Assembly: GCA_040771805.1 (NCBI GenBank) | Contig: JAXGZJ010000001.1 | Location: 830,796 to 894,795, forward strand | DNA length: 64,000 nt | Reading direction: 5' to 3' | DNA from: Methanofastidiosum sp. | Lineage (GTDB): Archaea > Methanobacteriota_B > Thermococci > Methanofastidiosales > Methanofastidiosaceae | Part shown: positions 1 to 64,000 of the stretch, piece after piece | How positions within the stretch are numbered: position 1 is the stretch's first letter | Layout: every line of letters starts with the position of its first letter | Position numbers and translations under genes: made by a program | Notes under the pieces: generated by a model | Told to the model about the DNA's origin: nothing | The model's database searches: none | What the model saw: the letters and a program-made list of their open reading frames with translations, nothing else

Positions 1-11
1 TTTTCATTGAC

Positions 12-983
12 ATGGGGATAAATTATTCATTATCTAGGTATATAAAAGAAAAAATAATTATTCCTTTGGAAAAAATATCCAAGCATGCAGAAGAAGTTGG
101 TAAAGGTAATTTTAATATTAAAGTAGGTTTTGATGGTGAGGATGAAATAGCAATTCTTTCAAGACAAATGGATGAAATGGCTGAAAAATTAAAGAGAACT
201 TCTATGATTAGAGAGAACTTCAATAAAGCATTACAAATTGAGGTACAAAAAACAACAGAAAAACTTCAGGAAGCTTATGATCAGCTAAAAGATTCCGATA
301 AAGCAAAGAAAGACTTTATCGATGCAATAGCTCACGAACTATACAACCCATTAGCAATTATTAGCTTGAGTAATGAATATATTCAGTTAGATTCAATTGA
401 TCCCCATAACAAAAAAATGATTACTTCAATTCAAAGAAACATAAAACGATTAATCTATTTAGTTAAGGAAATTGAAGATTTTATAACAATAGATTTTCAA
501 GATCAAAAAATCAACATGGAAAAATTTAACCTTAAAGAAATGATAAATATTGTTACTCAGGATTTTAGTATTTTAGCTAGTAAAAAAAACATAGAATTAT
601 CCTTTACTTCAATCGGCCAAGATTTTTATTTAGAAGGAGACAAAAGCAAACTCACTAAAGTTTTTGTTAATTTAATCGAAAATGCGATTACTTTTTCAAA
701 TGAAGATGGAAAAATAAATATTACTATAGATGATAGGAAAGAAAATATTGAAGTAAAAATAGAAGATAATGGAATTGGAATAAGAAAAAAAGACATTAAA
801 TATATTTTTGAAAAATTCTATAGGGCAGAAGTTGATGATGTTATGAGACAAGGCATAGGTCTTGGACTTCCAATTGCAAGAAGTATTGTAACTAATCATG
901 ATGGAATAATTAATGTTAAATCCGAATATGGCAAAGGAAGCGTTTTTACAGTAATATTACCAAAAAAACATGTAGTATTATAA
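12..983 (+). CDS. Sensor histidine kinase, C-terminal part (HAMP-like linker, HisKA, HATPase_c); probably 5'-truncated by the window edge
   Basis: Phospho-acceptor motif AIAHELYNPL; ATP-binding motifs NLIENAITFS, DNGIGI, GLGLPIARSIV...GKGSVFTV; reading frame stays open to position 3. Confidence 0.8.
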   Translation: MGINYSLSRYIKEKIIIPLEKISKHAEEVGKGNFNIKVGFDGEDEIAILSRQMDEMAEKLKRTSMIRENFNKALQIEVQKTTEKLQEAYDQLKDSDKAKKDFIDAIAHELYNPLAIISLSNEYIQLDSIDPHNKKMITSIQRNIKRLIYLVKEIEDFITIDFQDQKINMEKFNLKEMINIVTQDFSILASKKNIELSFTSIGQDFYLEGDKSKLTKVFVNLIENAITFSNEDGKINITIDDRKENIEVKIEDNGIGIRKKDIKYIFEKFYRAEVDDVMRQGIGLGLPIARSIVTNHDGIINVKSEYGKGSVFTVILPKKHVVL

Positions 984-1170
984 CTTTTATAAAAACACAT
1001 CTGAAATAAGGAAAATAAAGTGGAAGTTACTGGTGCAAAACAAATTTTCATAAAATATAAAGAGTAAAATTTCTGTAAAAAAAACAACATCATATAAATA
1101 TCTCCAAATGAGTTGTATAAGATAAATTAATTATGGAAATGAAGGTATGGAATCAATATATATAATTCCA

Positions 1171-1890
1171 TTAATTCTTTAAAAAATCTTGGACCATATT
1201 TACAGTTTCTTTATATCCCTCGATCGGTATTTCTGCTATACTACCAATCTCTCCTTCAATTTTTAAAACTCCATGTATACCACAAAACATTCCTTCAGAA
1301 ACTTGTCCATAAAATTCTCGCGGAGGTAGTATAGAGACTGCGACAATATCCCCAGTTTTAACTGACATATCATTTGTTAAGACTGTGATTGCTCTTTTAA
1401 TATCCACATTACATACAAGAAGAGAATCTGAAATCTTCGAAACTGAAAGGATCTTTCCAACAATTGTGTCCACTCCATATCTATTGTCCTGTTTGATCCT
1501 TTTATCAAGAAAATATAATGTATTCATAGCAAAAATAATTTTAGCTATTCCCATTTTAGTAGATGTTTTATTTTCTTTTTTAGCATTAGAAAGAAAAGTG
1601 GTACTCCAGTTTTCTCCAAGCGCAGATTGAAGATTTTTTATTTTATCTTTAAGCGGAGAAGTCATTTCACCAATATTTTCTTTTTCAGCGTATGAAAATT
1701 TAATTGCCATAATATCTGATTTCATTAAATCAGAGAATTGTAATGCTTCTTTCTTTTTCCAAATTCCTTCAAATCTACTACTCTCAATAGTCTTCTTGAG
1801 TAGTTCTAAAGCTTTTTCAGCAACAAGTATATTTATGTTATTTTGAGTATCCATATTACTCACTGCAGGTATATATTCCATTTTTAGCAT
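1171..1890 (-). CDS. tRNA-binding (OB-fold, CsaA/Trbp111-like) domain protein
   Basis: C-terminal GKILSVSKI...LLVCNVD...VAVSILPP...SEGMFCG resembles the tRNA_bind domain of MetRS C-termini and CsaA. Confidence 0.5.
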   Translation of the reverse strand: MLKMEYIPAVSNMDTQNNINILVAEKALELLKKTIESSRFEGIWKKKEALQFSDLMKSDIMAIKFSYAEKENIGEMTSPLKDKIKNLQSALGENWSTTFLSNAKKENKTSTKMGIAKIIFAMNTLYFLDKRIKQDNRYGVDTIVGKILSVSKISDSLLVCNVDIKRAITVLTNDMSVKTGDIVAVSILPPREFYGQVSEGMFCGIHGVLKIEGEIGSIAEIPIEGYKETVNMVQDFLKN

Positions 1891-1961
1891 ATAACATATA
1901 TAAGGATACGTTATGATAATTCAATATTAAATCCATTTCAACATAATTAACTAAATCTAGC

Positions 1962-3077
1962 CTAGTAGTATTTAGTATTTTTAAACATATAAAAACTTGC
2001 TATTTTGGCTAGATAATAATTATTAAAAATCTTAAAATAAAGATTTCTGCTTTTTTTTGAATTATATAACTCAGGCAATAGTAAAAGATTCAAATTACCA
2101 ATATAATTTTCTCCCAATTTACCTTCATCTGTATAATCTTTTAATATTGCGTTTGCTGCTATTTCTGCACTTTTATGTGCATAATATATTCCCTCTCCAG
2201 TAATAGAATTGACAAATCCTGCTGCGTCTCCAACTAAAATTGTTTTTTTATAAATCGGCTTTTCAATATAATTTCCAAAAGGTATTGGATGACCTCTAAT
2301 TTTTTTGATAATAGAGTCTATAGTTTTTTTATCAAATCCTAACGAAATTAAGAAATCAATAAACATGTCATTAATACTATCATTGTTTATGTCTTTTAGT
2401 AAACCCCCAATGCCAATTATAGATTTATCCATATTAGGGAATATCCACGCATATCCATTTTTTATATACCCAAAATACAAATATATAATATTCTTTTCGA
2501 TGGGCAATTTTTTTTTGTCTATAGAAATCTCAAGCGTGATACCAAGATTATTTCTCCAAATATCCTTACAAATAATTCCATTGTTTTCAAATTCCTTCCT
2601 TACAATACTATTAGCACCATCAGCACCTACAATATATTTAGAAATTATTTTATTTCCTTTTGAAGTAAATAAAAAATTGGAATCCAAATCGACTTTTTTT
2701 ACAGTTTCATCCTGAATAAAAGTAGCACCTGAAGAAATAGCTTTATCTAGTAAGAAATTATCATAAACAGTTCTCTCAACAAAATATGTTGGGGTTTTGG
2801 AGTAATACTTCGCTAAAGTTTTTTCCCTAAACATAACTTGAAACATATTTGAAGAAAAATTTATTATTTTTTTGTTTAAGGATTCTTCAGTTTCATCGAA
2901 AATTTTTTCTAGCAATCTCACTGATTTTGAGGATAGAAGGCCACCACATAACTTATCTCTTGGAAAAGAGGATTTATCTATTATTATAACATTTAGTCCA
3001 AGTTTAGCTAAAACATATGCTGCAGTTGAACCTGCAGGGCCCGCACCAACGATCGCAACATCGGATTCATAATTCAT
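1962..3077 (-). CDS. Geranylgeranyl reductase family FAD-dependent oxidoreductase (archaeal lipid saturation)
   Basis: N-terminal Rossmann VAIVGAGPAGSTAAY...IIDK and PRDKLCGG motif typical of the GGR/FixC family. Confidence 0.8.
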   Translation of the reverse strand: MNYESDVAIVGAGPAGSTAAYVLAKLGLNVIIIDKSSFPRDKLCGGLLSSKSVRLLEKIFDETEESLNKKIINFSSNMFQVMFREKTLAKYYSKTPTYFVERTVYDNFLLDKAISSGATFIQDETVKKVDLDSNFLFTSKGNKIISKYIVGADGANSIVRKEFENNGIICKDIWRNNLGITLEISIDKKKLPIEKNIIYLYFGYIKNGYAWIFPNMDKSIIGIGGLLKDINNDSINDMFIDFLISLGFDKKTIDSIIKKIRGHPIPFGNYIEKPIYKKTILVGDAAGFVNSITGEGIYYAHKSAEIAANAILKDYTDEGKLGENYIGNLNLLLLPELYNSKKSRNLYFKIFNNYYLAKIASFYMFKNTKYY

Positions 3078-3130
3078 TTGATCATCTTTATAAACTGCGA
3101 GTAGAATTTGAATACTATCATTTTTGGTAC

Positions 3131-3880
3131 CTAACTAAAAATATTATCCTTTTTCAATCCCTTTTCCACTTCTTTGTATATTTTCTTCAATATTTCAATC
3201 CTATTTTTAGATTCCAATATACTCCTACCAACAACTATGATAGAGGCCCCATTAACAATTGCTTCTTCTGGCGTACATACTCTTTTTTGATCAGAAAATT
3301 TATCGTCTCTCAACCTAACACCAGGAGTAACATATAGAATTTTTCTATTAATATATGGTCTTAGAACATTAATATCTTTTGGAGAGCAAATTACTCCATC
3401 ACATCCGTTTTCTGAAGCTATTTTTGCATAGCTGACAAGAGCTGCGTCAAAAGATTTATCAATAAGTATGTCTTTAAGGGAATTCCTATCGTGGCTTGTG
3501 AGTATTGTTACTCCTAAAATCATTGGCCTTATTTTTCCATATTTAATGACACCATCATTTACCCCTCTAACGGCTGCTTGAATCATTTCACTTCCACCCA
3601 TTGAATGAATGGTGAACATTTTAATATTATGTTTAACTAACGCTTTTGAAGCATTTTTAACTGTATTTGGGATGTCATGAAATTTAAGATCTAAAAAAAC
3701 ATCTCTTTCAAAACTTTGTGGAATTTTAATCGAAGAAGTCCCTTCGGAAACAAATAACTCCTTTCCAATCTTATATGTTCCGACATATTCATAACTTTCT
3801 TTAATTATTTCTTTAGCTAAGGCTAACGAATCAACATCAAGCGCTAAACAAATCCTCTTTCGGACATCTTCTTTATTCAT
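3131..3880 (-). CDS. pyrF: Orotidine 5'-phosphate decarboxylase
   Basis: ICLALDVD and DLKFHDIPNT (DxKxxD) active-site motifs. Track ORF runs to 3925, but the internal Met (MNKEDV...) at 3880 reduces overlap with pyrE to 8 nt. Confidence 0.75.
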   Translation of the reverse strand: MNKEDVRKRICLALDVDSLALAKEIIKESYEYVGTYKIGKELFVSEGTSSIKIPQSFERDVFLDLKFHDIPNTVKNASKALVKHNIKMFTIHSMGGSEMIQAAVRGVNDGVIKYGKIRPMILGVTILTSHDRNSLKDILIDKSFDAALVSYAKIASENGCDGVICSPKDINVLRPYINRKILYVTPGVRLRDDKFSDQKRVCTPEEAIVNGASIIVVGRSILESKNRIEILKKIYKEVEKGLKKDNIFS

Positions 3881-4484
3881 GTCTTTTCCATTCCCATGGA
3901 TTCTTTCTCCATAATTCAATTTCACCCTTGGTATCGCCTAAACTATCGGATGCATGCTCAAGCAATCCCTCAAGTGTTAAAAGACTTTGAAATGGAACAT
4001 TTAGTTTCTGAAACATTTCTACAGACTCAGGAAATTGGTATGAGAATATTGAAAGCGCATTAAGAGAGTTGGCAGAAGATTCTTTTAGTAAATTGATTGC
4101 CCTTCCAATTGAACTACCAGTTGAAACAACGTCTTCAATAATGAGAATATTATCCCTAACATCAATATCTCCTTCGATGCTCTGTTTTTTCCCATAGCCC
4201 TTACTAGAGGATCTAACATATCCAAAAGGGAGATCGAGCCTATCAGAAAGCCATGCCCCCCATGATATCCCTCCTGTAGCAACTCCTAGTATACATTCAA
4301 TTCCCATATTGCTAATTTTTTCTAGAAATCCAAAAAGAATTATCTTCCTTTCTTTTGGGTAAGAGATCAATCTCCTCGTATCACAGTAAATTGGACTTTT
4401 TATTCCCGATGCGAAAGTGAATGGATCATTTGTGTTTATCTGAAAGCTTTTAGTTGAAAGAAGTACGTCGTAGAGCTTATTCAC
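3873..4484 (-). CDS. pyrE: Orotate phosphoribosyltransferase
   Basis: PRPP-binding motif ILIIEDVVSTGSS; size and operon position between pyrD and pyrF. Confidence 0.85.
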   Translation of the reverse strand: MNKLYDVLLSTKSFQINTNDPFTFASGIKSPIYCDTRRLISYPKERKIILFGFLEKISNMGIECILGVATGGISWGAWLSDRLDLPFGYVRSSSKGYGKKQSIEGDIDVRDNILIIEDVVSTGSSIGRAINLLKESSANSLNALSIFSYQFPESVEMFQKLNVPFQSLLTLEGLLEHASDSLGDTKGEIELWRKNPWEWKRHE

Positions 4485-5413
4485 TCTATCACCTTTAATT
4501 TCCCCCTAAAGTCATCTAAAGTGGTGTAGCCTTTTTTTCCCATTATTTGGCAAAGTTCTTTTGATATTCGTTCAAATATGGGGGGCCCTTCCTGGGAAAA
4601 CGAAGTTCCAAGTTGAAGTAAAGTTGCTCCAGAGAGAATAAATTCAAATGCATCAATCCCTGTATATATTCCACCCACACCTACAATTTTAATTTTTTTA
4701 TTCAATAGCTCGTGAAACTTCCGGACATTTGCTAAAGCCGTTGGCTTAATATATTTACCACCAAGTCCACCAAAACCACCTTTTGGCTTTATTACAACTT
4801 TTTCACTATTCCAATCTATAAAAAGGGCGTTACCAATAGAATTTATACTAACAATAAATGAGATTTTTGTATTATTAAGAATAGTTGCCATTTCTTCAAA
4901 ATGGATAAAATCAAAATACGGAGGCAATTTCACGCCCCATGGCTTTTCAGAAACATCACCTACAACATTCATTATCTCTTCTGACATTTCAAAATCATAT
5001 CCTATCTGAGGTTTCCCAACAACATTTGGGCAGGATAAATTAATTTCCAAAATATCTACGTTTGAAGAATTAAATGCTTCTACTATTTTTTTATACTCCT
5101 CACTAGCCACTCCTGCTATGCTTGCTATTAACGGCTTACCGTAGGACTTTAACTTTGGGACTATCTCGTTATAGTATTTGTAGCCAAGATTTGGCAAACC
5201 CATTGAATTTATTGAGCCCCACTCGATATCCATATATCTTGGAGAGGGATTACCTTCCCTTGCTTCAATTGTACATGACTTCATTACAACTCCTCCTGCT
5301 GCAGAAATTGCAATATCCACCAGTTCATCTAAAGTAGTATCCAAAGGCCCTGATGCATTCATTATGCAACTGTCAAAATGTATTCCTGAAAGATTTGCCG
5401 AAATATCTACCAT
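4481..5413 (-). CDS. pyrD: Dihydroorotate dehydrogenase, catalytic subunit (class 1)
   Basis: CIMNASGP, NLSCPN, GGLGGKYIKPTALANV and VGVGGI motifs of the class 1 DHODH TIM barrel; no pyrK seen adjacent. Confidence 0.85.
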   Translation of the reverse strand: MVDISANLSGIHFDSCIMNASGPLDTTLDELVDIAISAAGGVVMKSCTIEAREGNPSPRYMDIEWGSINSMGLPNLGYKYYNEIVPKLKSYGKPLIASIAGVASEEYKKIVEAFNSSNVDILEINLSCPNVVGKPQIGYDFEMSEEIMNVVGDVSEKPWGVKLPPYFDFIHFEEMATILNNTKISFIVSINSIGNALFIDWNSEKVVIKPKGGFGGLGGKYIKPTALANVRKFHELLNKKIKIVGVGGIYTGIDAFEFILSGATLLQLGTSFSQEGPPIFERISKELCQIMGKKGYTTLDDFRGKLKVIE

Positions 5414-5414
5414 T

Positions 5415-6323
5415 TTATTTCATTCCTAATATTTTTTTTGGATTAGTTATAGCCATCGTTTTTAATGCCTTTTCTGAGATGCCTTCTTTATTTAACAAGT
5501 TCATATATGTTTCAAGACATTCACTTGATGAAGGATTTTTTATTTGGCCTGCGTCAGAAGAGATTATGCAGTGTTCATAGCCTACCTCTTCAATATCTTT
5601 TTTTATTGTTTTAAGAGGATAGTCTTCTGGATGATCTCTATCTAGCCACATAACATAACAGTGCTCAATATAAGCTCCTTTTAATGCAAGTTCTTTTTGA
5701 ATTTCAATTGGCATATTGATATCTCTTTGCATTGGGTGAGTAACGATTGTGGGAATGCCCATTTTTAAAGCCTCTTTTGCTAGAACATAGCTTTCTTGCC
5801 ATGAAAGGTGTCCTGTTGCTAGAATACAATTATTTTCTTTTATTGCTTTAAGAACTCTAATACACTTTTCAAATAATTTAGAATTCCAATCTGTAACTTT
5901 TATGGCTTTAAGTTCAGATTTTAGTCTTGGCTTGAATTTTGGATCTCTTACCCACTCTGGGGGTATTTCATACTGACTATGATTTTTCAACAAATGATTT
6001 TCTGCATGTATTGTGGGAAACCACACTATTATTGGTGCACCTTTTGACATTGTTGCTGAAGCATATATTGCACTTGGATTAAATCCTCCCATGAAATAGT
6101 TTAAAGTAATTGAACCTATTAAAAAAGGAAATTCTGATTTTTTTTCAATTGTATTTATTGCGGATATTGTTGGAAATGCATGAGATTTTAATGCTATTCC
6201 AGTAATTTTTCCTTTTTCATTTTTCAAAAGGCTTTCAACTGTATCCTTTCTTGGAAGAATATCTGGGCCTATATGATAATGCATATCTATTGCATCTTTT
6301 ACTATTGAAGGAATTCCGGACAT
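5415..6323 (-). CDS. Metal-dependent TIM-barrel hydrolase (Amidohydro_2-like)
   Basis: N-terminal DMHYH metal-binding motif and C-terminal IISSDAG aspartate motif; stop overlaps the start of the upstream gene. Confidence 0.5.
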   Translation of the reverse strand: MSGIPSIVKDAIDMHYHIGPDILPRKDTVESLLKNEKGKITGIALKSHAFPTISAINTIEKKSEFPFLIGSITLNYFMGGFNPSAIYASATMSKGAPIIVWFPTIHAENHLLKNHSQYEIPPEWVRDPKFKPRLKSELKAIKVTDWNSKLFEKCIRVLKAIKENNCILATGHLSWQESYVLAKEALKMGIPTIVTHPMQRDINMPIEIQKELALKGAYIEHCYVMWLDRDHPEDYPLKTIKKDIEEVGYEHCIISSDAGQIKNPSSSECLETYMNLLNKEGISEKALKTMAITNPKKILGMK

Positions 6324-7564
6324 TAATTACCCCTCCTCTGAAGTTTATTCTCATCTAAAGACATAATATTTCCATTTTTTATTACACAAGGAATGATTTC
6401 ATCACTATTTAAGATATCAAGTTTTGACATAGCATCTGTAATTATTATATCCGCCTGTTTTCCTTCTTCTATTCCGTAATTTAATCCTAAAAGTTTTGCA
6501 CCATTTGTCGTTGCCATGGAAATAGCTCCGTCTATATACTCTCTTGTAGTCATCCTTGTTGCAGATATTAGCATATGAAGCTCACGTATCATGCTGCAGT
6601 TTCCAAATGGATAAAAGATGTCTCGTATATTGTCAGTCCCTATCGCGATGTTAATTCCATTGTCAAATAACTCTGTAACTCTGGTAATACTATTTGAAGG
6701 TCTCATCCAAAGGTCATTTATTTCTACAAACCTTGTAATCATGTTTGCACTTGGAGTCACTATGACGTTAATTCTTAATGATTTCATTTGTTCGATTATT
6801 TTTTTTGCTTTTTCTGTCGGCATTCTTGAAAGTGCTATTGCATGTGTTACAGTTACTCTGCCCTCATAATTTTCTTCCTTTGTCTTTTTTAGTACCTCGG
6901 GTAATATCGCTAGCCTAGGATCATTTGTTTCATCTACTTGGATGTCAAGCGCTTTATTGTACTGCTTTGCTAGTTCAAAAAGTATTTCAAGGTGTTTTTT
7001 TTCATTTCCTTTCTCTTCTACAAGTGGAAGCCCACCTACCACATCAGCACCTAGTTCGATTGCCTTTTCCATCAAATCTCTTTTTGCCTCGTCTACCACA
7101 CCTTCTTGTGGAAAAGCTGCTATTTCAATGTGAACCCTATCTTTATACTTTTCTTTTATACTTAGAAGTGATTTTATTGGTATTATTCCAGCCGTTGGAT
7201 CTACATCAACTTGAGTTCTTATTGCAGTTATACCTTTCGAAAGCATCCTTTCTATTGTATTAGTTGCCCTTTTTTCTATATCGCTCTTTGAGTAAGAACT
7301 TTTCAATTTTTTTAATAAAATCCTATTTTCTTCAAGAGATTTACCAAGATGATCTTCTGTCATTTTATCTAGAAGATTTGATTTATCGAGGTGGCTGTGG
7401 GAATTTACAAATCCACTTAAAACATAATGCTTGTTTGCATCTATGTTTTTGTTTCCACTTTTTAACTTACCTATCTTTTCAATTATTCCATTATTAATAC
7501 CAATATCAGTAATTGTAGTATCAGTTATTCTTGCATTTTTAATAACAAGATTAAATTCGCTCAA
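6323..7564 (-). CDS. Amidohydrolase, cytosine deaminase/chlorohydrolase-like
   Basis: FVNSHSHLD HxH metal site near N-terminus, IGTDN and conserved His further on; motif looks more CodA-like than dihydroorotase-like. Confidence 0.6.
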   Translation of the reverse strand: MSEFNLVIKNARITDTTITDIGINNGIIEKIGKLKSGNKNIDANKHYVLSGFVNSHSHLDKSNLLDKMTEDHLGKSLEENRILLKKLKSSYSKSDIEKRATNTIERMLSKGITAIRTQVDVDPTAGIIPIKSLLSIKEKYKDRVHIEIAAFPQEGVVDEAKRDLMEKAIELGADVVGGLPLVEEKGNEKKHLEILFELAKQYNKALDIQVDETNDPRLAILPEVLKKTKEENYEGRVTVTHAIALSRMPTEKAKKIIEQMKSLRINVIVTPSANMITRFVEINDLWMRPSNSITRVTELFDNGINIAIGTDNIRDIFYPFGNCSMIRELHMLISATRMTTREYIDGAISMATTNGAKLLGLNYGIEEGKQADIIITDAMSKLDILNSDEIIPCVIKNGNIMSLDENKLQRRGN

Positions 7565-7913
7565 ATTAAGTCCTCCTTTTACAAAGGAGGGAATAAGAAG
7601 AACTGTTATAAATTTTTTTATTTTTTACAGTCATTCCTATTAGAACCTTTCTTAATCAATCCAAAAATCATATATAAAGTTTTAGGTTTTGAATATTTTA
7701 TTATAGGATTGTTATTTAATTACGTGAGAAATACATTTAGAGATTTAGAAATCACATTATCTCTTTTGTAAGTTATGTCATTAGAGACTGCACGTTCTTT
7801 TAGACATACCTAGAAGGTTTAAGAACAATATTTATAAATCGAACATATATTTAGTAGTATTTGCGGATCAAAATCAATAACGATTTTTTGTTTTTTATAA
7901 TAAAGTTTGTGGG

Positions 7914-8834
7914 CTACTCACCGTTCATTTTTGAAATAGCCATCTCAAGATTATTATTTAATAATTCAATAGTGCCTTTTCTATAAGACAACTTTAAATC
8001 AGTTTCAGAGGATATTGTTTGGCATTTGCTTTTATAATCCATGCAATTAGAACAAATGTATTTTAATGCAACAATCTGCTTATAATTGGCTTCTCTTAGC
8101 AAATATTTTGTCATTTCTACAGCATCAAAATTTTCAATCCCTAATTTATCTCCAATTTCTTTCAGACGATTTTCTCCTATAGTCTCTATTTTTCTTTTAC
8201 TAAAAAGGCCCCAATGATTGGCGAAACCTGGAGTTAAAAAAAATGTACCTGGCTCTTTTGTTAATATTTCTATATAATTAGCTTTACTTCCTAAAAGAGC
8301 ACAAACACAATCATCAACTATTTCTTTATTTTCATCTTTTAAAATTCCAAAAGGTAATTTAATACGACTCTCTCTCAACATTTCCTCCAGATTGTTCAGC
8401 GAATTGCCGCATAATCCATAATAAATCAAAAGATAATCAGAATGTTTCTGTAACTCTATACAAGCACTCAAGACTTCTTCTTTTAATTCTCTTGGATCAT
8501 AATGGAGGAATAACGGCAAAATATATACTATGATTTCCAGTTCCTCTTCTCTTTTAAGATATCTTGGGGCAAATAATTCCCTAGCTATCCTTATTTTTTC
8601 ATAAGGAAAATTACTTCTAATAATATCCTCAAAATACTTTGAAGATTCTGTTTTTACGATAATTATTTTGTCTATTTCTGAGTGTTGCTTTATGACAAAT
8701 AGAAGTTCATCTTCAAATACTTCACAACAAACAATGCCAATTCGTTTGGAATTTTTTCCATTACTGTTCGATTCTAGAATCATATTACTAATCCCTTTAT
8801 TGTATTTATAATGATTAGATTTTATTAAATACAA
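7914..8834 (-). CDS. Cys-rich conserved hypothetical protein (possibly DUF1638-like)
   Basis: Long ORF with YGLCGN and CSNCMDYKSKC motifs; family assignment from memory only. Confidence 0.4.
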   Translation of the reverse strand: MYLIKSNHYKYNKGISNMILESNSNGKNSKRIGIVCCEVFEDELLFVIKQHSEIDKIIIVKTESSKYFEDIIRSNFPYEKIRIARELFAPRYLKREEELEIIVYILPLFLHYDPRELKEEVLSACIELQKHSDYLLIYYGLCGNSLNNLEEMLRESRIKLPFGILKDENKEIVDDCVCALLGSKANYIEILTKEPGTFFLTPGFANHWGLFSKRKIETIGENRLKEIGDKLGIENFDAVEMTKYLLREANYKQIVALKYICSNCMDYKSKCQTISSETDLKLSYRKGTIELLNNNLEMAISKMNGE

Positions 8835-8929
8835 GATAATGGCTACTGTTTTTATTATAATTTTTTTGATAGTTCGAAATATTTTTCTTATTTTCGAAGA
8901 TATATATTTTTGTATTAAGATCTAATCTA

Positions 8930-10501
8930 TTATACTAAATTATTTTTATTAACAATATTTTCAATATATTCTAATGTTACTTTCCTCACATAATCCTTTA
9001 ATATCGGAACAAATCTTATTGTTCCTGCACCTGGATGCCCCCCACCTTGGACTTCTTCTAAATATGCGCCTTTCAGCTGCCTTATTATATCATTAAGATT
9101 AAATCCAACATCTATTGCCTTATTTGTCGCACGAATCACAATATAGTCTTCTGCCATACCCAAACTAATCATGACTTTTTCATTTTCATTTATTTTGTTA
9201 TCAAAAATATGCATGTTATGTATGAATCCTAAAGTTCTACCAGGAGAAGGGAATTCCCCTCTGAAGATTAATTTATCGATATCTACCAAAATAATATCAA
9301 AATTATTTGCAAGGCTCTTCATTTCAAGATATTTTTTTATCAATGCCCATTGAGAGATTCTCTTTTTGTTTATTTCCTCTAATACGTAGTTTACAATTAA
9401 ATTTCCTCTATCCATATCGCCTATCTTCATTATATCTTCAATATAATTTTTTATACTAAATCTTCCAATATAGTAAGATTCGTGATCTAGAACTAGTTTT
9501 ATCTTTTCAAGCTCTTCTCTTTTGAAAGGAGAAATCTCGAGATATTGTTCCATTTCTTTACCTTTTGATTTATCTCCTATTCCTGCAAGAGCTGGTATAT
9601 GAATGCCATAGCTATCTATTTCAGAATCAATCATCCTCGAAAGTTCATAGGCTAGCATCCCCGTACAAAGATTAGAATCACCAGAATAAATATATGGATT
9701 TATGTGGAATGAAACATATTTATCAATTATGTATTCGCCATTATCGTTAATAGTGGGAGGGTGATGATCTATCACTCCAATTTCGAAATCATATGCTTTA
9801 GCCCTTAAAATTCCCCGTAAATCGCTGTCAGTGCTTCCATTATCAGCAATTATCAGTAATGGCTTTTTTTTAGAGAAGGAAAAATAAAGATCGATGTCTT
9901 TTAATGAATCTTCAAGATCGTAGTAAGGTGCTGCGCAAGGTTTTCTAAATACTTTGCACTCCTTCTTCTTTTCCTCATCTGCATAAGAGCTAATTGCTTT
10001 TTCAAGTATAACACCAGCAGATATACCATCACAATCATTGTGATGTCTAATTATGATCATTCTTTCCTGCAACACGGATTTCTTAATAGTTGTTAGTGCT
10101 GATAAAAATTGTCCTTCCATCTTTTTATAAATCTCAGATTTAACTAGGAAATCAGAAGCTTCTCTTTTAATTTTATCCAAAAACATATTTTCAATATTTT
10201 GTTTAATTAGATTCAATTCACTTTCATTGAGCCTTTCATATTTATTTATTTGTAACTCAATATTTTCTCGCCTAGTTGATAACACCCCATGAAATCTAAC
10301 ATAGTCTCCAATTTTTATGGCATAGAACTCTTCCTTTGGATTGAATATAACTGCTCTAATTTCACTACCATCGTTTACTCTAAAAACAAGCGGGCCACTT
10401 GTTTTGTAAATGTCTGTAATTTTTCCTTCAATGATTACAGATGTCCCTTCCATGTCAAAAGATATCTCGCTTATTTTTGTAGAATTGTTCTTAAGAGCCA
10501 T
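8930..10501 (-). CDS. DHH-family phosphoesterase with N-terminal OB-fold (archaeal RecJ/GAN-like nuclease)
   Basis: N-terminal OB-like segment, DHH motif region IIRHHNDCDGISAG, DHHA1-like C-terminus with GGGHPGAG. Confidence 0.65.
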   Translation of the reverse strand: MALKNNSTKISEISFDMEGTSVIIEGKITDIYKTSGPLVFRVNDGSEIRAVIFNPKEEFYAIKIGDYVRFHGVLSTRRENIELQINKYERLNESELNLIKQNIENMFLDKIKREASDFLVKSEIYKKMEGQFLSALTTIKKSVLQERMIIIRHHNDCDGISAGVILEKAISSYADEEKKKECKVFRKPCAAPYYDLEDSLKDIDLYFSFSKKKPLLIIADNGSTDSDLRGILRAKAYDFEIGVIDHHPPTINDNGEYIIDKYVSFHINPYIYSGDSNLCTGMLAYELSRMIDSEIDSYGIHIPALAGIGDKSKGKEMEQYLEISPFKREELEKIKLVLDHESYYIGRFSIKNYIEDIMKIGDMDRGNLIVNYVLEEINKKRISQWALIKKYLEMKSLANNFDIILVDIDKLIFRGEFPSPGRTLGFIHNMHIFDNKINENEKVMISLGMAEDYIVIRATNKAIDVGFNLNDIIRQLKGAYLEEVQGGGHPGAGTIRFVPILKDYVRKVTLEYIENIVNKNNLV

Positions 10502-10554
10502 AAATCAAAAGGATAATTAAAGTTTATAAATGAAACTACAATAGATTATAATTA

Positions 10555-11649
10555 ATGGAGTTATGTGAATTCATTGAAGGTAAAGCTACAATAAAGGTAC
10601 CAAAATTTGAAAAAGTCACGGCTAGAACACCAGTTTTTTATAATCCTAAAATGGTTTTTTCAAGAGATATTTCTATTTCAGTCTTGAATACACTAAAGCT
10701 AAAAGAATCAGAAAAAGTAATTGATGGACTTTCTGGTTCAGGCATTAGAGGGATAAGATATATTCTTGAGTCAAACTCAGACGTTTACTTTAATGATCAT
10801 AATCCTATAGCGACAAAACTAATCGAAAAGAATCTTAAGTTAAATTCTCTTGAGGCCACTGTAACAAAATCAGATTTTAATCATGTTCATGGAAAATTTG
10901 GAGTTGTAGATATAGATCCATTTGGGTCTCCTGTGAGATTTCTAGACGGCGCATTTAGAATATTAAAAAATGATTCTTACTTATTCTTGACTGCAACTGA
11001 TACTTCTGCATTGACCGGTGCCCATATATACTCTTGCAGAAGAAAGTATGATTCAAAACCACTAAACTGTAGCTTTACACATGAACTTGCTGTTAGAATA
11101 TTAATAGGAAAAGTTGTCAGAAATGCAGCAAAATATAATTTAGCAGTAAGACCAATATTATCCTATACAAAGGAGCACTTTATAAGGGCTTATTTTGAAG
11201 TGAAGCGTGGCAAAGAAAAGACAAATAAAACGCTTAACAATATTGGATTTGCATTAAAGTGCAAATGTGGATTTAGGGAAACCTCTAATTTTTTCATTCC
11301 AGTTTGTCCAAATTGCTCTGAGAAGGTATTGTTCTCACACCCTATATGGGTATCAAATATTAAAGACAGTGGATTTGTTAAAAAGTGTGTGAAAGAGTAC
11401 GAATCAGAAAATTTTTTAAGCGATAAACCTCTAAATCTGCTGAAAACTATCGAGGGTGAAATTGATGTACCCCTGTTTTATGATATCCACGAACTTTCTC
11501 ATATTTACAAAATCAAAATTCCAAAAACAGAAGAAATTATTAAGGAATTAAAAGAGTTGGGTTTTGATGCATCAGCTACTCATTTCTCTCCCGTGTCCGT
11601 TAAAACTAATGCCGATATTAATAATGTTTTGAGGTGTCTATATGAATAA
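10555..11649 (+). CDS. trm1: tRNA (guanine26-N2)-dimethyltransferase
   Basis: VFYNPKM...RD, SGSGIRGIRY and DIDPFGSP motifs characteristic of Trm1; C-terminal Cys cluster. Confidence 0.85.
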   Translation: MELCEFIEGKATIKVPKFEKVTARTPVFYNPKMVFSRDISISVLNTLKLKESEKVIDGLSGSGIRGIRYILESNSDVYFNDHNPIATKLIEKNLKLNSLEATVTKSDFNHVHGKFGVVDIDPFGSPVRFLDGAFRILKNDSYLFLTATDTSALTGAHIYSCRRKYDSKPLNCSFTHELAVRILIGKVVRNAAKYNLAVRPILSYTKEHFIRAYFEVKRGKEKTNKTLNNIGFALKCKCGFRETSNFFIPVCPNCSEKVLFSHPIWVSNIKDSGFVKKCVKEYESENFLSDKPLNLLKTIEGEIDVPLFYDIHELSHIYKIKIPKTEEIIKELKELGFDASATHFSPVSVKTNADINNVLRCLYE

Positions 11650-12196
11650 AATTAATTTTGGAAGGTTGTTAATTATTATTTCAATAATTGGATTGATATT
11701 CTCTATTTCAATGTCCTCTTTGATACTGATTAATCTAAATGATGTCTATGAAAAAAGTGTTCCTATTTTTGATAAAATAGATATTATAAAAGCTCATGTA
11801 GATAATTTTGATGAAAATTTAGAGGAATTCAATCATCACCTAAAAGATGTTAATACAAAAGATTATATGCATAAGCTAACTAATATGAGGTCATTAATTA
11901 TTACTTTAAACTCCTTTGGACTTGGCAGCTTAGTTTCTGGAATAAATGAAGATATATCCAGATTAGAGGATGTATTAAATAATTTAGAAAAGCTAAAACT
12001 TAATCTAGATTCTGCTAGAAACGATTTTTCACAAATTAAGACATCACTTATAGAGTACGATGCTGTCAAAAAAAACATAATTGATTTTATAAGAACCCTT
12101 AGGATTTATGTTACCGGAATGATGATTTATTTGATTACCTTAAATGGATTATTGCTATATGTGGGATATTACTTTTTTTTAAAATCAAAAGAATAA
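11642..12196 (+). CDS. Hypothetical membrane protein (N- and C-terminal TM helices, central coiled coil)
   Basis: Hydrophobic N- and C-termini; start overlaps trm1 stop (translational coupling). Confidence 0.45.
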   Translation: MNKINFGRLLIIISIIGLIFSISMSSLILINLNDVYEKSVPIFDKIDIIKAHVDNFDENLEEFNHHLKDVNTKDYMHKLTNMRSLIITLNSFGLGSLVSGINEDISRLEDVLNNLEKLKLNLDSARNDFSQIKTSLIEYDAVKKNIIDFIRTLRIYVTGMMIYLITLNGLLLYVGYYFFLKSKE

Positions 12197-12197
12197 A

Positions 12198-12701
12198 CTA
12201 TAAAAATTTTTCAAATCTGTCTTTCTTTGCCTTGCATATAGGACATATTTCTGGCGGTCCATCCCTAGCACACAAATACCCACAAACTTTACATCGCCAA
12301 ATTGGATATTTTAGGGAAGATGTGATTTCGATCTTACTTTCTTTTTGTTTTATTTTTTCTTTCTCCGTGAGTCTTCTATCAGGGATAGAAACTAGTTCCT
12401 TTTTACCGTTGAGAACATCTTGAGAAACATATAATGCACAATAGCAAGTTCCATATTCTTCTAAATCAGAATCCCTGTAATCACAAGGGCAAATTATATC
12501 TAGATCTTCATCCTTTACTCCGCTAGAGATTCTGCATGGGCATGCTTGGTAGCTATATCTGTCCTGATTTACTAAGAGTCCCTTAACAAGTTTTTTAGTA
12601 AAATTTGTGTCAGGATTTAATTGATACCCTCCGGCTTCCGCATCTTTTTTTAATTTTTCATAAAATTTATTAATTCTATCTTCAGGCATATCCTCATACA
12701 T
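12198..12701 (-). CDS. Ferredoxin:thioredoxin reductase-like catalytic protein fused to a C-terminal rubredoxin domain (FDR-type disulfide reductase)
   Basis: CPC...CPC...CYC cluster (ACPCRISS, ICPCDYR, CYCAL) like the FTR catalytic subunit, plus CKVCGY...CPIC rubredoxin-like knuckles. Confidence 0.6.
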   Translation of the reverse strand: MYEDMPEDRINKFYEKLKKDAEAGGYQLNPDTNFTKKLVKGLLVNQDRYSYQACPCRISSGVKDEDLDIICPCDYRDSDLEEYGTCYCALYVSQDVLNGKKELVSIPDRRLTEKEKIKQKESKIEITSSLKYPIWRCKVCGYLCARDGPPEICPICKAKKDRFEKFL

Positions 12702-12985
12702 TAAGATAAAGCCTCCTTTATTTCAGTCGCTTTGAATCCGACAATAGTTTTGTCATTATTAATCACTAATGTAGGAAAAGAGCAATTTTTATTATATTTT
12801 CTCACTTCATCTATGGCATATTGCTTTGTGTCCCCTTGCAATAGGTCTACATAAATAAACTTGAATTCAATTCCTAATTCTTTTAGAAGATCTTTTGTTT
12901 TTTCACACCAAGCACAAGTGCTAAGTGCATATAATTTTATATCTCCTTTATTTTTTCCTTTGACAAGTTCAAAAATAAGTTCCAT
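12701..12985 (-). CDS. Glutaredoxin/thioredoxin-like small redox protein
   Basis: CAWC CxxC motif in a ~90-aa protein; stop/start overlap with the downstream FTR-like gene. Confidence 0.6.
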   Translation of the reverse strand: MELIFELVKGKNKGDIKLYALSTCAWCEKTKDLLKELGIEFKFIYVDLLQGDTKQYAIDEVRKYNKNCSFPTLVINNDKTIVGFKATEIKEALS

Positions 12986-13065
12986 TTTCTAACCTCTTAT
13001 ATATGAAACAATAATAACTTATAATATTTAAAGCATATCATTATTTATTATTAGTTGAAGCATGC

Positions 13066-14196
13066 TCAATTTTCATTGTAGGGTCCTAAAAAAATTCTGA
13101 GATTTTTAAGTGATTTAATTTTATCTTCATTACCAATCTTAGCCTCTTTTATGGCGTTAGACAATATTTCTGCAGCATCATTCATACCTTTTCTGTTAAC
13201 TGGTCTTGGTACACCATCTTTACCGCCAAAAGCAAATGAATATTTTACAGGATCCTTCCAAGACAAGGCAGCTCCGTAAATAAGTTCAGATATTAATGCT
13301 AATCCCTTAATTGTAGATCGCCCCACACCCTTAAAAGCAAGAATGTCTTCAAAGTTATTTAAATCTGCTTCATAAATATCCCTTAAGATATTCCAGTTTA
13401 CTCTTTTTGGTAAAACAGCCACGTCAAAATTATGACTAGTATTTATAATATTTGATTCATCAATAAAAGACATGAGGGAGGTCTGATTAATATCAGTTAA
13501 CGATTCTATCAATCTTTGAACTCTACTAGGCCCTTCCTTAAGGATATCAGGTATTATATCTCTTGCTTCAGCACTATCTTTAGAAGTAAGATCTAATGTT
13601 TTTATTTTGATTATATCAGAAACAATACCCGTATGAGGCTCTTCAATGTAATTGCCAATTCTATTTGACCAATGATATCTTCTTGCGTAACCTCCCTCTA
13701 CGTTTAATCCTTGCTGCACTACGCTCCATCCGCCCTTGTCAGAAAAAATCGTAACATGATGATACAAATCAAATCCATCTTGGATTGCTGCACTATCAAT
13801 TTTTGCAGTGATTTTGCTTGTGTATTGCAATTCCTTTATTTTTTTGTCAGATAATCCAAATTGAGATCCGATCATTTCAATATCTAGGAGAGTATTTTTT
13901 GAATTTTTTCCTTTACCTCCTGCAAATCCAATCCCAAATTCTTCAGGATCAATAGAACTTTTTAAAACTCCAGTAAGGACTGTTGTAGTCCCAGAAGAAT
14001 GCCAGTCAAATGCTAGCACACATGACAGCGCTTGAAAAAAGAAAGGGTCTGATAACCTTTCCAATAATCCTTCTGTTCCGTATTCGTAAATAAGAATTTC
14101 TAGTATGGGCTTTGACAATTTTTTCATTCTTTTTAGGAGCCAGTAGGGCGCTTTACCACCATGTAAAGGAAGATCCATAGATCCAGAGTGTCGCAT
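13066..14196 (-). CDS. Conserved hypothetical protein with C-terminal helix-hairpin-helix (possibly DUF763)
   Basis: LPLHGGKAPYWL N-terminal motif; HhH-like LAFKGVGRSTIKGLALI near C-terminus. Confidence 0.4.
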   Translation of the reverse strand: MRHSGSMDLPLHGGKAPYWLLKRMKKLSKPILEILIYEYGTEGLLERLSDPFFFQALSCVLAFDWHSSGTTTVLTGVLKSSIDPEEFGIGFAGGKGKNSKNTLLDIEMIGSQFGLSDKKIKELQYTSKITAKIDSAAIQDGFDLYHHVTIFSDKGGWSVVQQGLNVEGGYARRYHWSNRIGNYIEEPHTGIVSDIIKIKTLDLTSKDSAEARDIIPDILKEGPSRVQRLIESLTDINQTSLMSFIDESNIINTSHNFDVAVLPKRVNWNILRDIYEADLNNFEDILAFKGVGRSTIKGLALISELIYGAALSWKDPVKYSFAFGGKDGVPRPVNRKGMNDAAEILSNAIKEAKIGNEDKIKSLKNLRIFLGPYNEN

Positions 14197-14291
14197 GTTT
14201 TGTAATTAATTTTTATTTAAATAAGGTTTTAGGTGATATTTGTATTTTTAATTTAAGAAAAAATAATTCAGTTTCTACTAAATAATTAATC

Positions 14292-15332
14292 TTAGATAGC
14301 AAGAACTTTGATTTCTCTTGAAATAACATCAATTGGATTCTCGAATTTAGAGAGTATTTTCTTGTTATTATCATGGTAGATGTCTAAATTTTTATCCTTT
14401 TCTATAAATCTGGTAATTTTTTCCGGATCCAATAGGTGAATTTTAAGCCCCTGTTCAATCATTTTCTTCGTAACTGCCAAAAGTTTCTCTGGATAAGTTG
14501 TAAGGGCGGGTGTATTTAAGGCAACTGCTTCCCTATTCATACTCCCGCCAGCACTTATAACAAGGTCAGAATATTTCATAAGACTTAAGGCATCAACAGA
14601 TTCTGAGGGGATAATAACATTATCATAGTCAAACACAGACTTCTGTTCTTCAAATCTTGGAAATACTACAAACTGGTAATCTTTTAGAAACTTTGTTTTT
14701 TCAAGTATTGCCTTAATTATCGTTTTGTCTTTATTGCCATTATAATAATTTGCTTTTACAGGTTCTGGCCTCATGACAATTGTCAATTTGTCTTCTGAAA
14801 GGCCTAATTGCGAAATAAAAGAATCATCGTATTTAAAATCACTAACATTTGCAATTTCACAAAATCCGTTAAAACGAGTTACTTGACTTTCATGCACACC
14901 ATATTTTGTTATTTCTTCAAGGGGTATAGCATCTGGTGCAATTACCTTTGAAGATAACGGAAGCATAAGCTTGTTTTGGGCAATTGCAGTTTCATTGTCA
15001 AGTATGCAAATTGAGGGGATCCCAAGGCCATAAGATACTCTAGCCCCTTCAACTGAATGTTTATATATTGTCAAATCAATATCTTCACTATTGATTATTT
15101 CAGAAAGCTCAAGAATTCTTTTTGAACTTTCTATAAGTTTTGATTTTTTACAGAATCCACCATGTTTACCTACTACAGTGTGTTTTATGCCATGGAGGTC
15201 CAATAAAGAGGATAATCCATCAAAATCCCTGGAAGTGACAAAAGTTTCATATCCTTTTGACTCTAAGCTCTTTATAATTCCCTTAAAAAAATTAACATGC
15301 GGGGTATTTGATATGTCTATCCATACTTTCAT
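14292..15332 (-). CDS. Conserved archaeal hypothetical protein (DUF354-like, glycosyltransferase/epimerase-like fold)
   Basis: MKVWIDISNTPHVNFF...TSRDFDGL...GKHGG N-terminal pattern. Confidence 0.45.
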   Translation of the reverse strand: MKVWIDISNTPHVNFFKGIIKSLESKGYETFVTSRDFDGLSSLLDLHGIKHTVVGKHGGFCKKSKLIESSKRILELSEIINSEDIDLTIYKHSVEGARVSYGLGIPSICILDNETAIAQNKLMLPLSSKVIAPDAIPLEEITKYGVHESQVTRFNGFCEIANVSDFKYDDSFISQLGLSEDKLTIVMRPEPVKANYYNGNKDKTIIKAILEKTKFLKDYQFVVFPRFEEQKSVFDYDNVIIPSESVDALSLMKYSDLVISAGGSMNREAVALNTPALTTYPEKLLAVTKKMIEQGLKIHLLDPEKITRFIEKDKNLDIYHDNNKKILSKFENPIDVISREIKVLAI

Positions 15333-15515
15333 CTTTATCGAACTTCAATTCTTTTAATATGTATTTTAAAGTTTCGGGTATAATTGTTTCATCATGAAAT
15401 AAAATAAGTTTAAATTACCCTCTAAATTGATATTAAGATATTAAAACAACTTATAACAATTCCAAAGGCTCAATTATAGTATATTTAGTCATAAATAGCT
15501 TAATAACTTGTTATT

Positions 15516-15788
15516 TTACCCACCATGCGCTGTAGCAAGTATTTTTAAAATTTCACCACTTTCGATTTTATCCTCTATTGAGGTTAACATTCTATCTCCA
15601 ACCATTACAAGCATATATTCATTTATTTTATCATTGTGGATGGCGGAATTCATAAATTCTTTGTTGTATTTATTTGAGATATATTCGATTACTTCTTTGA
15701 AAGACATACTATTACAAGGTATGTCAATTTCATTTACCCCAAGAATATCTCTATATTCAGCATATATTTTTACTTTTATCATAGACAC
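15516..15788 (-). CDS. MoaD/ThiS-like small protein ending in Gly-Gly (candidate SAMP or sulfur carrier)
   Basis: 90 aa, beta-grasp size, C-terminal ...TAHGG followed directly by stop. Confidence 0.55.
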   Translation of the reverse strand: MSMIKVKIYAEYRDILGVNEIDIPCNSMSFKEVIEYISNKYNKEFMNSAIHNDKINEYMLVMVGDRMLTSIEDKIESGEILKILATAHGG

Positions 15789-15940
15789 CTATAAAAAGAG
15801 TAAATTACAATCTTTTTAAATGTTTTGAAATTTTTTATACTAGACACTTCGGATTATCAATTACTTATAGTTTTTGTATTATATGCTTCTTTCAAACGCC
15901 TTTAAAAAATTTAAAAATTATCACCTCAAAAACTTTTTAA

Positions 15941-16795
15941 ATGTATATGCTGTTATATACATTGGTGATATCAATGGTATTTTGTACAAGTTGTGGCTCT
16001 CAAAATCCCGATGGCAGTAAATTCTGTACGGGATGCGGTGCAAAATTTGGTGAAGGAAGTACAACAAATCCAGGATCCTCTGCTACTGGGGGTCAGGGGT
16101 ATGATTTTGAAATTAAAGATAAACCTGTGTTTAGTATTTTAAATGTTAATCTTAAGAGCGGGCAATCTATTGTAGCCGAAGCAGGGGCAATGGTAAGCAT
16201 GACCCCAAATGTAAGCCTTAAAACTGAAATGAAAGGGGGGCTAGGGGGGGCTTTAAAAAGAGGTGTCTTGGGAGGAGAATCTATATTTATGAACACATTC
16301 ACAAGCAATGGTCCAGGAAGTATAAGCTTTGCCCCAGGATATCCAGGAGATATAACCCATATAAAAATGAAAGGAGAAACATGGTTTCTAGAGAGAGGGG
16401 CTTATATGTGCTCTTCACCTGAAGTAGTCATAGATACTAAATTTCAAGGACTTAAGGGACTAGTTTCTGGAGAAGGTTTATTCTTCCTAAAGGCTGATGG
16501 TTTTGGAGATTTATTTATTACTAACTATGGCTCCATCATTAAAAGAGAACTAAAAGGCGAATCGTTTAAAGTGGACACTGGTCACCTTGTTGCTTTTTCA
16601 AGTGGCATTACATATAATATTGAAAAAGTAGGTGGATGGAAATCTACACTTCTAAGCGGAGAAGGATTAATAGCAAATGTTTCTGGCACTGGAACACTAT
16701 ACATACAGACAAGATGTGCCCAAGCACTTGCACAATGGCTTGTACCATTTATGCCATCGGGTGGTGCAGGAGGAAGTGGATTTAAGATAGGATAA
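15941..16795 (+). CDS. AIM24/TIGR00266-family protein with N-terminal zinc ribbon
   Basis: CTSCGSQNPDGSKFCTGCG zinc ribbon, then AIM24-like beta-rich core (SIVAEAGAMVSM, GEGLFFLKADGFGDLF). Confidence 0.55.
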   Translation: MYMLLYTLVISMVFCTSCGSQNPDGSKFCTGCGAKFGEGSTTNPGSSATGGQGYDFEIKDKPVFSILNVNLKSGQSIVAEAGAMVSMTPNVSLKTEMKGGLGGALKRGVLGGESIFMNTFTSNGPGSISFAPGYPGDITHIKMKGETWFLERGAYMCSSPEVVIDTKFQGLKGLVSGEGLFFLKADGFGDLFITNYGSIIKRELKGESFKVDTGHLVAFSSGITYNIEKVGGWKSTLLSGEGLIANVSGTGTLYIQTRCAQALAQWLVPFMPSGGAGGSGFKIG

Positions 16796-16813
16796 AGTTA
16801 TAGTTAATAATTT

Positions 16814-17128
16814 TTATTCTTTTTTTTCTATTAAGTCAATTTTTATGGGCTTCTTTACTGCAAATCCTGCCTCGGCTTCACATGCTTTTAATATTGCGCA
16901 TGGAACTGGACAGACAGCATGCAAAATATCTGCATTTTGGTAAACCGGATTAATTGGTATCTTCTTGAACACGACATCTTTATCTAATGTTTCAATATCT
17001 TCTGCAAATTTTTCAATTAATTTGCATTTGGTGTCTATTTCAACTTTAAATCCGAGTCCCTTCCTTTTCACTTTTACTTTACTAATAAATCCACAAGCGC
17101 CTGAATCAACTAATGCTTCAATCATTTC
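16814..17128 (-). CDS. Small Cys-rich hypothetical protein immediately downstream of XPB
   Basis: ORF with SGACGF and CPVPCAILKAC motifs; start set at internal Met so that it abuts the XPB stop. Confidence 0.35.
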   Translation of the reverse strand, partial: EMIEALVDSGACGFISKVKVKRKGLGFKVEIDTKCKLIEKFAEDIETLDKDVVFKKIPINPVYQNADILHAVCPVPCAILKACEAEAGFAVKKPIKIDLIEKKE

Positions 17129-18821
17129 AATCACATGTTTTAAGTATACTATCAATATTATGATCATCAACTATGACATATTTATAGCCTTGTTCTGTCA
17201 AAAATATTTGTCTGTTAGAAGAATATTCCTGATCTCTTGTATCTTTTGTAACTATTGAATAAAATTTTGCAGATGAACCGTCTTTTTTAGGTCTGAGTAT
17301 TCTACCCAATCTCTGCGCTTCCTCTTGTCTAGATCCAAAAGTACCAGAGACTTGTATTGCTACATTTGCATCAGGTAAATCAATAGCAAAGTTAGCTACT
17401 TTAGATACAACTAAAATATTTATATTACCTTTTCTAAAATCAGAATAAATCCTTTCTCTATCTTTATTGGGAATTTTTCCAGTTATTAATGGAGCTTTAA
17501 GAAATTCTGCAATTTTTTCTAGCTGTTCTATATACATACCAATTATTAAAATTCTGTCATTTTTATGGTGTTCAATTATTTTCTTTACTATGTCGTATTT
17601 AAACGGATTTTCAGCAGCTATTCTATATTTATTTCTGTCATCTGAAGTTGCATATACTATTCTTGATTTTTCAGGCATATGGGCCCTAATTTCATAGCAT
17701 ATTGCCTCTGCGATCCATCCTTGTTGCTCAAGATTTTTCCAAGGCATATCAAATTTCTTAGGCCCAATAAGGCTAAAGACATCCTTTTCTCTTCCATCTT
17801 CTCTTACAAGAGTAGCCGTTAATCCAAGTCTTCTCTTTGACTGTATATGGGCCGTTACTTGAAATACTGGAGCAGGAAGTAAATGAACTTCATCATAGAT
17901 TATTAGTCCCCAGTTTTTCTTATCAAAAATATTGAAATGGGTAAATTCTTCATCTTTTTTGCTTCTATATGTTAGAATCTGATATGTGGTTACAGTAATT
18001 TCTCTTATTTCTTTTACCTCTCCAGAATACTCACCTATTTTATCGGGAGTTATATCTGTTTTATCCAAAATTTCATCTATCCACTGTCTAACCGCAATGA
18101 CATTTGGACATGTAATTAAGGTATTAGTCTTTACTTTTGACATCACTCCCATACCAATTACAGTTTTTCCTGCACCACATGGGAGAACGATTGTTCCACT
18201 ACCTCCTTCTACTCCTCCCCCTTTATAGAAAACATTTACCGCATCTTCTTGGTATTTCCTAAGATGAAAATCTGTTCCACTTTTAGTAGTTTTTAAGAGA
18301 TTAATCTCTAAATAATCTCCTTCTTCATACCCTGCAAGATCAAGTGCAGGCCATCCAATTTTAATTAAATCTTGTTTTAAAAATCCTCTACTGTTAATAT
18401 CTACTTTAATAGTGTGAATATCAATTGAATCTAAAATATATCGTTTAATACGCTCGTTATTTTGGATTTCTTTGATTAAAATGTCATCTTGTGAAAAAAG
18501 AACTAGATCCCCGTTTACCTTCTTTAAGGATAATCTTCCAAATCTAGACATTATGTCTTTAATGTCAGTAATAACATTTGAGGGAATGTCATATCTAGAA
18601 TATTTAAAAAGGATGTTAATAACTTCTTCACTTGTCAATCCTGCAGCTGCAGCATTCCAAAGCGAAAGATCTGAAAGCCTATATGTGTGGATATGCTCTG
18701 GGCTTTTCTCAAGTTCTGAAAATCTTGAGATGTCATCTCTTGCATCTTCGTACAAGGGATTTGCAACTTCAAGGAACATTGATCTATCTCCTTGTACAAT
18801 TAAAGGTTTAGGTGCTTCCAT
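17127..18821 (-). CDS. xpb: XPB/Rad25-type SF2 DNA helicase (nucleotide excision repair)
   Basis: Walker A LPCGAGKT, DEAH-like IIYDEVHLLPA, motif VI QRLGRILR. Confidence 0.85.
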   Translation of the reverse strand: MEAPKPLIVQGDRSMFLEVANPLYEDARDDISRFSELEKSPEHIHTYRLSDLSLWNAAAAGLTSEEVINILFKYSRYDIPSNVITDIKDIMSRFGRLSLKKVNGDLVLFSQDDILIKEIQNNERIKRYILDSIDIHTIKVDINSRGFLKQDLIKIGWPALDLAGYEEGDYLEINLLKTTKSGTDFHLRKYQEDAVNVFYKGGGVEGGSGTIVLPCGAGKTVIGMGVMSKVKTNTLITCPNVIAVRQWIDEILDKTDITPDKIGEYSGEVKEIREITVTTYQILTYRSKKDEEFTHFNIFDKKNWGLIIYDEVHLLPAPVFQVTAHIQSKRRLGLTATLVREDGREKDVFSLIGPKKFDMPWKNLEQQGWIAEAICYEIRAHMPEKSRIVYATSDDRNKYRIAAENPFKYDIVKKIIEHHKNDRILIIGMYIEQLEKIAEFLKAPLITGKIPNKDRERIYSDFRKGNINILVVSKVANFAIDLPDANVAIQVSGTFGSRQEEAQRLGRILRPKKDGSSAKFYSIVTKDTRDQEYSSNRQIFLTEQGYKYVIVDDHNIDSILKTCD

Positions 18822-18908
18822 TAAAAATCACCATAATTATAATATTTAATTTAATATAGTTTTTATAAAATTCTTCAGTTAGCATTTAAAGGTTTTGGGT
18901 ACAATAAT

Positions 18909-19301
18909 TTATTTTGTCGTGAGATAAACGAGTATTAACAAAGCTAATGTTGTGAATAGGTCTGGGAGTATTATAAATGGTCCAAGACCACTTGATCTAA
19001 ATCCGCATACCGCTTGTAATATGGGGCTCGAAGTTAAAATGTTAATGAGAAATGCAAAAGAGAATATAGTTAAGCCTAATGAAAATGGAGATTTAGTTTT
19101 TCTATATATTTTTGCATAAAGAACAAACACCGCTAGGATTAATCCAATATTTATTAGAGAAATAGCATATTTTAGTTGGAATATATATCCCCTTTCCCAA
19201 ACACCACAAACTGGATATTCGCAAACTCCATTTTGAATTAATCTATTTGGAGTTAATCCTATGCCGGATAATCCTAAATATTTACTTACTTTTAAACTCA
19301 T
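18909..19301 (-). CDS. Hypothetical integral membrane protein
   Basis: Three to four hydrophobic segments; overlaps the upstream wHTH gene by 20 nt. Confidence 0.4.
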   Translation of the reverse strand: MSLKVSKYLGLSGIGLTPNRLIQNGVCEYPVCGVWERGYIFQLKYAISLINIGLILAVFVLYAKIYRKTKSPFSLGLTIFSFAFLINILTSSPILQAVCGFRSSGLGPFIILPDLFTTLALLILVYLTTK

Positions 19302-19593
19302 TAGTATCTAACCCCATATTTTTACAAATCTCATTAAAGTCATTAATGTTCCTATCAAGTAACTCTGAAGGGAAATAGGTCTTCCCGTATTTATCTCCAA
19401 CTGAAGATAAAAGACCATTTTTTTCCAATATGTTTAAATGATGCTGGACAGTTTTATATTCTATACCCGTTGCTAATGATATCCTGTTAGCATTTGAAGG
19501 ATTTGATATTACGTACTTTAATATTAAAGCCCTATTGACTCCACCTCTTGAGCCTGCTATTAGCCAAAGGAGTATTTTTTTATCTCTATCCAT
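19282..19593 (-). CDS. Winged helix-turn-helix transcriptional regulator (ArsR/MarR-like)
   Basis: ISLATGIEYKTVQHHLNILEKNGLL helix-turn-helix plus wing in a ~100-aa protein. Confidence 0.55.
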   Translation of the reverse strand: MDRDKKILLWLIAGSRGGVNRALILKYVISNPSNANRISLATGIEYKTVQHHLNILEKNGLLSSVGDKYGKTYFPSELLDRNINDFNEICKNMGLDTNEFKSK

Positions 19594-19814
19594 TTAACTC
19601 TAGTATGCTCATTTTTTTTGTTTTATATGCTTATTCTTCTTGGCTTATCTACCGAATCTCAAAAAAAATATTAAAAAAGCATATTAAAAAGATTTACCAA
19701 AATTAATACCAAGTTTTTCCCAAATTGCAATTAAAGGTAAATATGAATCATTTTATTAAAACTTTGAATTTAAATTGTTCTTACTTTGCAAAGATCTTAT
19801 TTCCATAAAGAATC

Positions 19815-20174
19815 TTAGAAGTATCCAACTCCCTCAATAGTAAGAGATATGAATTTGTATTCCTTACCTATATCTTTTAAAAGAGAGAGTAATGCCATAT
19901 GTTCTTTCCCAGTGCCTGAAATTAGATTAACATAAATTTCGTCACCGATATCTTTTGGGAGCCTATCCCTAATAGCATTTTTTATATTCTCAATTGGCAT
20001 AGAAGGATTTACTACTATCCAATCTACGTCTTTAGTAGGATTAAATTTTTCTCGTCCAAATTCATTAGTTACAATAATAATTTTATCCCAGTCTTCAGAT
20101 ATTAATCTTCCAACATGTCCCCAAGTTCCCTTGCCTGTTGATATTAAAGCGATGAGAGTTTTCATTAAATCCAT
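19815..20174 (-). CDS. Hypothetical protein
   Basis: ORF only; no recognised motif; overlaps the end of the upstream aminotransferase gene by 10 nt. Confidence 0.35.
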   Translation of the reverse strand: MDLMKTLIALISTGKGTWGHVGRLISEDWDKIIIVTNEFGREKFNPTKDVDWIVVNPSMPIENIKNAIRDRLPKDIGDEIYVNLISGTGKEHMALLSLLKDIGKEYKFISLTIEGVGYF

Positions 20175-21370
20175 CTCCTAATAACTTCGGACAATCTTTT
20201 GACCCCCATATTTATCTCTTCATCTTTTGGGAAGGAGAAATTCAATCTCATCGTATTCCTTCCTAGACTTTCTTCTATATAGAAAGCGCTTCCAATAACA
20301 TAAGCAACATTTGAATTAATTGCGTCTGTAAACATTTCTTTTGTGTCCATATATTCTGGAAGAATTATCCAATTGAACATTCCTCCCTGGGGTCGTGTCC
20401 ATTTACATTCTTTTGGCATGTATTCCTCCAAGGAGGATAACATTACGTCTCTTTTGTTTTTATAGAAATTTAATATTTTTACTAGATGTTTTTCTAAGTA
20501 ATTATGGCAATATACTGCAGCTATCCTCTGACCAAAAGTATTGGTATGTAAATCAACTGCTTGTTTTGCAATTACCATTTTTTTCATCAATTCTCCATTT
20601 CCCACTGCCCACGCTATCCTAAATCCGGGGGCAAGTATTTTAGAGAAAGTACCTAAGTAGATGACGCGTCCATCTGTATCGTATGACTTTATAGCTTTGA
20701 GATGTTCTCCTTCATACCTAAGCTCTCCATACGGATTGTCTTCTATTACGACAAGATCATAGTTATTAGCTATCCTAATTATTTCTTTTCTTCTTTTTTC
20801 ACTTGTTGTAATCCCAGTAGGATTATGGAAGTTAGGAACTAAATAAAGTATTTTGGGCTTCTTTCCATCTTCCCTTAAAGTTTCAATAGTTTCAACTAAC
20901 AAATCTGTTCTTATGCCCTGATCGTCAGAAGGAATATCTACAAAATTACATAAATATGATCTAAATGCACTCAAGGCTCCAAGGTAACTTGGAGCTTCTA
21001 CTAATACCACATCTCCAGGATTGATTAATATTTTGGATATTAGATCTAATCCTTGTTGTGATCCGTGAGTAATTAGAATATCGTCTTGAGTACATATGAT
21101 ACCGTATTTACACATCATCTCGGCAATATATTGTCTTAGCTCTGGATCACCTTCTGTAAGTCCATACTGTAAACCATTGTTATTTGAATTTAAAACATCA
21201 TTTGTAATTTTTTTAATCTCTTCCAAGGGAAATGTTTGGGGATTTGGAAGACCGCCTGCTAGAGAGATTATCCCAGGTTTTTGGGTGAGCTTAAGAATTT
21301 CTCTAATCTCTGATGCTTTTACTCTCTTTGCAGTTTCTGAAAATAATGAATCATCCATATAAATCAACAT
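20165..21370 (-). CDS. PLP-dependent aminotransferase, class I/II fold
   Basis: LAGGLPNPQTFP N-terminal motif and SFSKILAPGFRIAW PLP-lysine motif. Confidence 0.75.
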   Translation of the reverse strand: MLIYMDDSLFSETAKRVKASEIREILKLTQKPGIISLAGGLPNPQTFPLEEIKKITNDVLNSNNNGLQYGLTEGDPELRQYIAEMMCKYGIICTQDDILITHGSQQGLDLISKILINPGDVVLVEAPSYLGALSAFRSYLCNFVDIPSDDQGIRTDLLVETIETLREDGKKPKILYLVPNFHNPTGITTSEKRRKEIIRIANNYDLVVIEDNPYGELRYEGEHLKAIKSYDTDGRVIYLGTFSKILAPGFRIAWAVGNGELMKKMVIAKQAVDLHTNTFGQRIAAVYCHNYLEKHLVKILNFYKNKRDVMLSSLEEYMPKECKWTRPQGGMFNWIILPEYMDTKEMFTDAINSNVAYVIGSAFYIEESLGRNTMRLNFSFPKDEEINMGVKRLSEVIRRWI

Positions 21371-21383
21371 AAAGAAAAATTTA

Positions 21384-22397
21384 TTATAATTTAAATAACT
21401 TTCTTTTATTTATAGATTTTTTTAAGATACCTTCCATGAGACCTTTTAACAACCCTAAGATTATAGGCCCGTAGAGTAGACCCAATGCTCCAAACATATA
21501 TGCTCCGCCTAAGAAACTTACCAAAACAATGAAAGGATGTAATTGTGCTTTGTTTCCACCAAGTTTTGGAAAGATATAAAAATTATACAATATAAAAAGA
21601 AATATTACTCCATAAGTTAAAATAATCAAGCCTCTAATCATGTCGCCAACTAAGAGATAGTAAAATCCGACTGGAACGAATACTGTCCATGGGCCCACAA
21701 CAGGTAATAATGCAGCCAATCCTGTTAATAGGCCTAAAAGGAATGAATATGGAACTCTAACTAACAAAAAACCAATTGTTGCAAGAAGAGAAATAATCAT
21801 TGCGCTCATTACATTTGCATATATTAAACCGTTTATTACGGTCTTGGTAGGGCCAAGTATGTCAATCATCTCTTTTCGATAAACATCTGGTATAATTTTC
21901 TCAAAATATCCTTCCACTTTCTCCCTTTCACTTAGGAAATAAAAAAGAGAAAGGAATAACACCACTACATTCATCAATGTAAGAGGAAGTTCTCCCAAAA
22001 TACTGGAAAAAAAATCCGAAATGTTGATTATCTGAGGAAATGTTTCAGAAATTACTCCGTAGAAAGGGCTAGCTTTGACATCTAATCCCAAGAAATCAAA
22101 TATCGTAGTGATATTCTCTTTTTTTAGTATTTGTGTGACATAATTAAGCTGCTCAACAGCTTTGTAGAATCCATATAGTATGGTAATGAGAAACGGGGCA
22201 GATATAAAAAGAGTCGTAAGCGCAGCCGATAAACCTCTTCTGTTTAGCTTACTATTAATGTAGTTGTAAACAGGAAAAAATGCATAAGAGAATATTAATC
22301 CGCCTAATATGCCTGAAATAATTGGGTAGACTAGGTATATACCGAGTATCAACACAAGGGAAACAAATGTTAATTTAATTATAGCAACTCTATCCAT
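21384..22397 (-). CDS. AI-2E/PerM-family membrane transporter (UPF0118)
   Basis: Multi-pass membrane protein with LLPVVGPWTVFVPVGFY-type C-terminal region typical of PerM. Confidence 0.65.
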   Translation of the reverse strand: MDRVAIIKLTFVSLVLILGIYLVYPIISGILGGLIFSYAFFPVYNYINSKLNRRGLSAALTTLFISAPFLITILYGFYKAVEQLNYVTQILKKENITTIFDFLGLDVKASPFYGVISETFPQIINISDFFSSILGELPLTLMNVVVLFLSLFYFLSEREKVEGYFEKIIPDVYRKEMIDILGPTKTVINGLIYANVMSAMIISLLATIGFLLVRVPYSFLLGLLTGLAALLPVVGPWTVFVPVGFYYLLVGDMIRGLIILTYGVIFLFILYNFYIFPKLGGNKAQLHPFIVLVSFLGGAYMFGALGLLYGPIILGLLKGLMEGILKKSINKRKLFKL

Positions 22398-22435
22398 AAC
22401 TATCCTACTTGTTTTCTTTTTTAAAACTTAGCCAA

Positions 22436-23068
22436 TCAAGAAACTTTATTAGATTTTTTATCTTTGATCATTTTAAGCCTATACTTATTTTCTCGTTCTA
22501 GTTCTTCCAATCTAAAATCAATAAACTTCTTTTCTGATTCTAATTTAGGTATAATTTTTGATTCTAGTGCATTAACTCTTCTTTTTGTTATTTCAATATC
22601 CTTTAGAAGTTTTTTAAGAGTTGATTCTGCTTCAACAGCCTTTATTATATATTTGAGAACTTTCTCATATTCTTCTATAGTTTCATCAATCTTTGAAGAA
22701 GTGGATAAAATACTATATCCCCTCTCACTTATTCCTGTTTTAAATGATACATTAGATATTTGGGGAACTTTAACGCCCATGATATTTTTACTATCTAATT
22801 GAAATTCAGGATTACCTTTTTTTATTAATGCACATGAAGATACAGCTAAATTGCCCTCAAAGGCAATTGTCATCCCTAAGTATTTTTTTGCTACTTCGTA
22901 GCTCTCTTCAAGTGTTTCTTGAGCTTCTTTTGCATCTTTTACAAAGCCAAAAAGATTAAATATTAAACCATCCCGTTTTTTCTTTAAAATAACATAACCT
23001 GTTTTAGAAAGTTTAATTTTTTTTCGGAGCTTGATCAACTCTGACCTAGTAGGCTTTATTTTGGGCAT
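22436..23068 (-). CDS. atpD: A-type ATP synthase subunit D
   Basis: [33 protein letters not shown] matches the conserved subunit D N-terminus; last gene of atpHIKECFABD. Confidence 0.85.
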
Positions 23069-24437
23069 CTCTAAAACTCCCGATATATTTTTCAATTAAC
23101 TCATCACTTACTCTGAGCAATTTTTCTTCAGGGAGTTTAGATAATATCCTCCATCCAATATCTAAGGTAGTTTGTATCTCCCTATTTTCATTAGATTTTT
23201 GTGCAATGTAATTCTTTTCAAAATCATCGGCAAAATCTAAAAATAATTTGTCTGATTTTGAAAGGGATTCTTTACCTACAATTGAAACAATTCCTCTTAG
23301 ATCTTTCCCTTCTGCATATGCGGCATACAACTGATCCGACACAGACTTATGATCCTCTCTAGTCTTACCTTTTCCAATACCTTTACTCATCAATCTTGAG
23401 AGGGATGGGAGTACATCAATTGGAGGGTATATCCCTTTTCTTTGGAGATCTCTAGAAACAATAATTTGTCCTTCTGTAATATAGCCTGATAAATCCGGTA
23501 TGGGGTGGGTGATATCATCACCGGGCATTGTTAGAATTGGAACTTGAGTAACTGAGCCATTTTTACCCTCAATTTTGCCAGCCCTTTCATAAATTGAGGC
23601 AAGATCTGTATACATATAACCAGGATAACCCCTTCTTCCAGGAACTTCTTCTCTTGCAGATCCTATTTCTCTCAAAGCTTCGCAGTAATTTGTCATATCA
23701 GTCATTATTACTAACACGTGCATGTTATAATTAAACGCAAAAAATTCAGCTGTTGTCAATGCAATTCTAGGTACAATTATCCTTTCAATTGACGGATCTG
23801 AAGCAAGATTTAAAAAAACTATGCCTCTTTCTAATGCACCCGTTTTTTCAAAGTCACTGATAAAATACTTTGCTTCTTCTTCAGTTATTCCCATTGCAAC
23901 AAAAATAACTACAAAGCTCTCTGTACAATCCAAAACTGTAGCTTGTCTTGCTATTTGTAATGCAAGTTCATTATGAGGTAATCCTGATCCAGAAAATATT
24001 GGTAATTTTTGCCCTCTGATTAAAGAATTCATTCCATCTATGGCGGATACTCCAGTCTGAATGAATTCTTGTGGCGGAGATCTTTTATAAGGATTGATAG
24101 GGAGTCCATTGATATCTAATCTAGCTTCTGGTACTACTTTTGGGCCCCCATCTAAAGGATCCCCTGAGCCAGAAAACACTCTACCCAGCATGTCATAAGA
24201 AACAGGAAATTTTAACACATCACCATAAAATTTCACATATGCATTTTTATCTATGTTTCTAGTTCCTTCAAAAATTTGAACAACAACTTTATTTTCAGAT
24301 GTTTCTAACACTTGGCCTCTTTTAATACTCCCATCTGAAAGGGTGATTTTAACAAATTCTCCATATCCTATATTTTTAACACGTTCCAAGAAAATTAAAG
24401 GCCCTTTTACTGAAGTAATTGTCTTATATTCTTTCAA
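23046..24437 (-). CDS. atpB: A-type ATP synthase subunit B
   Basis: Non-catalytic nucleotide-binding subunit; [10 protein letters not shown]-loop-like region, typical length 463 aa. Confidence 0.9.
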
Positions 24438-24444
24438 AAAATCT

Positions 24445-26205
24445 TCACTCTCCTAGAAGTGCTTTAAACTCTTTAGACATTGTTTCATTTATCAAACCTA
24501 TTTTTCTCTCGAAATCTTTTCTATATCGCACTTTAGACAACTCTGCTCGAGATTCAAGTTTTAGTAATTTGTCAATTTCAATTCCACTTTTAATTGCATT
24601 GTTGCCTAATCGAGAAAATCTAATAATTGCGTTTAAAAGTGAAAATTGCCTCTTTAAAGAATGAAATTCATCGACTTCATGATAAGAATCTTGTTGCAAA
24701 AATATTTCTCGTAACATTCTAGCGACATCTAATATGAACTGTTGGTCCGAGGGGAGTGCATCTGCACCTACAAGCTGCACGATTTCCTGTAGTTCAGCTT
24801 CTTTTTGTAATATTTTCATTGCTTCAGTTCTAGTTCTATCCCAATCAATAGAGATTTTACTCTCAAACCACTCTTTTAGTGAGTCATAGTAAAGTGAATA
24901 AGATTCAAGCCAGTTTATTGAGGGGAAATGTCTTTTTTGAGAAAGATTTGAATCTAGGGCCCAAAATGTTTTAGTAATTCTAAGTGTATTTTGAACTACC
25001 GGTTCGGAGAAATCTCCTCCTGGAGGGGAAACTGCGCCTATGATAGTTACCGAACCTATCTTCCCCCCTAATGTGACAACTATACCGGCTCTCTCATAAA
25101 AACTAGATAGCCTAGAAGATAGATATGCAGGATACCCTTCTTCACCTGGCATCTCCTCCAATCTTGAAGAAATCTCTCTCATGGCTTCTGCCCATCTAGA
25201 TGTTGAGTCTGCCATAAGTGCAACATCATACCCCATATCTCGATAGTATTCGGCAATTGTAATTCCTGTATAGATTGAAGCTTCTCTTGCTGCTACTGGC
25301 ATATTTGAAGTATTAGCTATCAGAACAGTTCTATCCATAAGGGGGCTGCCTGTTACAGGGTCTACTAGTTTAGGGAACTCTGTAAGAACATCAATCATTT
25401 CGTTTCCCCTTTCCCCACACCCAATATAAACAACTACTTTAGTATCGCTCCATTTAGCTAGTTGCTGTTGTATTACGGTCTTACCGCTTCCAAATGGCCC
25501 TGGAATAGCTGCAGTCCCGCCCTTTGCTAGGGGAAACAAAACATCCATAATTCTCTTGCCTGTAACTAAAGGAGCATTTGGGATCATTTTATCTTTGAAG
25601 GGTCTTGGAACTTTAACAGGCCACCTTTGATACATTTTAATAACTGTGCCATTATCCAACCTACACAATATATCTTCAGCAGTATATTTTCCTTGTTCAA
25701 CGATGTCAATAATTTCTCCTTGAATATTTGGAGGTGACATTATGAAGTGTTTTGTATGTTCATTCTCATTTACATACCCAATTGATTCGCCCAAATTTAT
25801 TCTATTTCCTTTTTTCTTTAACGGAAAGAATTCCCATTTCTTTTCTCGATCAATTCCCGGTACTTCAGCTCCTCTTTTAATAAATTCTCCCATTTGTTCA
25901 GAAAGTTTAGGCAATGGCCTCTGAACTCCGTCATATATTGAACCAAGTAATCCGGGTCCTAACTCTACAGATAAAGGCATACCTGTTGTAATTACTTCAT
26001 CCCCAGGTTTTAATAATGAAGTATCCTCATATACCTGAATAATTGTCTTATCATGATCAATTTCTATTACCTCACCAAATAATCCTTTGTTACCTACTCG
26101 GACTAATTCGTTTATTTTAGCATCAACATTTGTTGCTACGACTACCGGTCCGGAGACTCTATACACTGTACCTTTACTTCCCAAATTAATTACCCCAGAG
26201 GTCAA
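24445..26205 (-). CDS. atpA: A-type ATP synthase catalytic subunit A
   Basis: Walker A GPFGSGKT; 586 aa, no intein insertion. Confidence 0.9.
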
Positions 26206-26488
26206 CTCCGATTATATGCTTAATTTTATCTCTTAAAATATCGCTCAGTTTTAATCCTAAAACAATTACTGCCGGTTTTACAGATGTGTCGACTCTTAAT
26301 TTAGCTTTATTTGAAAGAGTGTTGTAATATTCAGGCTGGATTATTATTATCCCCACATCTTTATCTTTAAACATATCGTTAAGATAATCTTCAAATTGTC
26401 TACCATCTATAATCCTTTTATTTTTTCTTATGCCCAATAGTTTGAATCCTGTCACAAAATCTTCATCCCCAATTACTCCAAATTCCAT
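26186..26488 (-). CDS. atpF: A-type ATP synthase subunit F
   Basis: ~100-aa protein in the conserved position between atpC and atpA. Confidence 0.75.
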   Translation of the reverse strand: MEFGVIGDEDFVTGFKLLGIRKNKRIIDGRQFEDYLNDMFKDKDVGIIIIQPEYYNTLSNKAKLRVDTSVKPAVIVLGLKLSDILRDKIKHIIGVDLWGN

Positions 26489-27525
26489 CAGATCACCAAA
26501 CTATTTTCGATTATTTTTTTTTCTAGATTAGAAGCTTTACCTCTAGATATTTTTCTTAGATTATCAACTTCTATTTTTTTGGAAATGATATAATGGAGAA
26601 CAGGCATTATGTTAAAGGAATCGCCAATAAAGTATTCTTTTGCACATTTCATCAGGTATTTCTCTAAATATTCCTCCAAATAAAATAAAGTAGTTTCATG
26701 TAAATGCTTTTCTATTATTGATCCATATGGAGTCATTTTAACTTTCTTTAAAAAATCCTCTTCATTTGATCTTAAGAGTGATGATAATTCTTTAACATTA
26801 AAAAATAATCCTCCCTCTATTGTATTTTTCTTCTCTTCTTCAATGCCAAATCCATATCTTTTCATCCTTAAGATATTTTTTATGTTTGTTATATCAATTT
26901 CAGTTTTTATAAACTTAATAAAAATAGATTTTTTTTCATTCCTAAATTTTTCAAGAATATTTTTGTAATATTCCTTGAAGAGTTCCGATTCCAAATCAGC
27001 TATTTCTTTATTTTCATCAATAAATTCAAATCTTTCTATTTTTTTTAATTTCTTGATTACCTCCCCATAAGTAGATGTTTTAACTAGAGATTGAATAAAA
27101 TTAAATGGCATCTCCCCTATTGGAATAAGTGTTTTTTCAATCTCGTATTCAGAGGAGTTAGAATACTTTCCCCTTAAAACAGCTATAATGTTATGGATAT
27201 CCCATTTACTAAATATTGCAAAAGCATATTTTGAAGCTGCTTTACCCCCCATTTTAATTAGCTTATTGTAAGTATTTCCCAAATTATAATTAATCGAGTA
27301 TTCTATTAGTTCTACGCCTTTGTAATTCCCTGATAAAGATTCAATCTCATATTTATAATTTCCTTCCCCTAAAAATCTAGCTATCTGAGAAATTTCCATA
27401 TTTAGGAGTTTGAAATAGGTATTCTCTTTATATAATTTGCTTTGCATAGCCCTTACTCTAGTATTAAGATAACTGTAGTTTGTTTCTTCAAAATAGGGAC
27501 TAGAGATGGATACACTTGAACCCAT
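26488..27525 (-). CDS. atpC: A-type ATP synthase subunit C
   Basis: ~345-aa helical protein in the conserved position between atpE and atpF. Confidence 0.75.
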   Translation of the reverse strand: MGSSVSISSPYFEETNYSYLNTRVRAMQSKLYKENTYFKLLNMEISQIARFLGEGNYKYEIESLSGNYKGVELIEYSINYNLGNTYNKLIKMGGKAASKYAFAIFSKWDIHNIIAVLRGKYSNSSEYEIEKTLIPIGEMPFNFIQSLVKTSTYGEVIKKLKKIERFEFIDENKEIADLESELFKEYYKNILEKFRNEKKSIFIKFIKTEIDITNIKNILRMKRYGFGIEEEKKNTIEGGLFFNVKELSSLLRSNEEDFLKKVKMTPYGSIIEKHLHETTLFYLEEYLEKYLMKCAKEYFIGDSFNIMPVLHYIISKKIEVDNLRKISRGKASNLEKKIIENSLVI

Positions 27526-28078
27526 ATTCTACCTCGCTAAAGGAAATATCCCTGATTTCTTTCAAATTGTTTTCAAACACATGGCGTAAAATCGTTTCAA
27601 AGGTGAAATCTTCTTTAATTTTTCCTGTAGCATCTTCAGCCAAAATTCCTCCTACGGCATTAACATTTCCACGGTACCTTTTCCCTATCTGTTCCCGAAT
27701 ATAATTTTCATCTTTTTTATTTGAAAAAATATATTCAAGATCCATCGAAAGAAGTAATTTTTTTAAGATAGCCTCTTTTTGACTTTGATCAATGTTTTCG
27801 AGTCTATTTTTAGCCTCAAGAAAGATTTCTCCGAGTACGTCGTATTCCATTTTTAATCTCTTTCTTTTAATTTCAAGATTAGTTTTGGAAGCTTCAGTTT
27901 TAGCAAGTAAAGAAATTTTTTCTTTTAGAGTTTCCTGTTTTTTTAGTTTTAGATTATTTATGGCAATATCAATCTCTTTTAATTTTATTGCTTTTTTTTC
28001 TTCTACTTCATTATCATAGTCTCTAGCTATTTTTTTGGCATCTTCAATTATGTTTTTTGTTATCGTACTTACGTTCAT
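27500..28078 (-). CDS. atpE: A-type ATP synthase subunit E
   Basis: ~190-aa coiled-coil-rich protein at the conserved operon position. Confidence 0.75.
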   Translation of the reverse strand: MNVSTITKNIIEDAKKIARDYDNEVEEKKAIKLKEIDIAINNLKLKKQETLKEKISLLAKTEASKTNLEIKRKRLKMEYDVLGEIFLEAKNRLENIDQSQKEAILKKLLLSMDLEYIFSNKKDENYIREQIGKRYRGNVNAVGGILAEDATGKIKEDFTFETILRHVFENNLKEIRDISFSEVEYGFKCIHL

Positions 28079-28087
28079 TTGATCATC

Positions 28088-28330
28088 CTAAAGAAGTTGC
28101 GGTAACACCACAAAAAGAAGGACTAATGATACAGTAAGTCCGAAGATAACTATTGTTTCTGGAATTACAGTAAGAACTAATCCCTTACTAAAAAGCTCTT
28201 CTTTTTCAGTAATCGCTCCTACTGCAGCAGAACCTATGTGTTTTTCTGCCCATGCTGCTGCAAATCCTGTTGCTATAACTGAAATGACAGAGCTTAATAC
28301 AACTATTGCAATTATTAATTGTTCCATCAA
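28088..28330 (-). CDS. atpK: A-type ATP synthase subunit K (proteolipid/c subunit)
   Basis: 80-aa two-helix hairpin with the conserved ion-binding Glu (VIPETIVIFGL). Confidence 0.85.
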   Translation of the reverse strand: MMEQLIIAIVVLSSVISVIATGFAAAWAEKHIGSAAVGAITEKEELFSKGLVLTVIPETIVIFGLTVSLVLLFVVLPQLL

Positions 28331-28344
28331 ATCACCTCATCTTA

Positions 28345-29979
28345 TTATGTTCCAAATGGTTTATATTTTACGCCTCCACCTTCATAGAATTTTGTGAAAA
28401 ATTCAACATAATGCAATCTCAAGGCATGCAGGAAACTAGCAATGATTCCAAGTAATATATTCCCCATATGACCTCCAATCAATACAATATAACCTAATAA
28501 TATAAAAACACCACCTTTGGGAAAAATTACTTTTGTAACAATACTATTTATTACAATAGCTATCCCTACTGAAGAAAGACCAATAGCCATAAGTCTTAGA
28601 TAAGACAAAATATTACTCATTAAACTAAATATATGTATTAATCCTATAAATCCTTCTCCGATGATTAGTAGAATAATCGAAGTTAAAAAAAGACTAATTC
28701 CGATGTAGAAAAATGGTCCAGACATATAAATATTAATTGTAAGGAAAATTATTGAAAATATTAGCATAATCCATGAACCTTTTTCTAGTATGGCTTTTTT
28801 CAAGTTATGATTGCGATAGTGATTAATAAATCCAAATGATAGGCCTAAAAGAATGTGGAAAATACCAATGGCCATTGAAAGAATCATTATCGGCATAAAA
28901 TCAGTAATTCTGTTTAAAACAGGCATTTGAAGGCCAAATATTTTATCAATTCCTAGAAAATGGAAGATACCAAATCCAAAAAATTCTCCATAAATAATCC
29001 CAAATATGATTGTATATAAGCTTGAATATTCCAAAATACCAAGGATCATCCCCCAACCCTCAGTTTTAAATTTAGTTTTCATAAATAAAGATGTAAAAAA
29101 TATTGTCAATCCGTACCCAATATCCCCTAACATTATTCCATAAAATAATGGGAAAGTAATAAAAATTGCAAACGTAGGATCAATCTCTTTAGTTTTAGGG
29201 TATTCAAACAATTCAAGTAGTAATTCGAATGGCTTTATTGGAATCGGGTGCTTAAATTCAATAGGCACATCTTCATTATGACTAAATTTGACTTTATCAA
29301 TTGTGACTCTATTATTAAATTTTTTCTTGAGGATACTTTTGATATCTTGGTATTTGTTTTCAGGTATCCAGCCTTCAATAAGGAAAGTATTCTTAGTAGT
29401 TGTAAATCTTAATGGGGCTTCCATTTTTTCTATTTCATTTGATAAAAAATCTTCATATTGTAATAGATGAATTGATTCTTGCTCAATTATAGCATCCATC
29501 TGATCTTTTAATTCAGTCCTATATGCTTCAAGCTGCGATTTGGAAGAAATTAGATTATTAACCGAAGAAATTATTTTTTTTTCGATGCCTATGCCTTTTA
29601 ACTCTCCAATTGATTCAATATTTTCAATCTCTTTAAGCACTGAGTCTATTTTACCAATTTTTTCTGAATATCCTTTAATAATATTTTCAGTTTCAAAAAC
29701 TTCTTTTTCAAGATTTCTTGAAACTTCACTTTTAGTATAAGTTGCCTTAATATTCCCTAATCCATTATCAAACTTATGTAACAAAGACCTAATTGAAATT
29801 AATAATTCTGAAAAAATTGCAACTTCACCTAAAGATTTTCCAACTTCAAATGTCTCATCGTGCTCTTTAAAGTCTATAATATGAATTATTTTTAAAGAAT
29901 GAAGGATATCAATAGTTTCCTTCATATTATCTTTAGTTCCGACTAATACGATTTTAGTCATTCTTACGTTAGAGTTCAT
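28345..29979 (-). CDS. atpI: A-type ATP synthase subunit I (a-subunit homologue)
   Basis: Hydrophilic N-terminal half and multi-TM C-terminal half; 544 aa. Confidence 0.85.
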   Translation of the reverse strand: MNSNVRMTKIVLVGTKDNMKETIDILHSLKIIHIIDFKEHDETFEVGKSLGEVAIFSELLISIRSLLHKFDNGLGNIKATYTKSEVSRNLEKEVFETENIIKGYSEKIGKIDSVLKEIENIESIGELKGIGIEKKIISSVNNLISSKSQLEAYRTELKDQMDAIIEQESIHLLQYEDFLSNEIEKMEAPLRFTTTKNTFLIEGWIPENKYQDIKSILKKKFNNRVTIDKVKFSHNEDVPIEFKHPIPIKPFELLLELFEYPKTKEIDPTFAIFITFPLFYGIMLGDIGYGLTIFFTSLFMKTKFKTEGWGMILGILEYSSLYTIIFGIIYGEFFGFGIFHFLGIDKIFGLQMPVLNRITDFMPIMILSMAIGIFHILLGLSFGFINHYRNHNLKKAILEKGSWIMLIFSIIFLTINIYMSGPFFYIGISLFLTSIILLIIGEGFIGLIHIFSLMSNILSYLRLMAIGLSSVGIAIVINSIVTKVIFPKGGVFILLGYIVLIGGHMGNILLGIIASFLHALRLHYVEFFTKFYEGGGVKYKPFGT

Positions 29980-30328
29980 CTATGTACCTCATGAATTTAG
30001 TAAGAATAGCTTCAATTGCTTTATCTTTTTTTCTTAAAGCTTGATCTCTAACTTTTTCAATTTCTCGCACACCTTCCGAGATAGATCTTTGTTTTTCCAT
30101 ATATATCTTATCAATTTCTAATTTTTGCTGTTTATCAATGTCTAAATCAAGTTCATGTTTCCTTTTTTCAAGTATTTTTTCAAACTCCAAATCCAATTCA
30201 GCTAAACGGATTTTACGATTCTCTTCAGCTTCCGCTATGATTTTTTTTGCAGTATCTTCTGCCTTTTTTATTTCTAAGAGTATCTCTGATTTTTCCATAA
30301 AAATGCAGCCAATTATCGACTTAGTCAA
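29969..30328 (-). CDS. atpH: A-type ATP synthase subunit H
   Basis: Small charged coiled-coil protein at the head of the operon; true start may be the internal Met at 30298. Confidence 0.65.
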   Translation of the reverse strand: MTKSIIGCIFMEKSEILLEIKKAEDTAKKIIAEAEENRKIRLAELDLEFEKILEKRKHELDLDIDKQQKLEIDKIYMEKQRSISEGVREIEKVRDQALRKKDKAIEAILTKFMRYIDEL

Positions 30329-30420
30329 GAAAAAATCATTTATATATTTTTGGATAACACTTAAGCCCTATACTTCAAAACAGTTATTATGTATGGGCTC
30401 ATTGATATCTTAATTTCGAG

Positions 30421-30975
30421 TTACACCAAACCTTCATCAATTAAGGATTTTTTGACTCGCTCTATTGCCTTAATAACATCTTCCTCTGATTTAGCTCCGG
30501 TACATACAACTTTGCCACTTCCAAATAGAAGTAATACTACTTTTGGCTCTTTTAATCTATAGATTAAACCCGGGAATTGTTCAGGTTCGTATTCGCAATT
30601 TGGGAGAGTCAGGATAATATCATCAAGATTTAATTTCATTTCTAAGTCGCCAGATGCAACGATATTTTGCACTACTATATCTGGCTCTTTCTCCATCGGA
30701 GTGCCGTAATCTTTCAAAATTTCGATTATTTTAAATATTGCCCTTCTAGATTCTTCAGGGGATTTGGCTCCAGTGCACACAAGTTTCCCACTTCCAAAAA
30801 CTAAGGTGGCAGTCTTTGGTTCATCAAGTCTTATTACCATTCCTGGGAACTGTTCTGGCTCATACTCAATGTTATCTAAAGAGCTAGCGGCTTTAACAAG
30901 ATCGACTCTATTAAATAGATTAGCAGAAGTAACAACATTTTGAACCGTCATTTTATATTTACCTAATTTAGACAA
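30421..30975 (-). CDS. tbp: TATA-box-binding protein
   Basis: Two direct repeats (LVFGSGKLVCTGAKS and LLFGSGKVVCTGAKS) with EYEPEQFPG in each half. Confidence 0.9.
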   Translation of the reverse strand: MSKLGKYKMTVQNVVTSANLFNRVDLVKAASSLDNIEYEPEQFPGMVIRLDEPKTATLVFGSGKLVCTGAKSPEESRRAIFKIIEILKDYGTPMEKEPDIVVQNIVASGDLEMKLNLDDIILTLPNCEYEPEQFPGLIYRLKEPKVVLLLFGSGKVVCTGAKSEEDVIKAIERVKKSLIDEGLV

Positions 30976-31090
30976 AAGATACCTCCGATATTACTATATA
31001 ACTTATAAGGAGTAATTTATAAATGTATTTATAAAAGTTATGTAATAGGGCATTTCAATCAATTGAAGAAATAATTTGAAAAAATTAAAA

Positions 31091-31615
31091 TCAAGTAATG
31101 AAATTGAAATATTTATTTACCCTTTTTTCAACTAGAAATGCCATAATAATTTTTATAATATCGCCAGGAATAAAGGGAACTCCTCCTACGAAAATGGCTT
31201 TACTTATTTCTATGTTTGTAATAAATGAAAGCCACAATATTCCAACTATATATATTGGAGCTATTGAAAATAAGAAACTAGAAAAACGGAGCTTGTCATT
31301 GTTTATTTTTTCATAGAAAAATCCGGTCATATATGCCCCGAATACAAATCCAATAAGAAATCCACCTGTTGGGCCTAATAGTATCCCGACTCCACCTGTG
31401 AAGTTATGAAAAATCGGGGCCCCCATTGCGCCAATTCCAATATATATTATTTGACTTAAAGCACCTAATCTTTTACCGAGAATTGCGCCTGAAAGCAAAA
31501 CAAAAAATACTTGTAATGTTAAAGGGACGGGGTAAAATGGAATTGAAATAAAACCTCCAACTGCGGTAAGTGCTGCAAACAATGCGACAAAAGAGATTTC
31601 TTTAGATTTTTTCAT
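31091..31615 (-). CDS. bioY: BioY-family biotin transporter S component
   Basis: PVPLTLQVFFVLLSGAILG ... LLGPTGGFLIGF motifs. Confidence 0.7.
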   Translation of the reverse strand: MKKSKEISFVALFAALTAVGGFISIPFYPVPLTLQVFFVLLSGAILGKRLGALSQIIYIGIGAMGAPIFHNFTGGVGILLGPTGGFLIGFVFGAYMTGFFYEKINNDKLRFSSFLFSIAPIYIVGILWLSFITNIEISKAIFVGGVPFIPGDIIKIIMAFLVEKRVNKYFNFIT

Positions 31616-31662
31616 TGATTCACCAATTGTAAACTAAATAATGATTTAAGTTTACAATCTAT

Positions 31663-33321
31663 TTAAAAAGTTTTCTCTTGTGATTCATAAATCTCATATG
31701 CTCTAGAAATTGTATCCGAGTCATAGGCATCTTTATCATCTCTTATTCTTATAACTCTCGGAAATCTCAATGCAAATCCACTTTCATATTTAGGTGAATG
31801 CTGTATTTCATCATAAAGAACTTCAACTACAATCTTGGGCATTAGAGTCACGACTTTACCTTTTTCTTCTAGGATTAGTGGAGTAAGTTGTTCTGTAAGT
31901 TCATTGAATAACTCGTCTGAGAGACCTGTTGCTACTTTCCCAATTGGCAAAAAGTTACCCTCTTCATTTCTAATACCTAGGAGGAGAGAAGAAAGCCATT
32001 TTTTTCTTCGACCTTCCCCCCACTCAGCCCCTATCACAACTAAATCTAAAGTTTCTAAGGTACGTTTAATCTTTAGCCATTTTTTACCTCTTGCTCCTGG
32101 CTGATATTGGGATGAATAATCCTTAATGATAATACCTTCATGACCGTCTTTTACGGATTTATCATAGAACTCTTTTATCTCAAAAGGATCTTTAGACACT
32201 ATATTCTCTGCAATTTTTACGATTTCGGATTCTTTAATTGAAGAAATCAAAGTATTTCTTCTCTCTTTTAAAGGTAAATCAATTAGAGATCTATTTTCCA
32301 CTAGGAGACAATCAAAAAGAAACAACTTTAAAGGTATTTTTTCTGAAAGTTCAGAAATCTGGTGTTTTCTTCTAAGTCTTCTTAAAACGTATTGAAAAGG
32401 CGCTATTTTTCCGTCCTTATATGCGACCACTTCACCTTCACAAATGATGGTTTCAGGAAGTATTGTTATTTTGAGTTCAGAAAATACCTCGGGCAAAGCT
32501 TGGGTAATATTTTCTAGACGTCTAGAGAATATTTTAATATTTTCCCCAGATTTATGTACTTGAATCCTTGCCCCATCATATTTAACTTCCATTTCTGGTT
32601 CATCAATATCATTCAATGCCAAATCAATAGATCCTGCTATTTGTGCAAGCATAGGCTTTAACGGTCGTCCTACAGTTACATTTAATTTTGATAATTCGCT
32701 TATTCCCCTCCTTGAATAAAGAGCAATTAATCCCAAATCATTTGTTAAAAGATATGCCTTTTCAACATCTTTTCTGGGAATATCGGAGAATTTGGATATT
32801 GCATCTAAGATTATACCTTCAGCTGCACCAGTCCTCATTTGTTCAAGAATTATTCTGGACAAATATCTGGCTTCAATTGGGGAAGCTGCCGAAAAAAGTT
32901 TAGAAAGATATTTAATTTTCTTGTCTTGGGAGCCTTTTCCACTGTAAGAAGATACCTTTTCAAAAAGATCCATTAAATATGTTATTTCAATATTTGCATC
33001 AAAAAAAGTCTGTTGTTTTTTTTGCTCTATTGCACTCTCAATACCTTCACCAAAATCTCCTGAAGAATGCACAAGTTCTTCAACTTTTTTTTCAGTTATT
33101 CCTGTTATCTTAGACACCACTTTCAATAAGAGTTTTGGGCCTATACCAAGTTCTTTTTCTGTCCATTTGGGGAAAACATATCCTGCCAACAAACCAGTTA
33201 TAAAAGGTAAAATTTCATCAGGAACAACTAAAAGGAAATCTGATAAGATGTCTCTCTTTTCAAGCTTAGAGGAAGTTGAAGTTAATTTTTCATAAATATC
33301 GACAAGCTCTCTGTAGAGCAT
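31663..33321 (-). CDS. lig: ATP-dependent DNA ligase
   Basis: Adenylation motif I EVKYDGARIQV (KxDG), motif EGIIIKD, 552 aa. Confidence 0.9.
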   Translation of the reverse strand: MLYRELVDIYEKLTSTSSKLEKRDILSDFLLVVPDEILPFITGLLAGYVFPKWTEKELGIGPKLLLKVVSKITGITEKKVEELVHSSGDFGEGIESAIEQKKQQTFFDANIEITYLMDLFEKVSSYSGKGSQDKKIKYLSKLFSAASPIEARYLSRIILEQMRTGAAEGIILDAISKFSDIPRKDVEKAYLLTNDLGLIALYSRRGISELSKLNVTVGRPLKPMLAQIAGSIDLALNDIDEPEMEVKYDGARIQVHKSGENIKIFSRRLENITQALPEVFSELKITILPETIICEGEVVAYKDGKIAPFQYVLRRLRRKHQISELSEKIPLKLFLFDCLLVENRSLIDLPLKERRNTLISSIKESEIVKIAENIVSKDPFEIKEFYDKSVKDGHEGIIIKDYSSQYQPGARGKKWLKIKRTLETLDLVVIGAEWGEGRRKKWLSSLLLGIRNEEGNFLPIGKVATGLSDELFNELTEQLTPLILEEKGKVVTLMPKIVVEVLYDEIQHSPKYESGFALRFPRVIRIRDDKDAYDSDTISRAYEIYESQEKTF

Positions 33322-34059
33322 TTAATAACCTCTATAATTAAGATATGAAACTGTTAACAGTATGGAGATATACGATGCAAACACCATTTCTAATATTGGA
33401 AGCCCATATATAATAAAGCTTCCTAATATTTCGGCTGAAAAAAGAAAATATAATCCAAGCGAAGTGATTATTGGTATTGCCACTATTAAAATGAAAGAGA
33501 AGATAAACAAAACAAACGATGGAAAAGTATAATGTAAAGATAATATTAAACTATTTTTTATGGCTTTAAATGGGGATAGATTATCTATTATTATTGAAGG
33601 GGAGACAAATACCAAAAAAGGTGCCAAGAAAAATCCCATTAGTATGAGTAAGGGATGGACAGCATAGAATAAGATCCCTGTTATAAATATAATCAAAGCC
33701 ATGATGTTTACTAATAAGACGTTAATAATCTTAGAATACGCCTCTCGAATTGAATTAACATAATTCTTTTTACCAATAGTTGCAAAATCTCTCAATAAAA
33801 TAGAAGAAAGATTAAATGAAAATATCATCAGGATAGAATATAACAATAGTGTAGATAATATAAATATTAACCATCTATATACAAACGACAGTATAGCGTC
33901 ACCTGTTTGAAATAAAATCATATTTGTACCCAAATACTGAAAAAGATACGAAGTGATTAGAATATAAAATATTGTAGGGAATAAGAAGGGAGATAATATT
34001 AACGGATGAATGCTTTGGCGTGAAACTGTAAAGATTTCACCTAAGGATAGTTTGGGCAT
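33322..34059 (-). CDS. Hypothetical polytopic membrane protein
   Basis: Six or more hydrophobic helices; start abuts the ligase stop. Confidence 0.4.
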   Translation of the reverse strand: MPKLSLGEIFTVSRQSIHPLILSPFLFPTIFYILITSYLFQYLGTNMILFQTGDAILSFVYRWLIFILSTLLLYSILMIFSFNLSSILLRDFATIGKKNYVNSIREAYSKIINVLLVNIMALIIFITGILFYAVHPLLILMGFFLAPFLVFVSPSIIIDNLSPFKAIKNSLILSLHYTFPSFVLFIFSFILIVAIPIITSLGLYFLFSAEILGSFIIYGLPILEMVFASYISILLTVSYLNYRGY

Positions 34060-34096
34060 AATGAAACAGTAAAAGAATGATTAAAAAATGTTTTGG

Positions 34097-36208
34097 TTAC
34101 TTAAGGAGTAAGAAAAATAGGAGTAATACTATCAAAAGTAAAAATCCTATGAGAATTCCTCCATAGAGAAGTATGTTGTTAAGAGAATTAATTCCGTTTG
34201 AAGATTCAATTAGCTGATTGCATTTGGCGATATAATCCTCAGATGCTGCAACTTTTTTCAAATCGCCCAAATTATTGAATTCTGCACTTGCTTTTTGAAA
34301 ATAAGATTTTGCATTATGAAATTCTCCAGAAGAAAAGTATTTCTTCCCTATTTCAAAATATTCTAAGGCCTTTTTATGATTTTCAATTTTTAGCATATTG
34401 TTCTGGATCAAGGAGATTTTTCGGCTATCCCCTAATTTTTCGTATATATCTATAGCATTGTTATAGGCTGAATAGGCCTTATCGTAATTTTCCTCTGATA
34501 AATATTTATTAGCTTCGTCTAGATAATTCTGGGCACTAACATAAATAGTAGCTTTTCCAATCATCTCTTCGGCTTTTAACGCCCTGTCAAAATCTTTTTT
34601 ATTCATTGATGCTTGCTTTGATTCCTCAAAATATAGAATAGATTTTTGGTATTCCCCCATATCAAAATAGTATTGGCCAATTTCATACGAAGATCCGGTA
34701 TTTAAAAATAGTTCACATTTTTTGATGTAATCATCAGCTTCTAACATCCTATTAGTATTCCTATCTTTTTTATACTCTTCTCTTGCCACTTTAAAGTATA
34801 CAAGGGCGTTCCTATAGTTCTGCTTATTGAAGGAATCCATAGCTTGGGTGAAATATATGTCCCCTTTATTTGCACCCATCATATTCTCATAACAAGAAAT
34901 GACATTACTATAACTAACTAAAACTAAATCAAGCTTTCCATTATGATCCATATCTTTAATGGTAACATATTCAGTCATATGATTTTCATTGGATTGCCAT
35001 AGTAGATGGCCTAATCCATCTAAAAGGAATATTTCCCCATATGCTTTGTTAGACTTGTATGTTGTAGAAGAGCCTGCAACAATTTCACCATATCCATCTT
35101 CATTAAGATCGGATGAATGAACATTAGATATGGCCTTGCCTAAGTTACTTTCCCATATCCTGGCGCCAGTTTTATCCAGAACATATACCTTTTCACCTGC
35201 TGCAATAACTTCAAGATTTTCATCTCCTATAATATTTGCGACAATTAGATCAGAGCCCTGCTTTATCGGATATGACCACAAAAGACTAAGAGTGCCCCCT
35301 TCCTTCGTATGGAAACAATAAACATACTTTTCAGATAATGCAAGAATCTCTATTTTTTCATCACCCACTTGGTATTCGTTCCCATTATCAAGATTAGTTG
35401 CTATAATCTTTTTAATAGGCATGCCAGTACCGGTATTATAAGAATGAGTCTTATCCCATTTGTCTGTTGAAGTGTTATAATCGTAAACAGAAATATTTCC
35501 TTCACCTGAGATAGTTTCTCCTCCTGTGATTATCTCTTTTTCAATATCAGAATCTAGATTTGCAGAAGTGATATAATTTAAGGGTTTTGATGGTTTTGCA
35601 ATTGTAGAGAAAATATAATCATATCCATCATAACGAATCATGCTCGCGTTGACACCAGCTAAAATGGCGACCTCTTTACCATCTCCAAATATGTCTGCAG
35701 ATTTTATTTCGCTAACAGGCACTGATTTGAAATATTTTTTACCCATACCTTGTTCAGAAAGTATGTAAAAATGTGACTCAGTTAATAATAAGATATCTTT
35801 CTGTCCATTTCCATTAAAATCGATTCCATATGCATCTTTTGGATAAAATTTTGCCTTATCTACATTTGGAGGATTTAATAGGGAATCCCTTATTGAATCC
35901 ATTGTATCATCAGCATTGCCTATCTCTTTTTTCCAAAGTATTTCACCATTATAGTTTAAAAGGTAGACATATCCATTTTCATATGATTCTCCTCTTTTAA
36001 AGCCAGTTGTAACTAAAAGTTTGCCAACGGAGTCATGTGAATAGTCTATTAGCCGCATTGACATTACCATGTCTCCTTTTGGCTTGTTGGAAAACTTCAA
36101 AGACATTTCATTTGCAGAAACAATTGACAGAAATAACAACAGAATAATGAATATAGGAACGATTTTTGATTTTTGAATATTTATAAATCTCATTTTAACA
36201 ATATTCAT
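34097..36208 (-). CDS. Secreted/surface protein: signal peptide, beta-propeller (FG-GAP/VCBS-like repeats), TPR repeats, C-terminal TM anchor
   Basis: N-terminal hydrophobic signal, repeated D-x-[DN]-x-DG-like motifs (FGDGKEV, DLNEDGYGEI, DMDHNGKLD), TPR-like Y/A-rich repeats, C-terminal GGILIGFLLLIVLLLFFLLLK. Confidence 0.5.
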   Translation of the reverse strand: MNIVKMRFINIQKSKIVPIFIILLLFLSIVSANEMSLKFSNKPKGDMVMSMRLIDYSHDSVGKLLVTTGFKRGESYENGYVYLLNYNGEILWKKEIGNADDTMDSIRDSLLNPPNVDKAKFYPKDAYGIDFNGNGQKDILLLTESHFYILSEQGMGKKYFKSVPVSEIKSADIFGDGKEVAILAGVNASMIRYDGYDYIFSTIAKPSKPLNYITSANLDSDIEKEIITGGETISGEGNISVYDYNTSTDKWDKTHSYNTGTGMPIKKIIATNLDNGNEYQVGDEKIEILALSEKYVYCFHTKEGGTLSLLWSYPIKQGSDLIVANIIGDENLEVIAAGEKVYVLDKTGARIWESNLGKAISNVHSSDLNEDGYGEIVAGSSTTYKSNKAYGEIFLLDGLGHLLWQSNENHMTEYVTIKDMDHNGKLDLVLVSYSNVISCYENMMGANKGDIYFTQAMDSFNKQNYRNALVYFKVAREEYKKDRNTNRMLEADDYIKKCELFLNTGSSYEIGQYYFDMGEYQKSILYFEESKQASMNKKDFDRALKAEEMIGKATIYVSAQNYLDEANKYLSEENYDKAYSAYNNAIDIYEKLGDSRKISLIQNNMLKIENHKKALEYFEIGKKYFSSGEFHNAKSYFQKASAEFNNLGDLKKVAASEDYIAKCNQLIESSNGINSLNNILLYGGILIGFLLLIVLLLFFLLLK

Positions 36209-36377
36209 ATCTCAATGCCCTCTATTTTTTATATAATGATTAAATTAAGTGCCAATATTATTAATTATTATTGCTATACTAATATATAAAGTTATCGTTA
36301 TAAAGAATAAACAATGTAAGAATAAAAAATAGCTATTGTTAAACAATAATAAAAAAAGAATGTCTTAATATATAGTC

Positions 36378-37928
36378 TTAAAAAGGTACTTTCAGATTAT
36401 ACTTCTTTCTATTTTCTATTTTCTTTTTGCTCCTGTTCTTCTTAATCTTTGAAAGTTTTTTTACTATTTCTAAATCAAGAGGGATCTTATCTTCCTTGCC
36501 TATCTCTATGTAACCTTCATTAGCCGCAGCTTCGAATACCTTTTTGCCTATTTCAGTTCGCACTATAACAGTATTCCATCCTTCTGGAGCCCCAATTGAT
36601 CCAATTGAAATGTCAGAAAGTTCGGAAGTAAAGTCAGGGCAAATTGAACAACTCTCTTGCTCATATTCCCTTACTACATCTATAGGTATTTTTTGGATAT
36701 CCCCAGAAACTGAATAAATAGTGTAATTGCCTGCACCTATATCAATTTTGTACGTATCTTCGGCTCTTATTTCCCCTAACTCTTCCATCATTTTTATCAT
36801 TGCATTGTATCTAAAATTATGGGTACAAAATAATCCAATTCTAAGAGAAATTTTATCAACTACACTTCTAAGGGATAGGGGGTATATTTCAAGTTTCCTA
36901 ATTGCTTGGTGGACACATGGGAGTCCAACTATAGCTATGTTTTTAAGATAGTTAGAAGTTGCTGCATCTTTAAGTAAATTTAATGTTGGGCAAAGATTGT
37001 ATGTTGTCCCAGTTGTTTGGAGTAGTTCATCATAGTTTGTTACTATGGCAGATCTTGCAAGCCAGTATTTTTCTTTATCCTTGCTGCCTGTTAAAATACC
37101 ATCAATTATTCTTGAATCAAGGCAGTAATTCATAAGTGCAGTTGTAGCCCCGCCACCTTGTGCGCGTTTTAATATTTCCTGATTAACAGCTCGAACTGTA
37201 TATACTGAAATATATTTTCCAAGATATTCGTCTGTAGATGTGCTTTCTCCTTTAAAGATAGTTTCATTTATGTAATCTAGAGGCATATAGCTTCTTGGAC
37301 ACTGGAATCTACATTCTCCACATTTTACACATATTTCGTCTCTTAAGACAGGTTTACCTTCTATGTCAGATAATGCAAGTGTAGGACATACAGCTGCGCA
37401 AAGCCCACATGAGATACATAAAGCCCTTTGTGTTATGTATCTAACATTCACTTCTGAATTTTCCTCAATGTTAGTAAATGCTTGAAGGTACAACTCATCT
37501 TTTTTCAAGAAAGCATCAAAGAATTTTTCAATGATCTCAGGGCTTGGAGGGCATCCTGGTATTGCATAGTCTACTTTTATTATTTCACTAACTGGTAAAA
37601 ATGCATCAGTCTCCGGCATAGGCATTTGATTCCCTGCAGAATGTACTAATATTCCTGTAGTTACGGCACATGCCCCTAGGGCTGCAACTTTCTTTGATTT
37701 CTGTCTAATCTCTGTTACAAGCTTCATGTGTCCCTTTTCAATAGTTCCTACTGCTCCTTCAAATACCGCCAAATCTAATTCCTCTGGGATTTCTCTAGCA
37801 TCCATTACCAAAGGATAATATTTTACATCATAATCATTAAGAAATGAAATGATATTGCCCGTGTCCAAATGAGATAAAAGGCATCCGGTGCACGAAGCTA
37901 ACTGAAACACCCCAATTTTTGGTTTCAT
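36378..37928 (-). CDS. frhGB: Fused [NiFe]-hydrogenase small subunit (FrhG-like) and F420-binding beta subunit (FrhB-like)
   Basis: N-terminal small-subunit motif ASCTGC...PGCPP, two ferredoxin motifs (CISCGLCAAVCP, CVKCGECRFQCP), then FrhB-like QGGGATTALM...GLPCVHQA...CSICPDF. Confidence 0.7.
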   Translation of the reverse strand: MKPKIGVFQLASCTGCLLSHLDTGNIISFLNDYDVKYYPLVMDAREIPEELDLAVFEGAVGTIEKGHMKLVTEIRQKSKKVAALGACAVTTGILVHSAGNQMPMPETDAFLPVSEIIKVDYAIPGCPPSPEIIEKFFDAFLKKDELYLQAFTNIEENSEVNVRYITQRALCISCGLCAAVCPTLALSDIEGKPVLRDEICVKCGECRFQCPRSYMPLDYINETIFKGESTSTDEYLGKYISVYTVRAVNQEILKRAQGGGATTALMNYCLDSRIIDGILTGSKDKEKYWLARSAIVTNYDELLQTTGTTYNLCPTLNLLKDAATSNYLKNIAIVGLPCVHQAIRKLEIYPLSLRSVVDKISLRIGLFCTHNFRYNAMIKMMEELGEIRAEDTYKIDIGAGNYTIYSVSGDIQKIPIDVVREYEQESCSICPDFTSELSDISIGSIGAPEGWNTVIVRTEIGKKVFEAAANEGYIEIGKEDKIPLDLEIVKKLSKIKKNRSKKKIENRKKYNLKVPF

Positions 37929-38401
37929 TGTGAATCCTCCATAAAAGAAATAACAATTTTTTGGACTTTATTAATGGCATCCATAACGTTTTGGCTCATT
38001 TTAAGTTTCATATTGTCGGGATTGACATCTCCTTGAACTAATATTAGCTTAACATTAGAAGAAAAATTATTTATTTCGTGAGAAATAGCCATGCCATGTG
38101 ATGATTTAATGAAGTCTTCATAAGCTATATTTTTTCCATCCAATACCAATACATCTCCAAGCTTTCCTTTAAAATCCCCACAGTCAATTATGTATAGATT
38201 CTTAATTTTATGTTTCGAGTTATTAATAAGATTTAAAAAAGGAGATATTCCAGAGCCACAATCAATTACTGCAAGATTATTGTATTTAGTCTCAATTTTT
38301 TCATCTTTTAGCTTTCTAATAAATTCTGGCCCAAACCCATCATCACCAAAAAGGGGATTACCACACCCCAAGATAAGATTCTCTTTTGTTAGGTACTTCA
38401 T
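37925..38401 (-). CDS. frhD: Hydrogenase maturation endopeptidase (FrhD/HycI-like)
   Basis: ILGCGNPLFGDDGFG motif; internal Met start at 38401 chosen over the track start at 38467. Confidence 0.65.
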   Translation of the reverse strand: MKYLTKENLILGCGNPLFGDDGFGPEFIRKLKDEKIETKYNNLAVIDCGSGISPFLNLINNSKHKIKNLYIIDCGDFKGKLGDVLVLDGKNIAYEDFIKSSHGMAISHEINNFSSNVKLILVQGDVNPDNMKLKMSQNVMDAINKVQKIVISFMEDSQ

Positions 38402-39633
38402 TATAAGTACCTCCTTTCGATAATCTTGCCTTCTATATCTTTGACAACTATACAATGAGTTGCACAATCAAGGCAAGGATCAAAAGATCTCATTATGACT
38501 TCAGCATACTCTTGTGGTGAACCTTCTATAGTCTTTCCTATTGTTGGTATATTCCATGTTGTTGGCGATATTATTTTATAGTCTTTCATAATCCCATTCT
38601 GATCTGTTTTTGCCATATGAATTAACGTACCTCTTGGTGCTTCATAGACGCCTATGCCTTCCCCTTCCTTAACATTTATGTGTTCAGGTTTTGTCTTGCC
38701 ATTAACATCTAGCTGATCAAGTAATTCCTCAGCCCTATACACCATGACTAACATCTCCCTAGCCCTAGCAACATTGATATATAATGCAGAGTCCCCGGAA
38801 AATCTTTTGAATTTAATGAATCTTGCTCTTGGGCCAGTTTCAACTGTTTCTCCATAGTATAGTGGTATCATTGTATTGGTAGTTCTACCTTCTTCGTCTT
38901 TTCCATAAAATCTAGATGGAATTACCTCTCTGATTGCCTCAATATTAATTTCTTTTCTATCGCCATAGGTCATATGGGTGGCGAGAATACTTGAGTTAGA
39001 GGTTCCTATATTATTTGGAAGATTTTCGAGTTTCTTCTCTATTGATTCTATAATCAAATCTTTTTGCAAATGTGCATTTTTCTCATATTTTCTAACAAGC
39101 CTATACAAGCTTGCAGCCGCTCTTTTGCTAATGTTAGTACGAAATCCCCCAACACAATAATTAGAAGGATGTATCGCTTCTCCACCTACAATATCTTTCA
39201 TTTTTTGTCCAATTCTTCGTAATTCTTGGATTCTTTCAATTGATTCGTTTTTTATTTTTTCATCATCAACTATATCGTTAAGAATAAGAAACTGATGAAG
39301 CGCATGGTCTTGCATTTTACTTGCTAAACCTAAAATCTCTCTCAATATCAAGGCGTCTTCAGGTATTTCCAGATCAAAAGCACCCTCAATCGCCTGACAT
39401 GACGCTTCTGCATGGGATATTGGACATAATCCACATATTCTCATTGAAGCTCTAGGGGTAAATTCATAAGTTCTTCCCAAGGTCAATGACTCGAAACTTC
39501 GTACCATTGTTGTCGATATGTAATATGCCCTCTCAACTATCCCTTCGTCATCTACATGAAGAACTAATTTCGCATGTCCCTCGTGCCTAGTTGTTGGATT
39601 AAGGATTACAGTTCGTTCCCCTGTGCTTTCCAT
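38401..39633 (-). CDS. frhA: [NiFe]-hydrogenase large subunit (group 3, FrhA-like)
   Basis: N-terminal RICGLCPISH and C-terminal DPCLDCATH Ni-Fe ligand motifs. Confidence 0.8.
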   Translation of the reverse strand: MESTGERTVILNPTTRHEGHAKLVLHVDDEGIVERAYYISTTMVRSFESLTLGRTYEFTPRASMRICGLCPISHAEASCQAIEGAFDLEIPEDALILREILGLASKMQDHALHQFLILNDIVDDEKIKNESIERIQELRRIGQKMKDIVGGEAIHPSNYCVGGFRTNISKRAAASLYRLVRKYEKNAHLQKDLIIESIEKKLENLPNNIGTSNSSILATHMTYGDRKEINIEAIREVIPSRFYGKDEEGRTTNTMIPLYYGETVETGPRARFIKFKRFSGDSALYINVARAREMLVMVYRAEELLDQLDVNGKTKPEHINVKEGEGIGVYEAPRGTLIHMAKTDQNGIMKDYKIISPTTWNIPTIGKTIEGSPQEYAEVIMRSFDPCLDCATHCIVVKDIEGKIIERRYL

Positions 39634-39738
39634 ACTATTCCTCCATAAAATATATTCAATAATATATCCATTTAAACATTGCGGTAATAAAAAATAAAAT
39701 TTCTGTAAGATATGATAAAAATAGTAATAGTTGGAATG

Positions 39739-41121
39739 TTATTTATTATCTATTGTTGATTTTAAGAAATTTTTTAATTGGGTATAATCATTTTCTATTT
39801 TTACTGGACAGCCGTGTCTTCTATCAACATCTTTCATTGACGCTGGAAGTTCAGGTTCAAATCCTAAAAGTGAATTGATCTCTTCAGGGAACTTTGCAGG
39901 GTGTGCTGTTTCTAAAGAAACACATAGTGGGAAATCTCCGCTATCTCGGTGAAATGCTTCAAGTCCAGCCCAACCAACAGCCCCATGAGGCTCTAGGATT
40001 ACACCATACTTATCATAAACATTTTTTATTGTTTCCCTTGTCTTTTGATTTGAAATGCTAACTGAAAAAATATTAGTTTTCATTTTTTTTATGTCCGGAT
40101 ATTTCAAAACTCTCCCCGATTTATCAATAGTTCCACCATATAAGTCAAAAAATCTAGCCAAATTTGAAGGATGACCGACATTCATTGCACTTGAAATACA
40201 TGCTTTAGAAGGAGAAAGTTTTTGATATACTCCTTGATCTAAATATTTAGGAAATTCGTCATTTTCATTTACAGCCATTATGAGTTTGTGAATAGGCAGG
40301 CCCATTCTTCTTCCAAATTCACATCCTAGAGAATTGCCAAAGTTACCGGATGGAACAGATATTAAAATTTTTTCCCCTTCTTCTGATTTCTCAAGATATG
40401 CATAAAAATAATAGATGATTTGAGGGAGAATTCTACCAATATTGATAGAATTTGCAGATGTCAAGTTCAAACACTCTAAATCTTTGTCTTGAAATGCTAT
40501 CTTTACAAGATTCTGACAATCATCAAATTTACCGTTAACAGCAAGAGCTGTGATATTTCCCCCTATTGTATCAAGTTGTTTTTTCTGTCTACCTGATACT
40601 TCACCTTCAGGGTATAATATAAATACATTAATTCCACTAACTCCTTTGAATGCTTCTCCAACAGCACTACCTGTATCCCCCGAAGTTGCAACCAATATAT
40701 TCAATTGTTTGTTTTCATCTTTAAGGGCCCCCATTAGACGAGCCATCATTCTTGCTGCAAAATCTTTAAATGATGCAGTTGGCCCCTGATCAAGTCTCAA
40801 TAAATATTTTCTGTCATGTACCTTCTCAATTGGAACTTTGAAGTTATATGCTTCCTTACATATACTAAGTAAATAATCAGAATCTATATCTGCATAAAGA
40901 AATTTTTCCAATACAGTATGGGCAATTTCAAAGTATCTCTTTCCCCTTAGATCCTCAATTTCCCCTCTTGAAAAATTAGGCATTCTCTCAGGCATAAATA
41001 GCCCTGCGTCTGGCGCTTGTCCCATCATGAGGGCATCTTTAAAACTGACAAGGTCTTTAAATGGGGTAAATCCAGCTTCGTTGATATTTCTATTGGTACT
41101 GTAGTAACTAATCCCGCCCAT
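39739..41121 (-). CDS. thrC: Threonine synthase
   Basis: PLP-lysine motif TASFKDFAAR; glycine-rich SGDTGSAVG; 460 aa. Confidence 0.85.
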   Translation of the reverse strand: MGGISYYSTNRNINEAGFTPFKDLVSFKDALMMGQAPDAGLFMPERMPNFSRGEIEDLRGKRYFEIAHTVLEKFLYADIDSDYLLSICKEAYNFKVPIEKVHDRKYLLRLDQGPTASFKDFAARMMARLMGALKDENKQLNILVATSGDTGSAVGEAFKGVSGINVFILYPEGEVSGRQKKQLDTIGGNITALAVNGKFDDCQNLVKIAFQDKDLECLNLTSANSINIGRILPQIIYYFYAYLEKSEEGEKILISVPSGNFGNSLGCEFGRRMGLPIHKLIMAVNENDEFPKYLDQGVYQKLSPSKACISSAMNVGHPSNLARFFDLYGGTIDKSGRVLKYPDIKKMKTNIFSVSISNQKTRETIKNVYDKYGVILEPHGAVGWAGLEAFHRDSGDFPLCVSLETAHPAKFPEEINSLLGFEPELPASMKDVDRRHGCPVKIENDYTQLKNFLKSTIDNK

Positions 41122-41344
41122 GAACTATGCATTTATGTTGTAATTTATAAACTTTGTTAAAACGTATGCTTTATTGTATAATTTATATTGAAATGATGGT
41201 ATCTCTGAGATCCTTATACTAAGATCATAGTATTCTGCATTATTCTAGAATTAGAAGAATCATTAAAACTATTTTTTTTAAGTATTTTAAACAAAGTATG
41301 TCCAAACTCAGAAAAATAGATTGGGCATTAGTTTGTAAAAAGAG

Positions 41345-41419
41345 TGCCGCGGGCCGGATTTGAACCAGCGGAATACCAGATCTTCAGTCTGGCGCCCTCC
41401 CAGGCTAGGCGACCGCGGC
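41345..41419 (-). tRNA. tRNA-Phe (anticodon GAA); CCA not encoded
   Basis: Hand-folded cloverleaf: 7-bp acceptor stem GCCGCGG/CCGCGGC, D-stem GCCT/GGGC, anticodon stem CCAGA/TCTGG with loop CTGAAGA, T-stem GCTGG/CCGGC with loop TTCAAAT. Confidence 0.85.
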
Positions 41420-41607
41420 TTAGCTAATAAAAAGTGAATCTTTTGGATAATATATAAACTTTTCCCATAATATTATTTTGCAGTATAATCCTATCCAAGT
41501 GATGCTTATTCCTAATTTGCACTAAGCATTGTATGAGATTTAATCTTTATCGTCAAAGTATGCAGCAAGTTAAATATGCACATATTAGCTTTGATATTTC
41601 AAGCAAC

Positions 41608-42381
41608 TCAAGAAATAGATGGAACTATAACTTTCATGTCTAAAATTGATTCTATTGAACATATATCCCCATATAATAATTTTAGTATGTCGTTATCCAT
41701 TACTTCTTTTGCATTCCCATATCCAATCAGAGCTCCTTTGTCAATAAAAGCCACAGTATCACAAAACCATGATACATAGTTTGGATCATGTGTACAGACC
41801 ACTACAGTTTTACCTTTAGATGTCAATAGCTTTAGAGTTTTCCAGATATTTATTTGATTTCTAAAATCAAGGGCCGAAGTAGGCTCATCTAGCAACATTA
41901 TAGGGGTGTTTTGTGCAAACGATCTAGCTAAAAGAACCAACTGTCGCTGTCCTCCGCTTAGCTCAGTGTAATACCTATCGGCAATATTAGTTATGCCGAT
42001 AGTATTCATTGAGTATTCTGTAAAGTCTAAATCAATTTTTGAAGGATTAAAAAATCCTCCTAGATGTGGAGTTCGTCCCATCAAAACTATTTCTCTTACT
42101 TTAAATGGAAAAGGCGGCTTATGTTCCTGTGGCACATAAGAAATAATTTTAGCCAATTCTTTGGGATTAAAATTATTCAGTACTTCTCCATTTATCAGTA
42201 TATTTCCATCATTAGTTTTATTGAGGCCAGCTAAACATTTGAGCAAGGTAGACTTACCAGAACCGTTAGGACCAAATAGGGCGCATAATTTTCCCTTTTC
42301 TAAATTAAATGTGATATCCTTTAATACTTTCAAAGTTCCGTAATTAAAGGATAAATTATTTATTTTAATCATTTCTATCAC
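41608..42381 (-). CDS. ABC transporter ATP-binding protein (FepC/BtuD-type)
   Basis: Walker A GPNGSGKST, signature LSGGQRQ, Walker B MLLDEPTS. Confidence 0.85.
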   Translation of the reverse strand: MIEMIKINNLSFNYGTLKVLKDITFNLEKGKLCALFGPNGSGKSTLLKCLAGLNKTNDGNILINGEVLNNFNPKELAKIISYVPQEHKPPFPFKVREIVLMGRTPHLGGFFNPSKIDLDFTEYSMNTIGITNIADRYYTELSGGQRQLVLLARSFAQNTPIMLLDEPTSALDFRNQINIWKTLKLLTSKGKTVVVCTHDPNYVSWFCDTVAFIDKGALIGYGNAKEVMDNDILKLLYGDICSIESILDMKVIVPSIS

Positions 42382-43394
42382 CCAAAGTAAAGATTTCTAT
42401 TTTTTCTAACTAGAATAATCAAATATGGTGCGGCAATTACTGAAGTCAAAATACTGATAGGAATCTCACCAAAAGTTAAAGTTCTGGCTAAAGTATCACA
42501 TATCACTAAAAATAATCCTCCCATTATAGCGGAAGCAGGTATCAAATAACGATGATCTGGGCCGATTGTCATTCTTGCCATATGAGGAATAACTAGTCCC
42601 ACCCAAGCAATTATCCCAACAGTTCCAATAGCTATTGAAGTAATAAACGTAGACAGTACTATGCTTACAGCCTTTACCTTTTTGACGGATACTCCCAGAG
42701 ACTGAGCTTCCTGATCTCCCATTGTCAGCACATTTAACTTCCAAGCGAGACTCCACAATAGAATAAAGGATATAGTTATTAAAACAGAAAGTAGTCCGAC
42801 ATCACCCCACTTCGCAGTATAAAATCCACCCATCAACCAAAATACCAAATCACGTAACTCTCTAAAACCTGCGGTCATTTTTAAATATGAAAGGCCTGCA
42901 GAAAATATAGCACTCACAATTATTCCAGAGAGTATAAGATTAATCAACGGCGTTTCCTTTTTAACTGTGGCAAGAGAATATGCAAAAATCATCGCAATCA
43001 TCCCGAACACAAATGAAGTTAGTTGCATGGATAAAAAGCTTAAATGAAGAACAATTGATATTGCAGCCCCAAATGCAGCAGCGGAAGATACGCCCAAAAG
43101 GTATGGCTCCACAAGAGGATTTCTGAATACTCCTTGATAAGTTGTTCCTGCAGTTGCTAGTGCTACGCCAACAATGACGGATAAGAAGATTCTAGGAAGC
43201 CTTATCTGCCACACAACAATCTCATTGTCTAACGATGGAACTGTTCCTATTCCTATTTTATAGATAATTGCTTGAAATACATCTAATATGGGAATGTTAA
43301 AAGATCCTCGAGTTACGGCTACAACCATCCCTAATATAAGAAAAATTAAAGAGGTAATTAGGAATGTGCTTTTTGTCTTGTTATCTGAAATCAT
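42378..43394 (-). CDS. ABC transporter permease (FecCD/BtuC family)
   Basis: ~10-TM permease with FecCD-like glycine-rich helices; overlaps the ATPase gene start. Confidence 0.85.
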   Translation of the reverse strand: MISDNKTKSTFLITSLIFLILGMVVAVTRGSFNIPILDVFQAIIYKIGIGTVPSLDNEIVVWQIRLPRIFLSVIVGVALATAGTTYQGVFRNPLVEPYLLGVSSAAAFGAAISIVLHLSFLSMQLTSFVFGMIAMIFAYSLATVKKETPLINLILSGIIVSAIFSAGLSYLKMTAGFRELRDLVFWLMGGFYTAKWGDVGLLSVLITISFILLWSLAWKLNVLTMGDQEAQSLGVSVKKVKAVSIVLSTFITSIAIGTVGIIAWVGLVIPHMARMTIGPDHRYLIPASAIMGGLFLVICDTLARTLTFGEIPISILTSVIAAPYLIILVRKNRNLYFG

Positions 43395-43406
43395 TCAATA
43401 CCTCCT

Positions 43407-44252
43407 CTATTCCACATGCTGCCATTTAATTTGGACATAAACTGTATCATCATCCCATATGTATTTTCCATTTGATTTATTGAATTTTGTTTCTATATAC
43501 TCAGCAAGATATTTGTCATTTTTAGAATCAGATATTCTTAGACGGAGTTTTAAGTCAGATATTGCTTGATCAATGCTATCATATATTTTTGGAAATGATG
43601 TACCCTTTAGCACAGTAATATTTGGAGATCTTCCCATATCATAGAGAACATTATAAATAACATTACATTTAGGTGAGGGTGTATAGTTGCTGCCATATAT
43701 TTTTTGATACAAATCCATGTACAACTTCTCCCAAGAAGTGACCCCAGAAAACCAATACAGGATAACTTCTTTATTGGAGCAATCTTCCATTTTAAGTAAT
43801 GACTCCTTAATATTTTGCATAAGAAGAGAATAAGAAGCTATAACAATGTCATGTTTTTCTATTTTAGCTGTGTCAAAATTCTCCCATTTCGATTGAAAGA
43901 TTTCGATGTTTGTCAATCTTTCTTCTACGATATGTTTTTTTAGAAGATCAATCATTGATTGAGAGGGCTCAACAACAGTTACCTTCTTCACATATCTTGC
44001 TAAAGGAACTGCTAATACCCCCGGGCCAGCGCCTATATCAAGCACAGAGTAATTTTTATCAAAATTAAGTTCTTTTGCCCTTTTTTCCCCATCTTCCTTT
44101 ATTAATTTTGAGTTATCGTATGCTTCAGCACGTCTTTTATCATTATAATAATTCCTTTCATTTTCATTTTCTGGAAAAGAAAAATTGATTGTTTTATTCC
44201 AAATGGAATTCCAATCAATATAGTTTGACAAAGTTCCCCGATTAAAAGTCAT
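43407..44252 (-). CDS. Class I SAM-dependent methyltransferase embedded in the ABC importer operon
   Basis: SAM-binding motif I VLDIGAGPGVLAVPLA; sits between the binding-protein and permease genes. Confidence 0.65.
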   Translation of the reverse strand: MTFNRGTLSNYIDWNSIWNKTINFSFPENENERNYYNDKRRAEAYDNSKLIKEDGEKRAKELNFDKNYSVLDIGAGPGVLAVPLARYVKKVTVVEPSQSMIDLLKKHIVEERLTNIEIFQSKWENFDTAKIEKHDIVIASYSLLMQNIKESLLKMEDCSNKEVILYWFSGVTSWEKLYMDLYQKIYGSNYTPSPKCNVIYNVLYDMGRSPNITVLKGTSFPKIYDSIDQAISDLKLRLRISDSKNDKYLAEYIETKFNKSNGKYIWDDDTVYVQIKWQHVE

Positions 44253-45393
44253 TTGAGTCCATCCAGTCTAAAAGTTGAATTTCCTTTAGTCTCTGTGCTT
44301 GATTATCGTTTAATCCATAGAGCTCTTTGTGGTAGTCATTAACCCATTTGTTAACCTTTATATCACTGAATTTTTCAGGATATACAGTTTTTGCAGATAT
44401 AAGTAATATTGTAGGATAGTCAAGTTTAAAGTCTCCCCACCAAGTCAAAAGGCCAAAAGAACCTATTCTTCTATTTTTTACAGCGTTGACATTCTGCAAT
44501 GGTTTATATTTAGGGGCTGTACTTAATATGTTGATATCAGGCAATATAGAGTTGGTAGCAAGTATGATCACATCTGGATTCATGGTAATTATCTGCTCTG
44601 CTGACATTAATTGTGATTTGGATTCCCCATATACATTTTTTATGTTGCATATTTCTTCTGCAAACTTTGCGTCTCCGTAATTCTTACCCCAAACGGCACC
44701 TATACTATCATCTGTTTTCAGTCCAATATACATCACAGATGGCTTTTCAGAATCTTTGATGTCCTTAGTTCTATTATATACCATGTCCACATATTTCTTA
44801 GTAATGTCATGTATTTCTTTGGCACGTTTTTCCTTATTAAATACTTTTCCTAATATTATAATTCCTTCATATTGGGTATTCATTGTAGGATTGCTATACG
44901 CTCCGGGGGTATTAATTACTACAATGGGTATTTTAAGTTCATTTTCAATTCTATCCATTGCTTCTTTAGTTATTTCATTGTCTTTAATATATTCTGAGTT
45001 TGCCCAAAGGACTAAATCAGGTTTTACAGATATTAGAGTTTCAAAATTGAACCCCCCAAAGGTATAGCCTACATTTGGAAGCTCTATTATCTTAGGAAAT
45101 AGATATAAACTGTCCCTATCTTCTGCTTTTTCATTTTCTGAAGATAACATTCCACCACTTGCAACTATTTTATCTTGGACGCCCAAAGCAACTATGTTTT
45201 GTGTTATGAAGCCTTTATCAACAATAACAACTCTTTGAGGGTCAGAGGGAATCGTCACCGTCACTCCTCTCATATCAACTATTTCTTTCATGGCAATCTT
45301 CTGTGGTGAACTGGTATTTTGTACACATCCTAAAAAACTAAATGTTAAAAATAAAATCACCATAGTAATCAAAATATTATTTTTGTTTTTCAT
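44242..45393 (-). CDS. ABC transporter substrate-binding protein (cluster A-II/BtuF/FepB-like, probable lipoprotein)
   Basis: Signal peptide with lipobox-like FSFLGC; periplasmic binding protein 2-like. Confidence 0.75.
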   Translation of the reverse strand: MKNKNNILITMVILFLTFSFLGCVQNTSSPQKIAMKEIVDMRGVTVTIPSDPQRVVIVDKGFITQNIVALGVQDKIVASGGMLSSENEKAEDRDSLYLFPKIIELPNVGYTFGGFNFETLISVKPDLVLWANSEYIKDNEITKEAMDRIENELKIPIVVINTPGAYSNPTMNTQYEGIIILGKVFNKEKRAKEIHDITKKYVDMVYNRTKDIKDSEKPSVMYIGLKTDDSIGAVWGKNYGDAKFAEEICNIKNVYGESKSQLMSAEQIITMNPDVIILATNSILPDINILSTAPKYKPLQNVNAVKNRRIGSFGLLTWWGDFKLDYPTILLISAKTVYPEKFSDIKVNKWVNDYHKELYGLNDNQAQRLKEIQLLDWMDSNDF

Positions 45394-45520
45394 AGAATCT
45401 CCTTAATTTTTAGTGTTATTATAGTAGCACTAATTTAGAAAACGTGTTATTAATTATTTATAAAGTTTATGGTTTAATATATAGTTAAAGGACTATTTAC
45501 TCATCGAAATATTTATATAC

Positions 45521-45541
45521 TTGGATGGTGACGCCATCCAT
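45521..45541. promoter_or_regulatory. Palindromic candidate operator, copy 1 (TTGGATGGTGACGCCATCCAT)
   Basis: 19 of 21 positions identical to the perfect palindrome at 54857..54877; preceded by TATA-like ATTTATATAC and followed directly by the ATG at 45542. Confidence 0.45.
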
Positions 45542-45685
45542 ATGAACAATAAATGTATTATCTGTAAGTGTGAATTAAATAAGAGGACTTATATTATCTG
45601 CGAAGATTGTTTTGAAAAATGCATCTCTCAATTGGAATTAACTGATTTTCACAAAAATAGAGAGGCTATCTTTATTATGGATTAG
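45542..45685 (+). CDS. Small zinc-ribbon protein, 47 aa (not in ORF track)
   Basis: ATG...TAG ORF encoding MNNKCIICKCELNKRTYIICEDCFEKC... with CxxCKC-x9-CxxC; promoter-like TATA and palindrome just upstream. Confidence 0.35.
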   Translation: MNNKCIICKCELNKRTYIICEDCFEKCISQLELTDFHKNREAIFIMD

Positions 45686-45771
45686 GATGATAAAAGTAAT
45701 ATAAACAATGAAAAAGTTAATAAATAAACTATAATTCTTACCACAATGCAAAACACAAGAGGTAATTACCA

Positions 45772-45906
45772 TTGAAGAATGAAATCACGATAAATTTTCC
45801 AAAGGACATCAGAGAGTACTGCCCAAAATGTAAGTGTTACCTATATCCTGTAAAAGATCATATTTGCTACTTCTGCAAAAGTAAAACTATTCCCCATAAA
45901 GAATAA
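45772..45906 (+). CDS. Small zinc-ribbon protein paralog, ~44 aa (TTG start; not in ORF track)
   Basis: ORF encoding (M)KNEITINFPKDIREYCPKCKCYLYPVKDHICYFCKSK... with the same CxxCKC-x9-CxxC spacing; AGAGGT SD-like element 8 nt upstream. Confidence 0.3.
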   Translation: MKNEITINFPKDIREYCPKCKCYLYPVKDHICYFCKSKTIPHKE

Positions 45907-45912
45907 AAATAA

Positions 45913-46473
45913 TTAAGAATTTTTAAAAGAATTCTCTTCAAATTCCTTATGAATTTGCTGCATCCATTCAGGTATAGATATTTTGTCCTCAGGGTAAAAG
46001 TTTCTAACATACGGTTTGATATCAACTACAGGACTACCATCGACCGCATCCAGCCCCGTAACCTCTAAAACATTCCCTCTTATACCATGCAAACGGACAA
46101 CAGTCATAAGTATAGGATTTGGTCTTGCAGGGCTACATGTGGCAAATATACCTACCTTTGAAAAACATTCTCTTCCCATAGGATGTACTTTTGTCAAAGA
46201 TCGACTTTGCTCTGGAACTTTATGGGCCCAGTATAAAATTATAAGATGGGAATATTTTTCAACCCCTTCAAGGATATCTATGATATCATTATCAATAATA
46301 ATTTCTGATATTTCCTCATTGATTTGACGAATTTGTTTCATATTGGCTTTGTTCTGTTCCTTCATCTTTATTCCCTCATTTCCGGCAACAAGGGAGGGTT
46401 CATTATTGTTATTTCTTACAATACCAATCGGCCTTACTATCAAATTTCCTGCATTTTTATTATCTTTAATCAT
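45913..46473 (-). CDS. TsaA/YaeB (TrmO-like) family protein
   Basis: VRPIGIVRN N-terminus and RPNPILMTVV...VTGLDAVDGSPVVDIKPY core motifs. Confidence 0.6.
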   Translation of the reverse strand: MIKDNKNAGNLIVRPIGIVRNNNNEPSLVAGNEGIKMKEQNKANMKQIRQINEEISEIIIDNDIIDILEGVEKYSHLIILYWAHKVPEQSRSLTKVHPMGRECFSKVGIFATCSPARPNPILMTVVRLHGIRGNVLEVTGLDAVDGSPVVDIKPYVRNFYPEDKISIPEWMQQIHKEFEENSFKNS

Positions 46474-46513
46474 GTTTCAACCTTCTAACTCTATAGATAG
46501 ATTTTTATCAAAG

Positions 46514-47611
46514 TTATCTTATTCTTATTCCGTCCCCAGTTAATTTATTATATCTGCTCTTTGAACAAGGATAGCAATAATTTCCTCCGTTGCTTTTAGA
46601 TATCCTTGTAGCCATTACGTTTTCCTTACAACAATCACATAAAATGCTATCATATATTGGGGCATATTCTGGGATATCTGCCTTCACTTTTTTTATTGAA
46701 AAAAGGCTATCAAAGTCCATTTTAAGCATGTTAAACGAGACCTCTTTTCCATATTGTTTAAATAAAGAATAATCTTCTTCGTTTCCAGCCCTATCTCTTA
46801 CTACTTTATTAAATAATTCAAAATACTCAGGAAAGTTTTTTTCAAGACCATTTCTGTAATCAGGATTAACAGAAACTCTTATCCCATTGCCATCTCTTCT
46901 AGATAGTGTTACGGCATTTTTTCCAAAATCCCGATAAATAAGGGCATTATTTCCAAATGTACATCCAGTAACATATTGGACGCCATCTGACATGCAATTA
47001 TTTGCTTCAACAATAGCGATTACTTCTTCCATCCCATCTGAAATTTCTTTGATTTCATTCATCAGATAAGCGCTTGCCCTAACTCCAAGGGATAATCCCG
47101 GGCAATAGTGGCCATGAATTGTTCCTGCCGTAATGAGTAGTTTTTCTAAATCATTCTCAGCAATGTACCTAGTTATTTCTGATCTTGGATTGTTTTTTAG
47201 GTAGCTTAGATTTTCAGCTTCTTGACCCTTTTCATCAAGAAAAGCAGAGTACGGTTTTATATCAATAACAGGTGTTCCATCGATTGCGTCAAGTCCCTTT
47301 ACTAGAAGCTCGTTACCTTTTCTTTCCAATAGCTCTACCGTAGTTAGGCCTATATTTGTCGGCCTTCGTGGGCTTCTAGAAGCAAAAACACCTTTTACTT
47401 CGCCCCCATACCTAGGGCCAATAAGTTCAAAATCTTTAGAAAGATGAAAAACAAACATTACCTGGAGATATCTGCTCTCCTCTATCTTATATAGTCCATC
47501 TTCAAAATCTTTGTCTACTATGATTGTACTCTCTGTCTTTCTTAATATATTTGGGTCTACTTGCTCCCTAAAATTATTTTTTACTGTTCCTATCTTTTTA
47601 ATATGCTCCAT
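46514..47611 (-). CDS. Fusion protein: N-terminal TsaA/YaeB-like domain, FmdE-like domain, C-terminal zinc ribbon
   Basis: RRPTNIGLTTV...KGLDAIDGTPVIDIKPY (TsaA-like); HGHYCPGLSLGVRA (FmdE-like); CDCC...CYPC C-terminal cluster; start uncertain (track start 47680). Confidence 0.6.
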   Translation of the reverse strand: MEHIKKIGTVKNNFREQVDPNILRKTESTIIVDKDFEDGLYKIEESRYLQVMFVFHLSKDFELIGPRYGGEVKGVFASRSPRRPTNIGLTTVELLERKGNELLVKGLDAIDGTPVIDIKPYSAFLDEKGQEAENLSYLKNNPRSEITRYIAENDLEKLLITAGTIHGHYCPGLSLGVRASAYLMNEIKEISDGMEEVIAIVEANNCMSDGVQYVTGCTFGNNALIYRDFGKNAVTLSRRDGNGIRVSVNPDYRNGLEKNFPEYFELFNKVVRDRAGNEEDYSLFKQYGKEVSFNMLKMDFDSLFSIKKVKADIPEYAPIYDSILCDCCKENVMATRISKSNGGNYCYPCSKSRYNKLTGDGIRIR

Positions 47612-48374
47612 TATTTTTCCTCCCCACTGGAATAACAAACGGGTAGCCATCGTGCTCCTTAATATAGACATCCACACCATATACTTCTTTAATTAATTTT
47701 GGAGTAATTATATCGTGGCCTCCAACTGAATCAATCATTCCCCCTTTTAAAAAGATGAATTTGTCTGAAAATCTTAGGGCGGAATTAATATCATGCATTG
47801 TCATTATAACTGATACATCATGTCCATCCACAATTTCTGATAAGAGGTACAGTATTTCCTGCTGATTTTTAAGATCTAGACTTGATGTAGGTTCATCCAA
47901 TAATAGTATTTTTGGCTCTTGAACTATTGCTCTGGCTATTCCGACTTTTTGTAATTCTCCACCACTTAACTCATCTAAATACCTTAAAGAGAGATCTTCC
48001 ATGTTTAATTTTTTCATGGCAGAGTTAACTAATGAAATATCCTTGTTAGATACATCCCACTTTATATGGGGTTTCCTACCAAGTAAGATGGCATCAAATA
48101 CAGTTATCCTTACAGTTTCGTTTCTTTGTGGAACATAACCTAACTTCTTTGCTATTTCTATTCTTTTAATATTCATAATATCTTGATTCTCTACCAGTAT
48201 ACTTCCACCTTGTGGCCTTAGAATTCTATTTATGCATTTGAGAAGTGTAGTTTTGCCCACGCCATTTGGGCCTAATATACTTAAAATTTCATTCGACTCT
48301 AAATTAAAGTCTATTTGATTGAATATTTCTTTATTTTTATAACTAAATTTTAAATTAGATATTTCAAGCATCAT
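47598..48374 (-). CDS. ABC transporter ATP-binding protein (FepC/BtuD-type), second system
   Basis: Walker A GPNGVGKTT, signature LSGGELQ, Walker B LLLDEPTS. Confidence 0.85.
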   Translation of the reverse strand: MMLEISNLKFSYKNKEIFNQIDFNLESNEILSILGPNGVGKTTLLKCINRILRPQGGSILVENQDIMNIKRIEIAKKLGYVPQRNETVRITVFDAILLGRKPHIKWDVSNKDISLVNSAMKKLNMEDLSLRYLDELSGGELQKVGIARAIVQEPKILLLDEPTSSLDLKNQQEILYLLSEIVDGHDVSVIMTMHDINSALRFSDKFIFLKGGMIDSVGGHDIITPKLIKEVYGVDVYIKEHDGYPFVIPVGRKNNGAY

Positions 48375-49441
48375 CTTCTTCCTCCTTTTATCAATAGGAA
48401 GATAAAAATTGGTGCACCCATAAATGCTGTTAAAATTGCTACAGGTAAAACATGTGGGGCAACTATCAATCTGGCTGCAGTATCAGAAAGTGACAATAGT
48501 ATACCTCCCATTAGGATAGACCCTGGTATTAGAAAACGATTGTCGTCACCGATTAAGATTCTTACTATATGCGGACATACAAGCCCTACAAATCCAATAA
48601 CACCAAGGAAAGCTACAATAACTGCAGTAACAAGAGAGGAAACAATCATCCCTATTAGGCGAATTCTTGTGACATCTACGCCTAAACCTAAAGCAGTGTC
48701 ATCACCTGCGTCAATTGCATTATAGTTCCATCTATTTATGAAAAAGTATATTGCGGCCAATATTACTACAATTGATATTATGCTTAATTCTCGCCAATCG
48801 GCTCTTGCAACATCACCAAAAGACCAAAAAACAACAGCTGCTAACTGCACATCATCGGCAAAGAATTGAAGAAACATTGTTCCTGCTGTAAATAGGGACG
48901 ATAAAGCTACTCCTGCTAAGATCATTACTTCAGGTGAAGCTTTTTTCATATGGGCTATTCCCAATATGAACGCAGTTGCAAGTAGACAAAAGATAAATGC
49001 AACTATAGTTGTGGTATATGGATTATTGATTACTATGGCATCCATAGCTCTACTACGCATAGTTCCTGTACCCAAAATCATCACAGAAAATGCTGCACCA
49101 AATGCCCCGGCGTTAGAAATTCCTAGGGTAAATGGAGATGCCAATGGATTCCTTAAAATCGATTGCATTGCAACACCCGCAACACCGAGTCCAATCCCAG
49201 CAGCTACTCCCGTTAAAGCCTGAGGTAAACGAATATTCCATATAATTGTATGCCAAGTACTAGACTGGGCATTACCAATTAAAACTTTAAAAACCTCAGG
49301 TAATGGTATGTTTACTGCCCCCACAGAGACAGAAAATGCAATTGAAAATATTAAGAATAATAAACTACCAATTAAAAAAATCATTTTTTTCCATACATAA
49401 TTAAGATATCCTTCTGGCAATTCCGATTCATTTAAGTGCAT
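48371..49441 (-). CDS. ABC transporter permease (FecCD/BtuC family), second system
   Basis: Polytopic FecCD-like permease; overlaps the ATPase gene start. Confidence 0.85.
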   Translation of the reverse strand: MHLNESELPEGYLNYVWKKMIFLIGSLLFLIFSIAFSVSVGAVNIPLPEVFKVLIGNAQSSTWHTIIWNIRLPQALTGVAAGIGLGVAGVAMQSILRNPLASPFTLGISNAGAFGAAFSVMILGTGTMRSRAMDAIVINNPYTTTIVAFIFCLLATAFILGIAHMKKASPEVMILAGVALSSLFTAGTMFLQFFADDVQLAAVVFWSFGDVARADWRELSIISIVVILAAIYFFINRWNYNAIDAGDDTALGLGVDVTRIRLIGMIVSSLVTAVIVAFLGVIGFVGLVCPHIVRILIGDDNRFLIPGSILMGGILLSLSDTAARLIVAPHVLPVAILTAFMGAPIFIFLLIKGGRR

Positions 49442-49470
49442 CTTATTCCTCCCTTTGTAAAAAAATAAAA

Positions 49471-49491
49471 ATGTCTAGGTTTACTAGACAT
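49471..49491 (-). terminator. Intra-operon hairpin followed by a U-tract, between binding-protein and permease genes
   Basis: ATGTCTAG-GTTTA-CTAGACAT (8-bp stem) followed on the coding strand by TTTTATTTTTTT, then the GGAGG RBS of the permease. Confidence 0.35.
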
Positions 49492-50591
49492 CATATATCT
49501 AATTTTTTAAAGCCTATATTATTGAACTCAGAGTTTAATTCACTAAACACAGCTTTACCAAATAAAAATGTATAAATTTCGTCTGCTTTTTTAACTGGAT
49601 CTATATCTGAGAATTTTTCTGGATAAATAACTTTTCCGACGAAGTAAGCATCAGCTAAAACTGATCCTTGATTTGCATTATACCAATTATAGGGTATCAC
49701 TGCGTAGACTTCTCCAGATTTTACGGCACTTAATTTTTTATATGCTGAGTCCTTTTTCAATTCATCAATTGCTGTATCTGTTTCTAATTGTATTGTAGCA
49801 ATATCAACAAATAGTATGTCCGGATCCCACTCTACTATCTTTTCTTTAGCAACTTCTGTTCCTTGGCTCCCCAATGCTGAAGCAACGTTATTTGCATTTA
49901 CAAAGATAAATGGGGGGTAACCTGGCTCTGTTGAATGTAAACCGTGTGGGCCTGCCCTCGCCACTCCACCAATGTATACTGATTTTCTCTGGGATTCAGG
50001 TACATCCTTTGTCCTGTTGTTTAAATCTTCAATCCCCTTATCAAAGAAGGATATTACTTCTTCTACTCTAGCTTCTTTGTTCATTACTTTTGCCATAATT
50101 CGCCAGGTTTTATACATTTCACTCCTATTTTTACCAAGATCTCCATAGTTTAATGCAACTACTGGAATTCCAGTTTTAGTTTGAAGTTTATCGGCATCTT
50201 CAATTGTTGTTTGAACTTTGAATATTATTTGGGGATTCAAAGCAATTATTTTTTCGGGATCGTCTTTTCCACGAAACTCTCCAAATATTGGGTAGTCTCT
50301 AAATTGTCTATTTGCAATTGCATATGGTCTTGCATCAAACTTAGAAGTTCCTTTTTCAATGTCATCTACACCGACTATTTTATCGTGAGCTTGTAGATAA
50401 GTTAGGTACCTTAGGCACCCTGAACCTGAACAAATTACTTTAGTTGGATTTACAGGTACAGTTACTTCTCGTCCGAGCGAATCGGTTATTTTCATTGTTT
50501 TTTGTGAAGTATCCGTTGTGTTGCTAGTGCATCCTGCTGACAAAAACATTGCAGCTACTAACACTGCAATAATAAAAATATTTGCACACAT
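49491..50591 (-). CDS. ABC transporter substrate-binding protein (BtuF/FepB-like lipoprotein), second system
   Basis: Start placed at internal Met (MCANIFIIAVLVAAMFLSAGC, lipobox-like); track ORF extends to 50729. Confidence 0.7.
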   Translation of the reverse strand: MCANIFIIAVLVAAMFLSAGCTSNTTDTSQKTMKITDSLGREVTVPVNPTKVICSGSGCLRYLTYLQAHDKIVGVDDIEKGTSKFDARPYAIANRQFRDYPIFGEFRGKDDPEKIIALNPQIIFKVQTTIEDADKLQTKTGIPVVALNYGDLGKNRSEMYKTWRIMAKVMNKEARVEEVISFFDKGIEDLNNRTKDVPESQRKSVYIGGVARAGPHGLHSTEPGYPPFIFVNANNVASALGSQGTEVAKEKIVEWDPDILFVDIATIQLETDTAIDELKKDSAYKKLSAVKSGEVYAVIPYNWYNANQGSVLADAYFVGKVIYPEKFSDIDPVKKADEIYTFLFGKAVFSELNSEFNNIGFKKLDI

Positions 50592-50939
50592 TTTTTTATT
50601 TTTGATAAAAACACCTCCGCCAAATAGAATAAGTATTCTATTTATAAGTATTACGTTTTTTTGATACGTGCTACTATTTTTATAAAATCTATCTTTAATA
50701 ACACTTGATAAATTTTTCAATTGCAGCATTGATTCTGTTTCTAGCTTTACTTGATATACTAATTGTCAAAATTCTTTGTAAAATCTAAGTTATTTTCCTT
50801 CTCTATTTCTGAGTAAGGAGGATATAATTAATCAATGCAGTTATAGTCTTTTTCTATAAATATATGCTTTGTTGAATAATTCCAAACAAACGACAATTAT
50901 CTCTAACTTGCCCTTTCTTTACCTTTAGCTTTACACTAG

Positions 50940-51720
50940 CTGTTGCAGTTGGTCATCAGCAGAAATTCATCATCACTTCCTTTTGTGCCATGTCAAATCG
51001 TTTGGCGGTAGTTCCTTCGCCAAATGAGCGCTTGACCGCAGAGAAATATGATTCTATGCGCCACCGCTTGTCATATTCGTATTTCTCTTTCCATGAAATC
51101 TAGCCAATCTTTTTCACTTCCCACATTGACTTAGCACGCAGAGGCGACCTAAGGGGCGTGTTGAGACATTTTTTTGTATCTTTATTATTGAACTGCATTC
51201 TTTTTAGCGGCAATATCAACCATGTTTCTTGTGTCGTAGGCTCCGTCTGCTATAAGAACTTTGAAAGCTACCCCATCAGCTAAAAAATGCTCATTTAGCT
51301 ATCGTGGGCATCTCTATCTGTAACAACTATACCGATTAGTTTTCCTGTCTTAGCGTCGATGGCAGCATGCGCCTTTAGGTAGTTCTTATTTTTCCCGTAG
51401 AGGTAGTTTATCCAGCTCCCGGCATCAGTCATCTTAAATCCGGTGCTGTCGCTTACCACAGTAAGCTCTGAAACATCTTCTATCACCTCAAGCTCAAATT
51501 TCATCTGAAGTATTCTCCGTCAGATGGTGGCGTAGTCTGCCGACTTGATCTTAGGTGAATACTTGGATATAGCTTGAAGAAAGCCTTTGGTCTACCTACA
51601 CCTTAGCCCGCAGACTGTCCTTACAGTTGTTACAAATCTGATGAAAGATTCCTGGTAGGGGATATGATCTTCTGACCTTATCATTGTTCATTAGAGCTAG
51701 CTCTTTGTTCAATATATCGT
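50940..51720 (-). mobile_element. Remnant of an IS4/IS5-family insertion sequence; ends not defined
   Basis: GC-rich patch in an AT-rich background; transposase motifs found in three different frames. Confidence 0.5.
50956..51692 (-). pseudogene. IS5-like DDE transposase, disrupted by frameshifts and stops
   Basis: Reverse-strand translations give AIDAKTGKLIGIVVTDRDAHD, KVLIADGAYDT and YDKRWRIESYFSAVKRSFGE in different frames. Confidence 0.55.
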
Positions 51721-51744
51721 TTAAAAAATCAAAAGATTGATAAA

Positions 51745-53061
51745 CTACCACAATGACTTGCTTAGTATTTCTCTACTGTTAATAACTCTGCATTCTATAA
51801 CAAGGGAAGTTTCATTGACAAATGATTTTATTCGTTTTTCAGTATGTCCTACCATCCCTCCGCTTGTAAGGATAAGGCATTGTTTTCCAGACAATGAAGT
51901 CAAAATAGATTTATCAATAACGTTGGAAGTTACATCAAGGCTAATATTGTCCTTGCTACAAATAGATTTGCTTTTAGAGCCCATTGCTCCCACATATTGG
52001 ATCTTATATTCACCGATAATATTCTGGACTTCTTGAAAGTCATAAAAATCAGTATTATAGATATATATTCTTCCAATATTCTGATGATTGTGGAACTCAA
52101 TAATTGCATTGTTATCTTGGGACTTATAAAAAACAGTTCCCTTCTTAAAGTAGTGATCATTTGGAACATCGTTAAACTCAACTAGATCCCCAACTTTTTT
52201 GTCTGAAGAAATCTTCCTCCACTTTAAATTAGAAGGTTTTAAGAAACCGACTAATTCCAAAAGATTTTTCGGAGTTTTGCCGTCTGTGGCTAAATTTCTA
52301 TTTACAAGTTCATTATATATCTGAATTATAAGGGGAGTTTTAAGATGTGTTTTTTTAATTAGTTCCTTTTCTTTAAACAGCGTATCTGGAGTTCCCTGGC
52401 CAACTATCTTTCCGTCAGCCATTAAATAAACGTAATCAGACCATTGATAAGCCAGCTCGATATCATGGGTAGAAATTATTATTGTTTTGCCGTAGCTATT
52501 GAGCTCATTTAGTATGTCCATAACTTCATTGGCGCCTCTAGGGTCAAGATTAGACAGTGGCTCGTCCAAAACGATGATGTCAGGTTCCATTACAAGTATG
52601 CCTGCTATTGCAGCTCTTTTCTTTTGGCCACCACTTAAATGATGAGGGGATTTTTCTTTTATATGGAGGAGATCAACATAATCCAAAGCCAATTCAGTGT
52701 ACTTTTTAACCTTATCTTCATCCCATCCAAGATTCATAGGGCCAAACGCCACGTCCTGATAGAGAGTTGGTGCAAAAAGTTGATCATCCGGATTTTGGAA
52801 TACCATCCCAACTCTTTTTCTGATTTCAACTAGATTTTTACTGCTATATTTCATTTTTTCTCCATTAAATATAATCTCTCCTTCAGTTGGGGCATGAATC
52901 CCATTAAACATTAAAAAAAGAGTGGATTTTCCAGCTCCGTTTGGGCCTACAAAGGATATTTTTTTACCTGCCTCTATTCTGATATTTACCCCCTTGAGGG
53001 CCTCAAACCCATCTCCATAAGTATATCTGACGTTTTTAGCTACAATGATAGGATTAGTCAT
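51745..53061 (-). CDS. cbiO: Cobalt ECF transporter ATPase CbiO with a ~150-aa C-terminal extension
   Basis: Walker A GPNGAGKST, signature LSGGQKKR, Walker B IVLDEPLS; 438 aa, longer than a typical CbiO/EcfA. Confidence 0.85.
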   Translation of the reverse strand: MTNPIIVAKNVRYTYGDGFEALKGVNIRIEAGKKISFVGPNGAGKSTLFLMFNGIHAPTEGEIIFNGEKMKYSSKNLVEIRKRVGMVFQNPDDQLFAPTLYQDVAFGPMNLGWDEDKVKKYTELALDYVDLLHIKEKSPHHLSGGQKKRAAIAGILVMEPDIIVLDEPLSNLDPRGANEVMDILNELNSYGKTIIISTHDIELAYQWSDYVYLMADGKIVGQGTPDTLFKEKELIKKTHLKTPLIIQIYNELVNRNLATDGKTPKNLLELVGFLKPSNLKWRKISSDKKVGDLVEFNDVPNDHYFKKGTVFYKSQDNNAIIEFHNHQNIGRIYIYNTDFYDFQEVQNIIGEYKIQYVGAMGSKSKSICSKDNISLDVTSNVIDKSILTSLSGKQCLILTSGGMVGHTEKRIKSFVNETSLVIECRVINSREILSKSLW

Positions 53062-53849
53062 AAAATCACTCCAATTCCCACATTTCTCGTAGTATATGTT
53101 AAGATTATTATAAATAAAAGATACAATATTGACACCACTGCTTCTCTCAAAGATATAGGTTTGGTGTCTTTAAAAATAGATATTTTTCCATCATAGCATC
53201 TTGAATTCATGGCAATGTAAAGCTTTTCCCCTTGATCCCAAGTCCGTATAAATAATGTGCTTGCAAGTATGGCAAGAGAATGCATCCAATTCTTAAAAGA
53301 GATGTATCCCATTCTCATATTTTGAGCATCTTCCATTTTCATTGCCAAATCCAAGAATACAAATATATACCTATATATCAGCATGGATAATTCAATAAAT
53401 ATTTCAGGTAATTTTAACTCTTTTAAAACATAAAATAGATGTGTTACAGGTGTAGACAGGGATAAGAAGTAAAGGCAACTCAGTCCAGAAATTGAGCGTG
53501 AAAAAACAAGGACCGCCATATTCAGCCCCCCCATAGTTATTGATAATTTATAATTAAAGATATTAAATGAAATAATATCGGGGCCTGTTCCAAAAAAGAA
53601 TAATATAATTAAAATTCCAAATATCAAAAAAGTACCTGGTATTAATAATAACTTAAGATAAATTTTGACAGGTACTTTATTGAGATATATAATCGCTAAA
53701 CCAAAAAAAAGTGAAATAATAATAGGAGTAACTGGTGATGTGGACATTACCCCTATTATCATAGAAGACAAGGCCAGCAATACTTTAAGCTCAGCATTTT
53801 TGTATCTAAGTGGGCTAATTATGGCATAGTCTTCTAATATCGTATGCAC
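53058..53849 (-). CDS. cbiQ: Cobalt ECF transporter T component CbiQ
   Basis: Polytopic membrane protein between cbiN and cbiO; overlaps cbiO start. Confidence 0.8.
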   Translation of the reverse strand: MHTILEDYAIISPLRYKNAELKVLLALSSMIIGVMSTSPVTPIIISLFFGLAIIYLNKVPVKIYLKLLLIPGTFLIFGILIILFFFGTGPDIISFNIFNYKLSITMGGLNMAVLVFSRSISGLSCLYFLSLSTPVTHLFYVLKELKLPEIFIELSMLIYRYIFVFLDLAMKMEDAQNMRMGYISFKNWMHSLAILASTLFIRTWDQGEKLYIAMNSRCYDGKISIFKDTKPISLREAVVSILYLLFIIILTYTTRNVGIGVIL

Positions 53850-53873
53850 AGATTGTACACCTTAATGCCATTT

Positions 53874-54143
53874 TTATTGTTTGCCTTTGTAAAATCCTAG
53901 GAAATACCCTATTATTAGTCCACCTATGGCTGCCTGGAGACTAAAGAATAAACTTTCAATCTCTCCGCTTGGCGGTTCCCATAAAGGTTGTACTATAGGT
54001 TCAAATTCTGGATTTAACTCAGCAATTACATCCCCAGCCTCATCGTCAGCTCCGCCCCATTCAAAACTGCCGGTTGAAGATACAACTACAAATGCAACTG
54101 CAAATATTAGGATTGAGATAATTGCTATTATTTCTCCTTTCAT
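53874..54143 (-). CDS. cbiN: Cobalt transport protein CbiN
   Basis: 89 aa, two TM helices flanking an acidic loop. Confidence 0.8.
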   Translation of the reverse strand: MKGEIIAIISILIFAVAFVVVSSTGSFEWGGADDEAGDVIAELNPEFEPIVQPLWEPPSGEIESLFFSLQAAIGGLIIGYFLGFYKGKQ

Positions 54144-54841
54144 GCTTTTGCACCTCTGCCTAATACTTCTTTTACTGTTTCTTTTGGCATTACCTTCATC
54201 TTTACGAGTATATCTGATCTAACCTGTAAAACATACTTTAAAAGTAGTGCAGTGAGAACACCTTCCATTAAAGCAAGTGGTACTTGTGTAACGGCAAATA
54301 CTGTGGCGAAAGAAGCAAATGAAGTCATGAATCCACCTTCTGCAGCAGGAAATGCCAAGGCGAGTTGAATTGAGGTCATTACATACGTAAACCAGTCAGC
54401 AAATGTTGCAGCAAAAAAAGCGGCTATGTAAAAGTTGATTTTGACCTTCATTAGTGCTTTATAGATAATATATCCAAATATAGGGCCAACTATACCCATC
54501 GAAAATGTGTTTGCCCCGAGTGTTGTAAATCCTCCATGAGCCAAAAATAATGCTTGGTATATCAAAGATATGAAAGACAAGACCGCAGTTACGAATGGAC
54601 CAAAAATAATTGCTCCTAGTGCTGTTCCTGTAGGGTGTGAACAACTGCCAGTGACCGAGGGTAGTTTCAGCGAAGATAAGACAAATATGTAAGCACCTGC
54701 TACAGCCAATAGTGGCAATATTTCTCTGTTTTGCTTGACTAACTTATTGATTTGATAGATTCCATATATTATAAATGGAACTGCCAAAACAAACCAAATA
54801 ATCCACCAAGGAGATGGTAGAAATCCTTCCATTATATGCAT
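54140..54841 (-). CDS. cbiM: Cobalt ECF transporter S component CbiM
   Basis: N-terminal MHIMEGFLP typical of CbiM; polytopic; overlaps cbiN start. Confidence 0.85.
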   Translation of the reverse strand: MHIMEGFLPSPWWIIWFVLAVPFIIYGIYQINKLVKQNREILPLLAVAGAYIFVLSSLKLPSVTGSCSHPTGTALGAIIFGPFVTAVLSFISLIYQALFLAHGGFTTLGANTFSMGIVGPIFGYIIYKALMKVKINFYIAAFFAATFADWFTYVMTSIQLALAFPAAEGGFMTSFASFATVFAVTQVPLALMEGVLTALLLKYVLQVRSDILVKMKVMPKETVKEVLGRGAKA

Positions 54842-54856
54842 TTATTTTCCTCCTTT

Positions 54857-54877
54857 ATGGATGGTGACACCATCCAT
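54857..54877. promoter_or_regulatory. Perfect 21-bp palindrome (10-bp arms, 1-nt centre) over the predicted cbiMNQO transcription start: candidate operator
   Basis: ATGGATGGTG-A-CACCATCCAT lies 16-36 nt upstream of the cbiM ATG, between an AT-rich TATA-like element and the GGAGG RBS. Confidence 0.5.
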
Positions 54878-54934
54878 TAACAAATAACAACATTTTTTAT
54901 TTATAAATATATTGGTTATTGGTAAGAATTCATT

Positions 54935-55684
54935 TTATAAACAAAGATTATTTAATCTGTCTATTATCTTTGATTTTTCTGAATATATGGCACCGTAATA
55001 TATCTTGGGTCTTTCAATCAATATCACTTTAATGCCATCTTCAATTGCAGCTTCAATTTTGTTTCTAGTCCCGCCCTCTTCTCCGCCATCTTTAGTTACC
55101 ACAAATTCAATGTCAAATTGCCTGTAAATTTCTCTGTTAAACTCTTTAAAAAAAGGTCCTTGAATAGCAATTATATTTTTAGGGGAAAATCCAAGTTTTT
55201 CACATTTTTCCAAAACGACTGACGAAGGTAAAACCCTTACAAAAAGTCTATTTATACCAAGTTTAGAAAATACTTCAAGATTATTGCTTCCAATTGTAAG
55301 CATTATATTGCCAGTCGTATCCTTTAACACCTCTGCAGCCTCATTATAACTTTTTACTCTCACTACTCCACTAATCTCAGTTTCTAATCTCTCATATCTA
55401 AGATAAGGGATGTTTTTATCCTTGGCCACCTTAATTGCAGTTCTTGATATATTCTCTGCATATGGATGGCTCGCATCAACAATGCATTTGATATTATTGT
55501 GCTCAATTACACCAATCATATCATTATAGTCCTTTTTTCCATAAATAACAGTTAAATTTGGGTGTTCTCCCAATAGATCTTTACCATACTTTGTAGCGGT
55601 ACTGGCAAGTACCTTAAAATTGCTGTTTAGGATATCTTTAGCTAAATCCCTTCCATCCTTTGTCCCGCCTATTAAAAGAATCAT
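54935..55684 (-). CDS. cbiJ: Cobalt-precorrin-6A reductase
   Basis: N-terminal ILLIGGTKDGRDLA typical of CbiJ/CobK. Confidence 0.7.
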   Translation of the reverse strand: MILLIGGTKDGRDLAKDILNSNFKVLASTATKYGKDLLGEHPNLTVIYGKKDYNDMIGVIEHNNIKCIVDASHPYAENISRTAIKVAKDKNIPYLRYERLETEISGVVRVKSYNEAAEVLKDTTGNIMLTIGSNNLEVFSKLGINRLFVRVLPSSVVLEKCEKLGFSPKNIIAIQGPFFKEFNREIYRQFDIEFVVTKDGGEEGGTRNKIEAAIEDGIKVILIERPKIYYGAIYSEKSKIIDRLNNLCL

Positions 55685-56415
55685 ATGTTATATCCTCTTG
55701 GGGTTATCATGAAATTATCCTTTACATATGTTCTGGAGTTTCCTATAATTATCAGTGTGCTCATGTCAATTTCATGTTCAAGCATTTCATTGATGTCTGT
55801 GATAATAACTTTTTGACCATCTCTCATTGCATTTTTAACTATCCCCACGGGAGTATTAAGATCCTTATAGGACAATAGAATTTCTCTCGTCTTGAATATC
55901 TGCTCTCTTCTTCCTTTGCTTTTTGGATTATAGATGCAGATGACAAAATCACCTTTTCCAGCACAATGGATTCGATTTTCTATTATCTCCCATGGAATTA
56001 AAAGGTCGCTGAGGCTAATCACAACATGATCTTCCGTAATTGGTGAACCCAATAACGATGCTGCAGCGAGATAAGATGTAACTCCCGGAACTACCTCAAC
56101 ATAAATCTCTTCTTTTGTTTTTGTAATAAGCTCAAGTAGTATTCCAGCCATCCCATAAATGCCGGGGTCACCACTACTTATTAAAGAAACTACTTTTCCC
56201 TCTTTTGCATAATCAATACACTGATTACATCTTTCTACTTCCTTAGTCATCCCAGAAGAAATATATTCTTTTTCTGGGAAAAAAGGTTTGATTAATTTTA
56301 TATAACTCGAATAACCAACTATAATATCAGAATCTTTTAAGGAATTCTTGGCTCTTGTGGTGAGGTAGTCATAATCACCTGGCCCTATCCCAACAACAAA
56401 TATTTTACCTTTCAT
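55681..56415 (-). CDS. cbiH: Cobalt-precorrin-3B C17-methyltransferase
   Basis: Tetrapyrrole methylase fold, VVGIGPGD and ADIIVGYSSYI motifs. Confidence 0.75.
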   Translation of the reverse strand: MKGKIFVVGIGPGDYDYLTTRAKNSLKDSDIIVGYSSYIKLIKPFFPEKEYISSGMTKEVERCNQCIDYAKEGKVVSLISSGDPGIYGMAGILLELITKTKEEIYVEVVPGVTSYLAAASLLGSPITEDHVVISLSDLLIPWEIIENRIHCAGKGDFVICIYNPKSKGRREQIFKTREILLSYKDLNTPVGIVKNAMRDGQKVIITDINEMLEHEIDMSTLIIIGNSRTYVKDNFMITPRGYNI

Positions 56416-57437
56416 ATTTCCCCCCAGATAGCTATTGTTATGCCATCATAAGATTTCTTTTTTGAGATAAATCTGCCTTTCTTACTAGAAGACAGGTACG
56501 CCACGGGTTCACAAACTGCCCCAACGCCAATCGATTTTTTAACAAAATCCGACTTTTCAAACTTATCTTCTATTTTTAAGATATCTTCTTTTTTGATATA
56601 TTCTAAAGACAAGTTAAAATATTTAACAGCATCGGATAGACCTTTATCTTCTTTTTTAATATCTATAGTTGCAATTTTTTTAATGCTTCTCGGGTCAATA
56701 TTGTTAGCTTCTAATTCATTTTTTATTGCAGAAATAATACTTTCGGCCAATATGCCTTTCTTTGCACCAAGCCCCAATACTATGTTTTTTGGAACTAATC
56801 TAACGTGTGGTTTTGGCACACTTATGATTTTATTTGAAACAATTATAATTCCAGAGTATTCATCTATTTCTTCCAAGTTATTGATTTTTTTGATATTATC
56901 AGGAATAGAGAAATTAATTGGTATCTCTGTAAAAATTCCAATCTTATAACCGTTTACAATATTAGAAGTGATCTCTTTGGCAGTGTTCATGTTATCAATT
57001 TCACAGCCCAAGAGCATTGCAAGATTATCAACTGCCATGGATCCAATTACATCGGAGGCTGTTGTGATTACAGGTTCAGAACCTATTTTTTCTGAGAGAA
57101 GTCTTGCGGCATCATTGGCCCCGCCCAGATGCCCAGACAATAAGCTTATGACATATTTTCCTTTTTCATCCATGACTAGGATTCCTGGATCTTGAGTTTT
57201 ATTAATAATTAGATTAGCTATTGAACGAACCACTATACCTGATGCCATGATAAAAACTAGGATATCATATTCATGAAATATTTTAGAAATAAACTCATTA
57301 AAATTGCTGCCTGTTGGCCTTGATTGATCTGAACTCCATTTGGGATTACTATAAAGGTCAACATTATCAATTACACTTTTTATTTTTAAACCAAGTTCAA
57401 GAGCTCCTTTTGTCAGAGTAATGACTGCCCATCTCAC
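56412..57437 (-). CDS. cbiG: Cobalt-precorrin-5A hydrolase
   Basis: Size and position between cbiF and cbiH in a tightly overlapping cbi operon; assignment is by context. Confidence 0.65.
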   Translation of the reverse strand: MRWAVITLTKGALELGLKIKSVIDNVDLYSNPKWSSDQSRPTGSNFNEFISKIFHEYDILVFIMASGIVVRSIANLIINKTQDPGILVMDEKGKYVISLLSGHLGGANDAARLLSEKIGSEPVITTASDVIGSMAVDNLAMLLGCEIDNMNTAKEITSNIVNGYKIGIFTEIPINFSIPDNIKKINNLEEIDEYSGIIIVSNKIISVPKPHVRLVPKNIVLGLGAKKGILAESIISAIKNELEANNIDPRSIKKIATIDIKKEDKGLSDAVKYFNLSLEYIKKEDILKIEDKFEKSDFVKKSIGVGAVCEPVAYLSSSKKGRFISKKKSYDGITIAIWGEI

Positions 57438-58193
57438 TTAAGTAGCACCCCTATATTCGTGGCTAAAGGATTTATCATAGAGTTTTGACCTTTCATAATC
57501 GGAAGATAAAAAGTCTCCAACTAGTATAATTGCAGTCTTCTTAATCCCGGCTTTTTTTACAATGCCAACAATATTCCCCAGAGTCCCTCCCAGAATTTTT
57601 TGATCCTTCCATGTGGCTTTGTAAACAACTGCAACGGGGGTTGAACCATCATAATTTTTTAAAAGTTTTTTTACAACATCTTCAATCATAGAAACTGATA
57701 AAAATATTGCCATTGATGCCCTATGTGAAGATAGTTTTTCTAAGTCTTCCTTCTCAGGAACCTCTGTTCTCCCACTTATTCGGGTACAGATAATGGTCTG
57801 TGAAACATTTGGTAAAGTAAATTCCTTTTTCAAAACTGCGGCTGCTGCAACAAATGAACTTACACCAGGTATAACTTCATATTCAATCCCATCTTCCTCT
57901 AAAAGGTCCATCTGCTCCTTTATTGCACCATATATACTTGGGTCTCCCGTGTGAACCCTTGCAACTACTTTACCCTCTAAGACATTTTTTTTGATGACGT
58001 CTATAATTTCTTCAAGATTCATCATTGCACTATCATAGACTAAAGAATCAGACTTCCTACTGCTAAGTATTTCTTTATTCACTAAAGACCCGGCATATAT
58101 AATAACGTCGGCACTATCTATTATCTTTTTACCTTTTATAGTTATTAGGTCAGGGTCTCCTGGGCCAGCACCAATAAAAAATACTTTAGTCAA
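57438..58193 (-). CDS. cbiF: Cobalt-precorrin-4 C11-methyltransferase
   Basis: FIGAGPGDPDLITIKG and IIYAGSLV motifs. Confidence 0.8.
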   Translation of the reverse strand: MTKVFFIGAGPGDPDLITIKGKKIIDSADVIIYAGSLVNKEILSSRKSDSLVYDSAMMNLEEIIDVIKKNVLEGKVVARVHTGDPSIYGAIKEQMDLLEEDGIEYEVIPGVSSFVAAAAVLKKEFTLPNVSQTIICTRISGRTEVPEKEDLEKLSSHRASMAIFLSVSMIEDVVKKLLKNYDGSTPVAVVYKATWKDQKILGGTLGNIVGIVKKAGIKKTAIILVGDFLSSDYERSKLYDKSFSHEYRGAT

Positions 58194-58896
58194 TAAATCC
58201 CTTCTTTTTTATTATGATTGAAGATAAGTAGGGTATATCGTTTTTGATATCCCCCAATTTATTAGAAATCTTTTCTTCCTTTGTCCCTATTTTTTGGGCA
58301 AGTATAAAATTTCCAGTTAAGTTTAGTGATTCTATAATTTCAGCTATTAAAACAGAATTAGCGGATGGTTTCATAAGCACAATATTATCAAAATCCTTAA
58401 TAGAGTTAAAAATAAAACCTGAAGATTCTTTTGTAACAGGTATTATTGCTATTGTCTCGTTACCGGAGGCAAGTGGCGTATTGATTCTACTACAAATTGC
58501 GCAGAAAGAAGTTATCCCCGGTATAGTTTCAATTTCTATATCCCTTTTTTTCAAATATTCAAGCATATAAGAATAAGTGCTATAGATTGTAGGGTCCCCC
58601 AGCGTTATAAATGCAAGAATTTTTCCTTTATTAATTTCAGATTCAATTATATTTGCATTTTTTTCCCAAATTGATTTTAATTTGTCCTCTTCGTAACTCA
58701 TAGGAAAAGTAAGGTAGATTATTTCGACGTCGTCCCTTAGATATTTCTTCGCAATCTCATACGCAACACTGCCCTTGTTCTTTGAAGATTCTGGAGAAAT
58801 TACGGCACCAACAGTTTTTAGTGTATTTACAGCCTTTATCGTAATAAGATCAGGGTCTCCAGGGCCTACACCAATACCATATAATTTTCCTTTCAT
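58186..58896 (-). CDS. cbiL: Cobalt-precorrin-2 C20-methyltransferase
   Basis: LYGIGVGPGDPDLITIKA N-terminal motif. Confidence 0.75.
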   Translation of the reverse strand: MKGKLYGIGVGPGDPDLITIKAVNTLKTVGAVISPESSKNKGSVAYEIAKKYLRDDVEIIYLTFPMSYEEDKLKSIWEKNANIIESEINKGKILAFITLGDPTIYSTYSYMLEYLKKRDIEIETIPGITSFCAICSRINTPLASGNETIAIIPVTKESSGFIFNSIKDFDNIVLMKPSANSVLIAEIIESLNLTGNFILAQKIGTKEEKISNKLGDIKNDIPYLSSIIIKKKGFID

Positions 58897-58897
58897 T

Positions 58898-59494
58898 TTA
58901 TTTCCTCGTTGCAGAGATTATGAAAATTGGATTTCTGCTTTCCATCATGGTAAGTTTCCCAATGTTTTTTCCTTTAGATACAAAAACATGACATATTTCA
59001 ATATCTTCATAGTCCCCATTCCTAATAAGTTCAAGCGATTGAGAAAGAGTTTCGAGGGTTATTGCTAGTATCACCAAACGACCTTCTGATTTTAAATTAA
59101 GGTGAAGCCAGTCAAATATCTCATTTAACTTTCCGCCACTCCCCCCTATCAATGCCCTGTCTATGCTTGGAACGGTGGACAAGCTATCGGGTGCTACCCC
59201 TTGTATAATAGTAATGTTCTTTATTCCAAAGTAATTTACATTTTTTTCAATTGTACCTATTCTTTCTTTTTTCATCTCAATGGAATATACCAATCCCTTA
59301 TTTGAAATTAGTGCTGCCTCAATCGAAATTGAACCTGTGCCGGCCCCTATGTCTAGAATATTACTATCCTCTTTAAGTCTTAATTTTGATAGTGCCAATA
59401 CCCTGATTTCTTCCTTTGTTATTGGTGAGTTATCACTAGAAAAATTTTCATCTGGGATACCTGCTGTTCGGAAGTTCCAATTAAACGCCATCAA
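58898..59494 (-). CDS. cbiT: Cobalt-precorrin-6B C15-methyltransferase (decarboxylating)
   Basis: Class I SAM motif ILDIGAGTGSISIEAA in a ~200-aa protein. Confidence 0.75.
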   Translation of the reverse strand: MMAFNWNFRTAGIPDENFSSDNSPITKEEIRVLALSKLRLKEDSNILDIGAGTGSISIEAALISNKGLVYSIEMKKERIGTIEKNVNYFGIKNITIIQGVAPDSLSTVPSIDRALIGGSGGKLNEIFDWLHLNLKSEGRLVILAITLETLSQSLELIRNGDYEDIEICHVFVSKGKNIGKLTMMESRNPIFIISATRK

Positions 59495-60107
59495 TTATCA
59501 CCATTGCACTTAACCCATCACTTGTAATTTTTGAAATATCAATAACTGTACCAACAATGATTTTCTCATTTTCATAGGAAAGATCTTGACCTAAATATAT
59601 TGTTTTTTCTTTAATGCCTGCATCAAGTAATATTTGGGCCACTATTTCAGGTTTCATCTTGTTATCCATTAGAACTCCAACTTTCCTATTTTTTTTAACT
59701 ATATCTACTATATCAACGTCCCTACCATGAAGACTACAAAAAAACGAATCATTCCAGGATTCACCTATTTTGGAGAATAGATACTGGATAGAAGATATAC
59801 CGGGGATTACATCAAGCATTTCTTTACCAAAATATCTTTTTAGATACTCCAACATCCCATAAAATCCTGGATCGCCTGAGAGTATTACAACTAATTTTTT
59901 ATCAATGTAATTTTTCTTTATGAATTCAATGACATCGTTCAAATTATTTTTTATGATGAAGATTTCTTTTCCTTTGATGTCAATTGAATCCAAAATTCTT
60001 TTTCCACCAACTACGATATCTGCTTCTTTGATTTTTTTCATTGCTATGGGGATAATATAATCAATATTTCCAGGCCCGCCCCCAACAACATATATTTTAT
60101 TCATCAT
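59481..60107 (-). CDS. cbiE: Cobalt-precorrin-7 C5-methyltransferase
   Basis: YVVGGGPGNIDYI tetrapyrrole methylase motif; ~208 aa. Confidence 0.75.
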   Translation of the reverse strand: MMNKIYVVGGGPGNIDYIIPIAMKKIKEADIVVGGKRILDSIDIKGKEIFIIKNNLNDVIEFIKKNYIDKKLVVILSGDPGFYGMLEYLKRYFGKEMLDVIPGISSIQYLFSKIGESWNDSFFCSLHGRDVDIVDIVKKNRKVGVLMDNKMKPEIVAQILLDAGIKEKTIYLGQDLSYENEKIIVGTVIDISKITSDGLSAMVIIDGV

Positions 60108-61219
60108 ACCACTTTGAACCCTTCTATCATGTTTTCTGCATTTTTACTCATACCCAGCAAACCGTGTTTTAAGGAATATATGACGCAACTAACTTCAATT
60201 TTATTTTGTGTACGTTTAGTGCATCTTTCTGATATCTTCTCGGCCAGTATATTGAAAACATCTTTTAATCCATCCTTTAATATGTAATCAACTGCCTCTT
60301 CGGTAGTGTTACTCTCCATGATTTCTTTAATTAATCTTGTGTCACATTTAATTAAGGCACAATTTGCAGCAAGTGTTTCCATCCTCGAATCAGTTATTTT
60401 GCTGTGTGTGTTAAAGGAGCCTGATGCCACCTTTACAAGTTTACCAATATGCCCCACTAAGAGGATTTTTTCAATACCAAATTCACAAGCTTTGTCCAGC
60501 ATGTCTCCAACAAAGTTACTTATTTTTACAGAAGGTATTTTATCGAGATTTAGCTCTTTCTTTAGAAAATTAATACCATAATTTCCTGGGACAAATATAA
60601 TATTTTTTTCTCCTTCCTCTTTTAGGATGGATATTTCAAGTATAATAGCTTCCTTCAGTGCCTCTTCTGACATTGGCTCTACTATCCCTGAGGTGCCAAT
60701 AATAGATATACCACCAACTATCCCAAGATCCGGATTAAATGTTTTTTTTGAAACTTCTTCACCCTTTGGGACAAATATTTCTATCTTAATCCCACAATCG
60801 TTAGGTAATATCTCTGAGACTGATTCACGAATCATTTTTAACGGCACAGGATTTATTGCATAACTACCAACAGGTATTGAAAGGCCTTTTTTAGTTACTT
60901 TTCCAACTCCTTTTCCACCTGTAATTGTAATCCCATTTTCAGCTTTTTTGACTCTCGCGCATATTTCTAATCTATTTGTAACATCAGGGTCATCACCTGC
61001 ATCTTTAATAACGCAGCAGGCCACTGAATCTTTTTCTATGATAATATTATGCAGATCTAGAGATAAATCCCATCCTTTTGGAGTTACAATTGAAACTTGA
61101 TTAATCTTCTTGTTACTAAATAGCATAAAAGCTGCCGCTTTTGATGCTGCAGCCGCACATGTGCCAGTAGTATAACCATATCTTAATTTCTTACCGTTCT
61201 TTATAATAAACTTTTCCAT
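60104..61219 (-). CDS. cbiD: Cobalt-precorrin-5B C1-methyltransferase
   Basis: LRYGYTTGTCAAAASKAA N-terminal motif characteristic of CbiD. Confidence 0.8.
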   Translation of the reverse strand: MEKFIIKNGKKLRYGYTTGTCAAAASKAAAFMLFSNKKINQVSIVTPKGWDLSLDLHNIIIEKDSVACCVIKDAGDDPDVTNRLEICARVKKAENGITITGGKGVGKVTKKGLSIPVGSYAINPVPLKMIRESVSEILPNDCGIKIEIFVPKGEEVSKKTFNPDLGIVGGISIIGTSGIVEPMSEEALKEAIILEISILKEEGEKNIIFVPGNYGINFLKKELNLDKIPSVKISNFVGDMLDKACEFGIEKILLVGHIGKLVKVASGSFNTHSKITDSRMETLAANCALIKCDTRLIKEIMESNTTEEAVDYILKDGLKDVFNILAEKISERCTKRTQNKIEVSCVIYSLKHGLLGMSKNAENMIEGFKVV

Positions 61220-61232
61220 AGGAATACCTGGA

Positions 61233-61865
61233 TTACTCTATCATGTAAAGCAAGGCATTAATTATTGCTGCTCCAACTGTGCTTCCACCTTTACGACCAA
61301 GAGTTGTTATATATGGAACTTTAGTTTTAATCAAAGCTTCTTTTGACTCCGCTGCACCAACAAAACCAACTGGTACCCCGACGATAAGGTCGGGGAATAA
61401 TTTCTTTGAATTAATTGCATCGATAAGTGTAAAAAGAGCCGTGGGTGCATTTCCATTTACAAATATCTTTATCTTATCGTTGAGTATTGCCTTTTCCATT
61501 GCTGCCATAGATCTAGTTACGCCTTTTGATCTTGATTCTTCAATAACGTCATCATCACTTACGTAGCATAATACCTTGCCACCAAACTTTGAGAGAATTC
61601 TTTTGTTTATTCCTTCCGAAGCCATTTTTGTATCAGTATAAATATAAGATCCTTTTTTCAGAGATTCAATAGCATTGTCAATGGCCCCTTCGCTTATCTT
61701 AATAATACTTGCATACTCAAAGTCGGCCGTTGTATGTATGACTCTCTTTATAACTTTACCATGACTTTCTTCAAATTTAATATCTCCTAACTCTTTTGTA
61801 ATTATTTCAAAACTCTTTTTTTCAATTTTAACAGGATCCTTTTCAAATTCAATCATTTTGTTCAA
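61233..61865 (-). CDS. cbiC: Cobalt-precorrin-8 methylmutase
   Basis: ~210-aa protein of CbiC/CobH size with a conserved His-containing VIHTTADFEY segment. Confidence 0.75.
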   Translation of the reverse strand: MNKMIEFEKDPVKIEKKSFEIITKELGDIKFEESHGKVIKRVIHTTADFEYASIIKISEGAIDNAIESLKKGSYIYTDTKMASEGINKRILSKFGGKVLCYVSDDDVIEESRSKGVTRSMAAMEKAILNDKIKIFVNGNAPTALFTLIDAINSKKLFPDLIVGVPVGFVGAAESKEALIKTKVPYITTLGRKGGSTVGAAIINALLYMIE

Positions 61866-62752
61866 CTCAAGCCATTATTTAATATATCTTCAATCATTTT
61901 GTAATTAAGTTCTTTTTGTGATAAATATAAAAAGTTATCAATATTTTCAATCCAAATATTTCTGATATCCTCTGTATTACAGTTTATTTGTGAGGAAATA
62001 TTTTTCATACCCAGACTATCCTCTTCAGGGAACATAAAATTATGGTAAGACAACACGCCCAAGGTAGGCACCCTAGTTATTTTTTCAAGTTGGATTATTC
62101 CGCTTGCCAGTATGGAACGTTCTCCTCTAAATTTATTAATTATAAATCCTTTAACATATTTCTTATGTTCGGCGGGGAGAAGAGAAAAAGTTCCATACAA
62201 TCCGGCGAATACTCCACCGATATCTATATCGCCAACAATAATTACTGGGGATTTTGTGATTTCTGCTGTTTTCATATTAGCTATGTCATACTTGGAAATA
62301 TTAATCTCAACAGGTGAACCTGACCCCTCACAAATGACTATGTCATATTTTTTTGAAAGATTTAAGTAGCAGTCATGTATTTCCTTTAATAATTCCGCTC
62401 TAATGTTTTCCATTTCAGATTTCTTAAAATCCCCCAATGGTTTTCCTTTAAGAATAATCTGATATGAACTATTCCCCTTTGGCTTTAGTAGAATTGGATT
62501 CATATCATATTCAGGTTCTATGTTAGAAACCCATGCTTGGAAACTCTGGGATATGCTTATTTCATGGCCTTTATCTGTGATGAAGGAGTTTAGGGATAAA
62601 TTTTGAGCTTTGAATGGTGCAACTGAAAATCCTTTTTTATAAAAATACCTACATAATAAAGCTGTTAGAATACTTTTCCCAGCTCCTGATGTTGCTGCCT
62701 GGACCATTAAGGATAAGCTCATGGTGAATCCTCCAAGCCAATAATAGTGCAA
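61862..62752 (-). CDS. CobQ/CbiP-like ATPase-domain-only paralog (no glutamine amidotransferase domain)
   Basis: P-loop MVQAATSGAGKS, VAPFKAQNLSLNS and MNPILLKP motifs of the cobyric acid synthase N-domain; ORF ends before any GATase motifs. Confidence 0.6.
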   Translation of the reverse strand: MHYYWLGGFTMSLSLMVQAATSGAGKSILTALLCRYFYKKGFSVAPFKAQNLSLNSFITDKGHEISISQSFQAWVSNIEPEYDMNPILLKPKGNSSYQIILKGKPLGDFKKSEMENIRAELLKEIHDCYLNLSKKYDIVICEGSGSPVEINISKYDIANMKTAEITKSPVIIVGDIDIGGVFAGLYGTFSLLPAEHKKYVKGFIINKFRGERSILASGIIQLEKITRVPTLGVLSYHNFMFPEEDSLGMKNISSQINCNTEDIRNIWIENIDNFLYLSQKELNYKMIEDILNNGLS

Positions 62753-64000
62753 AGTTGATGCATATCTATATTTTCTTCAAAAGTTTTCGCTAGCTTCTCA
62801 AGGCTTAAATCTATTACATGATTATAGTCAAAGTATGTCTCTTTAGTTGTATCTATTTTCTTAGATATCAAACTTAAAAAATATTTTCTAAATGAAGGTA
62901 AATCAAATATGCCATGTATATATGTTCCCATTACTTTGAGATTAGTATCTATGCAACCTTCAAAATGTGTCCCGTTAACATCGTATATTTGAAAAATTGG
63001 TTTATTTCCATGTGTTATTGTTTTACCTGTATGGATTTCATAGCCTCGGACAAGGCCATCCCCTACTCTGTATTCTTCGAGGACTTTACCATTCACCTGT
63101 ACAGTTTTTTTATCATATAAGTCAAAGTAAGTAGAAACATCTAGAAGATCCAGGCCTTCGTACTCTGCTTCGCCTTCGCCTTCCATGCCTTTGTCAATAA
63201 TTTTTTTACCAAGCATTTGGTATCCGCCACATATTCCAATTATGGGGATAGAGCCTGACCTTTTTTTTATTGATTCAAAGAATCCTTTTTGTTTTAACCA
63301 TTTTAAATCTTCAACGGTATTTTTAGTTCCTGGGATAATAATTGCATCGACCTTCTTGACTTTTGTTGGATCATCAATAAAAATCACTGAAACATTTTTC
63401 TCTAAATCTAGTGCATCAAAATCTGTAAAATTAGATATCCTTGGAAGTTTGATTACACCTATTAAAATTTTTGAACTGTCCATCTCTTCTGACTTTATAA
63501 ACATTGAATCTTCCATTGGAAGATTAAGCTCTATATGTGGAACAATGCCCAAAACTGGGACACCGACTAATCTTTCAATTTCTTCTATTCCGTTATGAAG
63601 AGAAGATTTATCTCCCCTTAGATTATTTATTATTACTCCTTTGAACCGTTTCCTATCTTTATCATGAAGTAAGTTCAATGTTCCATAGATATATGCAAAA
63701 GATCCACCCCATTCTATATTGACAACTAATATACATGGAGCGTCTGCAATCTCCGCAGTTTTCATATTTGCTATTTCACTATCCCTTATGTTAATTTCTG
63801 TCGGACTTCCTGCTCCTTCGATTACAACGACATCATTTAATCTTCTAAGAAAATGGAGATTGCTCCTTACAATTTCAAGGCCTTTTGACCTTGTAAAGGA
63901 ATAATACTCTTCAACGTCCATATCTTTGTAAGGTTTCCCCTCAATTACAACTTGAGATACGTTGTCCTTTTTCGGTTTCAACAGGATAGGATTCATGTAT
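62719..64000 (-). CDS. cobQ: Cobyric acid synthase-like amidotransferase (CobQ/CbiP or CbiA family), 5'-truncated by the window edge
   Basis: MNPILLKP...VIEGAGSP ATPase-domain motifs plus C-terminal GATase motifs (PRISNFTDFD, GICGGYQMLG, H-containing YIHGIF); P-loop region lies beyond 64000. Confidence 0.7.
   Translation of the reverse strand, partial: YMNPILLKPKKDNVSQVVIEGKPYKDMDVEEYYSFTRSKGLEIVRSNLHFLRRLNDVVVIEGAGSPTEINIRDSEIANMKTAEIADAPCILVVNIEWGGSFAYIYGTLNLLHDKDRKRFKGVIINNLRGDKSSLHNGIEEIERLVGVPVLGIVPHIELNLPMEDSMFIKSEEMDSSKILIGVIKLPRISNFTDFDALDLEKNVSVIFIDDPTKVKKVDAIIIPGTKNTVEDLKWLKQKGFFESIKKRSGSIPIIGICGGYQMLGKKIIDKGMEGEGEAEYEGLDLLDVSTYFDLYDKKTVQVNGKVLEEYRVGDGLVRGYEIHTGKTITHGNKPIFQIYDVNGTHFEGCIDTNLKVMGTYIHGIFDLPSFRKYFLSLISKKIDTTKETYFDYNHVIDLSLEKLAKTFEENIDMHQLCTIIGLEDSP

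Follow-up and report, generated by a model that had tools for sequence, protein, structure and literature searches.

An F420-reducing-type [NiFe] hydrogenase operon of Methanofastidiosum predicted to encode FrhG and FrhB as a single polypeptide

In the canonical frhADGB operons of methanogens, frhG lies directly ahead of frhB and the two are separate genes. Structures of the canonical FrhABG complex come from Methanothermobacter (4OMF, 3ZFS, 4CI0), Methanosarcina barkeri (6QGR) and Methanothermococcus (9R51). FrhG normally ends in a C-terminal ferredoxin domain (PMC10229431). FrhB-type domains are also known from single chains that carry a two-cluster ferredoxin domain covalently attached at the N-terminal side, namely the N-terminal half of the F420-dependent sulfite reductase Fsr (7NP8, 7NPA) and the F420-reducing subunits 8RIU_B (CO dehydrogenase) and 8RJA_E (formylmethanofuran dehydrogenase) of Ca. 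Ethanoperedens; these have other catalytic partners and no hydrogenase small-subunit core. The locus described here lies in a 64-kb window (the whole stretch of DNA that was analysed) whose sequence identity to a genome of Ca. Methanofastidiosum methylothiophilum, an uncultured methanogen, is approximately 96%. Judged by homology, it very probably encodes a cytoplasmic Frh-type (group 3a) F420-reducing [NiFe] hydrogenase built from two polypeptides, FrhA and an FrhG-FrhB fusion, instead of three. The enzyme itself is known; its architecture is a variant specific to the lineage.

The frhA-frhD-frhGB operon

Three overlapping genes in the order frhA, frhD and frhGB occupy positions 36378-39633 of the minus strand (Table 1). 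A first reading of the DNA had given the order as large subunit, protease and a single 516-residue protein, and the open reading frames lie exactly at the positions claimed. The frhA/frhD junction is TAATG, in which the frhD ATG overlaps the frhA stop codon, and the frhD/frhGB junction is ATGA, with the frhGB ATG overlapping the frhD stop codon; each is preceded by GGAGG. Mechanical calling places frhD at 37925-38467 with a TTG start (180 residues), but the tblastn register in 11 genomes and the sequence itself locate the conserved start at the ATG given in Table 1. The same frhA-frhD-frhGB order was found in 11 of 11 Methanofastidiosum genomes and, beyond this genus, in three distant genomes, the NM3 lineage included, and one metagenome contig (loci L012 (NM3), L013, L015 and L018). 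Separate genes for the three subunits FrhA, FrhG and FrhB occur neither here nor in any orthologue of the clade. The rest of the window holds, among others, cobalamin synthesis genes, corrinoid/iron ABC transporters, an A-type ATP synthase, a DNA ligase and TBP.

Table 1. Features of the operon, in coordinates of the window
Feature	Positions	Strand	Size or residues	Remarks
frhA	38401-39633	-	410 aa	predicted [NiFe] large subunit, F420-reducing (group 3a) hydrogenase
frhD	37925-38401	-	158 aa	predicted hydrogenase maturation endopeptidase; ATG start at 38401
frhGB	36378-37928	-	516 aa	one uninterrupted frame; FrhG and FrhB fused
Small-subunit core of frhGB	37479-37928	-	aa 1-150	Oxidored_q6, TIGR03294
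FrhG-type ferredoxin domain of frhGB	37284-37451	-	aa 160-215	two CxxCxxCxxxCP motifs
Junction of frhGB	37224-37283	-	aa 216-235	YMPLDYINETIFKGESTSTDEY
FrhB domain of frhGB	36381-37223	-	aa 236-516	PF04422, PF04432, NF006807; predicted FAD, one [4Fe-4S] cluster, F420
Intergenic region thrC / frhA	39634-39738	-	105 bp	putative archaeal promoter and ribosome-binding site, from sequence
GGAGG upstream of frhA	39644-39640	-		putative ribosome-binding site; ATG seven bases further on
TTTAAAT, AT-rich, upstream of frhA	39676-39670	-		putative promoter element
Seven-T run	36351-36357	-		plausible oligo-T operon terminator, from sequence; 21 bases past frhGB stop

The large subunit is the most conventional part of the locus. 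FrhA scores 494.1 bits against the NCBIfam frhA equivalog TIGR03295 (cut-off 392.5), and classification of the large subunit had been proposed beforehand as a check. Its best PDB match is the Methanothermococcus FrhA (9r51_A, 371 bits over residues 9-408), and every one of the top PDB matches is an FrhA. Both nickel-iron ligand motifs are in place (L1, RICGLCPISH at residue 65, of the form RxCGxCxxxH; L2, DPCLDCATH at residue 385, of the form DPCxxCxxH). A 17-residue C-terminal tail follows L2, and the FrhD protease should remove it, which would mature FrhA. FrhD itself matches Pfam HycI (E = 4.4e-12) and scores 75.4 against the superfamily model TIGR00072 (cut-off 47.45) and 85.6 against the frhD model TIGR00130, below the cut-off of 135. 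The operon thus encodes its own dedicated maturation endopeptidase between frhA and frhGB.

Domain make-up of the fused protein

The N-terminal part of frhGB has the layout of FrhG, a small-subunit core followed by a two-cluster ferredoxin domain. Pfam places Oxidored_q6 at residues 13-136; the FrhG equivalog TIGR03294 matches residues 3-217 over positions 2-222 of its 228, with a score (198.7) below the cut-off of 245.5; and residues 2-222 align to residues 46-271 (of 275) of the FrhG chain 3zfs_B, so frhGB does not have the long N-terminal extension of the deposited Methanothermobacter chain. The ligands of the proximal [4Fe-4S] cluster are C13, C16, C87 and C126, and the Fer4 motifs (Pfam, residues ~150-213) supply C171/174/177/181 and C200/203/206/210, predicted to hold the medial and the distal [4Fe-4S] cluster. 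None of these 12 cysteines is missing or replaced in any of the fused orthologues (alignment A1). The two ferredoxin motifs had been noted from the sequence as though they were an additional module; their presence stands, but the family model, the PDB matches and the published description (PMC10229431) identify them as the normal C-terminal domain of FrhG. When the ferredoxin domain alone was searched against the PDB, it matched FrhG in its C-terminal domain (9r51_C residues 184-234, 3zfs_B residues 214-271) and methanogen polyferredoxins; no specific link emerged to the ferredoxin domain at the N-terminus of Fsr or of 8riu_B.

The C-terminal half is a complete FrhB. Residues 236-516 align to residues 4-282 of the 282 in 9r51_B, the FrhB of M. 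thermolithotrophicus (233 bits, 39.5% identity over 281 residues), and FrhB_FdhB_N and FrhB_FdhB_C are found at residues 242-320 and 329-480, respectively. The protein exceeds the cut-off of NF006807 (315.4 against 269) and falls short of that of the FrhB equivalog TIGR03289 (267.7 against 331.5); in spite of the latter score, this half qualifies as an FrhB subunit. C338, C368, C427 and C430 are candidate ligands of its cluster and are likewise invariant. The domain identities proposed from the sequence (small subunit, ferredoxin, FrhB-like) are therefore upheld by Pfam, NCBIfam and structure alignments alike, and the alignment to FrhG and FrhB runs through one continuous frame. The lineage is divergent, judging from its FrhG, FrhB and FrhD scores, which fall below the strict equivalog cut-offs.

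Almost no linker has been added between the two halves. The FrhG alignment stops at residue 222 and the FrhB alignments start at residues 233-236, which leaves approximately 10-13 residues unaligned. This junction is the least conserved stretch of the protein (alignment A1, columns ~255-275); its length and sequence vary among orthologues, but the frame is kept. It would correspond to the C-terminal tail of FrhG passing straight into the N-terminus of FrhB.

An AlphaFold2 model of frhGB (mean pLDDT 78.9, pTM 0.83) was compared with known structures by Foldseek. Its FrhB part superposes on 9r51_B with a target-normalised TM-score of 0.94 (rmsd 1.9 Å) and its N-terminal half on FrhG (4omf_G) with 0.81. 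The ferredoxin and FrhB parts of the predicted model superpose jointly on the single-chain relatives 8riu_B (356 columns, 2.9 Å), 8rja_E and Fsr (368 columns, 3.0 Å), the whole set covering 356-368 columns at 2.9-3.5 Å. Sequence alignments to proteins of the Fsr/8RIU_B type are also unbroken from residue ~165 to ~505. In the model, then, the two-cluster ferredoxin domain appears to sit in the same position relative to FrhB as in the single-chain proteins. We do not assign frhGB to their family because it has the Oxidored_q6 core and is coupled to frhA and frhD; by sequence, moreover, its ferredoxin domain resembles that of FrhG and not the N-terminal one of the Fsr/8RIU_B type. The locus shares with canonical Frh the FrhA family, the protease, the small-subunit core with its ferredoxin domain, the FrhB fold, the A-D-G-B gene order and the full set of cluster cysteines. 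It differs in that G and B are one polypeptide, in the low scores of the G, B and D parts, and in the separate position of its clade in the phylogeny.

Origin of the fusion

A neighbour-joining tree (200 bootstraps) recovers the fused clade as monophyletic in 100% of replicates, apart from canonical FrhB and not nested inside it. Bootstrap values for the order in which this clade (clade A), the other fused proteins and canonical FrhB branch do not exceed ~30%. We suggest that the stop codon of frhG and a short spacer were lost in an ancestor of the Methanofastidiosum/Theionarchaea/NM3 group, which is the simplest origin since frhG directly precedes frhB in canonical operons. The product would have acquired the ferredoxin-to-FrhB connectivity seen in the single-chain Fsr and Ethanoperedens F420 modules.

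The reverse history, in which the fused chain is older, deserves consideration. A small-subunit core would have joined a pre-existing ferredoxin-FrhB module, and a later break between the ferredoxin domain and FrhB, at another place than the original join, would have given canonical FrhG and FrhB; Methanofastidiosum and its relatives would then have kept the intermediate form. Such an ancestor would explain how FrhG came by a ferredoxin domain that sits on FrhB exactly as the N-terminal one does in Fsr; one published account leaves the acquisition of this domain by FrhG open (PMC10229431). Nearly all FrhB-domain relatives outside Frh carry an N-terminal ferredoxin on the same chain (matches begin at query residue ~165), and the fused clade is not nested within canonical FrhB, although the low bootstrap of the deep branches makes the tree uninformative here. 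There is also a second, deeply divergent fused set (P0011-P0013, P0051, P0052 and P0106; 508-544 residues), the members of which have the same three parts on a single chain and are 30-38% identical to frhGB; unlike frhGB, they have insertions in the N-terminal domain and no GNQMPMPE motif, and at least P0011 is encoded at the end of an operon for a membrane-bound hydrogenase of the Mbh/Mrp type, which has its own small and large subunits, and not in an operon with frhA and frhD. Against an ancestral fusion, clade A is found only in one related lineage group, whereas separate genes extend across the classical methanogen orders, and this distribution leads us to favour a single late fusion. The search with the ferredoxin domain alone, which matched canonical FrhG and polyferredoxins and not Fsr or 8riu_B, lowered our estimate for the ancestral intermediate, and we regard it as improbable.

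Electron acceptor and role

The fusion would leave the chemistry of the enzyme unchanged. From homology to the solved Frh structures, H2 would be split at the NiFe centre of FrhA and the electrons would pass to the proximal cluster, then, within the FrhG part, through the two clusters of ferredoxin type, and on to the [4Fe-4S] cluster in the FrhB part, FAD and finally coenzyme F420. We infer, in other words, H2-dependent F420 reduction by FrhA/FrhGB, with the fusion holding the two parts at a 1:1 ratio and the output module in its docked position. The sequence-only reading had suggested that the enzyme might belong to a separate group 3 subtype or use another electron carrier. Neither suggestion finds support: FrhA passes the frhA equivalog cut-off and is nearest to a solved FrhA, and the FrhB domain is closest, by sequence and by fold, to a solved, F420-reducing FrhB; for these reasons, the enzyme is most likely an F420-reducing member of group 3a.

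An Frh-like enzyme that hands its electrons elsewhere, to another cofactor or to a CO dehydrogenase or Hdr partner, with the fusion as the mark of a functionally distinct subtype, seems to us decidedly unlikely. It would be in keeping with the sub-cut-off equivalog scores of the FrhB and FrhG parts and with the service of FrhB-family modules in the CO dehydrogenase (8riu), formylmethanofuran dehydrogenase (8rja), Fsr and Fdh-Hdr complexes, but in all of those the FrhB module still binds F420. The FrhB domain of frhGB is, moreover, nearest to authentic FrhB (233 bits, 39% identity, target-normalised TM 0.94), passes the NF006807 cut-off and groups, with weak support, with authentic FrhB and other fused forms. 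A published table numbers cooS beside frhB in two mangrove Methanofastidiosales genomes, but we found no conserved partner gene beside the operon, which is flanked here by thrC and the gene for an FG-GAP/TPR protein. Methanofastidiosum is described as lacking those steps of CO2 reduction that depend on F420 (PMC6019823), and the 64-kb window contains no F420 biosynthesis or F420-dependent genes; on the other side, Theionarchaea, which share the fusion, are reported in a review-type survey to possess CofG and CofH, markers of F420 synthesis (PMC11459464).

For an F420-reducing enzyme in this organism, the use of the product would probably lie outside the central pathway. Methanofastidiosum uses H2 to reduce methyl groups and has no CO2-reduction pathway, and we therefore consider it most likely that F420H2 is used in biosynthetic or protective reactions.

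Recurrence of the fusion and its annotation

At the level of gene sequence, the frhG-frhB fusion is confirmed as real and as a conserved trait of the lineage. Its recurrence in many independent assemblies rules out both chance and a frameshift artefact. Fifteen genome loci, taken from different studies, have the uninterrupted frame, and fused homologues of 512-543 residues fall into 13 protein clusters at 33-88% identity (33-96% for the fused proteins overall, Theionarchaea included, within the same length range). The cluster of the closest homologue alone has 94 members on many contigs, some of up to 1.58 Mb, and the loci that carry the fusion span 32% to 57% GC. Across 14 fused proteins with identities as low as 33%, not one of the 16 cluster cysteines varies (alignment A1). 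That the single frame results from a sequencing or assembly error (separate frhG and frhB joined by a frameshift or by loss of a stop codon) has nothing behind it except the expectation from characterised methanogens, and its probability is negligible given this conservation in independent loci, in clusters of divergent sequence and differing GC, and across a junction that changes in sequence and length but never leaves the frame. Comparison with orthologues had been set beforehand as the test of an artefact, and alignment of the C-terminal domain to FrhB/FdhB as a second test; the fusion survives both, its C-terminal half aligning along the whole of FrhB. The proposal that the output module is tethered to the small subunit gains accordingly from orthologues that keep the fusion.

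Among other candidates, relatives of 470-530 residues with an N-terminal extension were considered as further small-subunit fusions and discarded, the extension being cysteine-free and winged-helix-like. Full-text searches with FrhG/FrhB, Methanofastidiosa and Theionarchaea returned no description of an FrhG-FrhB fusion; the genome paper of Nobu et al. 2016 lay outside the search. A preprint considered as a possible earlier description concerns a bacterial enzyme without FrhB.

The practical consequence lies in annotation. Where subunits are counted by KEGG or TIGRFAM, the Frh of Methanofastidiosales, Theionarchaea and NM3 will be scored as being without FrhG, or the 516-residue protein will be called simply FrhB. 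A published table for Methanofastidiosales genomes shows exactly such a loss, with frhA, frhD and frhB present and frhG absent (an F420-type fdhB and an frhB-like gene are also listed), and awareness of the fusion corrects these calls. The importance of the variant is modest because the known chemistry is unchanged. A two-polypeptide Frh is nevertheless a naturally tethered form of a well-studied enzyme, in which the contact between ferredoxin and FrhB is fixed, and it could simplify heterologous expression. Among Frh, Fsr, Fpo and related complexes, FrhB modules and the ferredoxins that partner them have been shuffled, and the fusion adds one data point on this process.

The frhA-frhD-frhGB operon and its fused product

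The minus strand at 36378-39633 of this AT-rich window (GC ~32-35%) carries three ORFs, and the order reported in the sequence-only reading (large subunit, protease, 516-residue protein) is borne out with identical coordinates. The genes overlap through TAATG and ATGA, GGAGG precedes each of them, and the frhGB stop codon is followed by seven consecutive T; they form a compact, translationally coupled operon. For frhD, the mechanical ORF begins with a TTG at 38467; the ATG listed in the table is the start kept in 11 related genomes. FrhA scores 494 bits with the NCBIfam frhA equivalog model (cut-off 392.5); among solved structures it is closest to FrhA of Methanothermococcus (371 bits) and to those of Methanothermobacter and Methanosarcina. 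Both nickel-iron ligand motifs are present (RICGLCPISH, residue 65; DPCLDCATH, residue 385), and the second is followed by a 17-residue C-terminal tail of the type cut off by the maturation protease. Immediately downstream of the operon (34097-36208, minus strand) lies the gene of a 703-residue protein with a hydrophobic segment at each terminus and FG-GAP and TPR repeats.

Genes of the operon and features of the FrhGB protein (gene positions in the window; aa, residues of FrhGB)
Feature	Position	Strand	Description
frhA	38401-39633	-	410 aa; first ORF
frhD	ATG start at 38401	-	FrhD/HycI-type endopeptidase, 158 aa; second ORF
frhGB	36378-37928	-	516 aa, one frame; third ORF
Small-subunit core	aa 13-136		Pfam Oxidored_q6
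4Fe-4S dicluster motifs	aa ~150-213		Pfam
Ferredoxin motifs	aa 171 and aa 200		CISCGLCAAVCP at 171, CVKCGECRFQCP at 200
Junction peptide	aa 226-237		Predicted tryptic peptide GESTSTDEYLGK
FrhB_FdhB_N	aa 242-320		Pfam
FrhB_FdhB_C	aa 329-480		Pfam
Invariant cysteines	C13/16/87/126, C171/174/177/181, C200/203/206/210, C338/368/427/430		Alignment of 14 fused proteins

The third ORF joins FrhG (the small subunit) and FrhB (the F420-binding subunit) in one frame, and here the earlier observation is confirmed. Residues 3-217 match the NCBIfam FrhG model (positions 2-222 of 228) and residues 234-515 the FrhB model (2-282 of 283). Against solved structures, residues 2-222 align with FrhG of Methanothermobacter (46-271 of 275) and residues 236-516 with FrhB of Methanothermococcus (4-282 of 282), the alignment with M. 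barkeri FrhB beginning at residue 233. These alignments indicate that the FrhG tail leads nearly straight into the FrhB N-terminus, with an unaligned junction of ~10-13 residues. When 14 fused proteins are aligned, all 16 cluster cysteines are invariant; the junction has the lowest conservation and varies in length, always in frame. The two [4Fe-4S] ferredoxin motifs noted in the sequence-only reading are not an additional module: they make up the ferredoxin domain with which FrhG normally ends, and this segment, searched alone, matches FrhG C-terminal domains and methanogen polyferredoxins.

An AlphaFold2 model of FrhGB from the 14-sequence alignment (mean pLDDT 78.9, pTM 0.83) was compared with solved structures by Foldseek (TMt, the TM-score normalised by target length). 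The FrhB part superimposes on FrhB 9r51_B (TMt 0.94, rmsd 1.9 Å) and the N-terminal half on FrhG 4omf_G (TMt 0.81). The ferredoxin and FrhB parts jointly superimpose on 8riu_B (356 columns, rmsd 2.9 Å), 8rja_E (364 columns, rmsd 3.5 Å) and Fsr (7npa and 7np8; 368 columns, rmsd 3.0 Å), and joining FrhG to FrhB thus recreates a connectivity already present in nature. The fusion would be expected not to disturb the electron relay.

Conservation and distribution of the fusion

The window belongs to Candidatus Methanofastidiosum, the WSA2 or Arc I lineage. Over FrhGB, an M. methylothiophilum genome is ~96% identical and ten other Methanofastidiosum-type genomes are 86-89% identical. The gene order thrC, frhA, frhD, frhGB, FG-GAP/TPR protein is the same in 11 of 11 Methanofastidiosum-type genomes, the last gene being syntenic in the 10 loci that reach beyond frhGB; ten of the 11 have the full-length 516-residue frame, and in the other (locus L011) the contig stops at residue 306. 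The arrangement frhA-frhD-frhGB is kept in three more distant genomes (an NM3 archaeon and two labelled Methanomicrobia), where FrhGB is 48-51% identical, and on a metagenome contig with a 49% identical homologue. In the protein database, full-length fused proteins (512-543 aa, 33-88% identity) fall into 13 clusters, some of them named Theionarchaea; the closest cluster comprises 94 proteins, and the contigs carrying them reach 1.58 Mb. The GC content of the host loci runs from ~32% to 57%. Conservation across genomes, clusters and this GC range, together with the in-frame junction, excludes a frameshift or assembly artefact. The FrhG-FrhB fusion is real, and it is conserved throughout the lineage.

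Among the best 150 matches from a search of 1.84 billion representative proteins, only about four representatives, plus fragments, show the fused layout; numerous matches are unfused FrhB (~280-300 aa) or ferredoxin-FrhB proteins on a single chain (340-380 aa). We also considered the many relatives of 470-530 aa with an N-terminal extension as small-subunit fusions and rejected them. They form a sizeable family (P0054-P0059, P0066, P0083, P0088, P0014, P0016 and P0018) in which a ferredoxin-FrhB module follows a domain of ~130-200 aa that has no cysteines and resembles a winged helix, one member matching an IclR HTH model; this domain is not a hydrogenase subunit.

When the FrhB domain is analysed by neighbour joining, the Methanofastidiosum, Theionarchaea and NM3 proteins form a single clade (100% bootstrap). 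Canonical FrhB and a second fused set, a divergent one (P0011-P0013, P0051, P0052 and P0106), are placed close to this clade, the branching among the three groups having at most ~30% support. P0011 of this second set is a small-subunit-like/ferredoxin/FrhB protein of 540 aa, 38% identical to FrhGB of the window. Its gene (L016:6001-7623), whose first 4 bases overlap the gene before it, is the last in an Mbh/Mrp-type membrane-bound hydrogenase operon (upstream genes L016:1-6004) that has its own small, 30-kDa, large and ferredoxin subunits. P0011 may thus link F420 to a group 4 complex, as a module for input or output.

Function and origin

The locus most likely encodes a group 3a F420-reducing hydrogenase composed of FrhA and FrhGB and matured by FrhD. 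The sequences establish the domain identities, the ligand sets and the operon with its conservation. By homology, electrons from H2 would pass through the three clusters of the G part and the one cluster of the B part to FAD and then to F420. The sequence-only reading was right that the fusion is real; its further proposal, a distinct group 3 subtype or a different electron carrier, is without support. The enzyme agrees with Frh on every feature tested and differs only in the number of polypeptides. The G, B and D parts fall below the strict equivalog cut-offs, which marks the lineage as divergent. Since the canonical operon order is frhADGB (PMC12297640), the simplest origin of the fusion is that frhG lost its stop codon. 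That the fused form is ancestral seems improbable, and the ferredoxin-domain search lends it no support.

Methanofastidiosum is described as a methanogen reducing methyl groups with H2 and devoid of the CO2-reduction pathway (PMC6019823; PMC7302380). F420H2 is therefore most likely used in biosynthetic or protective reactions. Methanosphaera offers an analogue, in which NADPH is supplied via F420:NADP oxidoreductase. By this analogy, NADPH supply through the same enzyme is a candidate use of F420H2 in Methanofastidiosum. No F420 synthesis genes were found within the 64-kb window; a survey reports CofG and CofH in Theionarchaea (PMC11459464), and F420-type fdhB and frhB-like genes are listed for Methanofastidiosales genomes (PMC12297640 Table S8).

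Published records and other genes of the window

Public records label FrhGB 'F420-reducing hydrogenase, subunit beta' or 'beta subunit C-terminal domain', and a preprint mentions an frh gene in Methanofastidiosum. Two Methanofastidiosales genomes are tabulated with consecutive frhA, frhD and frhB and no frhG row (PMC12297640 Table S8), the outcome expected of a hidden fusion. We found no description of the FrhG-FrhB fusion in the literature searched, which did not include the original genome paper; that two neighbouring subunit genes of so well-understood an enzyme are fused would be no great surprise to a specialist. In two mangrove Methanofastidiosales genomes, cooS (CO dehydrogenase) is numbered beside the fused frhB (Mef1_1095/1096 and Mef2_1166/1167; PMC12297640 Table S8), whereas in the window the neighbour is the FG-GAP/TPR protein. 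This adjacency may be noteworthy because an F420-reducing CO dehydrogenase has been solved (8RIU).

The content of a long minus-strand block (41608-63996) fits a methanogen relying on corrinoid methyltransferases. The block comprises two sets of genes for ABC transporters of the corrinoid/iron type, separated by an adjacent pair of TrmO/TsaA-like genes (45913-46473 and 46514-47680), as well as a cobalt transporter (CbiMQO) and a cluster for cobalamin synthesis (cbiD, E, T, L, F, G, H and J). Also on the minus strand are an A-type (archaeal V-type) ATP synthase operon (22436-29979; subunits I, E, C, A, B and D), a gene for a 167-residue protein with a ferredoxin:thioredoxin reductase catalytic-subunit domain and a C-terminal rubredoxin-like domain (12198-12701), and conserved DUF1638, DUF763 and DUF354 genes (7914-8834 and 13066-15332). 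A DUF6282 gene is located at 5415-6323.

Follow-up and report, generated by a model that had tools for sequence, protein, structure and literature searches.

Two predicted NikR-controlled nickel-chelate importers beside the cobalt and cobalamin genes of a Candidatus Methanofastidiosum MAG

What do two ABC importers carry when their operons lie next to genes for cobalt uptake and cobalamin synthesis? The question is raised by a 13-kb stretch (41608–54841) of a 64-kb window, the whole piece of DNA analysed here, from a Candidatus Methanofastidiosum MAG. A first-pass annotation had described the importers as BtuFCD-like, with ligands such as a corrinoid and a siderophore or metal chelate, and had suggested control coordinated with cobalt uptake. 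Every gene it named was confirmed, all on the minus strand, and the insertion sequence (IS) remnant, cbiMNQO and the cbi cluster were located as claimed. The order of transcription is cbi genes, cbiMNQO, degenerate IS, operon B (SBP, permease, ATPase, TrmO_N–FmdE–Zn-ribbon fusion, small TrmO_N protein) and operon A (SBP, class-I methyltransferase, permease, ATPase). Each importer was thus correctly credited with an accessory enzyme, although operon B has two such genes, not one.

54935–63996, minus strand: anaerobic cobalamin (cbi) biosynthesis genes, cbiJ, H, G, F, L, T, E, D, C and amidase/synthase genes (NCBIfam and Pfam matches)
51745–54841, minus strand: cbiMNQO cobalt ECF transporter (four NCBIfam matches over cut-off)
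54140–54841, minus strand: cbiM (NCBIfam CbiM, 296 bits; cut-off 184)
53874–54143, minus strand: cbiN (NF002780, 108 bits; cut-off 84)
53058–53849, minus strand: cbiQ (NCBIfam CbiQ, 181 bits; cut-off 112)
51745–53061, minus strand: cbiO (TIGR01166, 247 bits; cut-off 212)
50880–51700, boundaries approximate, minus strand: degenerate IS, ~0.83 kb
49491–50606, minus strand: operon B SBP (SBP_B), lipoprotein, TM0189-like (PF01497, E 3e-23; PDB 2ETV, E 1e-79)
48371–49441, minus strand: operon B permease, FecCD (PF01032, E 2.5e-87)
47598–48374, minus strand: operon B ATPase (PF00005, E 1e-33)
46514–47611, minus strand: TrmO_N, FmdE and C-terminal Zn-ribbon fusion, 365 aa (PF01980 and PF02663)
45913–46473, minus strand: small protein with TrmO_N only, 186 aa, encoded at the 3' end of operon B (PF01980, E 2e-29)
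44242–45393, minus strand: operon A SBP (SBP_A), lipoprotein, Peripla_BP_2 (PF01497, E 2.5e-17)
43407–44252, minus strand: class-I SAM-dependent methyltransferase inside operon A (Methyltransf_25/31, motif VLDIGAGPG)
42378–43394, minus strand: operon A permease, FecCD, type II ABC importer (PF01032, E 2e-84)
41608–42381, minus strand: operon A ATPase, ABC_tran (Pfam PF00005, E 6e-31)

Relationship of the two importers

Both importers are type II ABC transporters of the FecCD/Peripla_BP_2 family, two complete and divergent systems as had been claimed. Identities between A and B of 27% (SBP), 35% (permease) and 34% (ATPase) show old, divergent paralogues rather than the products of a recent duplication. 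SBP_A has the signal/lipobox sequence MKNKNN...FLGC, and SBP_B the lipobox LSAGC. The ORF of SBP_B runs to 50729, and its true start is probably an ATC at 50606 or an ATG at 50591.

The BtuFCD-like label raises the possibility that one or both are corrinoid salvage transporters serving the adjoining cobalamin pathway. BtuFCD shares the transporter architecture and permease family of the window importers, which adjoin cbi and cbiMNQO; the top NCBIfam match of the operon A permease is archaeal BtuC, one NCBI record names an SBP_A orthologue “corrinoid ABC transporter substrate-binding protein”, and the operon A methyltransferase weakly matches a corrinoid-protein-associated methyltransferase model (35 bits; cut-off 180). 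However, the BtuC match reached 267 bits against a cut-off of 461, and no component of either importer reached the NCBIfam equivalog cut-offs for BtuC, BtuD or siderophore systems, every Btu model falling far short of its own; the top matches of the operon A ATPase (FecE, corrinoid and heme ATPases) were all under cut-off. BtuF was absent from the solved-structure matches of both SBPs, and searches of the window and of 12 bacterial loci bearing orthologous cassettes turned up no cobalamin riboswitch. BtuFCD, moreover, has no SAM-enzyme partners, whereas the window importers do. With the neighbours and operators described below being nickel-specific, and cbi adjacency not conserved even within the genus, we consider corrinoid transport quite improbable.

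A conserved cassette and its neighbours

A survey of 80 species loci with the fusion gene revealed the arrangement SBP-permease-ATPase-fusion, conserved in order and strand, in 53–57 of them, and in 57 an orthologue of the operon B permease (41–62% identity) was directly followed by the genes for the ATPase and the fusion. Bacterial carriers belong to Bacteroidota, Spirochaetota, Bacillota, Thermotogota, Bipolaricaulota and Desulfobacterota, and archaeal carriers to Thermoplasmatota and Methanofastidiales, with a Methanomicrobia MAG and one Natronomonas MAG. When neighbour genes were grouped by unsupervised clustering, NikR was found encoded near the cassette in 26 loci (NikR_C, E 5e-28), TonB receptors in 16 (diderm homologues) and NiFe hydrogenase subunits in nine; LarB and LarC (Ni_insertion, E 2e-96) were also among the neighbours, and a His-rich DsbD_2-like permease lay directly 3' of the fusion in eight loci. 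In one methanogen (L018) a complete F430 (cfb) operon starts 43 bp past the cassette, in the order cfbA, cfbE, cfbD, cfbB, cfbC and sirC, with cfbA and cfbD over cut-off. The operon B-type cassette essentially never adjoins cbiM in the 80 other loci, and in a second Methanofastidiosum species operon B lies apart from both cbi and operon A; the co-localisation with cobalt genes seen in the window is therefore not kept. Overall, gene context leads us to predict that operon B is a member of a widespread, unstudied nickel-uptake cassette with a SAM-binding/metal-binding fusion. We found no description in the literature of the conserved four-gene cassette or of its NikR/nickel link.

Operon A, by the same kind of comparison, is a conserved module too. 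The order SBP-methyltransferase-FecCD-ATPase recurs in Oscillospiraceae, Treponemataceae and Methanospirillum, the closest homologues of SBP_A (50–62%) are in Clostridia, Treponema and Methanospirillum, and orthologues of its permease (51–56% identity) in methanogen loci adjoin the same methyltransferase family. TrmO_N-only and FmdE-only genes were repeatedly observed beside this methyltransferase family, and in L105 and L107 this methyltransferase lies behind a B-type transporter, at the usual position of the fusion.

The closest solved relative of SBP_B is Thermotoga maritima TM0189 (2ETV), matched over its full length. No functional study of TM0189 was found in the literature, and its “putative iron(III)” label is annotation only; uncultured Thermotogae (L047, L054, L074) have the full cassette with the fusion, and the family's context suggests nickel rather than iron. 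Import of iron chelates of the siderophore type, with the palindromes and nikR neighbours reflecting cross-talk or a different metal sensor, would nonetheless fit several observations. The nearest named structures and NCBIfam models are ferric-siderophore binders such as FhuD, CeuE, YiuA and FatB, and the residues invariant in the SBP family (Arg, Tyr and Glu) include an Arg and a Tyr that recall the basic/Tyr pockets of siderophore SBPs. Furthermore, Fur-like and Fe-S-related genes, and NifX-like and Mrp-type genes, occur close by in the Spirochaetales/Desulfobacterales-clade loci nearest to SBP_B. All of these matches, though, are far under equivalog cut-offs, and neither importer joins any characterised iron family. 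CeuE (4INO/4INP/4LS3), one of the structure matches of SBP_A, is similar in the C-terminal part only, at E about 1e-5. A Fur-box scan of the four A-type cassettes L176–L179 and window operon A found no box 5' of any of them. In contrast, nikR near and/or a NikR box directly upstream was found for 39 of 53 cassettes, including eight of nine loci of that same clade (operator in 8/9, adjacent nikR in 1/9), and LarBC, the cfb operon and hydrogenases are recurring nickel-specific partners. A siderophore ligand is thus unlikely, if less so than a corrinoid; of the ligands first proposed, a metal chelate probably stands. NikR-family regulators and FecCD-type importers could answer to another metal.

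SBP_B also matches HI_1472 (3PSA, E 5e-11), which we take to be MolA, the molybdate/tungstate binder of MolBC. Operon B might on that basis be a type II molybdate/tungstate importer like MolBC-A, with its FmdE domain a Mo/W-related factor, FmdE being first known from operons that encode molybdenum formylmethanofuran dehydrogenase (PMC2954224). TM0189 is far closer, however, chelate binders also outscore MolA, and the cassette neighbourhoods, where nickel markers dominate, showed no fmd/fwd, mod or ModE elements; we regard this role as very improbable.

Candidate NikR boxes in the window

A matrix was built from the NikR boxes of the cassettes (27–28 bp), with the window left out of training. 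The resulting motif is the published NikR signal, GTGTTAC-N13/14-GTAACAC (PMC545781), its reversed half-site form included. Sites of at least 17 bits numbered 49 in 1.23 Mb, against one in shuffled DNA, and in 31 of 53 cassettes a site lay in the 350 bp that precede the first gene. Only two matches above 13 bits were found in the window, each beside a TATA-like box and 30–60 bp 5' of an importer operon:

50675–50687, minus strand: TATA-like box of operon B, TTTTATAAAAATA, read from sequence, abutting the operator; putative function
50648–50674: candidate NikR box of operon B, minus-strand GTAGCACGTATCAAAAAAACGTAATAC, best window match, 20.5 bits
45455–45464, minus strand: TATA-like box of operon A, TTTATAAATA, read from sequence, lying 4 nt 5' of the operator; putative function
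45424–45450: candidate NikR box of operon A, minus-strand ATAACACGTTTTCTAAATTAGTGCTAC, second-best window match, 15.6 bits

The operon B box falls within the N-terminal extension of the long SBP_B ORF, and shuffles gave 0.01 matches of its score per 64 kb. It is kept in three other Methanofastidiales, as a 26.2-bit site in L180 (the sole matrix match there, likewise upstream of the SBP) and as sites of 16.4 bits in L031 and L068. The operon A box is 30 bp 5' of the SBP_A ATG, and shuffles gave 0.25 matches per 64 kb at 15.5 bits or more; no NikR box was found in the bacterial A-type cassettes L176–L178 or in Methanospirillum L179. No nikR gene was found within the 64-kb window or its flanks. 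The NikR-type operator is common to the importers and no such box lies upstream of cbiM in the window, which argues against the proposed coordination with cobalt uptake.

The conserved cassette context, the NikR-type operators and the operon A module together lead us to predict two NikR-controlled nickel-chelate importers. A precedent is Helicobacter pylori FecDE/CeuE, likewise a type II (FecCD/Peripla_BP_2) importer, through which nickel is taken up under NikR control as an organic chelate and not as the bare ion. It differs in having no TrmO_N/FmdE or methyltransferase partner, and the H. pylori operator differs from the GTGTTAC-N13-GTAACAC type of the window. The NikMNQO/CbiMNQO and NikABCDE systems of the NikR regulon have the same operator consensus and also adjoin nickel enzymes (Rodionov 2004, PMC545781), but these are ECF or Opp-type transporters, whereas the window importers are type II with a class III SBP; the window cbiMNQO genuinely belongs to the cobalt branch. 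In a 2009 survey, the archaeal nickel/cobalt systems were only Nik/CbiMNQO, NikABCDE and NiCoT (Zhang 2009, PMC2667541).

Accessory proteins and the proposed route of nickel

The fusion ORF called from 47680 is too long; a start at 47611 gives the exact form in public assemblies, and the gene then shares 14 nt with that of the ATPase. The protein has more than 1379 homologues, and its AF2 model (pLDDT 87) matches 2GVI and 2NV4. It keeps the folds of FmdE (PF02663) and TrmO/YaeB (PF01980), three of the four TrmO SAM contacts (the Gln is missing) and the FmdE His2Cys2 Zn/Ni site, whose residues (H166, H168, C170 and C206) are invariant in the family. In crystal structure 2GLZ the FmdE site carried mixed Zn/Ni (PMC2954224). 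Most FmdE homologues adjoin metal transporters, and a UPF0066 fusion exists (Axelrod 2010). Unlike the parent families, the fusion has no fmd/fwd genes nearby and is without the C-terminal DPRxxY domain (the TrmO tRNA domain) and the PRQ motif. The small TrmO_N protein shares 41% identity with the TrmO domain of the fusion, has a Cys at the position of the SAM-carboxylate Arg and also lacks PRQ; in L180 and L026, too, its gene lies 3' of that for the fusion.

Both TrmO-like proteins exceed the TIGR00104 cut-off (103–109 bits; cut-off 93) and TrmO is their name in public annotations, as expected if they acted as tRNA m6t6A methyltransferases that, like a class-I enzyme with a housekeeping methylase role, adjoin the transporter genes by chance. 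Against this are the cross-phylum gene order, the 14-nt overlap, the missing DPRxxY domain and PRQ, the replacement of the critical Arg by Cys in the small paralogue and the different SAM enzyme at the same position in L105 and L107. In addition, m6t6A has so far been found in no archaeal tRNA analysed (PMC4132733). Chance linkage is, accordingly, hard to credit.

The best explanation, which we think probable, is that both importers belong to a predicted nickel (NikR) regulon of an F430- and NiFe-hydrogenase-dependent methanogen. When nickel is sufficient, Ni-NikR would bind the 27-bp palindrome observed abutting each TATA box and block initiation. When it is scarce, the lipid-anchored SBPs would capture an anionic nickel chelate, as suggested by the invariant Arg, Tyr and Glu, the TonB receptors of diderm homologues and the lack in the SBP family of any invariant His or Cys, His being typical of direct nickel binding. 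By analogy with the family, the FecCD permease dimer and ATPase dimer would import the chelate. We speculate that the cytoplasmic operon B fusion, translationally coupled to the ATPase, takes the chelate into its FmdE groove, that its His2Cys2 site accepts the nickel, and that the SAM-binding beta-barrel, perhaps paired with the small TrmO_N protein, senses the freed ligand or modifies it. Nickel might then pass to CfbA, hydrogenase maturation or Lar enzymes, and in operon A the class-I methyltransferase may have an equivalent accessory role. The Cnt/staphylopine system is also a metal-chelate ABC importer encoded with SAM-using enzymes; its importer is of the Opp type, and it also includes an exporter and three biosynthetic enzymes. 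The window importers, in contrast, come with a single accessory protein and no exporter or nicotianamine-synthase-like gene, so metallophore synthesis is only a minor possibility.

The cbi genes and cbiMNQO, which supply cobalt for corrin synthesis, are context outside the predicted nickel system. We predict that two trace-metal systems with no relation to each other meet in the 13-kb stretch, and that the adjacency to cobalt genes came from rearrangement, not co-regulation. Six-frame translation of the degenerate IS between them revealed DDE_Tnp_1 fragments in two frames, with frameshifts and stop codons; a 69-aa fragment is called in public assemblies, and 12-nt repeats occur around the IS, at 50867 and 51703.

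Gene order and class of the two importers

In this region of ~34% GC, all genes beyond ~17 kb of the window are encoded by the minus strand, and the order of transcription is the cbi genes, cbiMNQO, transposase debris, operon B, operon A, and then tRNA-Phe, thrC and the genes of an F420-reducing NiFe hydrogenase (frhA-frhD-frhGB). Operon B encodes a substrate-binding protein (SBP_B), a FecCD permease, an ATPase, a protein in which TrmO_N, FmdE and zinc-ribbon domains are fused (the fusion), and a small TrmO_N protein. Operon A encodes SBP_A, a class-I SAM methyltransferase, a FecCD permease and an ATPase. The coordinates and gene inventory of the first-pass annotation were correct, as the genes were found in the order it described. 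The biosynthetic genes on the cobalt side of the locus are:

minus strand: anaerobic cobalamin genes (cbiA/P-like and cbiC, D, E, T, L, F, G, H and J)

The last of these, cbiJ, is 94 bp upstream of cbiM, and the genes that follow encode a CbiMNQO cobalt ECF transporter, with NCBIfam scores above the cut-off for CbiM (296 bits versus 184), CbiN (108 versus 84), CbiQ (181 versus 112) and CbiO (247 versus 212). At 438 aa, CbiO (51745-53061) is longer than the usual ~280 aa; its additional C-terminal ~170 aa (51745-52260) matched no Pfam family and no solved structure, and the long form is kept across the species cluster. The gap of 1 kb between cbiO and operon B contains the transposase debris, which upon translation gave DDE_Tnp_1 fragments that were split over two frames and interrupted by stop codons (~50880-51700). 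No intact DDE transposase ORF was present there and the IS is a dead remnant. Operons B and A are separated by 520 bp. On the opposite strand within that gap is a 47-codon ORF (45542-45685, +), uncalled in public assemblies, whose product has two CxxC-like pairs (MNNKCIICKCELNKRTYIICEDCFEKC...) and resembles a small zinc ribbon. Elsewhere in the window, downstream of frhA and frhD, FrhG (Oxidored_q6, the F420-hydrogenase small subunit) is fused to FrhB in a protein of 516 aa (36378-37928, -), and DUF1638 and DUF6282 proteins are encoded amid pyrimidine-biosynthesis genes (7914-8834 and 5415-6323, both -). The remaining genes have housekeeping roles (e.g., A-type ATP synthase, XPB helicase, Trm1).

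Both operons encode type II ABC importers, as each has a FecCD permease (PF01032, E 2e-84 in operon A and 2.5e-87 in operon B), a Peripla_BP_2 SBP (PF01497, E 2.5e-17 and 3e-23) and an ABC ATPase (PF00005, E 6e-31 and 1e-33). The two importers are distant paralogues, with identities of 27% between their SBPs, 35% between their permeases and 34% between their ATPases. The first-pass annotation had interpreted them as BtuFCD-like importers with different ligands, such as a corrinoid and a siderophore or metal chelate, and had suggested coordinated control with cobalt uptake; the architecture in that interpretation stands, but neither the ligand class nor the nature of the co-regulation does. None of the six transporter proteins reached the curated score of a BtuC, BtuD, Fhu, Fep, Fec or heme model. 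Against the BtuC/BtuD equivalogs, permease A scored 267 bits where 461 are required, permease B 188 where 334 are required, and the two ATPases 122 and 125 where 281 are required. The siderophore (Fhu/Fep/Fec/Ceu) equivalogs were similarly unreached, with best SBP scores of 52-66 bits versus 374, and permease scores of 165-183 versus 396-428 and above. No BtuF chain was among the PDB sequence matches of either SBP at E<0.01, and the best structure for SBP_B was the uncharacterised Thermotoga protein TM0189 (2ETV, E 1e-79).

Bacterial B12 transporters are normally under riboswitch control. Rfam searches returned only tRNA-Phe from the whole window at gathering thresholds, and no riboswitch from 41000-55500 in a permissive search. 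Absence from the archaeal window itself has little weight; more telling is that no cobalamin riboswitch was found in eight bacterial loci having an orthologous B-type transporter, nor, at E<0.1, in four loci with A-type transporters (L176-L179, three bacterial and one archaeal). Fur consensus scans that covered the upstream regions of those four loci and of operon A of the window gave one weak match, and scans for Fur, Zur and PerR upstream of A-type cassettes gave nothing useful. Molybdate or tungstate import, which was raised by a MolA match and by the FmdE name, was rejected on context.

Conservation of operon B and candidate NikR operators

The fusion has its true start at 47611 (MEHIKK). 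A protein search found >1,379 homologues, with ~50% identity between those of archaea and bacteria, and a scan of one genome per species found at least 587 matching stretches. We examined 80 loci, clustering their neighbouring ORFs without prior labels. In 53-57 of the 80, co-oriented genes similar to those of SBP_B, its permease and its ATPase, arranged as in operon B, immediately preceded the fusion gene, and we refer to this set as the cassette. Its neighbours included NikR (26/80; 134 aa, NikR_C E 5e-28), TonB-dependent receptors (16/80, mostly in Bacteroidota-type MAGs), NiFe hydrogenase subunits (9/80) and, directly 3' of the fusion gene, a His-rich DsbD_2-like membrane protein (8/80). 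LarB and LarC were also among the frequent neighbour families. In a Methanomicrobia MAG (L018), the coenzyme F430 pathway genes cfbA, cfbE, cfbD, cfbB, cfbC and sirC begin 43 bp after the fusion gene. These recurrent partners are all nickel-specific. At this site (L018 11126-18110), a complete cfbA-E/sirC/hemA cluster comes immediately after the cassette, and nickel importer and F430 pathway may form one transcription unit.

The upstream regions of the cassettes contain a palindrome of 27-28 bp with the half-site GTRTTACGAW. The NikR signal described for delta-proteobacteria by Rodionov and co-workers is a 27-28-bp inverted repeat, GTGTTAC-[N13/14]-GTAACAC, which is also known with reversed half-sites (PMC545781). 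Judged by its sequence, the cassette palindrome is the delta-proteobacterial NikR signal. We built a position matrix from 20 sites, with the window sequence left out of training. Sites of at least 17 bits numbered 49 in the 1.23 Mb of loci, versus one in shuffled sequence. Of 53 cassettes, 31 had a site no more than 350 bp upstream of their leading gene (nikR, receptor or SBP); adjacent nikR was absent from 16 of these 31. In all, 39 of the 53 had nikR, a site, or both. Most of the remainder had weaker or more distant sites, or had no upstream sequence. The closest relatives of SBP_B, in a Spirochaetales/Desulfobacterales clade, are usually without adjacent nikR and near Fur-like and Fe-S-related genes; the operator was present in 8/9 loci of that clade. 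Spirochaetales-type loci (L025, L053, L072, L078, L017, L065) have a recurring gene set beside the cassette, downstream of the fusion gene, which was labelled by sequence reading, with a Pfam check for the MBL-fold protein only: a Fur-like regulator, a NifX-like protein, a P-loop ATPase with ferredoxin inserts, Mrp/ApbC, an MBL-fold protein and a radical-SAM-like protein.

When the full 64 kb was scanned with the matrix only two matches exceeded 13 bits, and the next best had 12.0:

50648-50674: candidate operator of operon B, the best match (20.5 bits; 0.01 such matches per shuffle in 300 window shuffles)
45424-45450: candidate operator of operon A, the second match (15.6 bits; 0.25 such matches per 64 kb in shuffles)

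The operon-B operator abuts a TTTTATAAAAATA box and precedes the likely start of SBP_B by ~40-57 bp, within what ORF callers took to be an N-terminal extension. The operon-A operator, which is the weaker of the two, follows a TTTATAAATA box after 4 nt and precedes the start codon of SBP_A by 30 bp. The promoters of both operons thus share a layout of TATA box, operator, Shine-Dalgarno sequence and start codon, as would be predicted if an archaeal repressor acted by blocking initiation. In another Methanofastidiosum species (L180), the operon-B site had 26.2 bits, was the only match in 19 kb and was just upstream of the SBP gene; in two more distant Methanofastidiales (L031, L068) a site of 16.4 bits was in the same place. 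No nikR gene was found in the 64-kb window by tBLASTn with 26 NikR sequences, the best match (E 1e-4) falling inside an OB-fold/DHH protein. The E. coli-type NikR box (GTATGA-N16-TCATAC) had weak matches inside genes only, and a sigma-70 promoter scan, whose model is inapplicable to an archaeon, gave as many matches as expected from shuffles.

Two further features of operon B were noted. Gene callers gave three different starts for SBP_B; the start is probably a non-canonical ATC (50604-50612), 6 nt after a GGAGGTG Shine-Dalgarno sequence, which would give the signal peptide M-KNKK-MCANIF...LSAGC, and the sister species has ATT at this position (L180, ~4930). A 9-bp stem-loop followed by a T-run (49470-49492, -) is exactly between the SBP_B stop and the permease start, and could raise the ratio of SBP to membrane components via partial termination.

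Coordinated control with cobalt uptake, as had been proposed for this locus, was not supported. The importers have NikR-type sites, and the matrix found none before cbiM or within the cbi genes of the window. Adjacency to cbi genes was likewise unconserved, with a CbiO-like match near the cassette in only 2 of the 80 loci and cbiM in none. In L180 (1-19023), the five-gene operon B is flanked by an unrelated ECF transporter and by a gene for form III RuBisCO, in a locus without operon A or cbi genes; within the genus, the cassette therefore relocates as a block. In the window, the IS scar is exactly at the joint between the cobalt genes and operon B, ~190 bp from the operon-B promoter, which is intact. 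Because adjacency is rare among the 80 loci and absent from L180, and because the scar marks the joint, the juxtaposition of cobalt genes and importers looks like a rearrangement, not a functional unit. In a close relative (L010, an ENA ERZ2648049 contig of ~1x coverage), cbiE is followed directly by the small TrmO_N gene and the operon-A genes are fragmented, which is either a deletion from cbiT to the fusion gene or an assembly artefact.

Accessory proteins and predicted nickel-chelate import

A 14-nt overlap between the fusion gene and the ATPase gene suggests coupled synthesis of the two proteins. The AF2 model of the fusion (pLDDT 87) had a TrmO-type beta-barrel, then an FmdE core and then a treble-clef zinc finger, and a fold search with the model found only the two expected domain families (Foldseek TM 0.75 versus 2NV4 and 0.78 versus the FmdE fold of 2GVI). 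The TrmO_N barrel was also detected by PF01980 in both the fusion (E 1e-28) and the small TrmO_N protein (E 2e-29). Across the fusion family, the HGHxC motif of FmdE (H166, G167, H168, C170), the distal Cys of its metal site (C206) and the zinc-finger cysteines (C325, C328, C346, C349) are invariant. In the crystal structure of FmdE, the His, His, Cys, Cys ligands carried mixed Zn/Ni and lie at the base of a groove with room for a large ligand (Axelrod et al., PMC2954224).

The SAM contacts of TrmO were defined by Kimura et al. as Gln22, Arg82, Asp111 and Lys122 of AF0241 (PMC4132733). The fusion retains three (R79, D108, K119) and is missing the Gln of the PRQ motif, which is Ile in the window protein and variable across the family; the small TrmO_N paralogue has Cys at the position of the Arg contact. 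Both proteins also lack the C-terminal DPRxxY domain that E. coli TrmO needs for tRNA methylation (PMC4132733), the fusion running into its FmdE domain instead. In addition, m6t6A has been found in no archaeal tRNA analysed so far (PMC4132733). The fmd/fwd genes were absent from the window and from the conserved neighbourhood. As public names for these proteins, "TrmO" and "formylmethanofuran dehydrogenase subunit E" are almost certainly mistaken. In the literature searched, we found no functional study of the fusion, of FmdE with nickel or NikR, or of TM0189/2ETV; FecCD-type transporters linked to NikR may have been mentioned before in work beyond that search (e.g., Rodionov 2006, J Bacteriol).

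Residues that are invariant across the SBP_B family are Asp, Arg, Tyr, Glu and Trp (R42, R62, Y66, Y91, R176 and others), and, the lipobox Cys aside, no His or Cys is invariant. Together with the TonB receptor that is added in diderm homologues of the cassette, these residues point to a putative ligand in which nickel is bound in an anionic organic complex, and not to free nickel ions. We infer the metal specificity of both importers solely from context. The most likely reading, which we consider reasonably probable, is that they are two NikR-regulated nickel-chelate importers, one of which represents a widespread, uncharacterised cassette.

In our proposal for the accessory proteins of the predicted nickel importers, the His2Cys2 site of the fusion would capture nickel from the imported chelate, and the protein would also carry out SAM-dependent modification or sensing of the chelate ligand. 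Synthesis of a metallophore by the accessory enzymes ranked low, because only a single enzyme, and no exporter, is encoded. A more specific proposal, which we regard as speculative and rather unlikely, is that the fusion, or the class-I methyltransferase that can substitute for it, represents an unrecognised SAM-dependent step in metal acquisition, hard-wired to a type II importer, that strips nickel from its chelate. A ligand atom would be alkylated, for example, while the His2Cys2 site captures the metal, and the freed nickel would be handed to CfbA, to hydrogenase maturation or to Lar enzymes. If true, such a step would give a function to FmdE-like proteins and to many archaeal "TrmO" paralogues.

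Methanogens need much nickel, for F430 and NiFe hydrogenases, yet how they take it up with high affinity is understood only in part. For archaea, a survey of 2009 listed no more than three transporter families (PMC2667541). The cassette spans many phyla of anaerobes and is routinely mislabelled as iron transport, as formylmethanofuran dehydrogenase subunit E or as tRNA methyltransferase. Its recognition as a NikR-regulon importer would correct those annotations, provide a concrete, testable hypothesis for the FmdE-like and archaeal TrmO-like families, and identify targets for trace-metal dosing of anaerobic digesters, the habitat from which this organism originates.

Relatives of operon A

The nickel link of operon A comes mainly from its operator and is weaker than that of operon B. 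Its methyltransferase is one of a family of ~200 proteins, in which every named member comes from a methanogen, and a profile search of the PDB matched it to generic class-I methyltransferases only. In a metagenome sample, FecCD or SBP genes adjoined the methyltransferase gene in 24 of 84 loci, seven of which had an A-type set (permease 53-56% and SBP 31-33% identical to operon A). The SBP_A family is commonest in Clostridia and Treponema, and the exact order SBP-methyltransferase-permease-ATPase was also observed in Oscillospiraceae, Treponemataceae and Methanospirillum. In a Methanolobus genome, a 16.4-bit NikR-type site precedes a cluster led by the methyltransferase gene. In two loci (L105, L107), the methyltransferase gene follows a B-type transporter (54-60% identical), at the usual place of the fusion gene, and TrmO_N-only or FmdE-only genes were near an operon-A-type methyltransferase in seven further loci. 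Given this replacement and recurrence, the class-I methyltransferase, TrmO_N and FmdE constitute a recurrent guild of accessory modules around these importers.

An A-type transporter without a methyltransferase in Clostridium lundense (L176) has a leader of 330 bp, in which two copies of a ~30-nt element (…CCACGAAGGTTAYTTCYTGTAAA…; 5760-5900) are upstream of the SBP_A homologue. The copies matched no Rfam family, and could represent a novel regulatory element.

Follow-up and report, generated by a model that had tools for sequence, protein, structure and literature searches.

Two short open reading frames, ORF A and ORF B, occupy a 519-bp gap between two minus-strand genes in the 64,000-nucleotide stretch of Methanofastidiosum sp. 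DNA analyzed here (the window). We consider, with a probability of roughly three in four, that they represent two genuine, separately promoted genes for single-domain micro-proteins, each with a four-cysteine (Cys4) center of the zinc-ribbon or treble-clef type, and that ORF A is under the control of a palindromic operator. ORF A extends on the plus strand from an ATG at 45542 to a TAG at 45685 (47 aa, MNNKCIICKCELNKRTYIICEDCFEKCISQLELTDFHKNREAIFIMD), and ORF B extends on the same strand from a TTG at 45772 to a TAA at 45906 (44 aa, MKNEITINFPKDIREYCPKCKCYLYPVKDHICYFCKSKTIPHKE). The flanking genes encode a periplasmic binding protein (44242..45393, minus strand; Peripla_BP_2) and a protein with a TrmO_N Pfam domain (45913..46473, minus strand). 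The window has a G+C content of approximately 32% and carries most of its genes on the minus strand. Contigs identical to it derive from digester metagenomes, and gene callers left the gap on these contigs empty; the closest genomes carry the label 'uncultured Thermococci archaeon'.

Cysteine pattern and conservation of the two reading frames

The sequence-only reading had placed both frames at these positions, with the cysteine spacings CIICKC-x9-CEDC for ORF A and CPKCKC-x9-CYFC for ORF B, and all of these details were verified in the sequence. The cysteine pattern of the two frames exceeds chance expectation. In a chance test covering 813 stop-to-stop segments of at least 30 aa from all six frames of the window, any CxxC-x8-20-CxxC arrangement was present in six segments, and CxxC-x11-CxxC or CxxCKC-x9-CxxC was present in ORF A and ORF B only. 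In 50 shuffles of the window, the mean number of segments with the loose pattern was 0.12, and the strict pattern was present in 0.

Conservation in related genomes argues for both genes, and most clearly for ORF B. A tblastn check retrieved ORF B from the related species represented by locus L004, whose TrmO protein is 73% identical to that of the window; the frame, the cysteine spacing, the TTG start and the length are all retained at 82% identity. The protein search returned one called cluster, P0001, on four short contigs, and a metagenome scan yielded 18 further loci with 75-98% amino acid identity. Homologues of 44-45 aa, all stop-free, are present at more than 20 related Methanofastidiosum loci (the 18 metagenome loci L088-L105, L004 and L084-087). 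Within the genus, 28 of the 44 positions are invariant, including C17, C20, C22, C32 and C35.

The translation signals of ORF B are conserved alongside its protein sequence. The start codon is TTG in most homologues and GTG in one clade, and throughout it stands 8 nt after AGAGGT(A/T)G; in the window, the Shine-Dalgarno-like AGAGGTA occupies 45758..45764 on the plus strand, 8 nt before the TTG. At this site, AGAGGTAG is kept in every homologous locus, with the exception of the window clade (AGAGGTAA) and L084 (AGAGGTTG). The AGAGGT site and the non-ATG start first read from the single sequence are thus present and conserved in every homologue, and ORF B, whose protein contains no internal Met, would be translated from its TTG or GTG start behind a GAGGT ribosome-binding site. 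GGAG-type sites also occur at cbiM and at the binding-protein gene of the window.

Substitutions among the three most divergent ORF B sequences were distributed over the three codon positions as (6,1,17), (8,5,24) and (7,4,25), a strong bias toward the third position. The dN values ranged from 0.02 to 0.17, and dS was several-fold higher: the closest pairs gave ~0.2-0.3, and most values exceeded 0.4 or were saturated. Furthermore, stops interrupt all five other frames over ORF B. Judged by this comparative evidence, ORF B is a real gene under strong purifying selection; its conserved length, codon-position bias, start codon and Shine-Dalgarno site, together with the stops in the other frames, exclude that this stretch is a chance frame, an RNA gene or promoter DNA. 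It ranks among the most strongly constrained sequences of the locus, is missing from the NCBI annotations of these genomes and, in the collection searched, is called in one 90%-identity protein cluster only.

ORF A homologues, with 45-83% identity, immediately precede ORF B in L089-L095 and L097-L100. Eight distinct variants all keep a stop-free frame of 47-48 aa, the segment NKCIICK.EL, C20, C23, E25 and the C-terminal Asp. Phe takes the place of C10 in L093 and L094, and the sixth cysteine, C27, is Tyr outside the window clade; since these two positions vary, the conserved core of ORF A comprises four cysteines (C5, C8, C20 and C23). The dN/dS ratio was ~0.17-0.47, and ORF A evolves 5-10 times faster than ORF B. 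Its indels are in-frame, with one additional codon in L098 and a 36-nt deletion (-12 codons) in L004. With the latter the second knuckle is lost, and the tail beyond it is frameshifted, which makes the ORF A of L004, degenerate as it is, look like a decaying gene. ORF A is absent from one clade, and no copy adjoins ORF B in L101-L104 and L084; some lineages can thus dispense with it. By its substitution pattern, ORF A is coding, but less constrained than ORF B.

The purifying selection that the sequence-only reading had supposed for both frames was therefore upheld, as their homologues keep the frame and the four-cysteine core, with a codon-position bias and dN below dS. In the NCBI annotation, two 47-aa ORF A homologues, P0007 and P0011, are listed as hypothetical proteins of Methanofastidiosum, and the source names of ORF A homologues are Methanofastidiosum sp. 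and Candidatus Methanofastidiosa archaeon. All ORF A homologues and the close ORF B homologues come from one genus, which makes their synteny weak evidence for a functional linkage.

Kinship, fold and origin of the proteins

The common cysteine spacing had been taken as a sign of paralogy, and this claim was not demonstrated. The two frames are adjacent on the same strand, the CxxC-K-C-x9-CxxC spacing is common to both and occurs nowhere else in the window, and an hhalign comparison of the family profiles aligned 21 motif columns with P = 0.0028, as would be expected of tandem paralogues from a duplicated zinc-knuckle gene. However, the hhalign probability between the two families was 11%, for an alignment of the 21-column cysteine motif only; identity is nil outside the cysteines, one Lys and one Leu; and BLAST of ORF A against ORF B gave E = 2.5-2.9. 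The proteins also differ in charge (ORF A is acidic, with a pI of 5.7, and ORF B is basic, with a pI of 8.9), in their flanking segments and in evolutionary rate, and ORF B occurs without ORF A. Moreover, the CxxCKC signature itself is not shared throughout, as its 'KC' cysteine is replaced by Phe in some ORF A homologues and by Ala in distant ORF B homologues. Duplication is a possibility that we take seriously but consider less likely than not; it concerns origin only and would be compatible with the preferred explanation of two genuine Cys4 genes.

Scans of Pfam, NCBIfam and PHROGs with both proteins, their family alignments and the distant homologues returned no family match. AF2 structure models, built from two-sequence alignments, reached a pLDDT of 75 for ORF B, with short strands at residues 14-17, 22-24 and 40-42, and a low-confidence pLDDT of 52 for ORF A, with a hairpin and a helix at residues 21-31. 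In a zinc ribbon, two CxxC knuckles sit on beta-hairpins that pack into a small three-stranded sheet. The best Foldseek matches of the ORF B model in PDB and BFVD were zinc ribbons (Nop10 with a probability of 0.96, PolD and MCM zinc modules), none with E < 0.001. A rubredoxin assignment, the other one considered for the pair, did not hold. Rubredoxins are proteins of ~50 aa with CxxCG...CPxCG knuckles ~28-30 residues apart; the spacing is 11 residues in both frames, and neither gave a rubredoxin Pfam match, the only related one being zf-ChsH2 ('rubredoxin-like zinc ribbon') at E = 0.09-0.12, below threshold.

Two marginal likenesses to known families were rejected as memberships. Residues 8-23 of ORF B (NFPKDvREYCPKCkC) resemble the N-terminus of ribosomal protein eL42, or L44e, with its zinc-ribbon half (KFPKSVNMYCPRCNTY, KYPKQIRTYCPFCK), with E = 0.03-0.09 over 14-16 residues against PDB sequences, and both proteins are basic. 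In contrast, eL42 has 91-94 aa with ~55 residues between its knuckles, compared with 44 aa and 11 residues in ORF B, and PF00935 was found in none of 12 family members at E values up to 10. ORF A, in turn, aligned over 33 residues with Gin/CsfB (PDB 5n7y) at a marginal E = 0.011. Both have ~50 aa and share a CxxC, a hydrophobic hairpin and a second CxxC followed by a helix, whereas the loop of ORF A differs in length by 4 residues. Gin, which inhibits a transcription factor in a zinc-dependent manner, is specific to sporulating Firmicutes. Nine ORF A family members gave no Pfam match and the host is an archaeon with a TATA-binding protein gene; the likeness to this anti-sigma-G family is an analogy only, though functionally an attractive one for a small regulon protein.

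The known kind that fits best is that of the archaeal one-domain zinc-finger micro-proteins, which is a descriptive class and not a homologous family. The Haloferax volcanii C(P)XCG proteins (HVO_0758, HVO_2753) and Halobacterium salinarum Brz are described as having at most 70 aa and little beyond two CxxC knuckles, archaeal zinc-finger micro-proteins are said to be often missed in annotation, and Brz is encoded in an intergenic region beside a gene that it regulates (PMC6562870, PMC10716476, PMC11241148, PMC2253796). Several predicted C(P)XCG members are reported not to bind zinc (PMC11241148). ORF A (47 aa) and ORF B (44 aa) lie within the length of the class, and the CxxC pairs are present (CPKCK and CYFCK in ORF B, CIICK and CEDCF in ORF A), with the Pro in ORF B and the trailing Gly in none of the four. 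Unlike the C(P)XCG and Brz proteins, the pair has knuckles that end in K, D, E or F instead of G and a methanogen rather than a haloarchaeon as its host; no sequence homology was detected, and zinc binding and any regulatory role are here predictions.

Archaeal viruses and plasmids often encode small zinc-ribbon proteins, and ORF B, perhaps with ORF A, could be a domesticated mobile-element gene. An exhaustive HMMER search identified the only distant ORF B relatives, P0003 (59 aa, E = 7e-11) and P0004 (81 aa, E = 1e-8), which keep REYCPKC...C.FCKTKTI with Ala in place of C22. The digester contigs that carry them are short and consist of tightly packed ORFs without significant Pfam or PHROG match, and these contigs may be mobile elements. 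In addition, a tRNA-Phe gene adjoins the ORF pair: all relatives scanned for tRNA genes (L084, L085, L089, L092, L093, L095, L097, L101 and L104) have it ~80-130 nt ahead of ORF A, or ahead of ORF B if no ORF A is present there. The region is a rearrangement hotspot, and the downstream neighbor of ORF B alternates between a TrmO-like gene and an ECF S component, always convergent and 0-15 nt away. Integrative elements, however, are normally found on the 3' side of tRNA genes, and the pair occupies the 5' (promoter) side; neither an integrase nor repeats were seen, and a search of ORF B against a viral structure library gave no significant match. Every Methanofastidiosum locus found carries ORF B, under strong purifying selection, and a host regulon operator precedes ORF A, all of which makes a mobile origin improbable. 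An Rfam scan of the whole window identified the tRNA-Phe only.

Promoters and the palindromic operator

The host being an archaeon, we read its promoters by BRE/TATA logic; a TATA-binding protein gene in the window (30421..30975) indicates an archaeal transcription apparatus. The BRE/TATA-like element of ORF A (CGAAATATTTATATA, 45505..45519, plus strand, with TTTATATA at 45512..45519) was recognized by its conservation. Within it, GAAATATTTATATA, which we take to match the methanogen BRE/box A consensus, is kept ahead of most ORF A homologues; L093/L094 (GAAATGTTTATATA) and L004 each deviate by a single substitution. Archaeal transcription normally starts ~30 nt downstream of the first T of the TATA box; the first T of TTTATATA is 30 nt before the ATG at 45542, which places the predicted transcription start at or near that ATG. 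An ORF A mRNA made from this consensus BRE/TATA promoter would probably be leaderless.

The gap between the TATA box and the ATG is filled by the operator TTGGATGG-TGACG-CCATCCAT (45521..45541). Its core, GGATGG-N5-CCATCC (GGATGGTGACGCCATCC, 45523..45539), ends 2 nt before the ATG, confirming that ORF A lies directly downstream of the palindrome, as had been noted from the sequence. The operator consensus is (A/T)TGGATGG-N5-CCATCCAT, a sequence that was not found in the literature searched. All loci with an intact ORF A homologue (L088-L095, L097-L100) have the exact core upstream of it, and in L004 the operator is degenerate, as is ORF A. Overall, the exact core was present at 21 Methanofastidiosum-type loci, compared with 0 of 86 other loci examined.

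The operator recurs before genes for transport. With up to two mismatches allowed, the window contains two sites only, and the second (GGATGGTGACACCATCC, 54859..54875) is located 18 nt upstream of the start of cbiM (54140..54841, minus strand). The cbiM gene is accompanied by an 89-aa ORF in the cbiN position (53874..54143; the cbiN label is from position only), cbiQ (53058..53849) and an ABC ATPase in the cbiO position (51745..53061). A TATA-like box is present ~30 nt upstream of this palindrome, a position from which the palindrome would overlap the predicted cbiM transcription start. An operator pair, ~62 nt apart, was also found between an ECF transporter operon and a divergent S-layer/DUF4430 gene, with both sites directly after a TATA-like box and before the start. 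The products of the ECF operon are a CbiQ-like T component, a fused double ATPase and an S component whose scores against the models for folate and riboflavin S components stay below threshold. Transcobalamins have DUF4430 as their C-terminal domain (PMC4350170). The surroundings in the window concern cobalt and corrinoids, and the window also encodes CbiJ, a tetrapyrrole methylase, two FecCD-type ABC systems and a TrmO_N-FmdE fusion protein. Sharing its operator with cbiMNQO, the ECF operon and the DUF4430 gene, ORF A is probably a member of a cobalt/corrinoid regulon.

We considered whether the operator could instead serve the divergent binding-protein operon, and rejected this candidate. 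The tRNA-Phe(GAA) gene (41344..41419, minus strand) is separated from the ORF A promoter in the window by a 4-kb segment (41467..45505, minus strand) that carries a FecCD-type ABC operon with a binding protein and a methyltransferase. In L089, positions 5581-5710 correspond to 41337-41466 of the window (100%) and positions 5735-8088 to 45506-47856 (95.6%); this colinearity on either side identifies the ABC operon as a strain-specific insertion that entered a few bases ahead of the ORF A BRE. Since the insertion is recent, the operator ancestrally served ORF A.

Operators of archaeal repressors such as MDR1, NrpR and Phr sit between the TATA box and the transcription start. The operator described here is likewise palindromic, lies just 3' of the TATA box, covers the start and is repeated before related transport genes. 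A dimeric repressor bound to the 21-bp palindrome would block RNA polymerase recruitment at ORF A. A regulator search among ten small ORFs of the window identified only an ArsR-type HTH, 26 kb away and with no link to the operator. ORF A itself is unlikely to be the operator-binding regulator, as the ECF operator pair is retained in loci whose ORF B has no ORF A beside it, although those genomes may hold a copy at another site.

The start of ORF A was assessed against this arrangement. Other gene callers extend ORF A homologues upstream, and a 54-aa version would begin at the TTG at 45521; its conserved MDGDTIHM is the operator read as codons. We rejected this version, because the same DNA precedes cbiM and the ECF genes, where it is non-coding. 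In L099, ATA replaces the proposed ATG of ORF A and the sole remaining ATG lies inside the operator, which weakens both the start and the leaderless assignment.

ORF B has no palindromic operator. Its own BRE/TATA-like element (GAAAAAGTTAATAAAT, 45710..45725, plus strand) is assigned a promoter role from conservation: the sequence GAAAAAG(T/C)TAATAAAT is found ~50 nt upstream of ORF B, with the TAATAAAT core invariant and the preceding A-rich stretch nearly so in all aligned loci. This promoter-like element and the Shine-Dalgarno site persist in loci without ORF A (L101, L103 and L084). Taken on these conserved elements, the ORF B gene is independent of ORF A, with a promoter-like element of its own. 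The proposal that the two frames encode metal-responsive small proteins consequently survives in part: it is plausible for ORF A, by inference from the shared operator, and falls away for ORF B, which has no operator, has its own promoter-like element and persists without ORF A.

The same region bears on whether ORF A is a leader, an upstream ORF or a decaying lineage-specific ORF, with its regulated transcription mainly reading through into ORF B. No oligo-T run was found on the plus strand between the ORF A stop and ORF B, which would make such read-through possible, and the rapid evolution of ORF A, its loss in one clade, its truncated and frameshifted state in L004 and its missing ATG in L099 all point in this direction. 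Nevertheless, the four cysteines, NKCIICK.EL and the C-terminal Asp are invariant over the eight variants, dN/dS is well below 1 at a constant length, and ORF B, with its promoter-like element and Shine-Dalgarno site, needs no upstream ORF. We regard this account as distinctly improbable, somewhat more so than a mobile origin.

Chance frames in a regulatory intergenic region, or a conserved non-coding RNA or promoter DNA, are already largely refuted and scarcely credible: the empty gene calls, the short ORFs of an AT-rich genome and the part of the 5'-end conservation of ORF A that the operator accounts for are outweighed by codon periodicity in the substitutions, indels in multiples of three, frames that stay stop-free over 25-55% protein divergence, a conserved start codon and Shine-Dalgarno site, the lack of an Rfam match and the absence of the strict cysteine pattern from the shuffles.

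Proposed roles and meaning for cobalt and corrinoid uptake

For the preferred reading of two separately promoted Cys4 genes, we propose that the products of both would bind zinc (or cobalt). ORF A would probably be co-regulated with cobalt/corrinoid acquisition, that is, with the ECF operon, the gene for the DUF4430 (transcobalamin-like) surface protein and cbiMNQO. As a guess, both proteins could act as metal-stabilized binding modules that modulate a partner, which for the basic ORF B might be a protein or nucleic acid and for ORF A a component of the cobalt/corrinoid uptake response. A more specific scheme, which we consider unlikely in its full form, would make ORF A a cobalt/corrinoid-responsive micro-protein of a transcription-factor-based cobalt/B12 regulon, produced only on derepression of the uptake genes. 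In this scheme it would be either a Cys4 module for cobalt handling or chaperoning, or an inhibitor, like Gin, that targets the repressor or a transport component, and ORF B would serve as a constitutive partner or as a zinc ribbon that binds RNA or protein.

Should both proteins prove to be plain structural zinc ribbons, the result would still be a clean annotation correction, in a domain where annotation routinely misses small proteins. The shared operator is a more interesting lead than the two proteins. The methyl-reducing metabolism of this uncultured methanogen is presumably corrinoid-dependent, and no B12 riboswitches are known in such an archaeon; under the more specific scheme above, the (A/T)TGGATGG-N5-CCATCCAT operator would take the place in Methanofastidiosum that B12 riboswitches have in bacteria. 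Collectively, one palindromic operator ties together cbiMNQO, the ECF transporter, the gene for a transcobalamin-like surface protein and ORF A, which provides a testable handle on the control of archaeal cobalt/corrinoid uptake and nominates a 47-aa protein as a responder.

Insertions and rearrangement around the small ORFs

Comparison with the close relative L089 revealed that the FecCD-type ABC operon at 41467..45505, comprising an ATPase, a permease, a SAM methyltransferase and a binding protein, constitutes a 4-kb insertion in the window, placed between the promoter of tRNA-Phe and that of ORF A (47 aa, Cys-rich; 45542..45685 (+)). Downstream, beyond 47856, the window departs from L089 as well, with a second FecCD system replacing the ECF operon. 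The 1 kb that separates the second binding-protein gene from the ABC ATPase gene at the cbiO position (50730..51744) contains no long ORF. A 69-aa ORF within it (51295..51504 (-)) may represent part of a former gene and, if so, would be consistent with rearrangement of this region. A gene encoding a TrmO_N-FmdE fusion protein (46514..47680 (-)), with a C-terminal Cys cluster (CDCC...CYPC), adjoins a stand-alone TrmO_N gene, and transporter operons flank the two.

Start and stop exceptions in ORF A and distant homologues of ORF B

Two contigs differed from the window in ORF A. The ATG start codon was replaced by ATA in L099 (60..110), and a stop codon was found within the frame in L002 (3857..3865), a contig with a coverage of 1.1x; the latter is probably an assembly error.

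Distant homologues of ORF B (44 aa, zinc-ribbon-like; 45772..45906 (+)) were located at L106 245..424 (59 aa) and L107 1947..2192 (81 aa), both lacking the fifth Cys. These loci are short digester contigs with tightly packed ORFs, and in L107 the homologue starts 4 nt after a 244-aa ORF. Searches of the contig ORFs against Pfam and PHROG returned no significant match; the contigs may derive from an archaeal virus or plasmid. Separately, L084 carries near tRNA-Phe an unannotated 62-aa zinc-ribbon ORF (828..1016 (-); CPKC...CKKC), unrelated to both ORF A and ORF B.

A palindrome shared by ORF A and transporter genes

The operator palindrome, (A/T)TGGATGG-N5-CCATCCAT, occurs in the window at 45521..45541 and 54857..54877, and in relatives at L095 9406..9488, L004 555..640 and L019 550..636. 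It lies upstream of ORF A, of the ECF transporter operon and of the divergent S-layer/DUF4430 (transcobalamin-like) gene, in each case immediately 3' of a TATA-like box. A copy stands in front of cbiMNQO as well, overlapping the start predicted there. The palindrome-bearing genes look like a cobalt/corrinoid regulon under a putative archaeal transcription factor. A scan of ten small ORFs of the window yielded a single metal-sensor-type regulator, a 103-aa ArsR-family HTH protein (19282..19593 (-)), whose gene is 26 kb distant from the operators and showed no link to them.

Follow-up and report, generated by a model that had tools for sequence, protein, structure and literature searches.

The two genes that close operon A in the 64-kb Candidatus Methanofastidiosa window (that is, the whole stretch of DNA analysed) most likely encode helpers of a nickel-regulated metal importer; they belong to a gene set widespread in anaerobic archaea and bacteria. 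We hold it probable, at roughly 60%, that operon A encodes a NikR-controlled nickel importer of the Fec/Btu type (Niu-like), probably for a nickel chelate, and that the two TrmO_N proteins are its cytoplasmic accessories, being neither a tRNA m6t6A methyltransferase nor a formylmethanofuran dehydrogenase subunit. What the analysis established directly is how the domains are arranged, which residues are conserved, how the genes are linked in operons, that nikR and nickel-enzyme genes tend to accompany them, and which operator sequences are present; we infer nickel as the substrate, from gene context and predicted operators, as well as every biochemical step proposed below. The public labels TrmO and formylmethanofuran dehydrogenase subunit E are probably both wrong, since the C-terminal DPRxxY domain of TrmO is absent, the lineage is reported to be devoid of the genes for conventional CO2 reduction, and the gene context indicates nickel. 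Such misannotation would be systematic, with the NCBIfam ‘equivalog’ model leading to TrmO and the JGI annotation to formylmethanofuran dehydrogenase subunit E, and under either name the metabolic reconstruction of an uncultured archaeon can be distorted.

Operon A runs on the minus strand and comprises, in this order, genes for a binding protein, a FecCD permease, an ATPase, a 365-aa fusion protein and a 186-aa paralogue that has TrmO_N only (Table 1). The pair thus stands at the end of an ABC importer operon, as the original prediction had placed it, and the set of Peripla_BP_2, FecCD and ATPase is that of Niu/Fec-type nickel ABC importers. The binding-protein gene likely starts at MCANIF..., with a lipobox-like LSAGC, whereas an alternative longer ORF (to 50729) would take in promoter elements. 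The closest solved structure to the binding protein is 2ETV (T. maritima TM0189, an uncharacterised protein; E 1e-79), and in the same PDB comparison no excess likeness to the nickel-binding NiuB of H. pylori over siderophore binders was detected, so that no specificity was assigned from it. The ATPase gene overlaps the permease gene with its start and the fusion gene with its stop. The latter overlap had been noticed before and stands, at 14 nt with the stop codon at 47598-47600, although the fusion start earlier set at 47680 marks the longest ORF only and is likely the ATG at 47611 (MEHIKK...), which GGGGAGGA precedes; the protein has 365 aa in the NCBI call and 378 aa in the JGI call. The T-rich stretch directly after the paralogue, judged from its sequence, is probably an archaeal oligo-T terminator closing the operon, and the next ∼520 nt hold no gene on the same strand.

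Table 1. Coordinates of operons A and B and of their predicted control elements in the window (SBP, binding protein; MTase, class I SAM methyltransferase).
Feature	Position	Strand	Basis or remark
Operon A, SBP (Peripla_BP_2 lipoprotein of a Fec/Btu-type importer)	49491..50591	-	Pfam Peripla_BP_2 E 3.3e-23
Operon A, FecCD-family permease	48371..49441	-	Pfam FecCD E 2.5e-87
Operon A, ABC ATPase	47598..48374	-	Pfam ABC_tran E 1.3e-33
Operon A, fusion gene	46514..47611	-	longest ORF 46514-47680
Fusion, TrmO_N beta-barrel	47228-47605	-	∼aa 3-128
Fusion, helical linker		-	between TrmO_N barrel and FmdE core; invariant P142-R143
Fusion, FmdE core	46700-47119	-	∼aa 165-304; invariant H166, H168, C170, C206
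Fusion, treble-clef zinc ribbon	46565-46639	-	C325, C328, C346, C349
Operon A, standalone TrmO_N paralogue, 186 aa, Cys type	45913..46473	-	Pfam TrmO_N E 2.2e-29
T-rich stretch TTATTTTTATTCTTT	45895..45912	-	directly after paralogue stop codon; read from sequence
Candidate NikR operator, operon A	50648..50674	-	GTAGCAC-N13-GTAATAC (sense), directly 5' of TATA-like TTATAAATA
Perfect palindrome AAATAGAATA-ag-TATTCTATTT	50622..50643	.	10-bp arms; between TATA-like box and ribosome-binding site
Candidate NikR operator, operon B	45424..45450	-	ATAACAC-N13-GTGCTAC (sense, reversed arrangement), between TATA-like box and ATG
Operon B (second Fec-type importer with embedded MTase)	41608..45393	-	Pfam
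Operon B, SBP	44242-45393	-	
Operon B, MTase	43407-44252	-	
Operon B, FecCD	42378-43394	-	
Operon B, ATPase	41608-42381	-	

Both proteins carry TrmO_N, which bears out the earlier recognition of a TsaA/TrmO-like gene pair (Pfam E 1.2e-28 in the fusion; for the paralogue see Table 1). The FmdE-like domain and C-terminal Cys cluster then ascribed to the upstream protein were likewise recovered, as a strong Pfam FmdE match to the ORF 46514-47680 (E 3.9e-35, 121 bits), the motif HGHYCPGLSLGVRA and a CxxC...CxxC cluster. In an alignment of 38 fusions H166, H168, C170 and C206 are invariant; they correspond to the metal ligands His15/His17/Cys19/Cys55 of solved FmdE proteins, the site having been seen in two crystal structures (PMC2954224). 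For the nickel in the 2GLZ crystal, the purification resin is a possible source. D209 and Q212 are invariant and T215 nearly so, hence the D/Q/T motif of FmdE is present. An AlphaFold model of the fusion (pLDDT 85, with the loop carrying the SAM-binding arginine modelled at low confidence) matched 2GVI, an FmdE protein with zinc finger, at TM 0.75 and 2NV4, which is AF0241 with SAM, at TM 0.73 by Foldseek. More than 1,300 full-length fusion homologues occur in Asgard archaea, Thermoplasmatota, methanogens, Bacteroidales, Spirochaetes, Thermotogae and Halanaerobiales, and the best 120 homologues listed are all full-length fusions with both Pfam domains; the fusion is also reported from some Methanosarcinales. 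A frameshift or artefactual joining of two genes is ruled out by this abundance of conserved full-length homologues.

The original prediction had asked whether the catalytic residues of TrmO are retained, and the answer differs between the two barrels. SAM is bound by Gln22, Arg82, Asp111 and Lys122 in AF0241, equivalent to Gln25, Arg92, Asp125 and Lys136 in E. coli TrmO. The fusion keeps three of these four ligands as R79, D108 and K119, and the Gln22 equivalent is lost or not conserved. The paralogue, in which Pfam detects TrmO_N only, has the motifs TCSPARPNP and VHPMGR and a C-terminal IPEWM helix; it keeps the ligand Asp and Lys and has no Gln, and where AF0241 has the SAM-carboxylate Arg82 its family has Cys113, which is invariant, together with H76 and H97, among 27 paralogue homologues. 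On this alignment the standalone paralogue falls into a subfamily of its own, whose members without exception have cysteine at the position of the SAM-carboxylate arginine. Only the C-terminal 48 barrel residues of the paralogue align with the fused barrel (58% identity). The two TrmO_N modules of the pair are not equivalent.

Gene neighbourhoods were counted at 30 full-fusion loci whose upstream flank reaches 4 kb or more. A Fec-type importer lies within 6.5 kb at 20 of them, and at 15 or more the ATPase gene is the immediate upstream neighbour of the fusion gene, at a spacing of −11 to +90 nt. Archaeal and bacterial phyla alike keep the order SBP-FecCD-ATPase-fusion, in many cases with nikR at its head or flank and with hyp, lar or NiFe-hydrogenase genes alongside; nikR itself occurs at 13 of the 30 loci, any nickel marker (nikR, hyp, lar, NiFe hydrogenase or NicO) at 16, and about one-third have neither importer nor nickel marker nearby. 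Ten predicted NikR proteins were checked and all carry Pfam NikR_C, nine of them also RHH_1. The association is illustrated by L005, where nikR is followed by SBP-FecCD-ABC-fusion and larC-larB-larE, and by L007, with the arrangement NiFe hydrogenase-hypCDEAB-fusion-nikR-hypF; other homologues adjoin a Nik/Opp-type importer (L004) or NicO/DUF1007 (L002). A recurrent set was also observed, in which the Cys-type paralogue, FmdE-only proteins and a class I SAM methyltransferase are found near Fec-type and Nik/Opp-type importers. The role other than tRNA methylation that had been suggested from the window agrees with this conserved importer linkage and with the NikR boxes described below, which together narrow it to nickel. 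L001, where an ECF transporter precedes the pair, was rejected as an alternative context, being a deletion or rearrangement variant in which the ATPase gene survives as its final 260 nt; the relatives L172 and L173 carry the full operon.

The 64-kb window has no nikR gene. For scoring candidate operators, a PWM was derived from the NikR-box-like sites that precede homologous operons, and the box before operon A was the best match in the whole 64-kb window, at 17.4 bits (training sites, 15.7-33.8). It is degenerate, with four mismatches to the canonical NikR form and three to the reversed one, and the third-best match, before operon B, has two mismatches to the reversed signal GTAACAC-N13-GTGTTAC; both this signal and the consensus GTGTTAC-N13/14-GTAACAC are described in PMC545781. 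Neither window box, each with two to four mismatches, has the canonical inverted orientation. In the Methanofastidiosa relatives L172 and L173 (80-84% protein identity), GTGTTAC-N13-GTAACAC boxes with one mismatch each occupy the same position as the window box and abut the TATA box on its 5' side. When the consensus was searched with up to two mismatches in 1.09 Mb of homologous loci, 18 matches were obtained compared with ∼6 in shuffles; 11 of the 18 are intergenic, as against 14.5% of the bases overall, and the majority immediately precede a fusion, FmdE, SBP or nikR gene. The methyltransferase embedded in operon B gave generic Rossmann-MTase matches only in the PDB comparison, and its family recurs in other genomes next to FmdE, TrmO_N and importer genes.

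If the TrmO label were taken at face value, the two proteins would be true SAM methyltransferases of class VIII that modify tRNA (m6t6A or a different base) or some other macromolecule, with an incidental or regulatory position beside the transporter. Both indeed pass the curated NCBIfam TIGR00104 ‘TrmO’ cutoff of 93.25 bits (fusion 102.7, paralogue 108.6), the equivalents of Arg82, Asp111 and Lys122 are in place in the fused barrel, and AF0241, the nearest solved relative, was crystallised with endogenous SAM. However, in E. coli TrmO a mutated DPRxxY motif or R92A abolishes activity (PMC4132733), and the C-terminal domain with that motif is missing from both proteins (no TrmO_C match in Pfam, the barrel being followed by FmdE in the one and by a short helix in the other); with the Gln22 equivalent lost from the fusion, an invariant cysteine in place of the arginine throughout the standalone family, m6t6A undetected in the archaeal tRNA analysed by 2014 (PMC4132733) and the tight operon coupling to importers across phyla, this reading is very improbable. 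The other label, by which the fusion would be an accessory subunit or chaperone of the Mo/W formylmethanofuran dehydrogenase (as in the JGI annotation and in the reading of the fusion by Padalko et al., 2024), draws on the family name and on a discussion of the fusion in the Fmd context (PMC11237513). Against it, only 13 of 208 genes of the FmdE family have fmd genes as neighbours, Methanofastidiosa are reported without conventional CO2-reduction genes, most carriers are non-methanogens (e.g. Bacteroidales, Spirochaetes, Halanaerobiales and Asgard archaea), the operon A partners are ABC importer genes, and no fmd/fwd gene was found at the loci with Pfam-annotated neighbours, L172 and L173 among them, the other loci having been scanned without Fmd/Fwd models. 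For the organism of the window it is effectively refuted.

We also regard as unlikely a sensor or regulator, in which the FmdE core and zinc ribbon would sense a metal or ligand and regulate transcription or gate the transporter, with TrmO_N as a module sensing SAM or an amino acid. From the treble-clef zinc finger, those who solved the FmdE structures suggested a part in transcriptional regulation or in sensing a signal (PMC2954224), Methanosaeta has an FmdE domain joined to a transcriptional regulator (PMC11237513), and the H. pylori chaperone SlyD reportedly controls nickel uptake by NiuBDE (PMC7840056). Yet Pfam revealed no recognised DNA-binding domain, nikR is already present at many loci, and the exposed, strictly conserved His2Cys2 site together with the co-occurring methyltransferases suggests cargo handling rather than sensing or regulation; this explanation in part overlaps with that of nickel accessories. 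A BtuFCD-like importer of corrinoids or of a cobalt chelate, with accessories that handle cobalamin or cobalt, e.g. by remodelling the corrinoid or by methyl-group chemistry on it, is less probable still. It would fit the position of operon A in the window immediately downstream of cbiA-to-cbiJ (cobalamin pathway) and cbiMNQO, the comparable scores of ATPase and permease against BtuC/BtuD and corrinoid-transporter models, the ECF transporter and DUF4430 protein upstream of the operon in Methanofastidiosa relatives, presumably linked to cobalamin, and the bacterial locus L006, where a cobalamin riboswitch precedes a TonB receptor-SBP-FecCD-ABC cluster ending ∼430 nt before the fusion gene. But a decayed transposase lies between the cbi cluster and operon A, and their adjacency is not conserved, L172 and L173 having other neighbours. 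Furthermore, the frequent hyp, lar and NiFe genes, nikR at 13 of 30 well-flanked loci and canonical NikR boxes before orthologous operons all point to nickel, and B12 was rejected as the main theme because a scan of 20 bacterial and archaeal loci for cobalamin riboswitches gave a single hit.

With the two proteins as nickel accessories, the fusion, likely a dimer, would take over the imported cargo, and the solvent-exposed His2Cys2 site of its FmdE domain would capture Ni(II). The TrmO_N barrel of the fusion, which appears to retain the residues gripping the amino-acid end of SAM, may either methylate the chelator or a ligand atom with SAM, leading to metal release, or else hold an amino-acid-type ligand. 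The Cys-type paralogue, its SAM pocket putatively rebuilt with His and Cys, could provide an extra partner for binding metal or ligand, possibly pairing with the fused barrel, and nickel would then be handed to its users, e.g. NiFe hydrogenases, Lar and F430 synthesis. A more specific version, in which the TrmO_N barrel and the co-occurring class I methyltransferase methylate the imported nickel chelator or a ligand atom so that the complex breaks and FmdE His2Cys2 captures Ni(II), with the Cys-type barrel as the metal-binding form of the fold, seems to us rather unlikely; if true, this methylation-driven release would be without known parallel in metal import, and the fold of an RNA methyltransferase would have been put to a new use.

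Most members of the FmdE family adjoin metal-ion transporter genes, and the fusion with PF01980 was listed as an architecture without a solved structure (Axelrod et al., 2010; PMC2954224). Both the architecture and a loose connection to ‘metal-ion transport’ have hence been in print since 2010 and the nickel/NikR link is apparently new, no earlier report of it having been found in a search outside the subscription journals. Among the papers searched, none joins FmdE with TsaA/TrmO, or NikR with ‘formylmethanofuran dehydrogenase subunit E’, and wider searching gave only the paper of 2010 on the FmdE structures, that of 2014 on TrmO and a census of fusions from 2024. The archaeal nickel transporters recognised in a 2009 survey were NikMNQO, NikABCDE and NiCoT only (PMC2667541), and the nickel-limitation proteome of M. 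marburgensis (Nature 2025) reports induced transporters in detail insufficient to link them to the FmdE/TrmO_N family.

NiuBDE of H. pylori and CeuE-FecDE of H. mustelae resemble operon A in their architecture of Peripla_BP_2, FecCD and ATPase, to which Bacteroidales relatives add a TonB-dependent receptor, and in the NikR control predicted here; they differ in that the operon A binding protein has no specific similarity to theirs and that nickel transport by operon A is a prediction. To our knowledge, neither system has TrmO_N or FmdE accessory genes. With TrmO/TsaA/YaeB (E. coli; 2NV4, 7BTU, 1XQB) the operon A proteins share the beta-barrel fold, but their genomic context is metal import rather than translation, they have neither the DPRxxY domain nor Gln22, and the paralogue has VHPMGR for VRPPR besides its cysteine for Arg82. 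The FmdE family PF02663 (2GVI, 2GLZ, 3D00) has in common with the fusion the alpha+beta core, the FHGHxC...C metal site and the treble-clef zinc finger, whereas in operon A a SAM-binding barrel is joined to the core, the context is one of nickel (nikR, hyp, lar) and no Fmd enzyme is reported in the lineage. In CntKLM-CntABCDF of S. aureus a SAM-using enzyme stands beside an ABC importer of nickel, cobalt and zinc chelates, and some homologues of the present genes lie beside SBP_bac_5 importers (Nik/Opp/Cnt-type), but the homologous loci have no exporter, dehydrogenase or racemase genes. The folds of opine and nicotianamine metallophore enzymes are not known to be related to TrmO_N and FmdE; the Cnt comparison is an analogy, and it is unlikely that one barrel domain makes a metallophore. 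Methanogenesis, hydrogen metabolism and other processes of anaerobes are limited by nickel; an importer of the Fec type that is linked to NikR, has cytoplasmic accessories of its own and occurs in numerous phyla of archaea and bacteria would, if true, add a missing part of the nickel supply of anaerobes and give a testable function to the orphan archaeal YaeB/TrmO homologues and to the FmdE family.

A further element of the operon A promoter region is the palindrome between the TATA-like box and the ribosome-binding site. It was rejected as a repeated operator, being present in a single copy in the window, and from its sequence it is possibly a second operator or a transcription-start element; its core GAATACTTATTC is kept in L173 and partly in L172.

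Comparison with Pfam identified an FmdE (E 3.9e-35) and a TrmO_N domain (E 1.2e-28) in the 365-aa product of gene 4 of the importer operon, operon A, and a TrmO_N domain alone (E 2.2e-29) in that of gene 5, in agreement with the original prediction of tandem TsaA-like genes ending an ABC importer operon, the upstream one extended by an FmdE domain. A database search with the longer protein (the fusion) gave 1,379 homologues, and all 120 of the best 120 of these, which were listed, were full-length fusions with FmdE and TrmO_N, from Asgard archaea, Thermoplasmatota, Bacteroidales, Spirochaetes, Halanaerobiales and Bipolaricaulota. More than 550 relatives were found on scanning species-representative genomes. 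The AlphaFold model (pLDDT 85) matched 2GVI (FmdE plus zinc finger, TM 0.75) and 2NV4 (AF0241 with SAM, TM 0.73), and structure comparison gave no matches beyond these two. As the FmdE segment aligns strongly to its family and the homologues, too, are full-length, the fusion is neither a chance match nor a frameshift joining two genes. The proposed overlap with the ATPase stop codon also held, as ATG 47611, preceded by GGGGAGGA, overlaps it by 14 nt; this ATG is, judged by sequence, the most likely start, whereas the originally proposed 47680 marks merely the longest ORF.

Features of the window (strand + or −; SBP, substrate-binding protein)
Feature	Position	Strand	Basis
Gene 1, operon A: Peripla_BP_2 binding protein (SBP)	49491-50591, ORF extending to 50729	−	Pfam
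Gene 2, operon A: FecCD permease	48371-49441	−	Pfam
Gene 3, operon A: ABC ATPase	47598-48374	−	Pfam
Gene 4, operon A: fusion protein	46514-47611	−	Pfam and sequence reading
Gene 5, operon A: TrmO_N-only protein, 186 aa	45913-46473	−	Pfam
Operon B (SBP, class I SAM methyltransferase, FecCD permease, ATPase), downstream of operon A	41608-45393	−	Pfam
Candidate NikR operator, operon A promoter	50648-50674		PWM, best window match
Candidate NikR operator, operon B promoter	45424-45450		PWM, third-best window match
Putative small ORFs, 54 and 44 aa	45521-45685 and 45772-45906	+	
Broken frames resembling decayed DDE transposase	50900-51740 (ORF 51295-51504)	−	
CbiO-like ATPase of cbiMNQO cluster, 438 aa	51745-53061	−	Pfam
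Gene pair: 516-aa protein and Frh-like NiFe large subunit	36378-37928 and 38401-39633	−	

Every relevant gene lies on the minus strand (window G+C ∼33%). The last gene of operon A is followed by a T-rich terminator-like stretch and ∼520 nt without a same-strand gene; the two small ORFs in this gap each encode two CxxC pairs and are zinc-ribbon-like. Upstream of operon A lie the decayed transposase, cbiMNQO and the anaerobic cobalamin pathway, the transposase standing between operon A and the cbi cluster. Pfam matched only the N-terminal ABC ATPase region of the CbiO-like protein, its C-terminal ∼230 residues being unmatched. Further downstream in the window is an Frh-like NiFe hydrogenase, whose large subunit is adjoined by a single protein with a hydrogenase small-subunit domain (Oxidored_q6), ferredoxin motifs and FrhB N- and C-domains, that is, a fused small-subunit/FrhB arrangement.

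In an alignment of 38 fusions, the invariant residues include H166, G167, H168, C170, C206, D209, Q212 and C217, and likewise the zinc-ribbon cysteines C325, C328, C346 and C349, which bears out the predicted C-terminal Cys cluster. H166, H168, C170 and C206 correspond to the His-His-Cys-Cys metal site of solved FmdE proteins, which contained mixed Zn/Ni in one crystal, but nickel resin had been used for purification (PMC2954224). The suggested check on TrmO catalytic residues gave a divided answer: the fusion barrel retains the AF0241 SAM ligands Arg82, Asp111 and Lys122 (as R79, D108 and K119) and has no conserved equivalent of Gln22 in the 38 sequences, whereas the standalone protein lacks Arg82. 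The latter is a member of a distinct and well-conserved family (Methanocella, Methanothrix, Methanoculleus, Methanofollis, Desulfobacca and others), in 27 homologues of which an invariant cysteine replaces Arg82 (TCSPARPNP), VHPMGR replaces the motif VRPPR, and H76, H97 and C113 are invariant. The two window TrmO_N proteins align over the last 48 barrel residues only (58% identity).

Both genes are named TrmO by NCBI, and the longer one formylmethanofuran dehydrogenase subunit E by JGI. The tRNA methyltransferase label is not supported, as the SAM-ligand set is incomplete, the C-terminal DPRxxY domain is absent from both proteins (Pfam and sequences) and both genes are operonic with importers, in line with the other role originally suggested. 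E. coli TrmO is inactive when DPRxxY is mutated or when it carries R92A alone, and as of 2014 no archaeal m6t6A had been detected (PMC4132733). Both proteins (45913-47611) nevertheless exceed the curated cutoff of the ‘equivalog’-level NCBIfam TIGR00104 (TrmO), despite the missing domain and the loss of some SAM ligands, and this model has probably led to systematic misannotation of archaeal genomes. Nor is the Fmd-subunit label supported: Methanofastidiosa are reported to lack CO2-reduction genes, carriers are mostly non-methanogens, and fmd genes adjoin only 13 of the 208 FmdE-family genes (PMC2954224).

For gene context, ORFs of 80 genome loci were labelled with HMMs built from Pfam-annotated context genes, and counts were taken from the 30 full-fusion loci that had 4 kb or more of upstream sequence. 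A Fec-type importer lay within 6.5 kb in 20, the fusion gene directly followed the ATPase gene in at least 15, and nikR was present in 13 and any nickel marker in 16, the usual order being nikR, optional TonB receptor, SBP, FecCD, ABC, fusion. Ten predicted NikR proteins were compared with Pfam and matched NikR_C (10/10) and RHH_1 (9/10). Pfam-annotated examples are nikR, SBP-FecCD-ABC-fusion, larC-larB-larE (L005); NiFe hydrogenase-hycI-hypCDEAB-fusion-nikR-hypF (L007); SBP-FecCD-ABC-fusion, nikR (L008, a Heimdallarchaeon); SBP-FecCD-ABC-fusion-TrmO_N-DUF1007-NicO (L002); and the fusion followed by a Nik/Opp-type importer (L004, Fuchsiella). Shorter relatives, FmdE plus zinc ribbon (∼240 aa) and Arg-type TrmO_N alone (∼135 aa), had the same neighbourhoods. 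In 80 metagenome loci the Cys-type paralogue recurred as TrmO(Cys)-FmdE-MTase, as FecCD-ABC-SBP-(MTase)-TrmO(Cys) and inside Nik/Opp-type operons. Together, FmdE, the Arg-type and Cys-type barrels and the class I methyltransferase make up a modular set of accessories around metal importers.

The NikR consensus of delta-proteobacteria is GTGTTAC-N13/14-GTAACAC, and a reversed variant has also been described (PMC545781). Allowing up to two mismatches, 18 consensus sites were found in 1.09 Mb of loci versus ∼6 in shuffled sequence; 11 of the 18 were intergenic (intergenic share of bases, 14.5%), and the sites lay mostly directly 5′ of fusion, FmdE, SBP or nikR genes. A PWM made from 13 NikR-box-like sites placed candidate operators in both window promoters, which were also two of three window matches to the reversed consensus (up to three mismatches; 0.95 expected). 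Two Methanofastidiosa relatives (L172 and L173; protein identity 80-84%) keep SBP-FecCD-ABC-fusion, L172 also keeping the 186-aa paralogue, before which the L173 contig ends. Both have a predicted canonical NikR box with one mismatch at the equivalent position, directly 5′ of the TATA box: GTGTTAC GAATTTAGAAAAA GTAACAT with TATA TTATATAT in L173, and GTATTAC GAATATCAAATAC GTAACAC with TATA TTATAAAT in L172. These putative boxes are the clearest evidence on regulatory sequence. The window counterpart is GTAGCAC GTATCAAAAAAAC GTAATAC with TATA TTATAAAT, and its drifted left half-site may mean weaker regulation in this strain.

The best-supported reading is that both TrmO_N proteins would act in the cytoplasm as accessories to a nickel(-chelate) importer under NikR control. 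The His2Cys2 site of FmdE would be the metal acceptor, and the fused barrel, in which the residues holding the amino-acid end of SAM are still present, could either be a small-molecule methyltransferase that releases chelated nickel or bind an amino-acid-type ligand. That a second and unrelated SAM methyltransferase recurs in these operons speaks for genuine methyl-transfer chemistry without proving it. A role in sensing or gating is possible for the FmdE and zinc-ribbon part. Import of cobalt or a corrinoid, the main rival, would fit the cbi neighbourhood of operon A and a cobalamin riboswitch near one homologue (L006); however, the cbi adjacency is not kept in relatives, and this riboswitch was the only B12 signal in 20 loci scanned. 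It (86 bits; L006 1-243) lies 5′ of a TonB receptor-SBP-FecCD-ABC cluster ending ∼430 nt before the fusion gene. Most FmdE-family genes were already known to adjoin metal-ion transporter genes (PMC2954224), and the fusion architecture was listed in 2010 (PMC2954224) and 2024 (PMC11237513); in literature outside subscription journals we found no paper connecting the FmdE/TrmO_N family with nickel or NikR, and no description of the Cys-type subfamily or accessory gene set. The system would be a variation on a known kind, the metal ABC importer with accessory proteins in the cytoplasm, rather than a demonstrated new mechanism.

Immediately 5′ of the importer operon, three Methanofastidiosa relatives (L172 340-4683; L173 1078-5427; L001 3249-7597) encode a DUF4430/S-layer-like protein and an ECF transporter (CbiQ, double ATPase, S component), possibly a unit for the uptake of a vitamin or corrinoid; as the window has the decayed transposase there, a rearrangement probably occurred at this position. 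L001 7795-10299 is 96% identical in nucleotides to window 45506-47856 and 41340-41466, retaining the fusion and the paralogue but only the final 260 nt of the ATPase gene. It has neither SBP-FecCD nor any of operon B, and represents a deletion variant or else a chimeric assembly. Longer variants in metagenome loci L094, L099, L106 and L145 (a 404-aa FmdE protein, a 393-aa Cys-type TrmO_N protein, and 365-377-aa TrmO-like proteins without the HGHxC motif) point to further domain combinations in the accessory set. Between the ECF genes and the candidate NikR box of L173 lies an 87-aa ORF (5582-5845) that contains a CxxC pair and, by eye, resembles a small protein of winged-helix or FeoC-like type.
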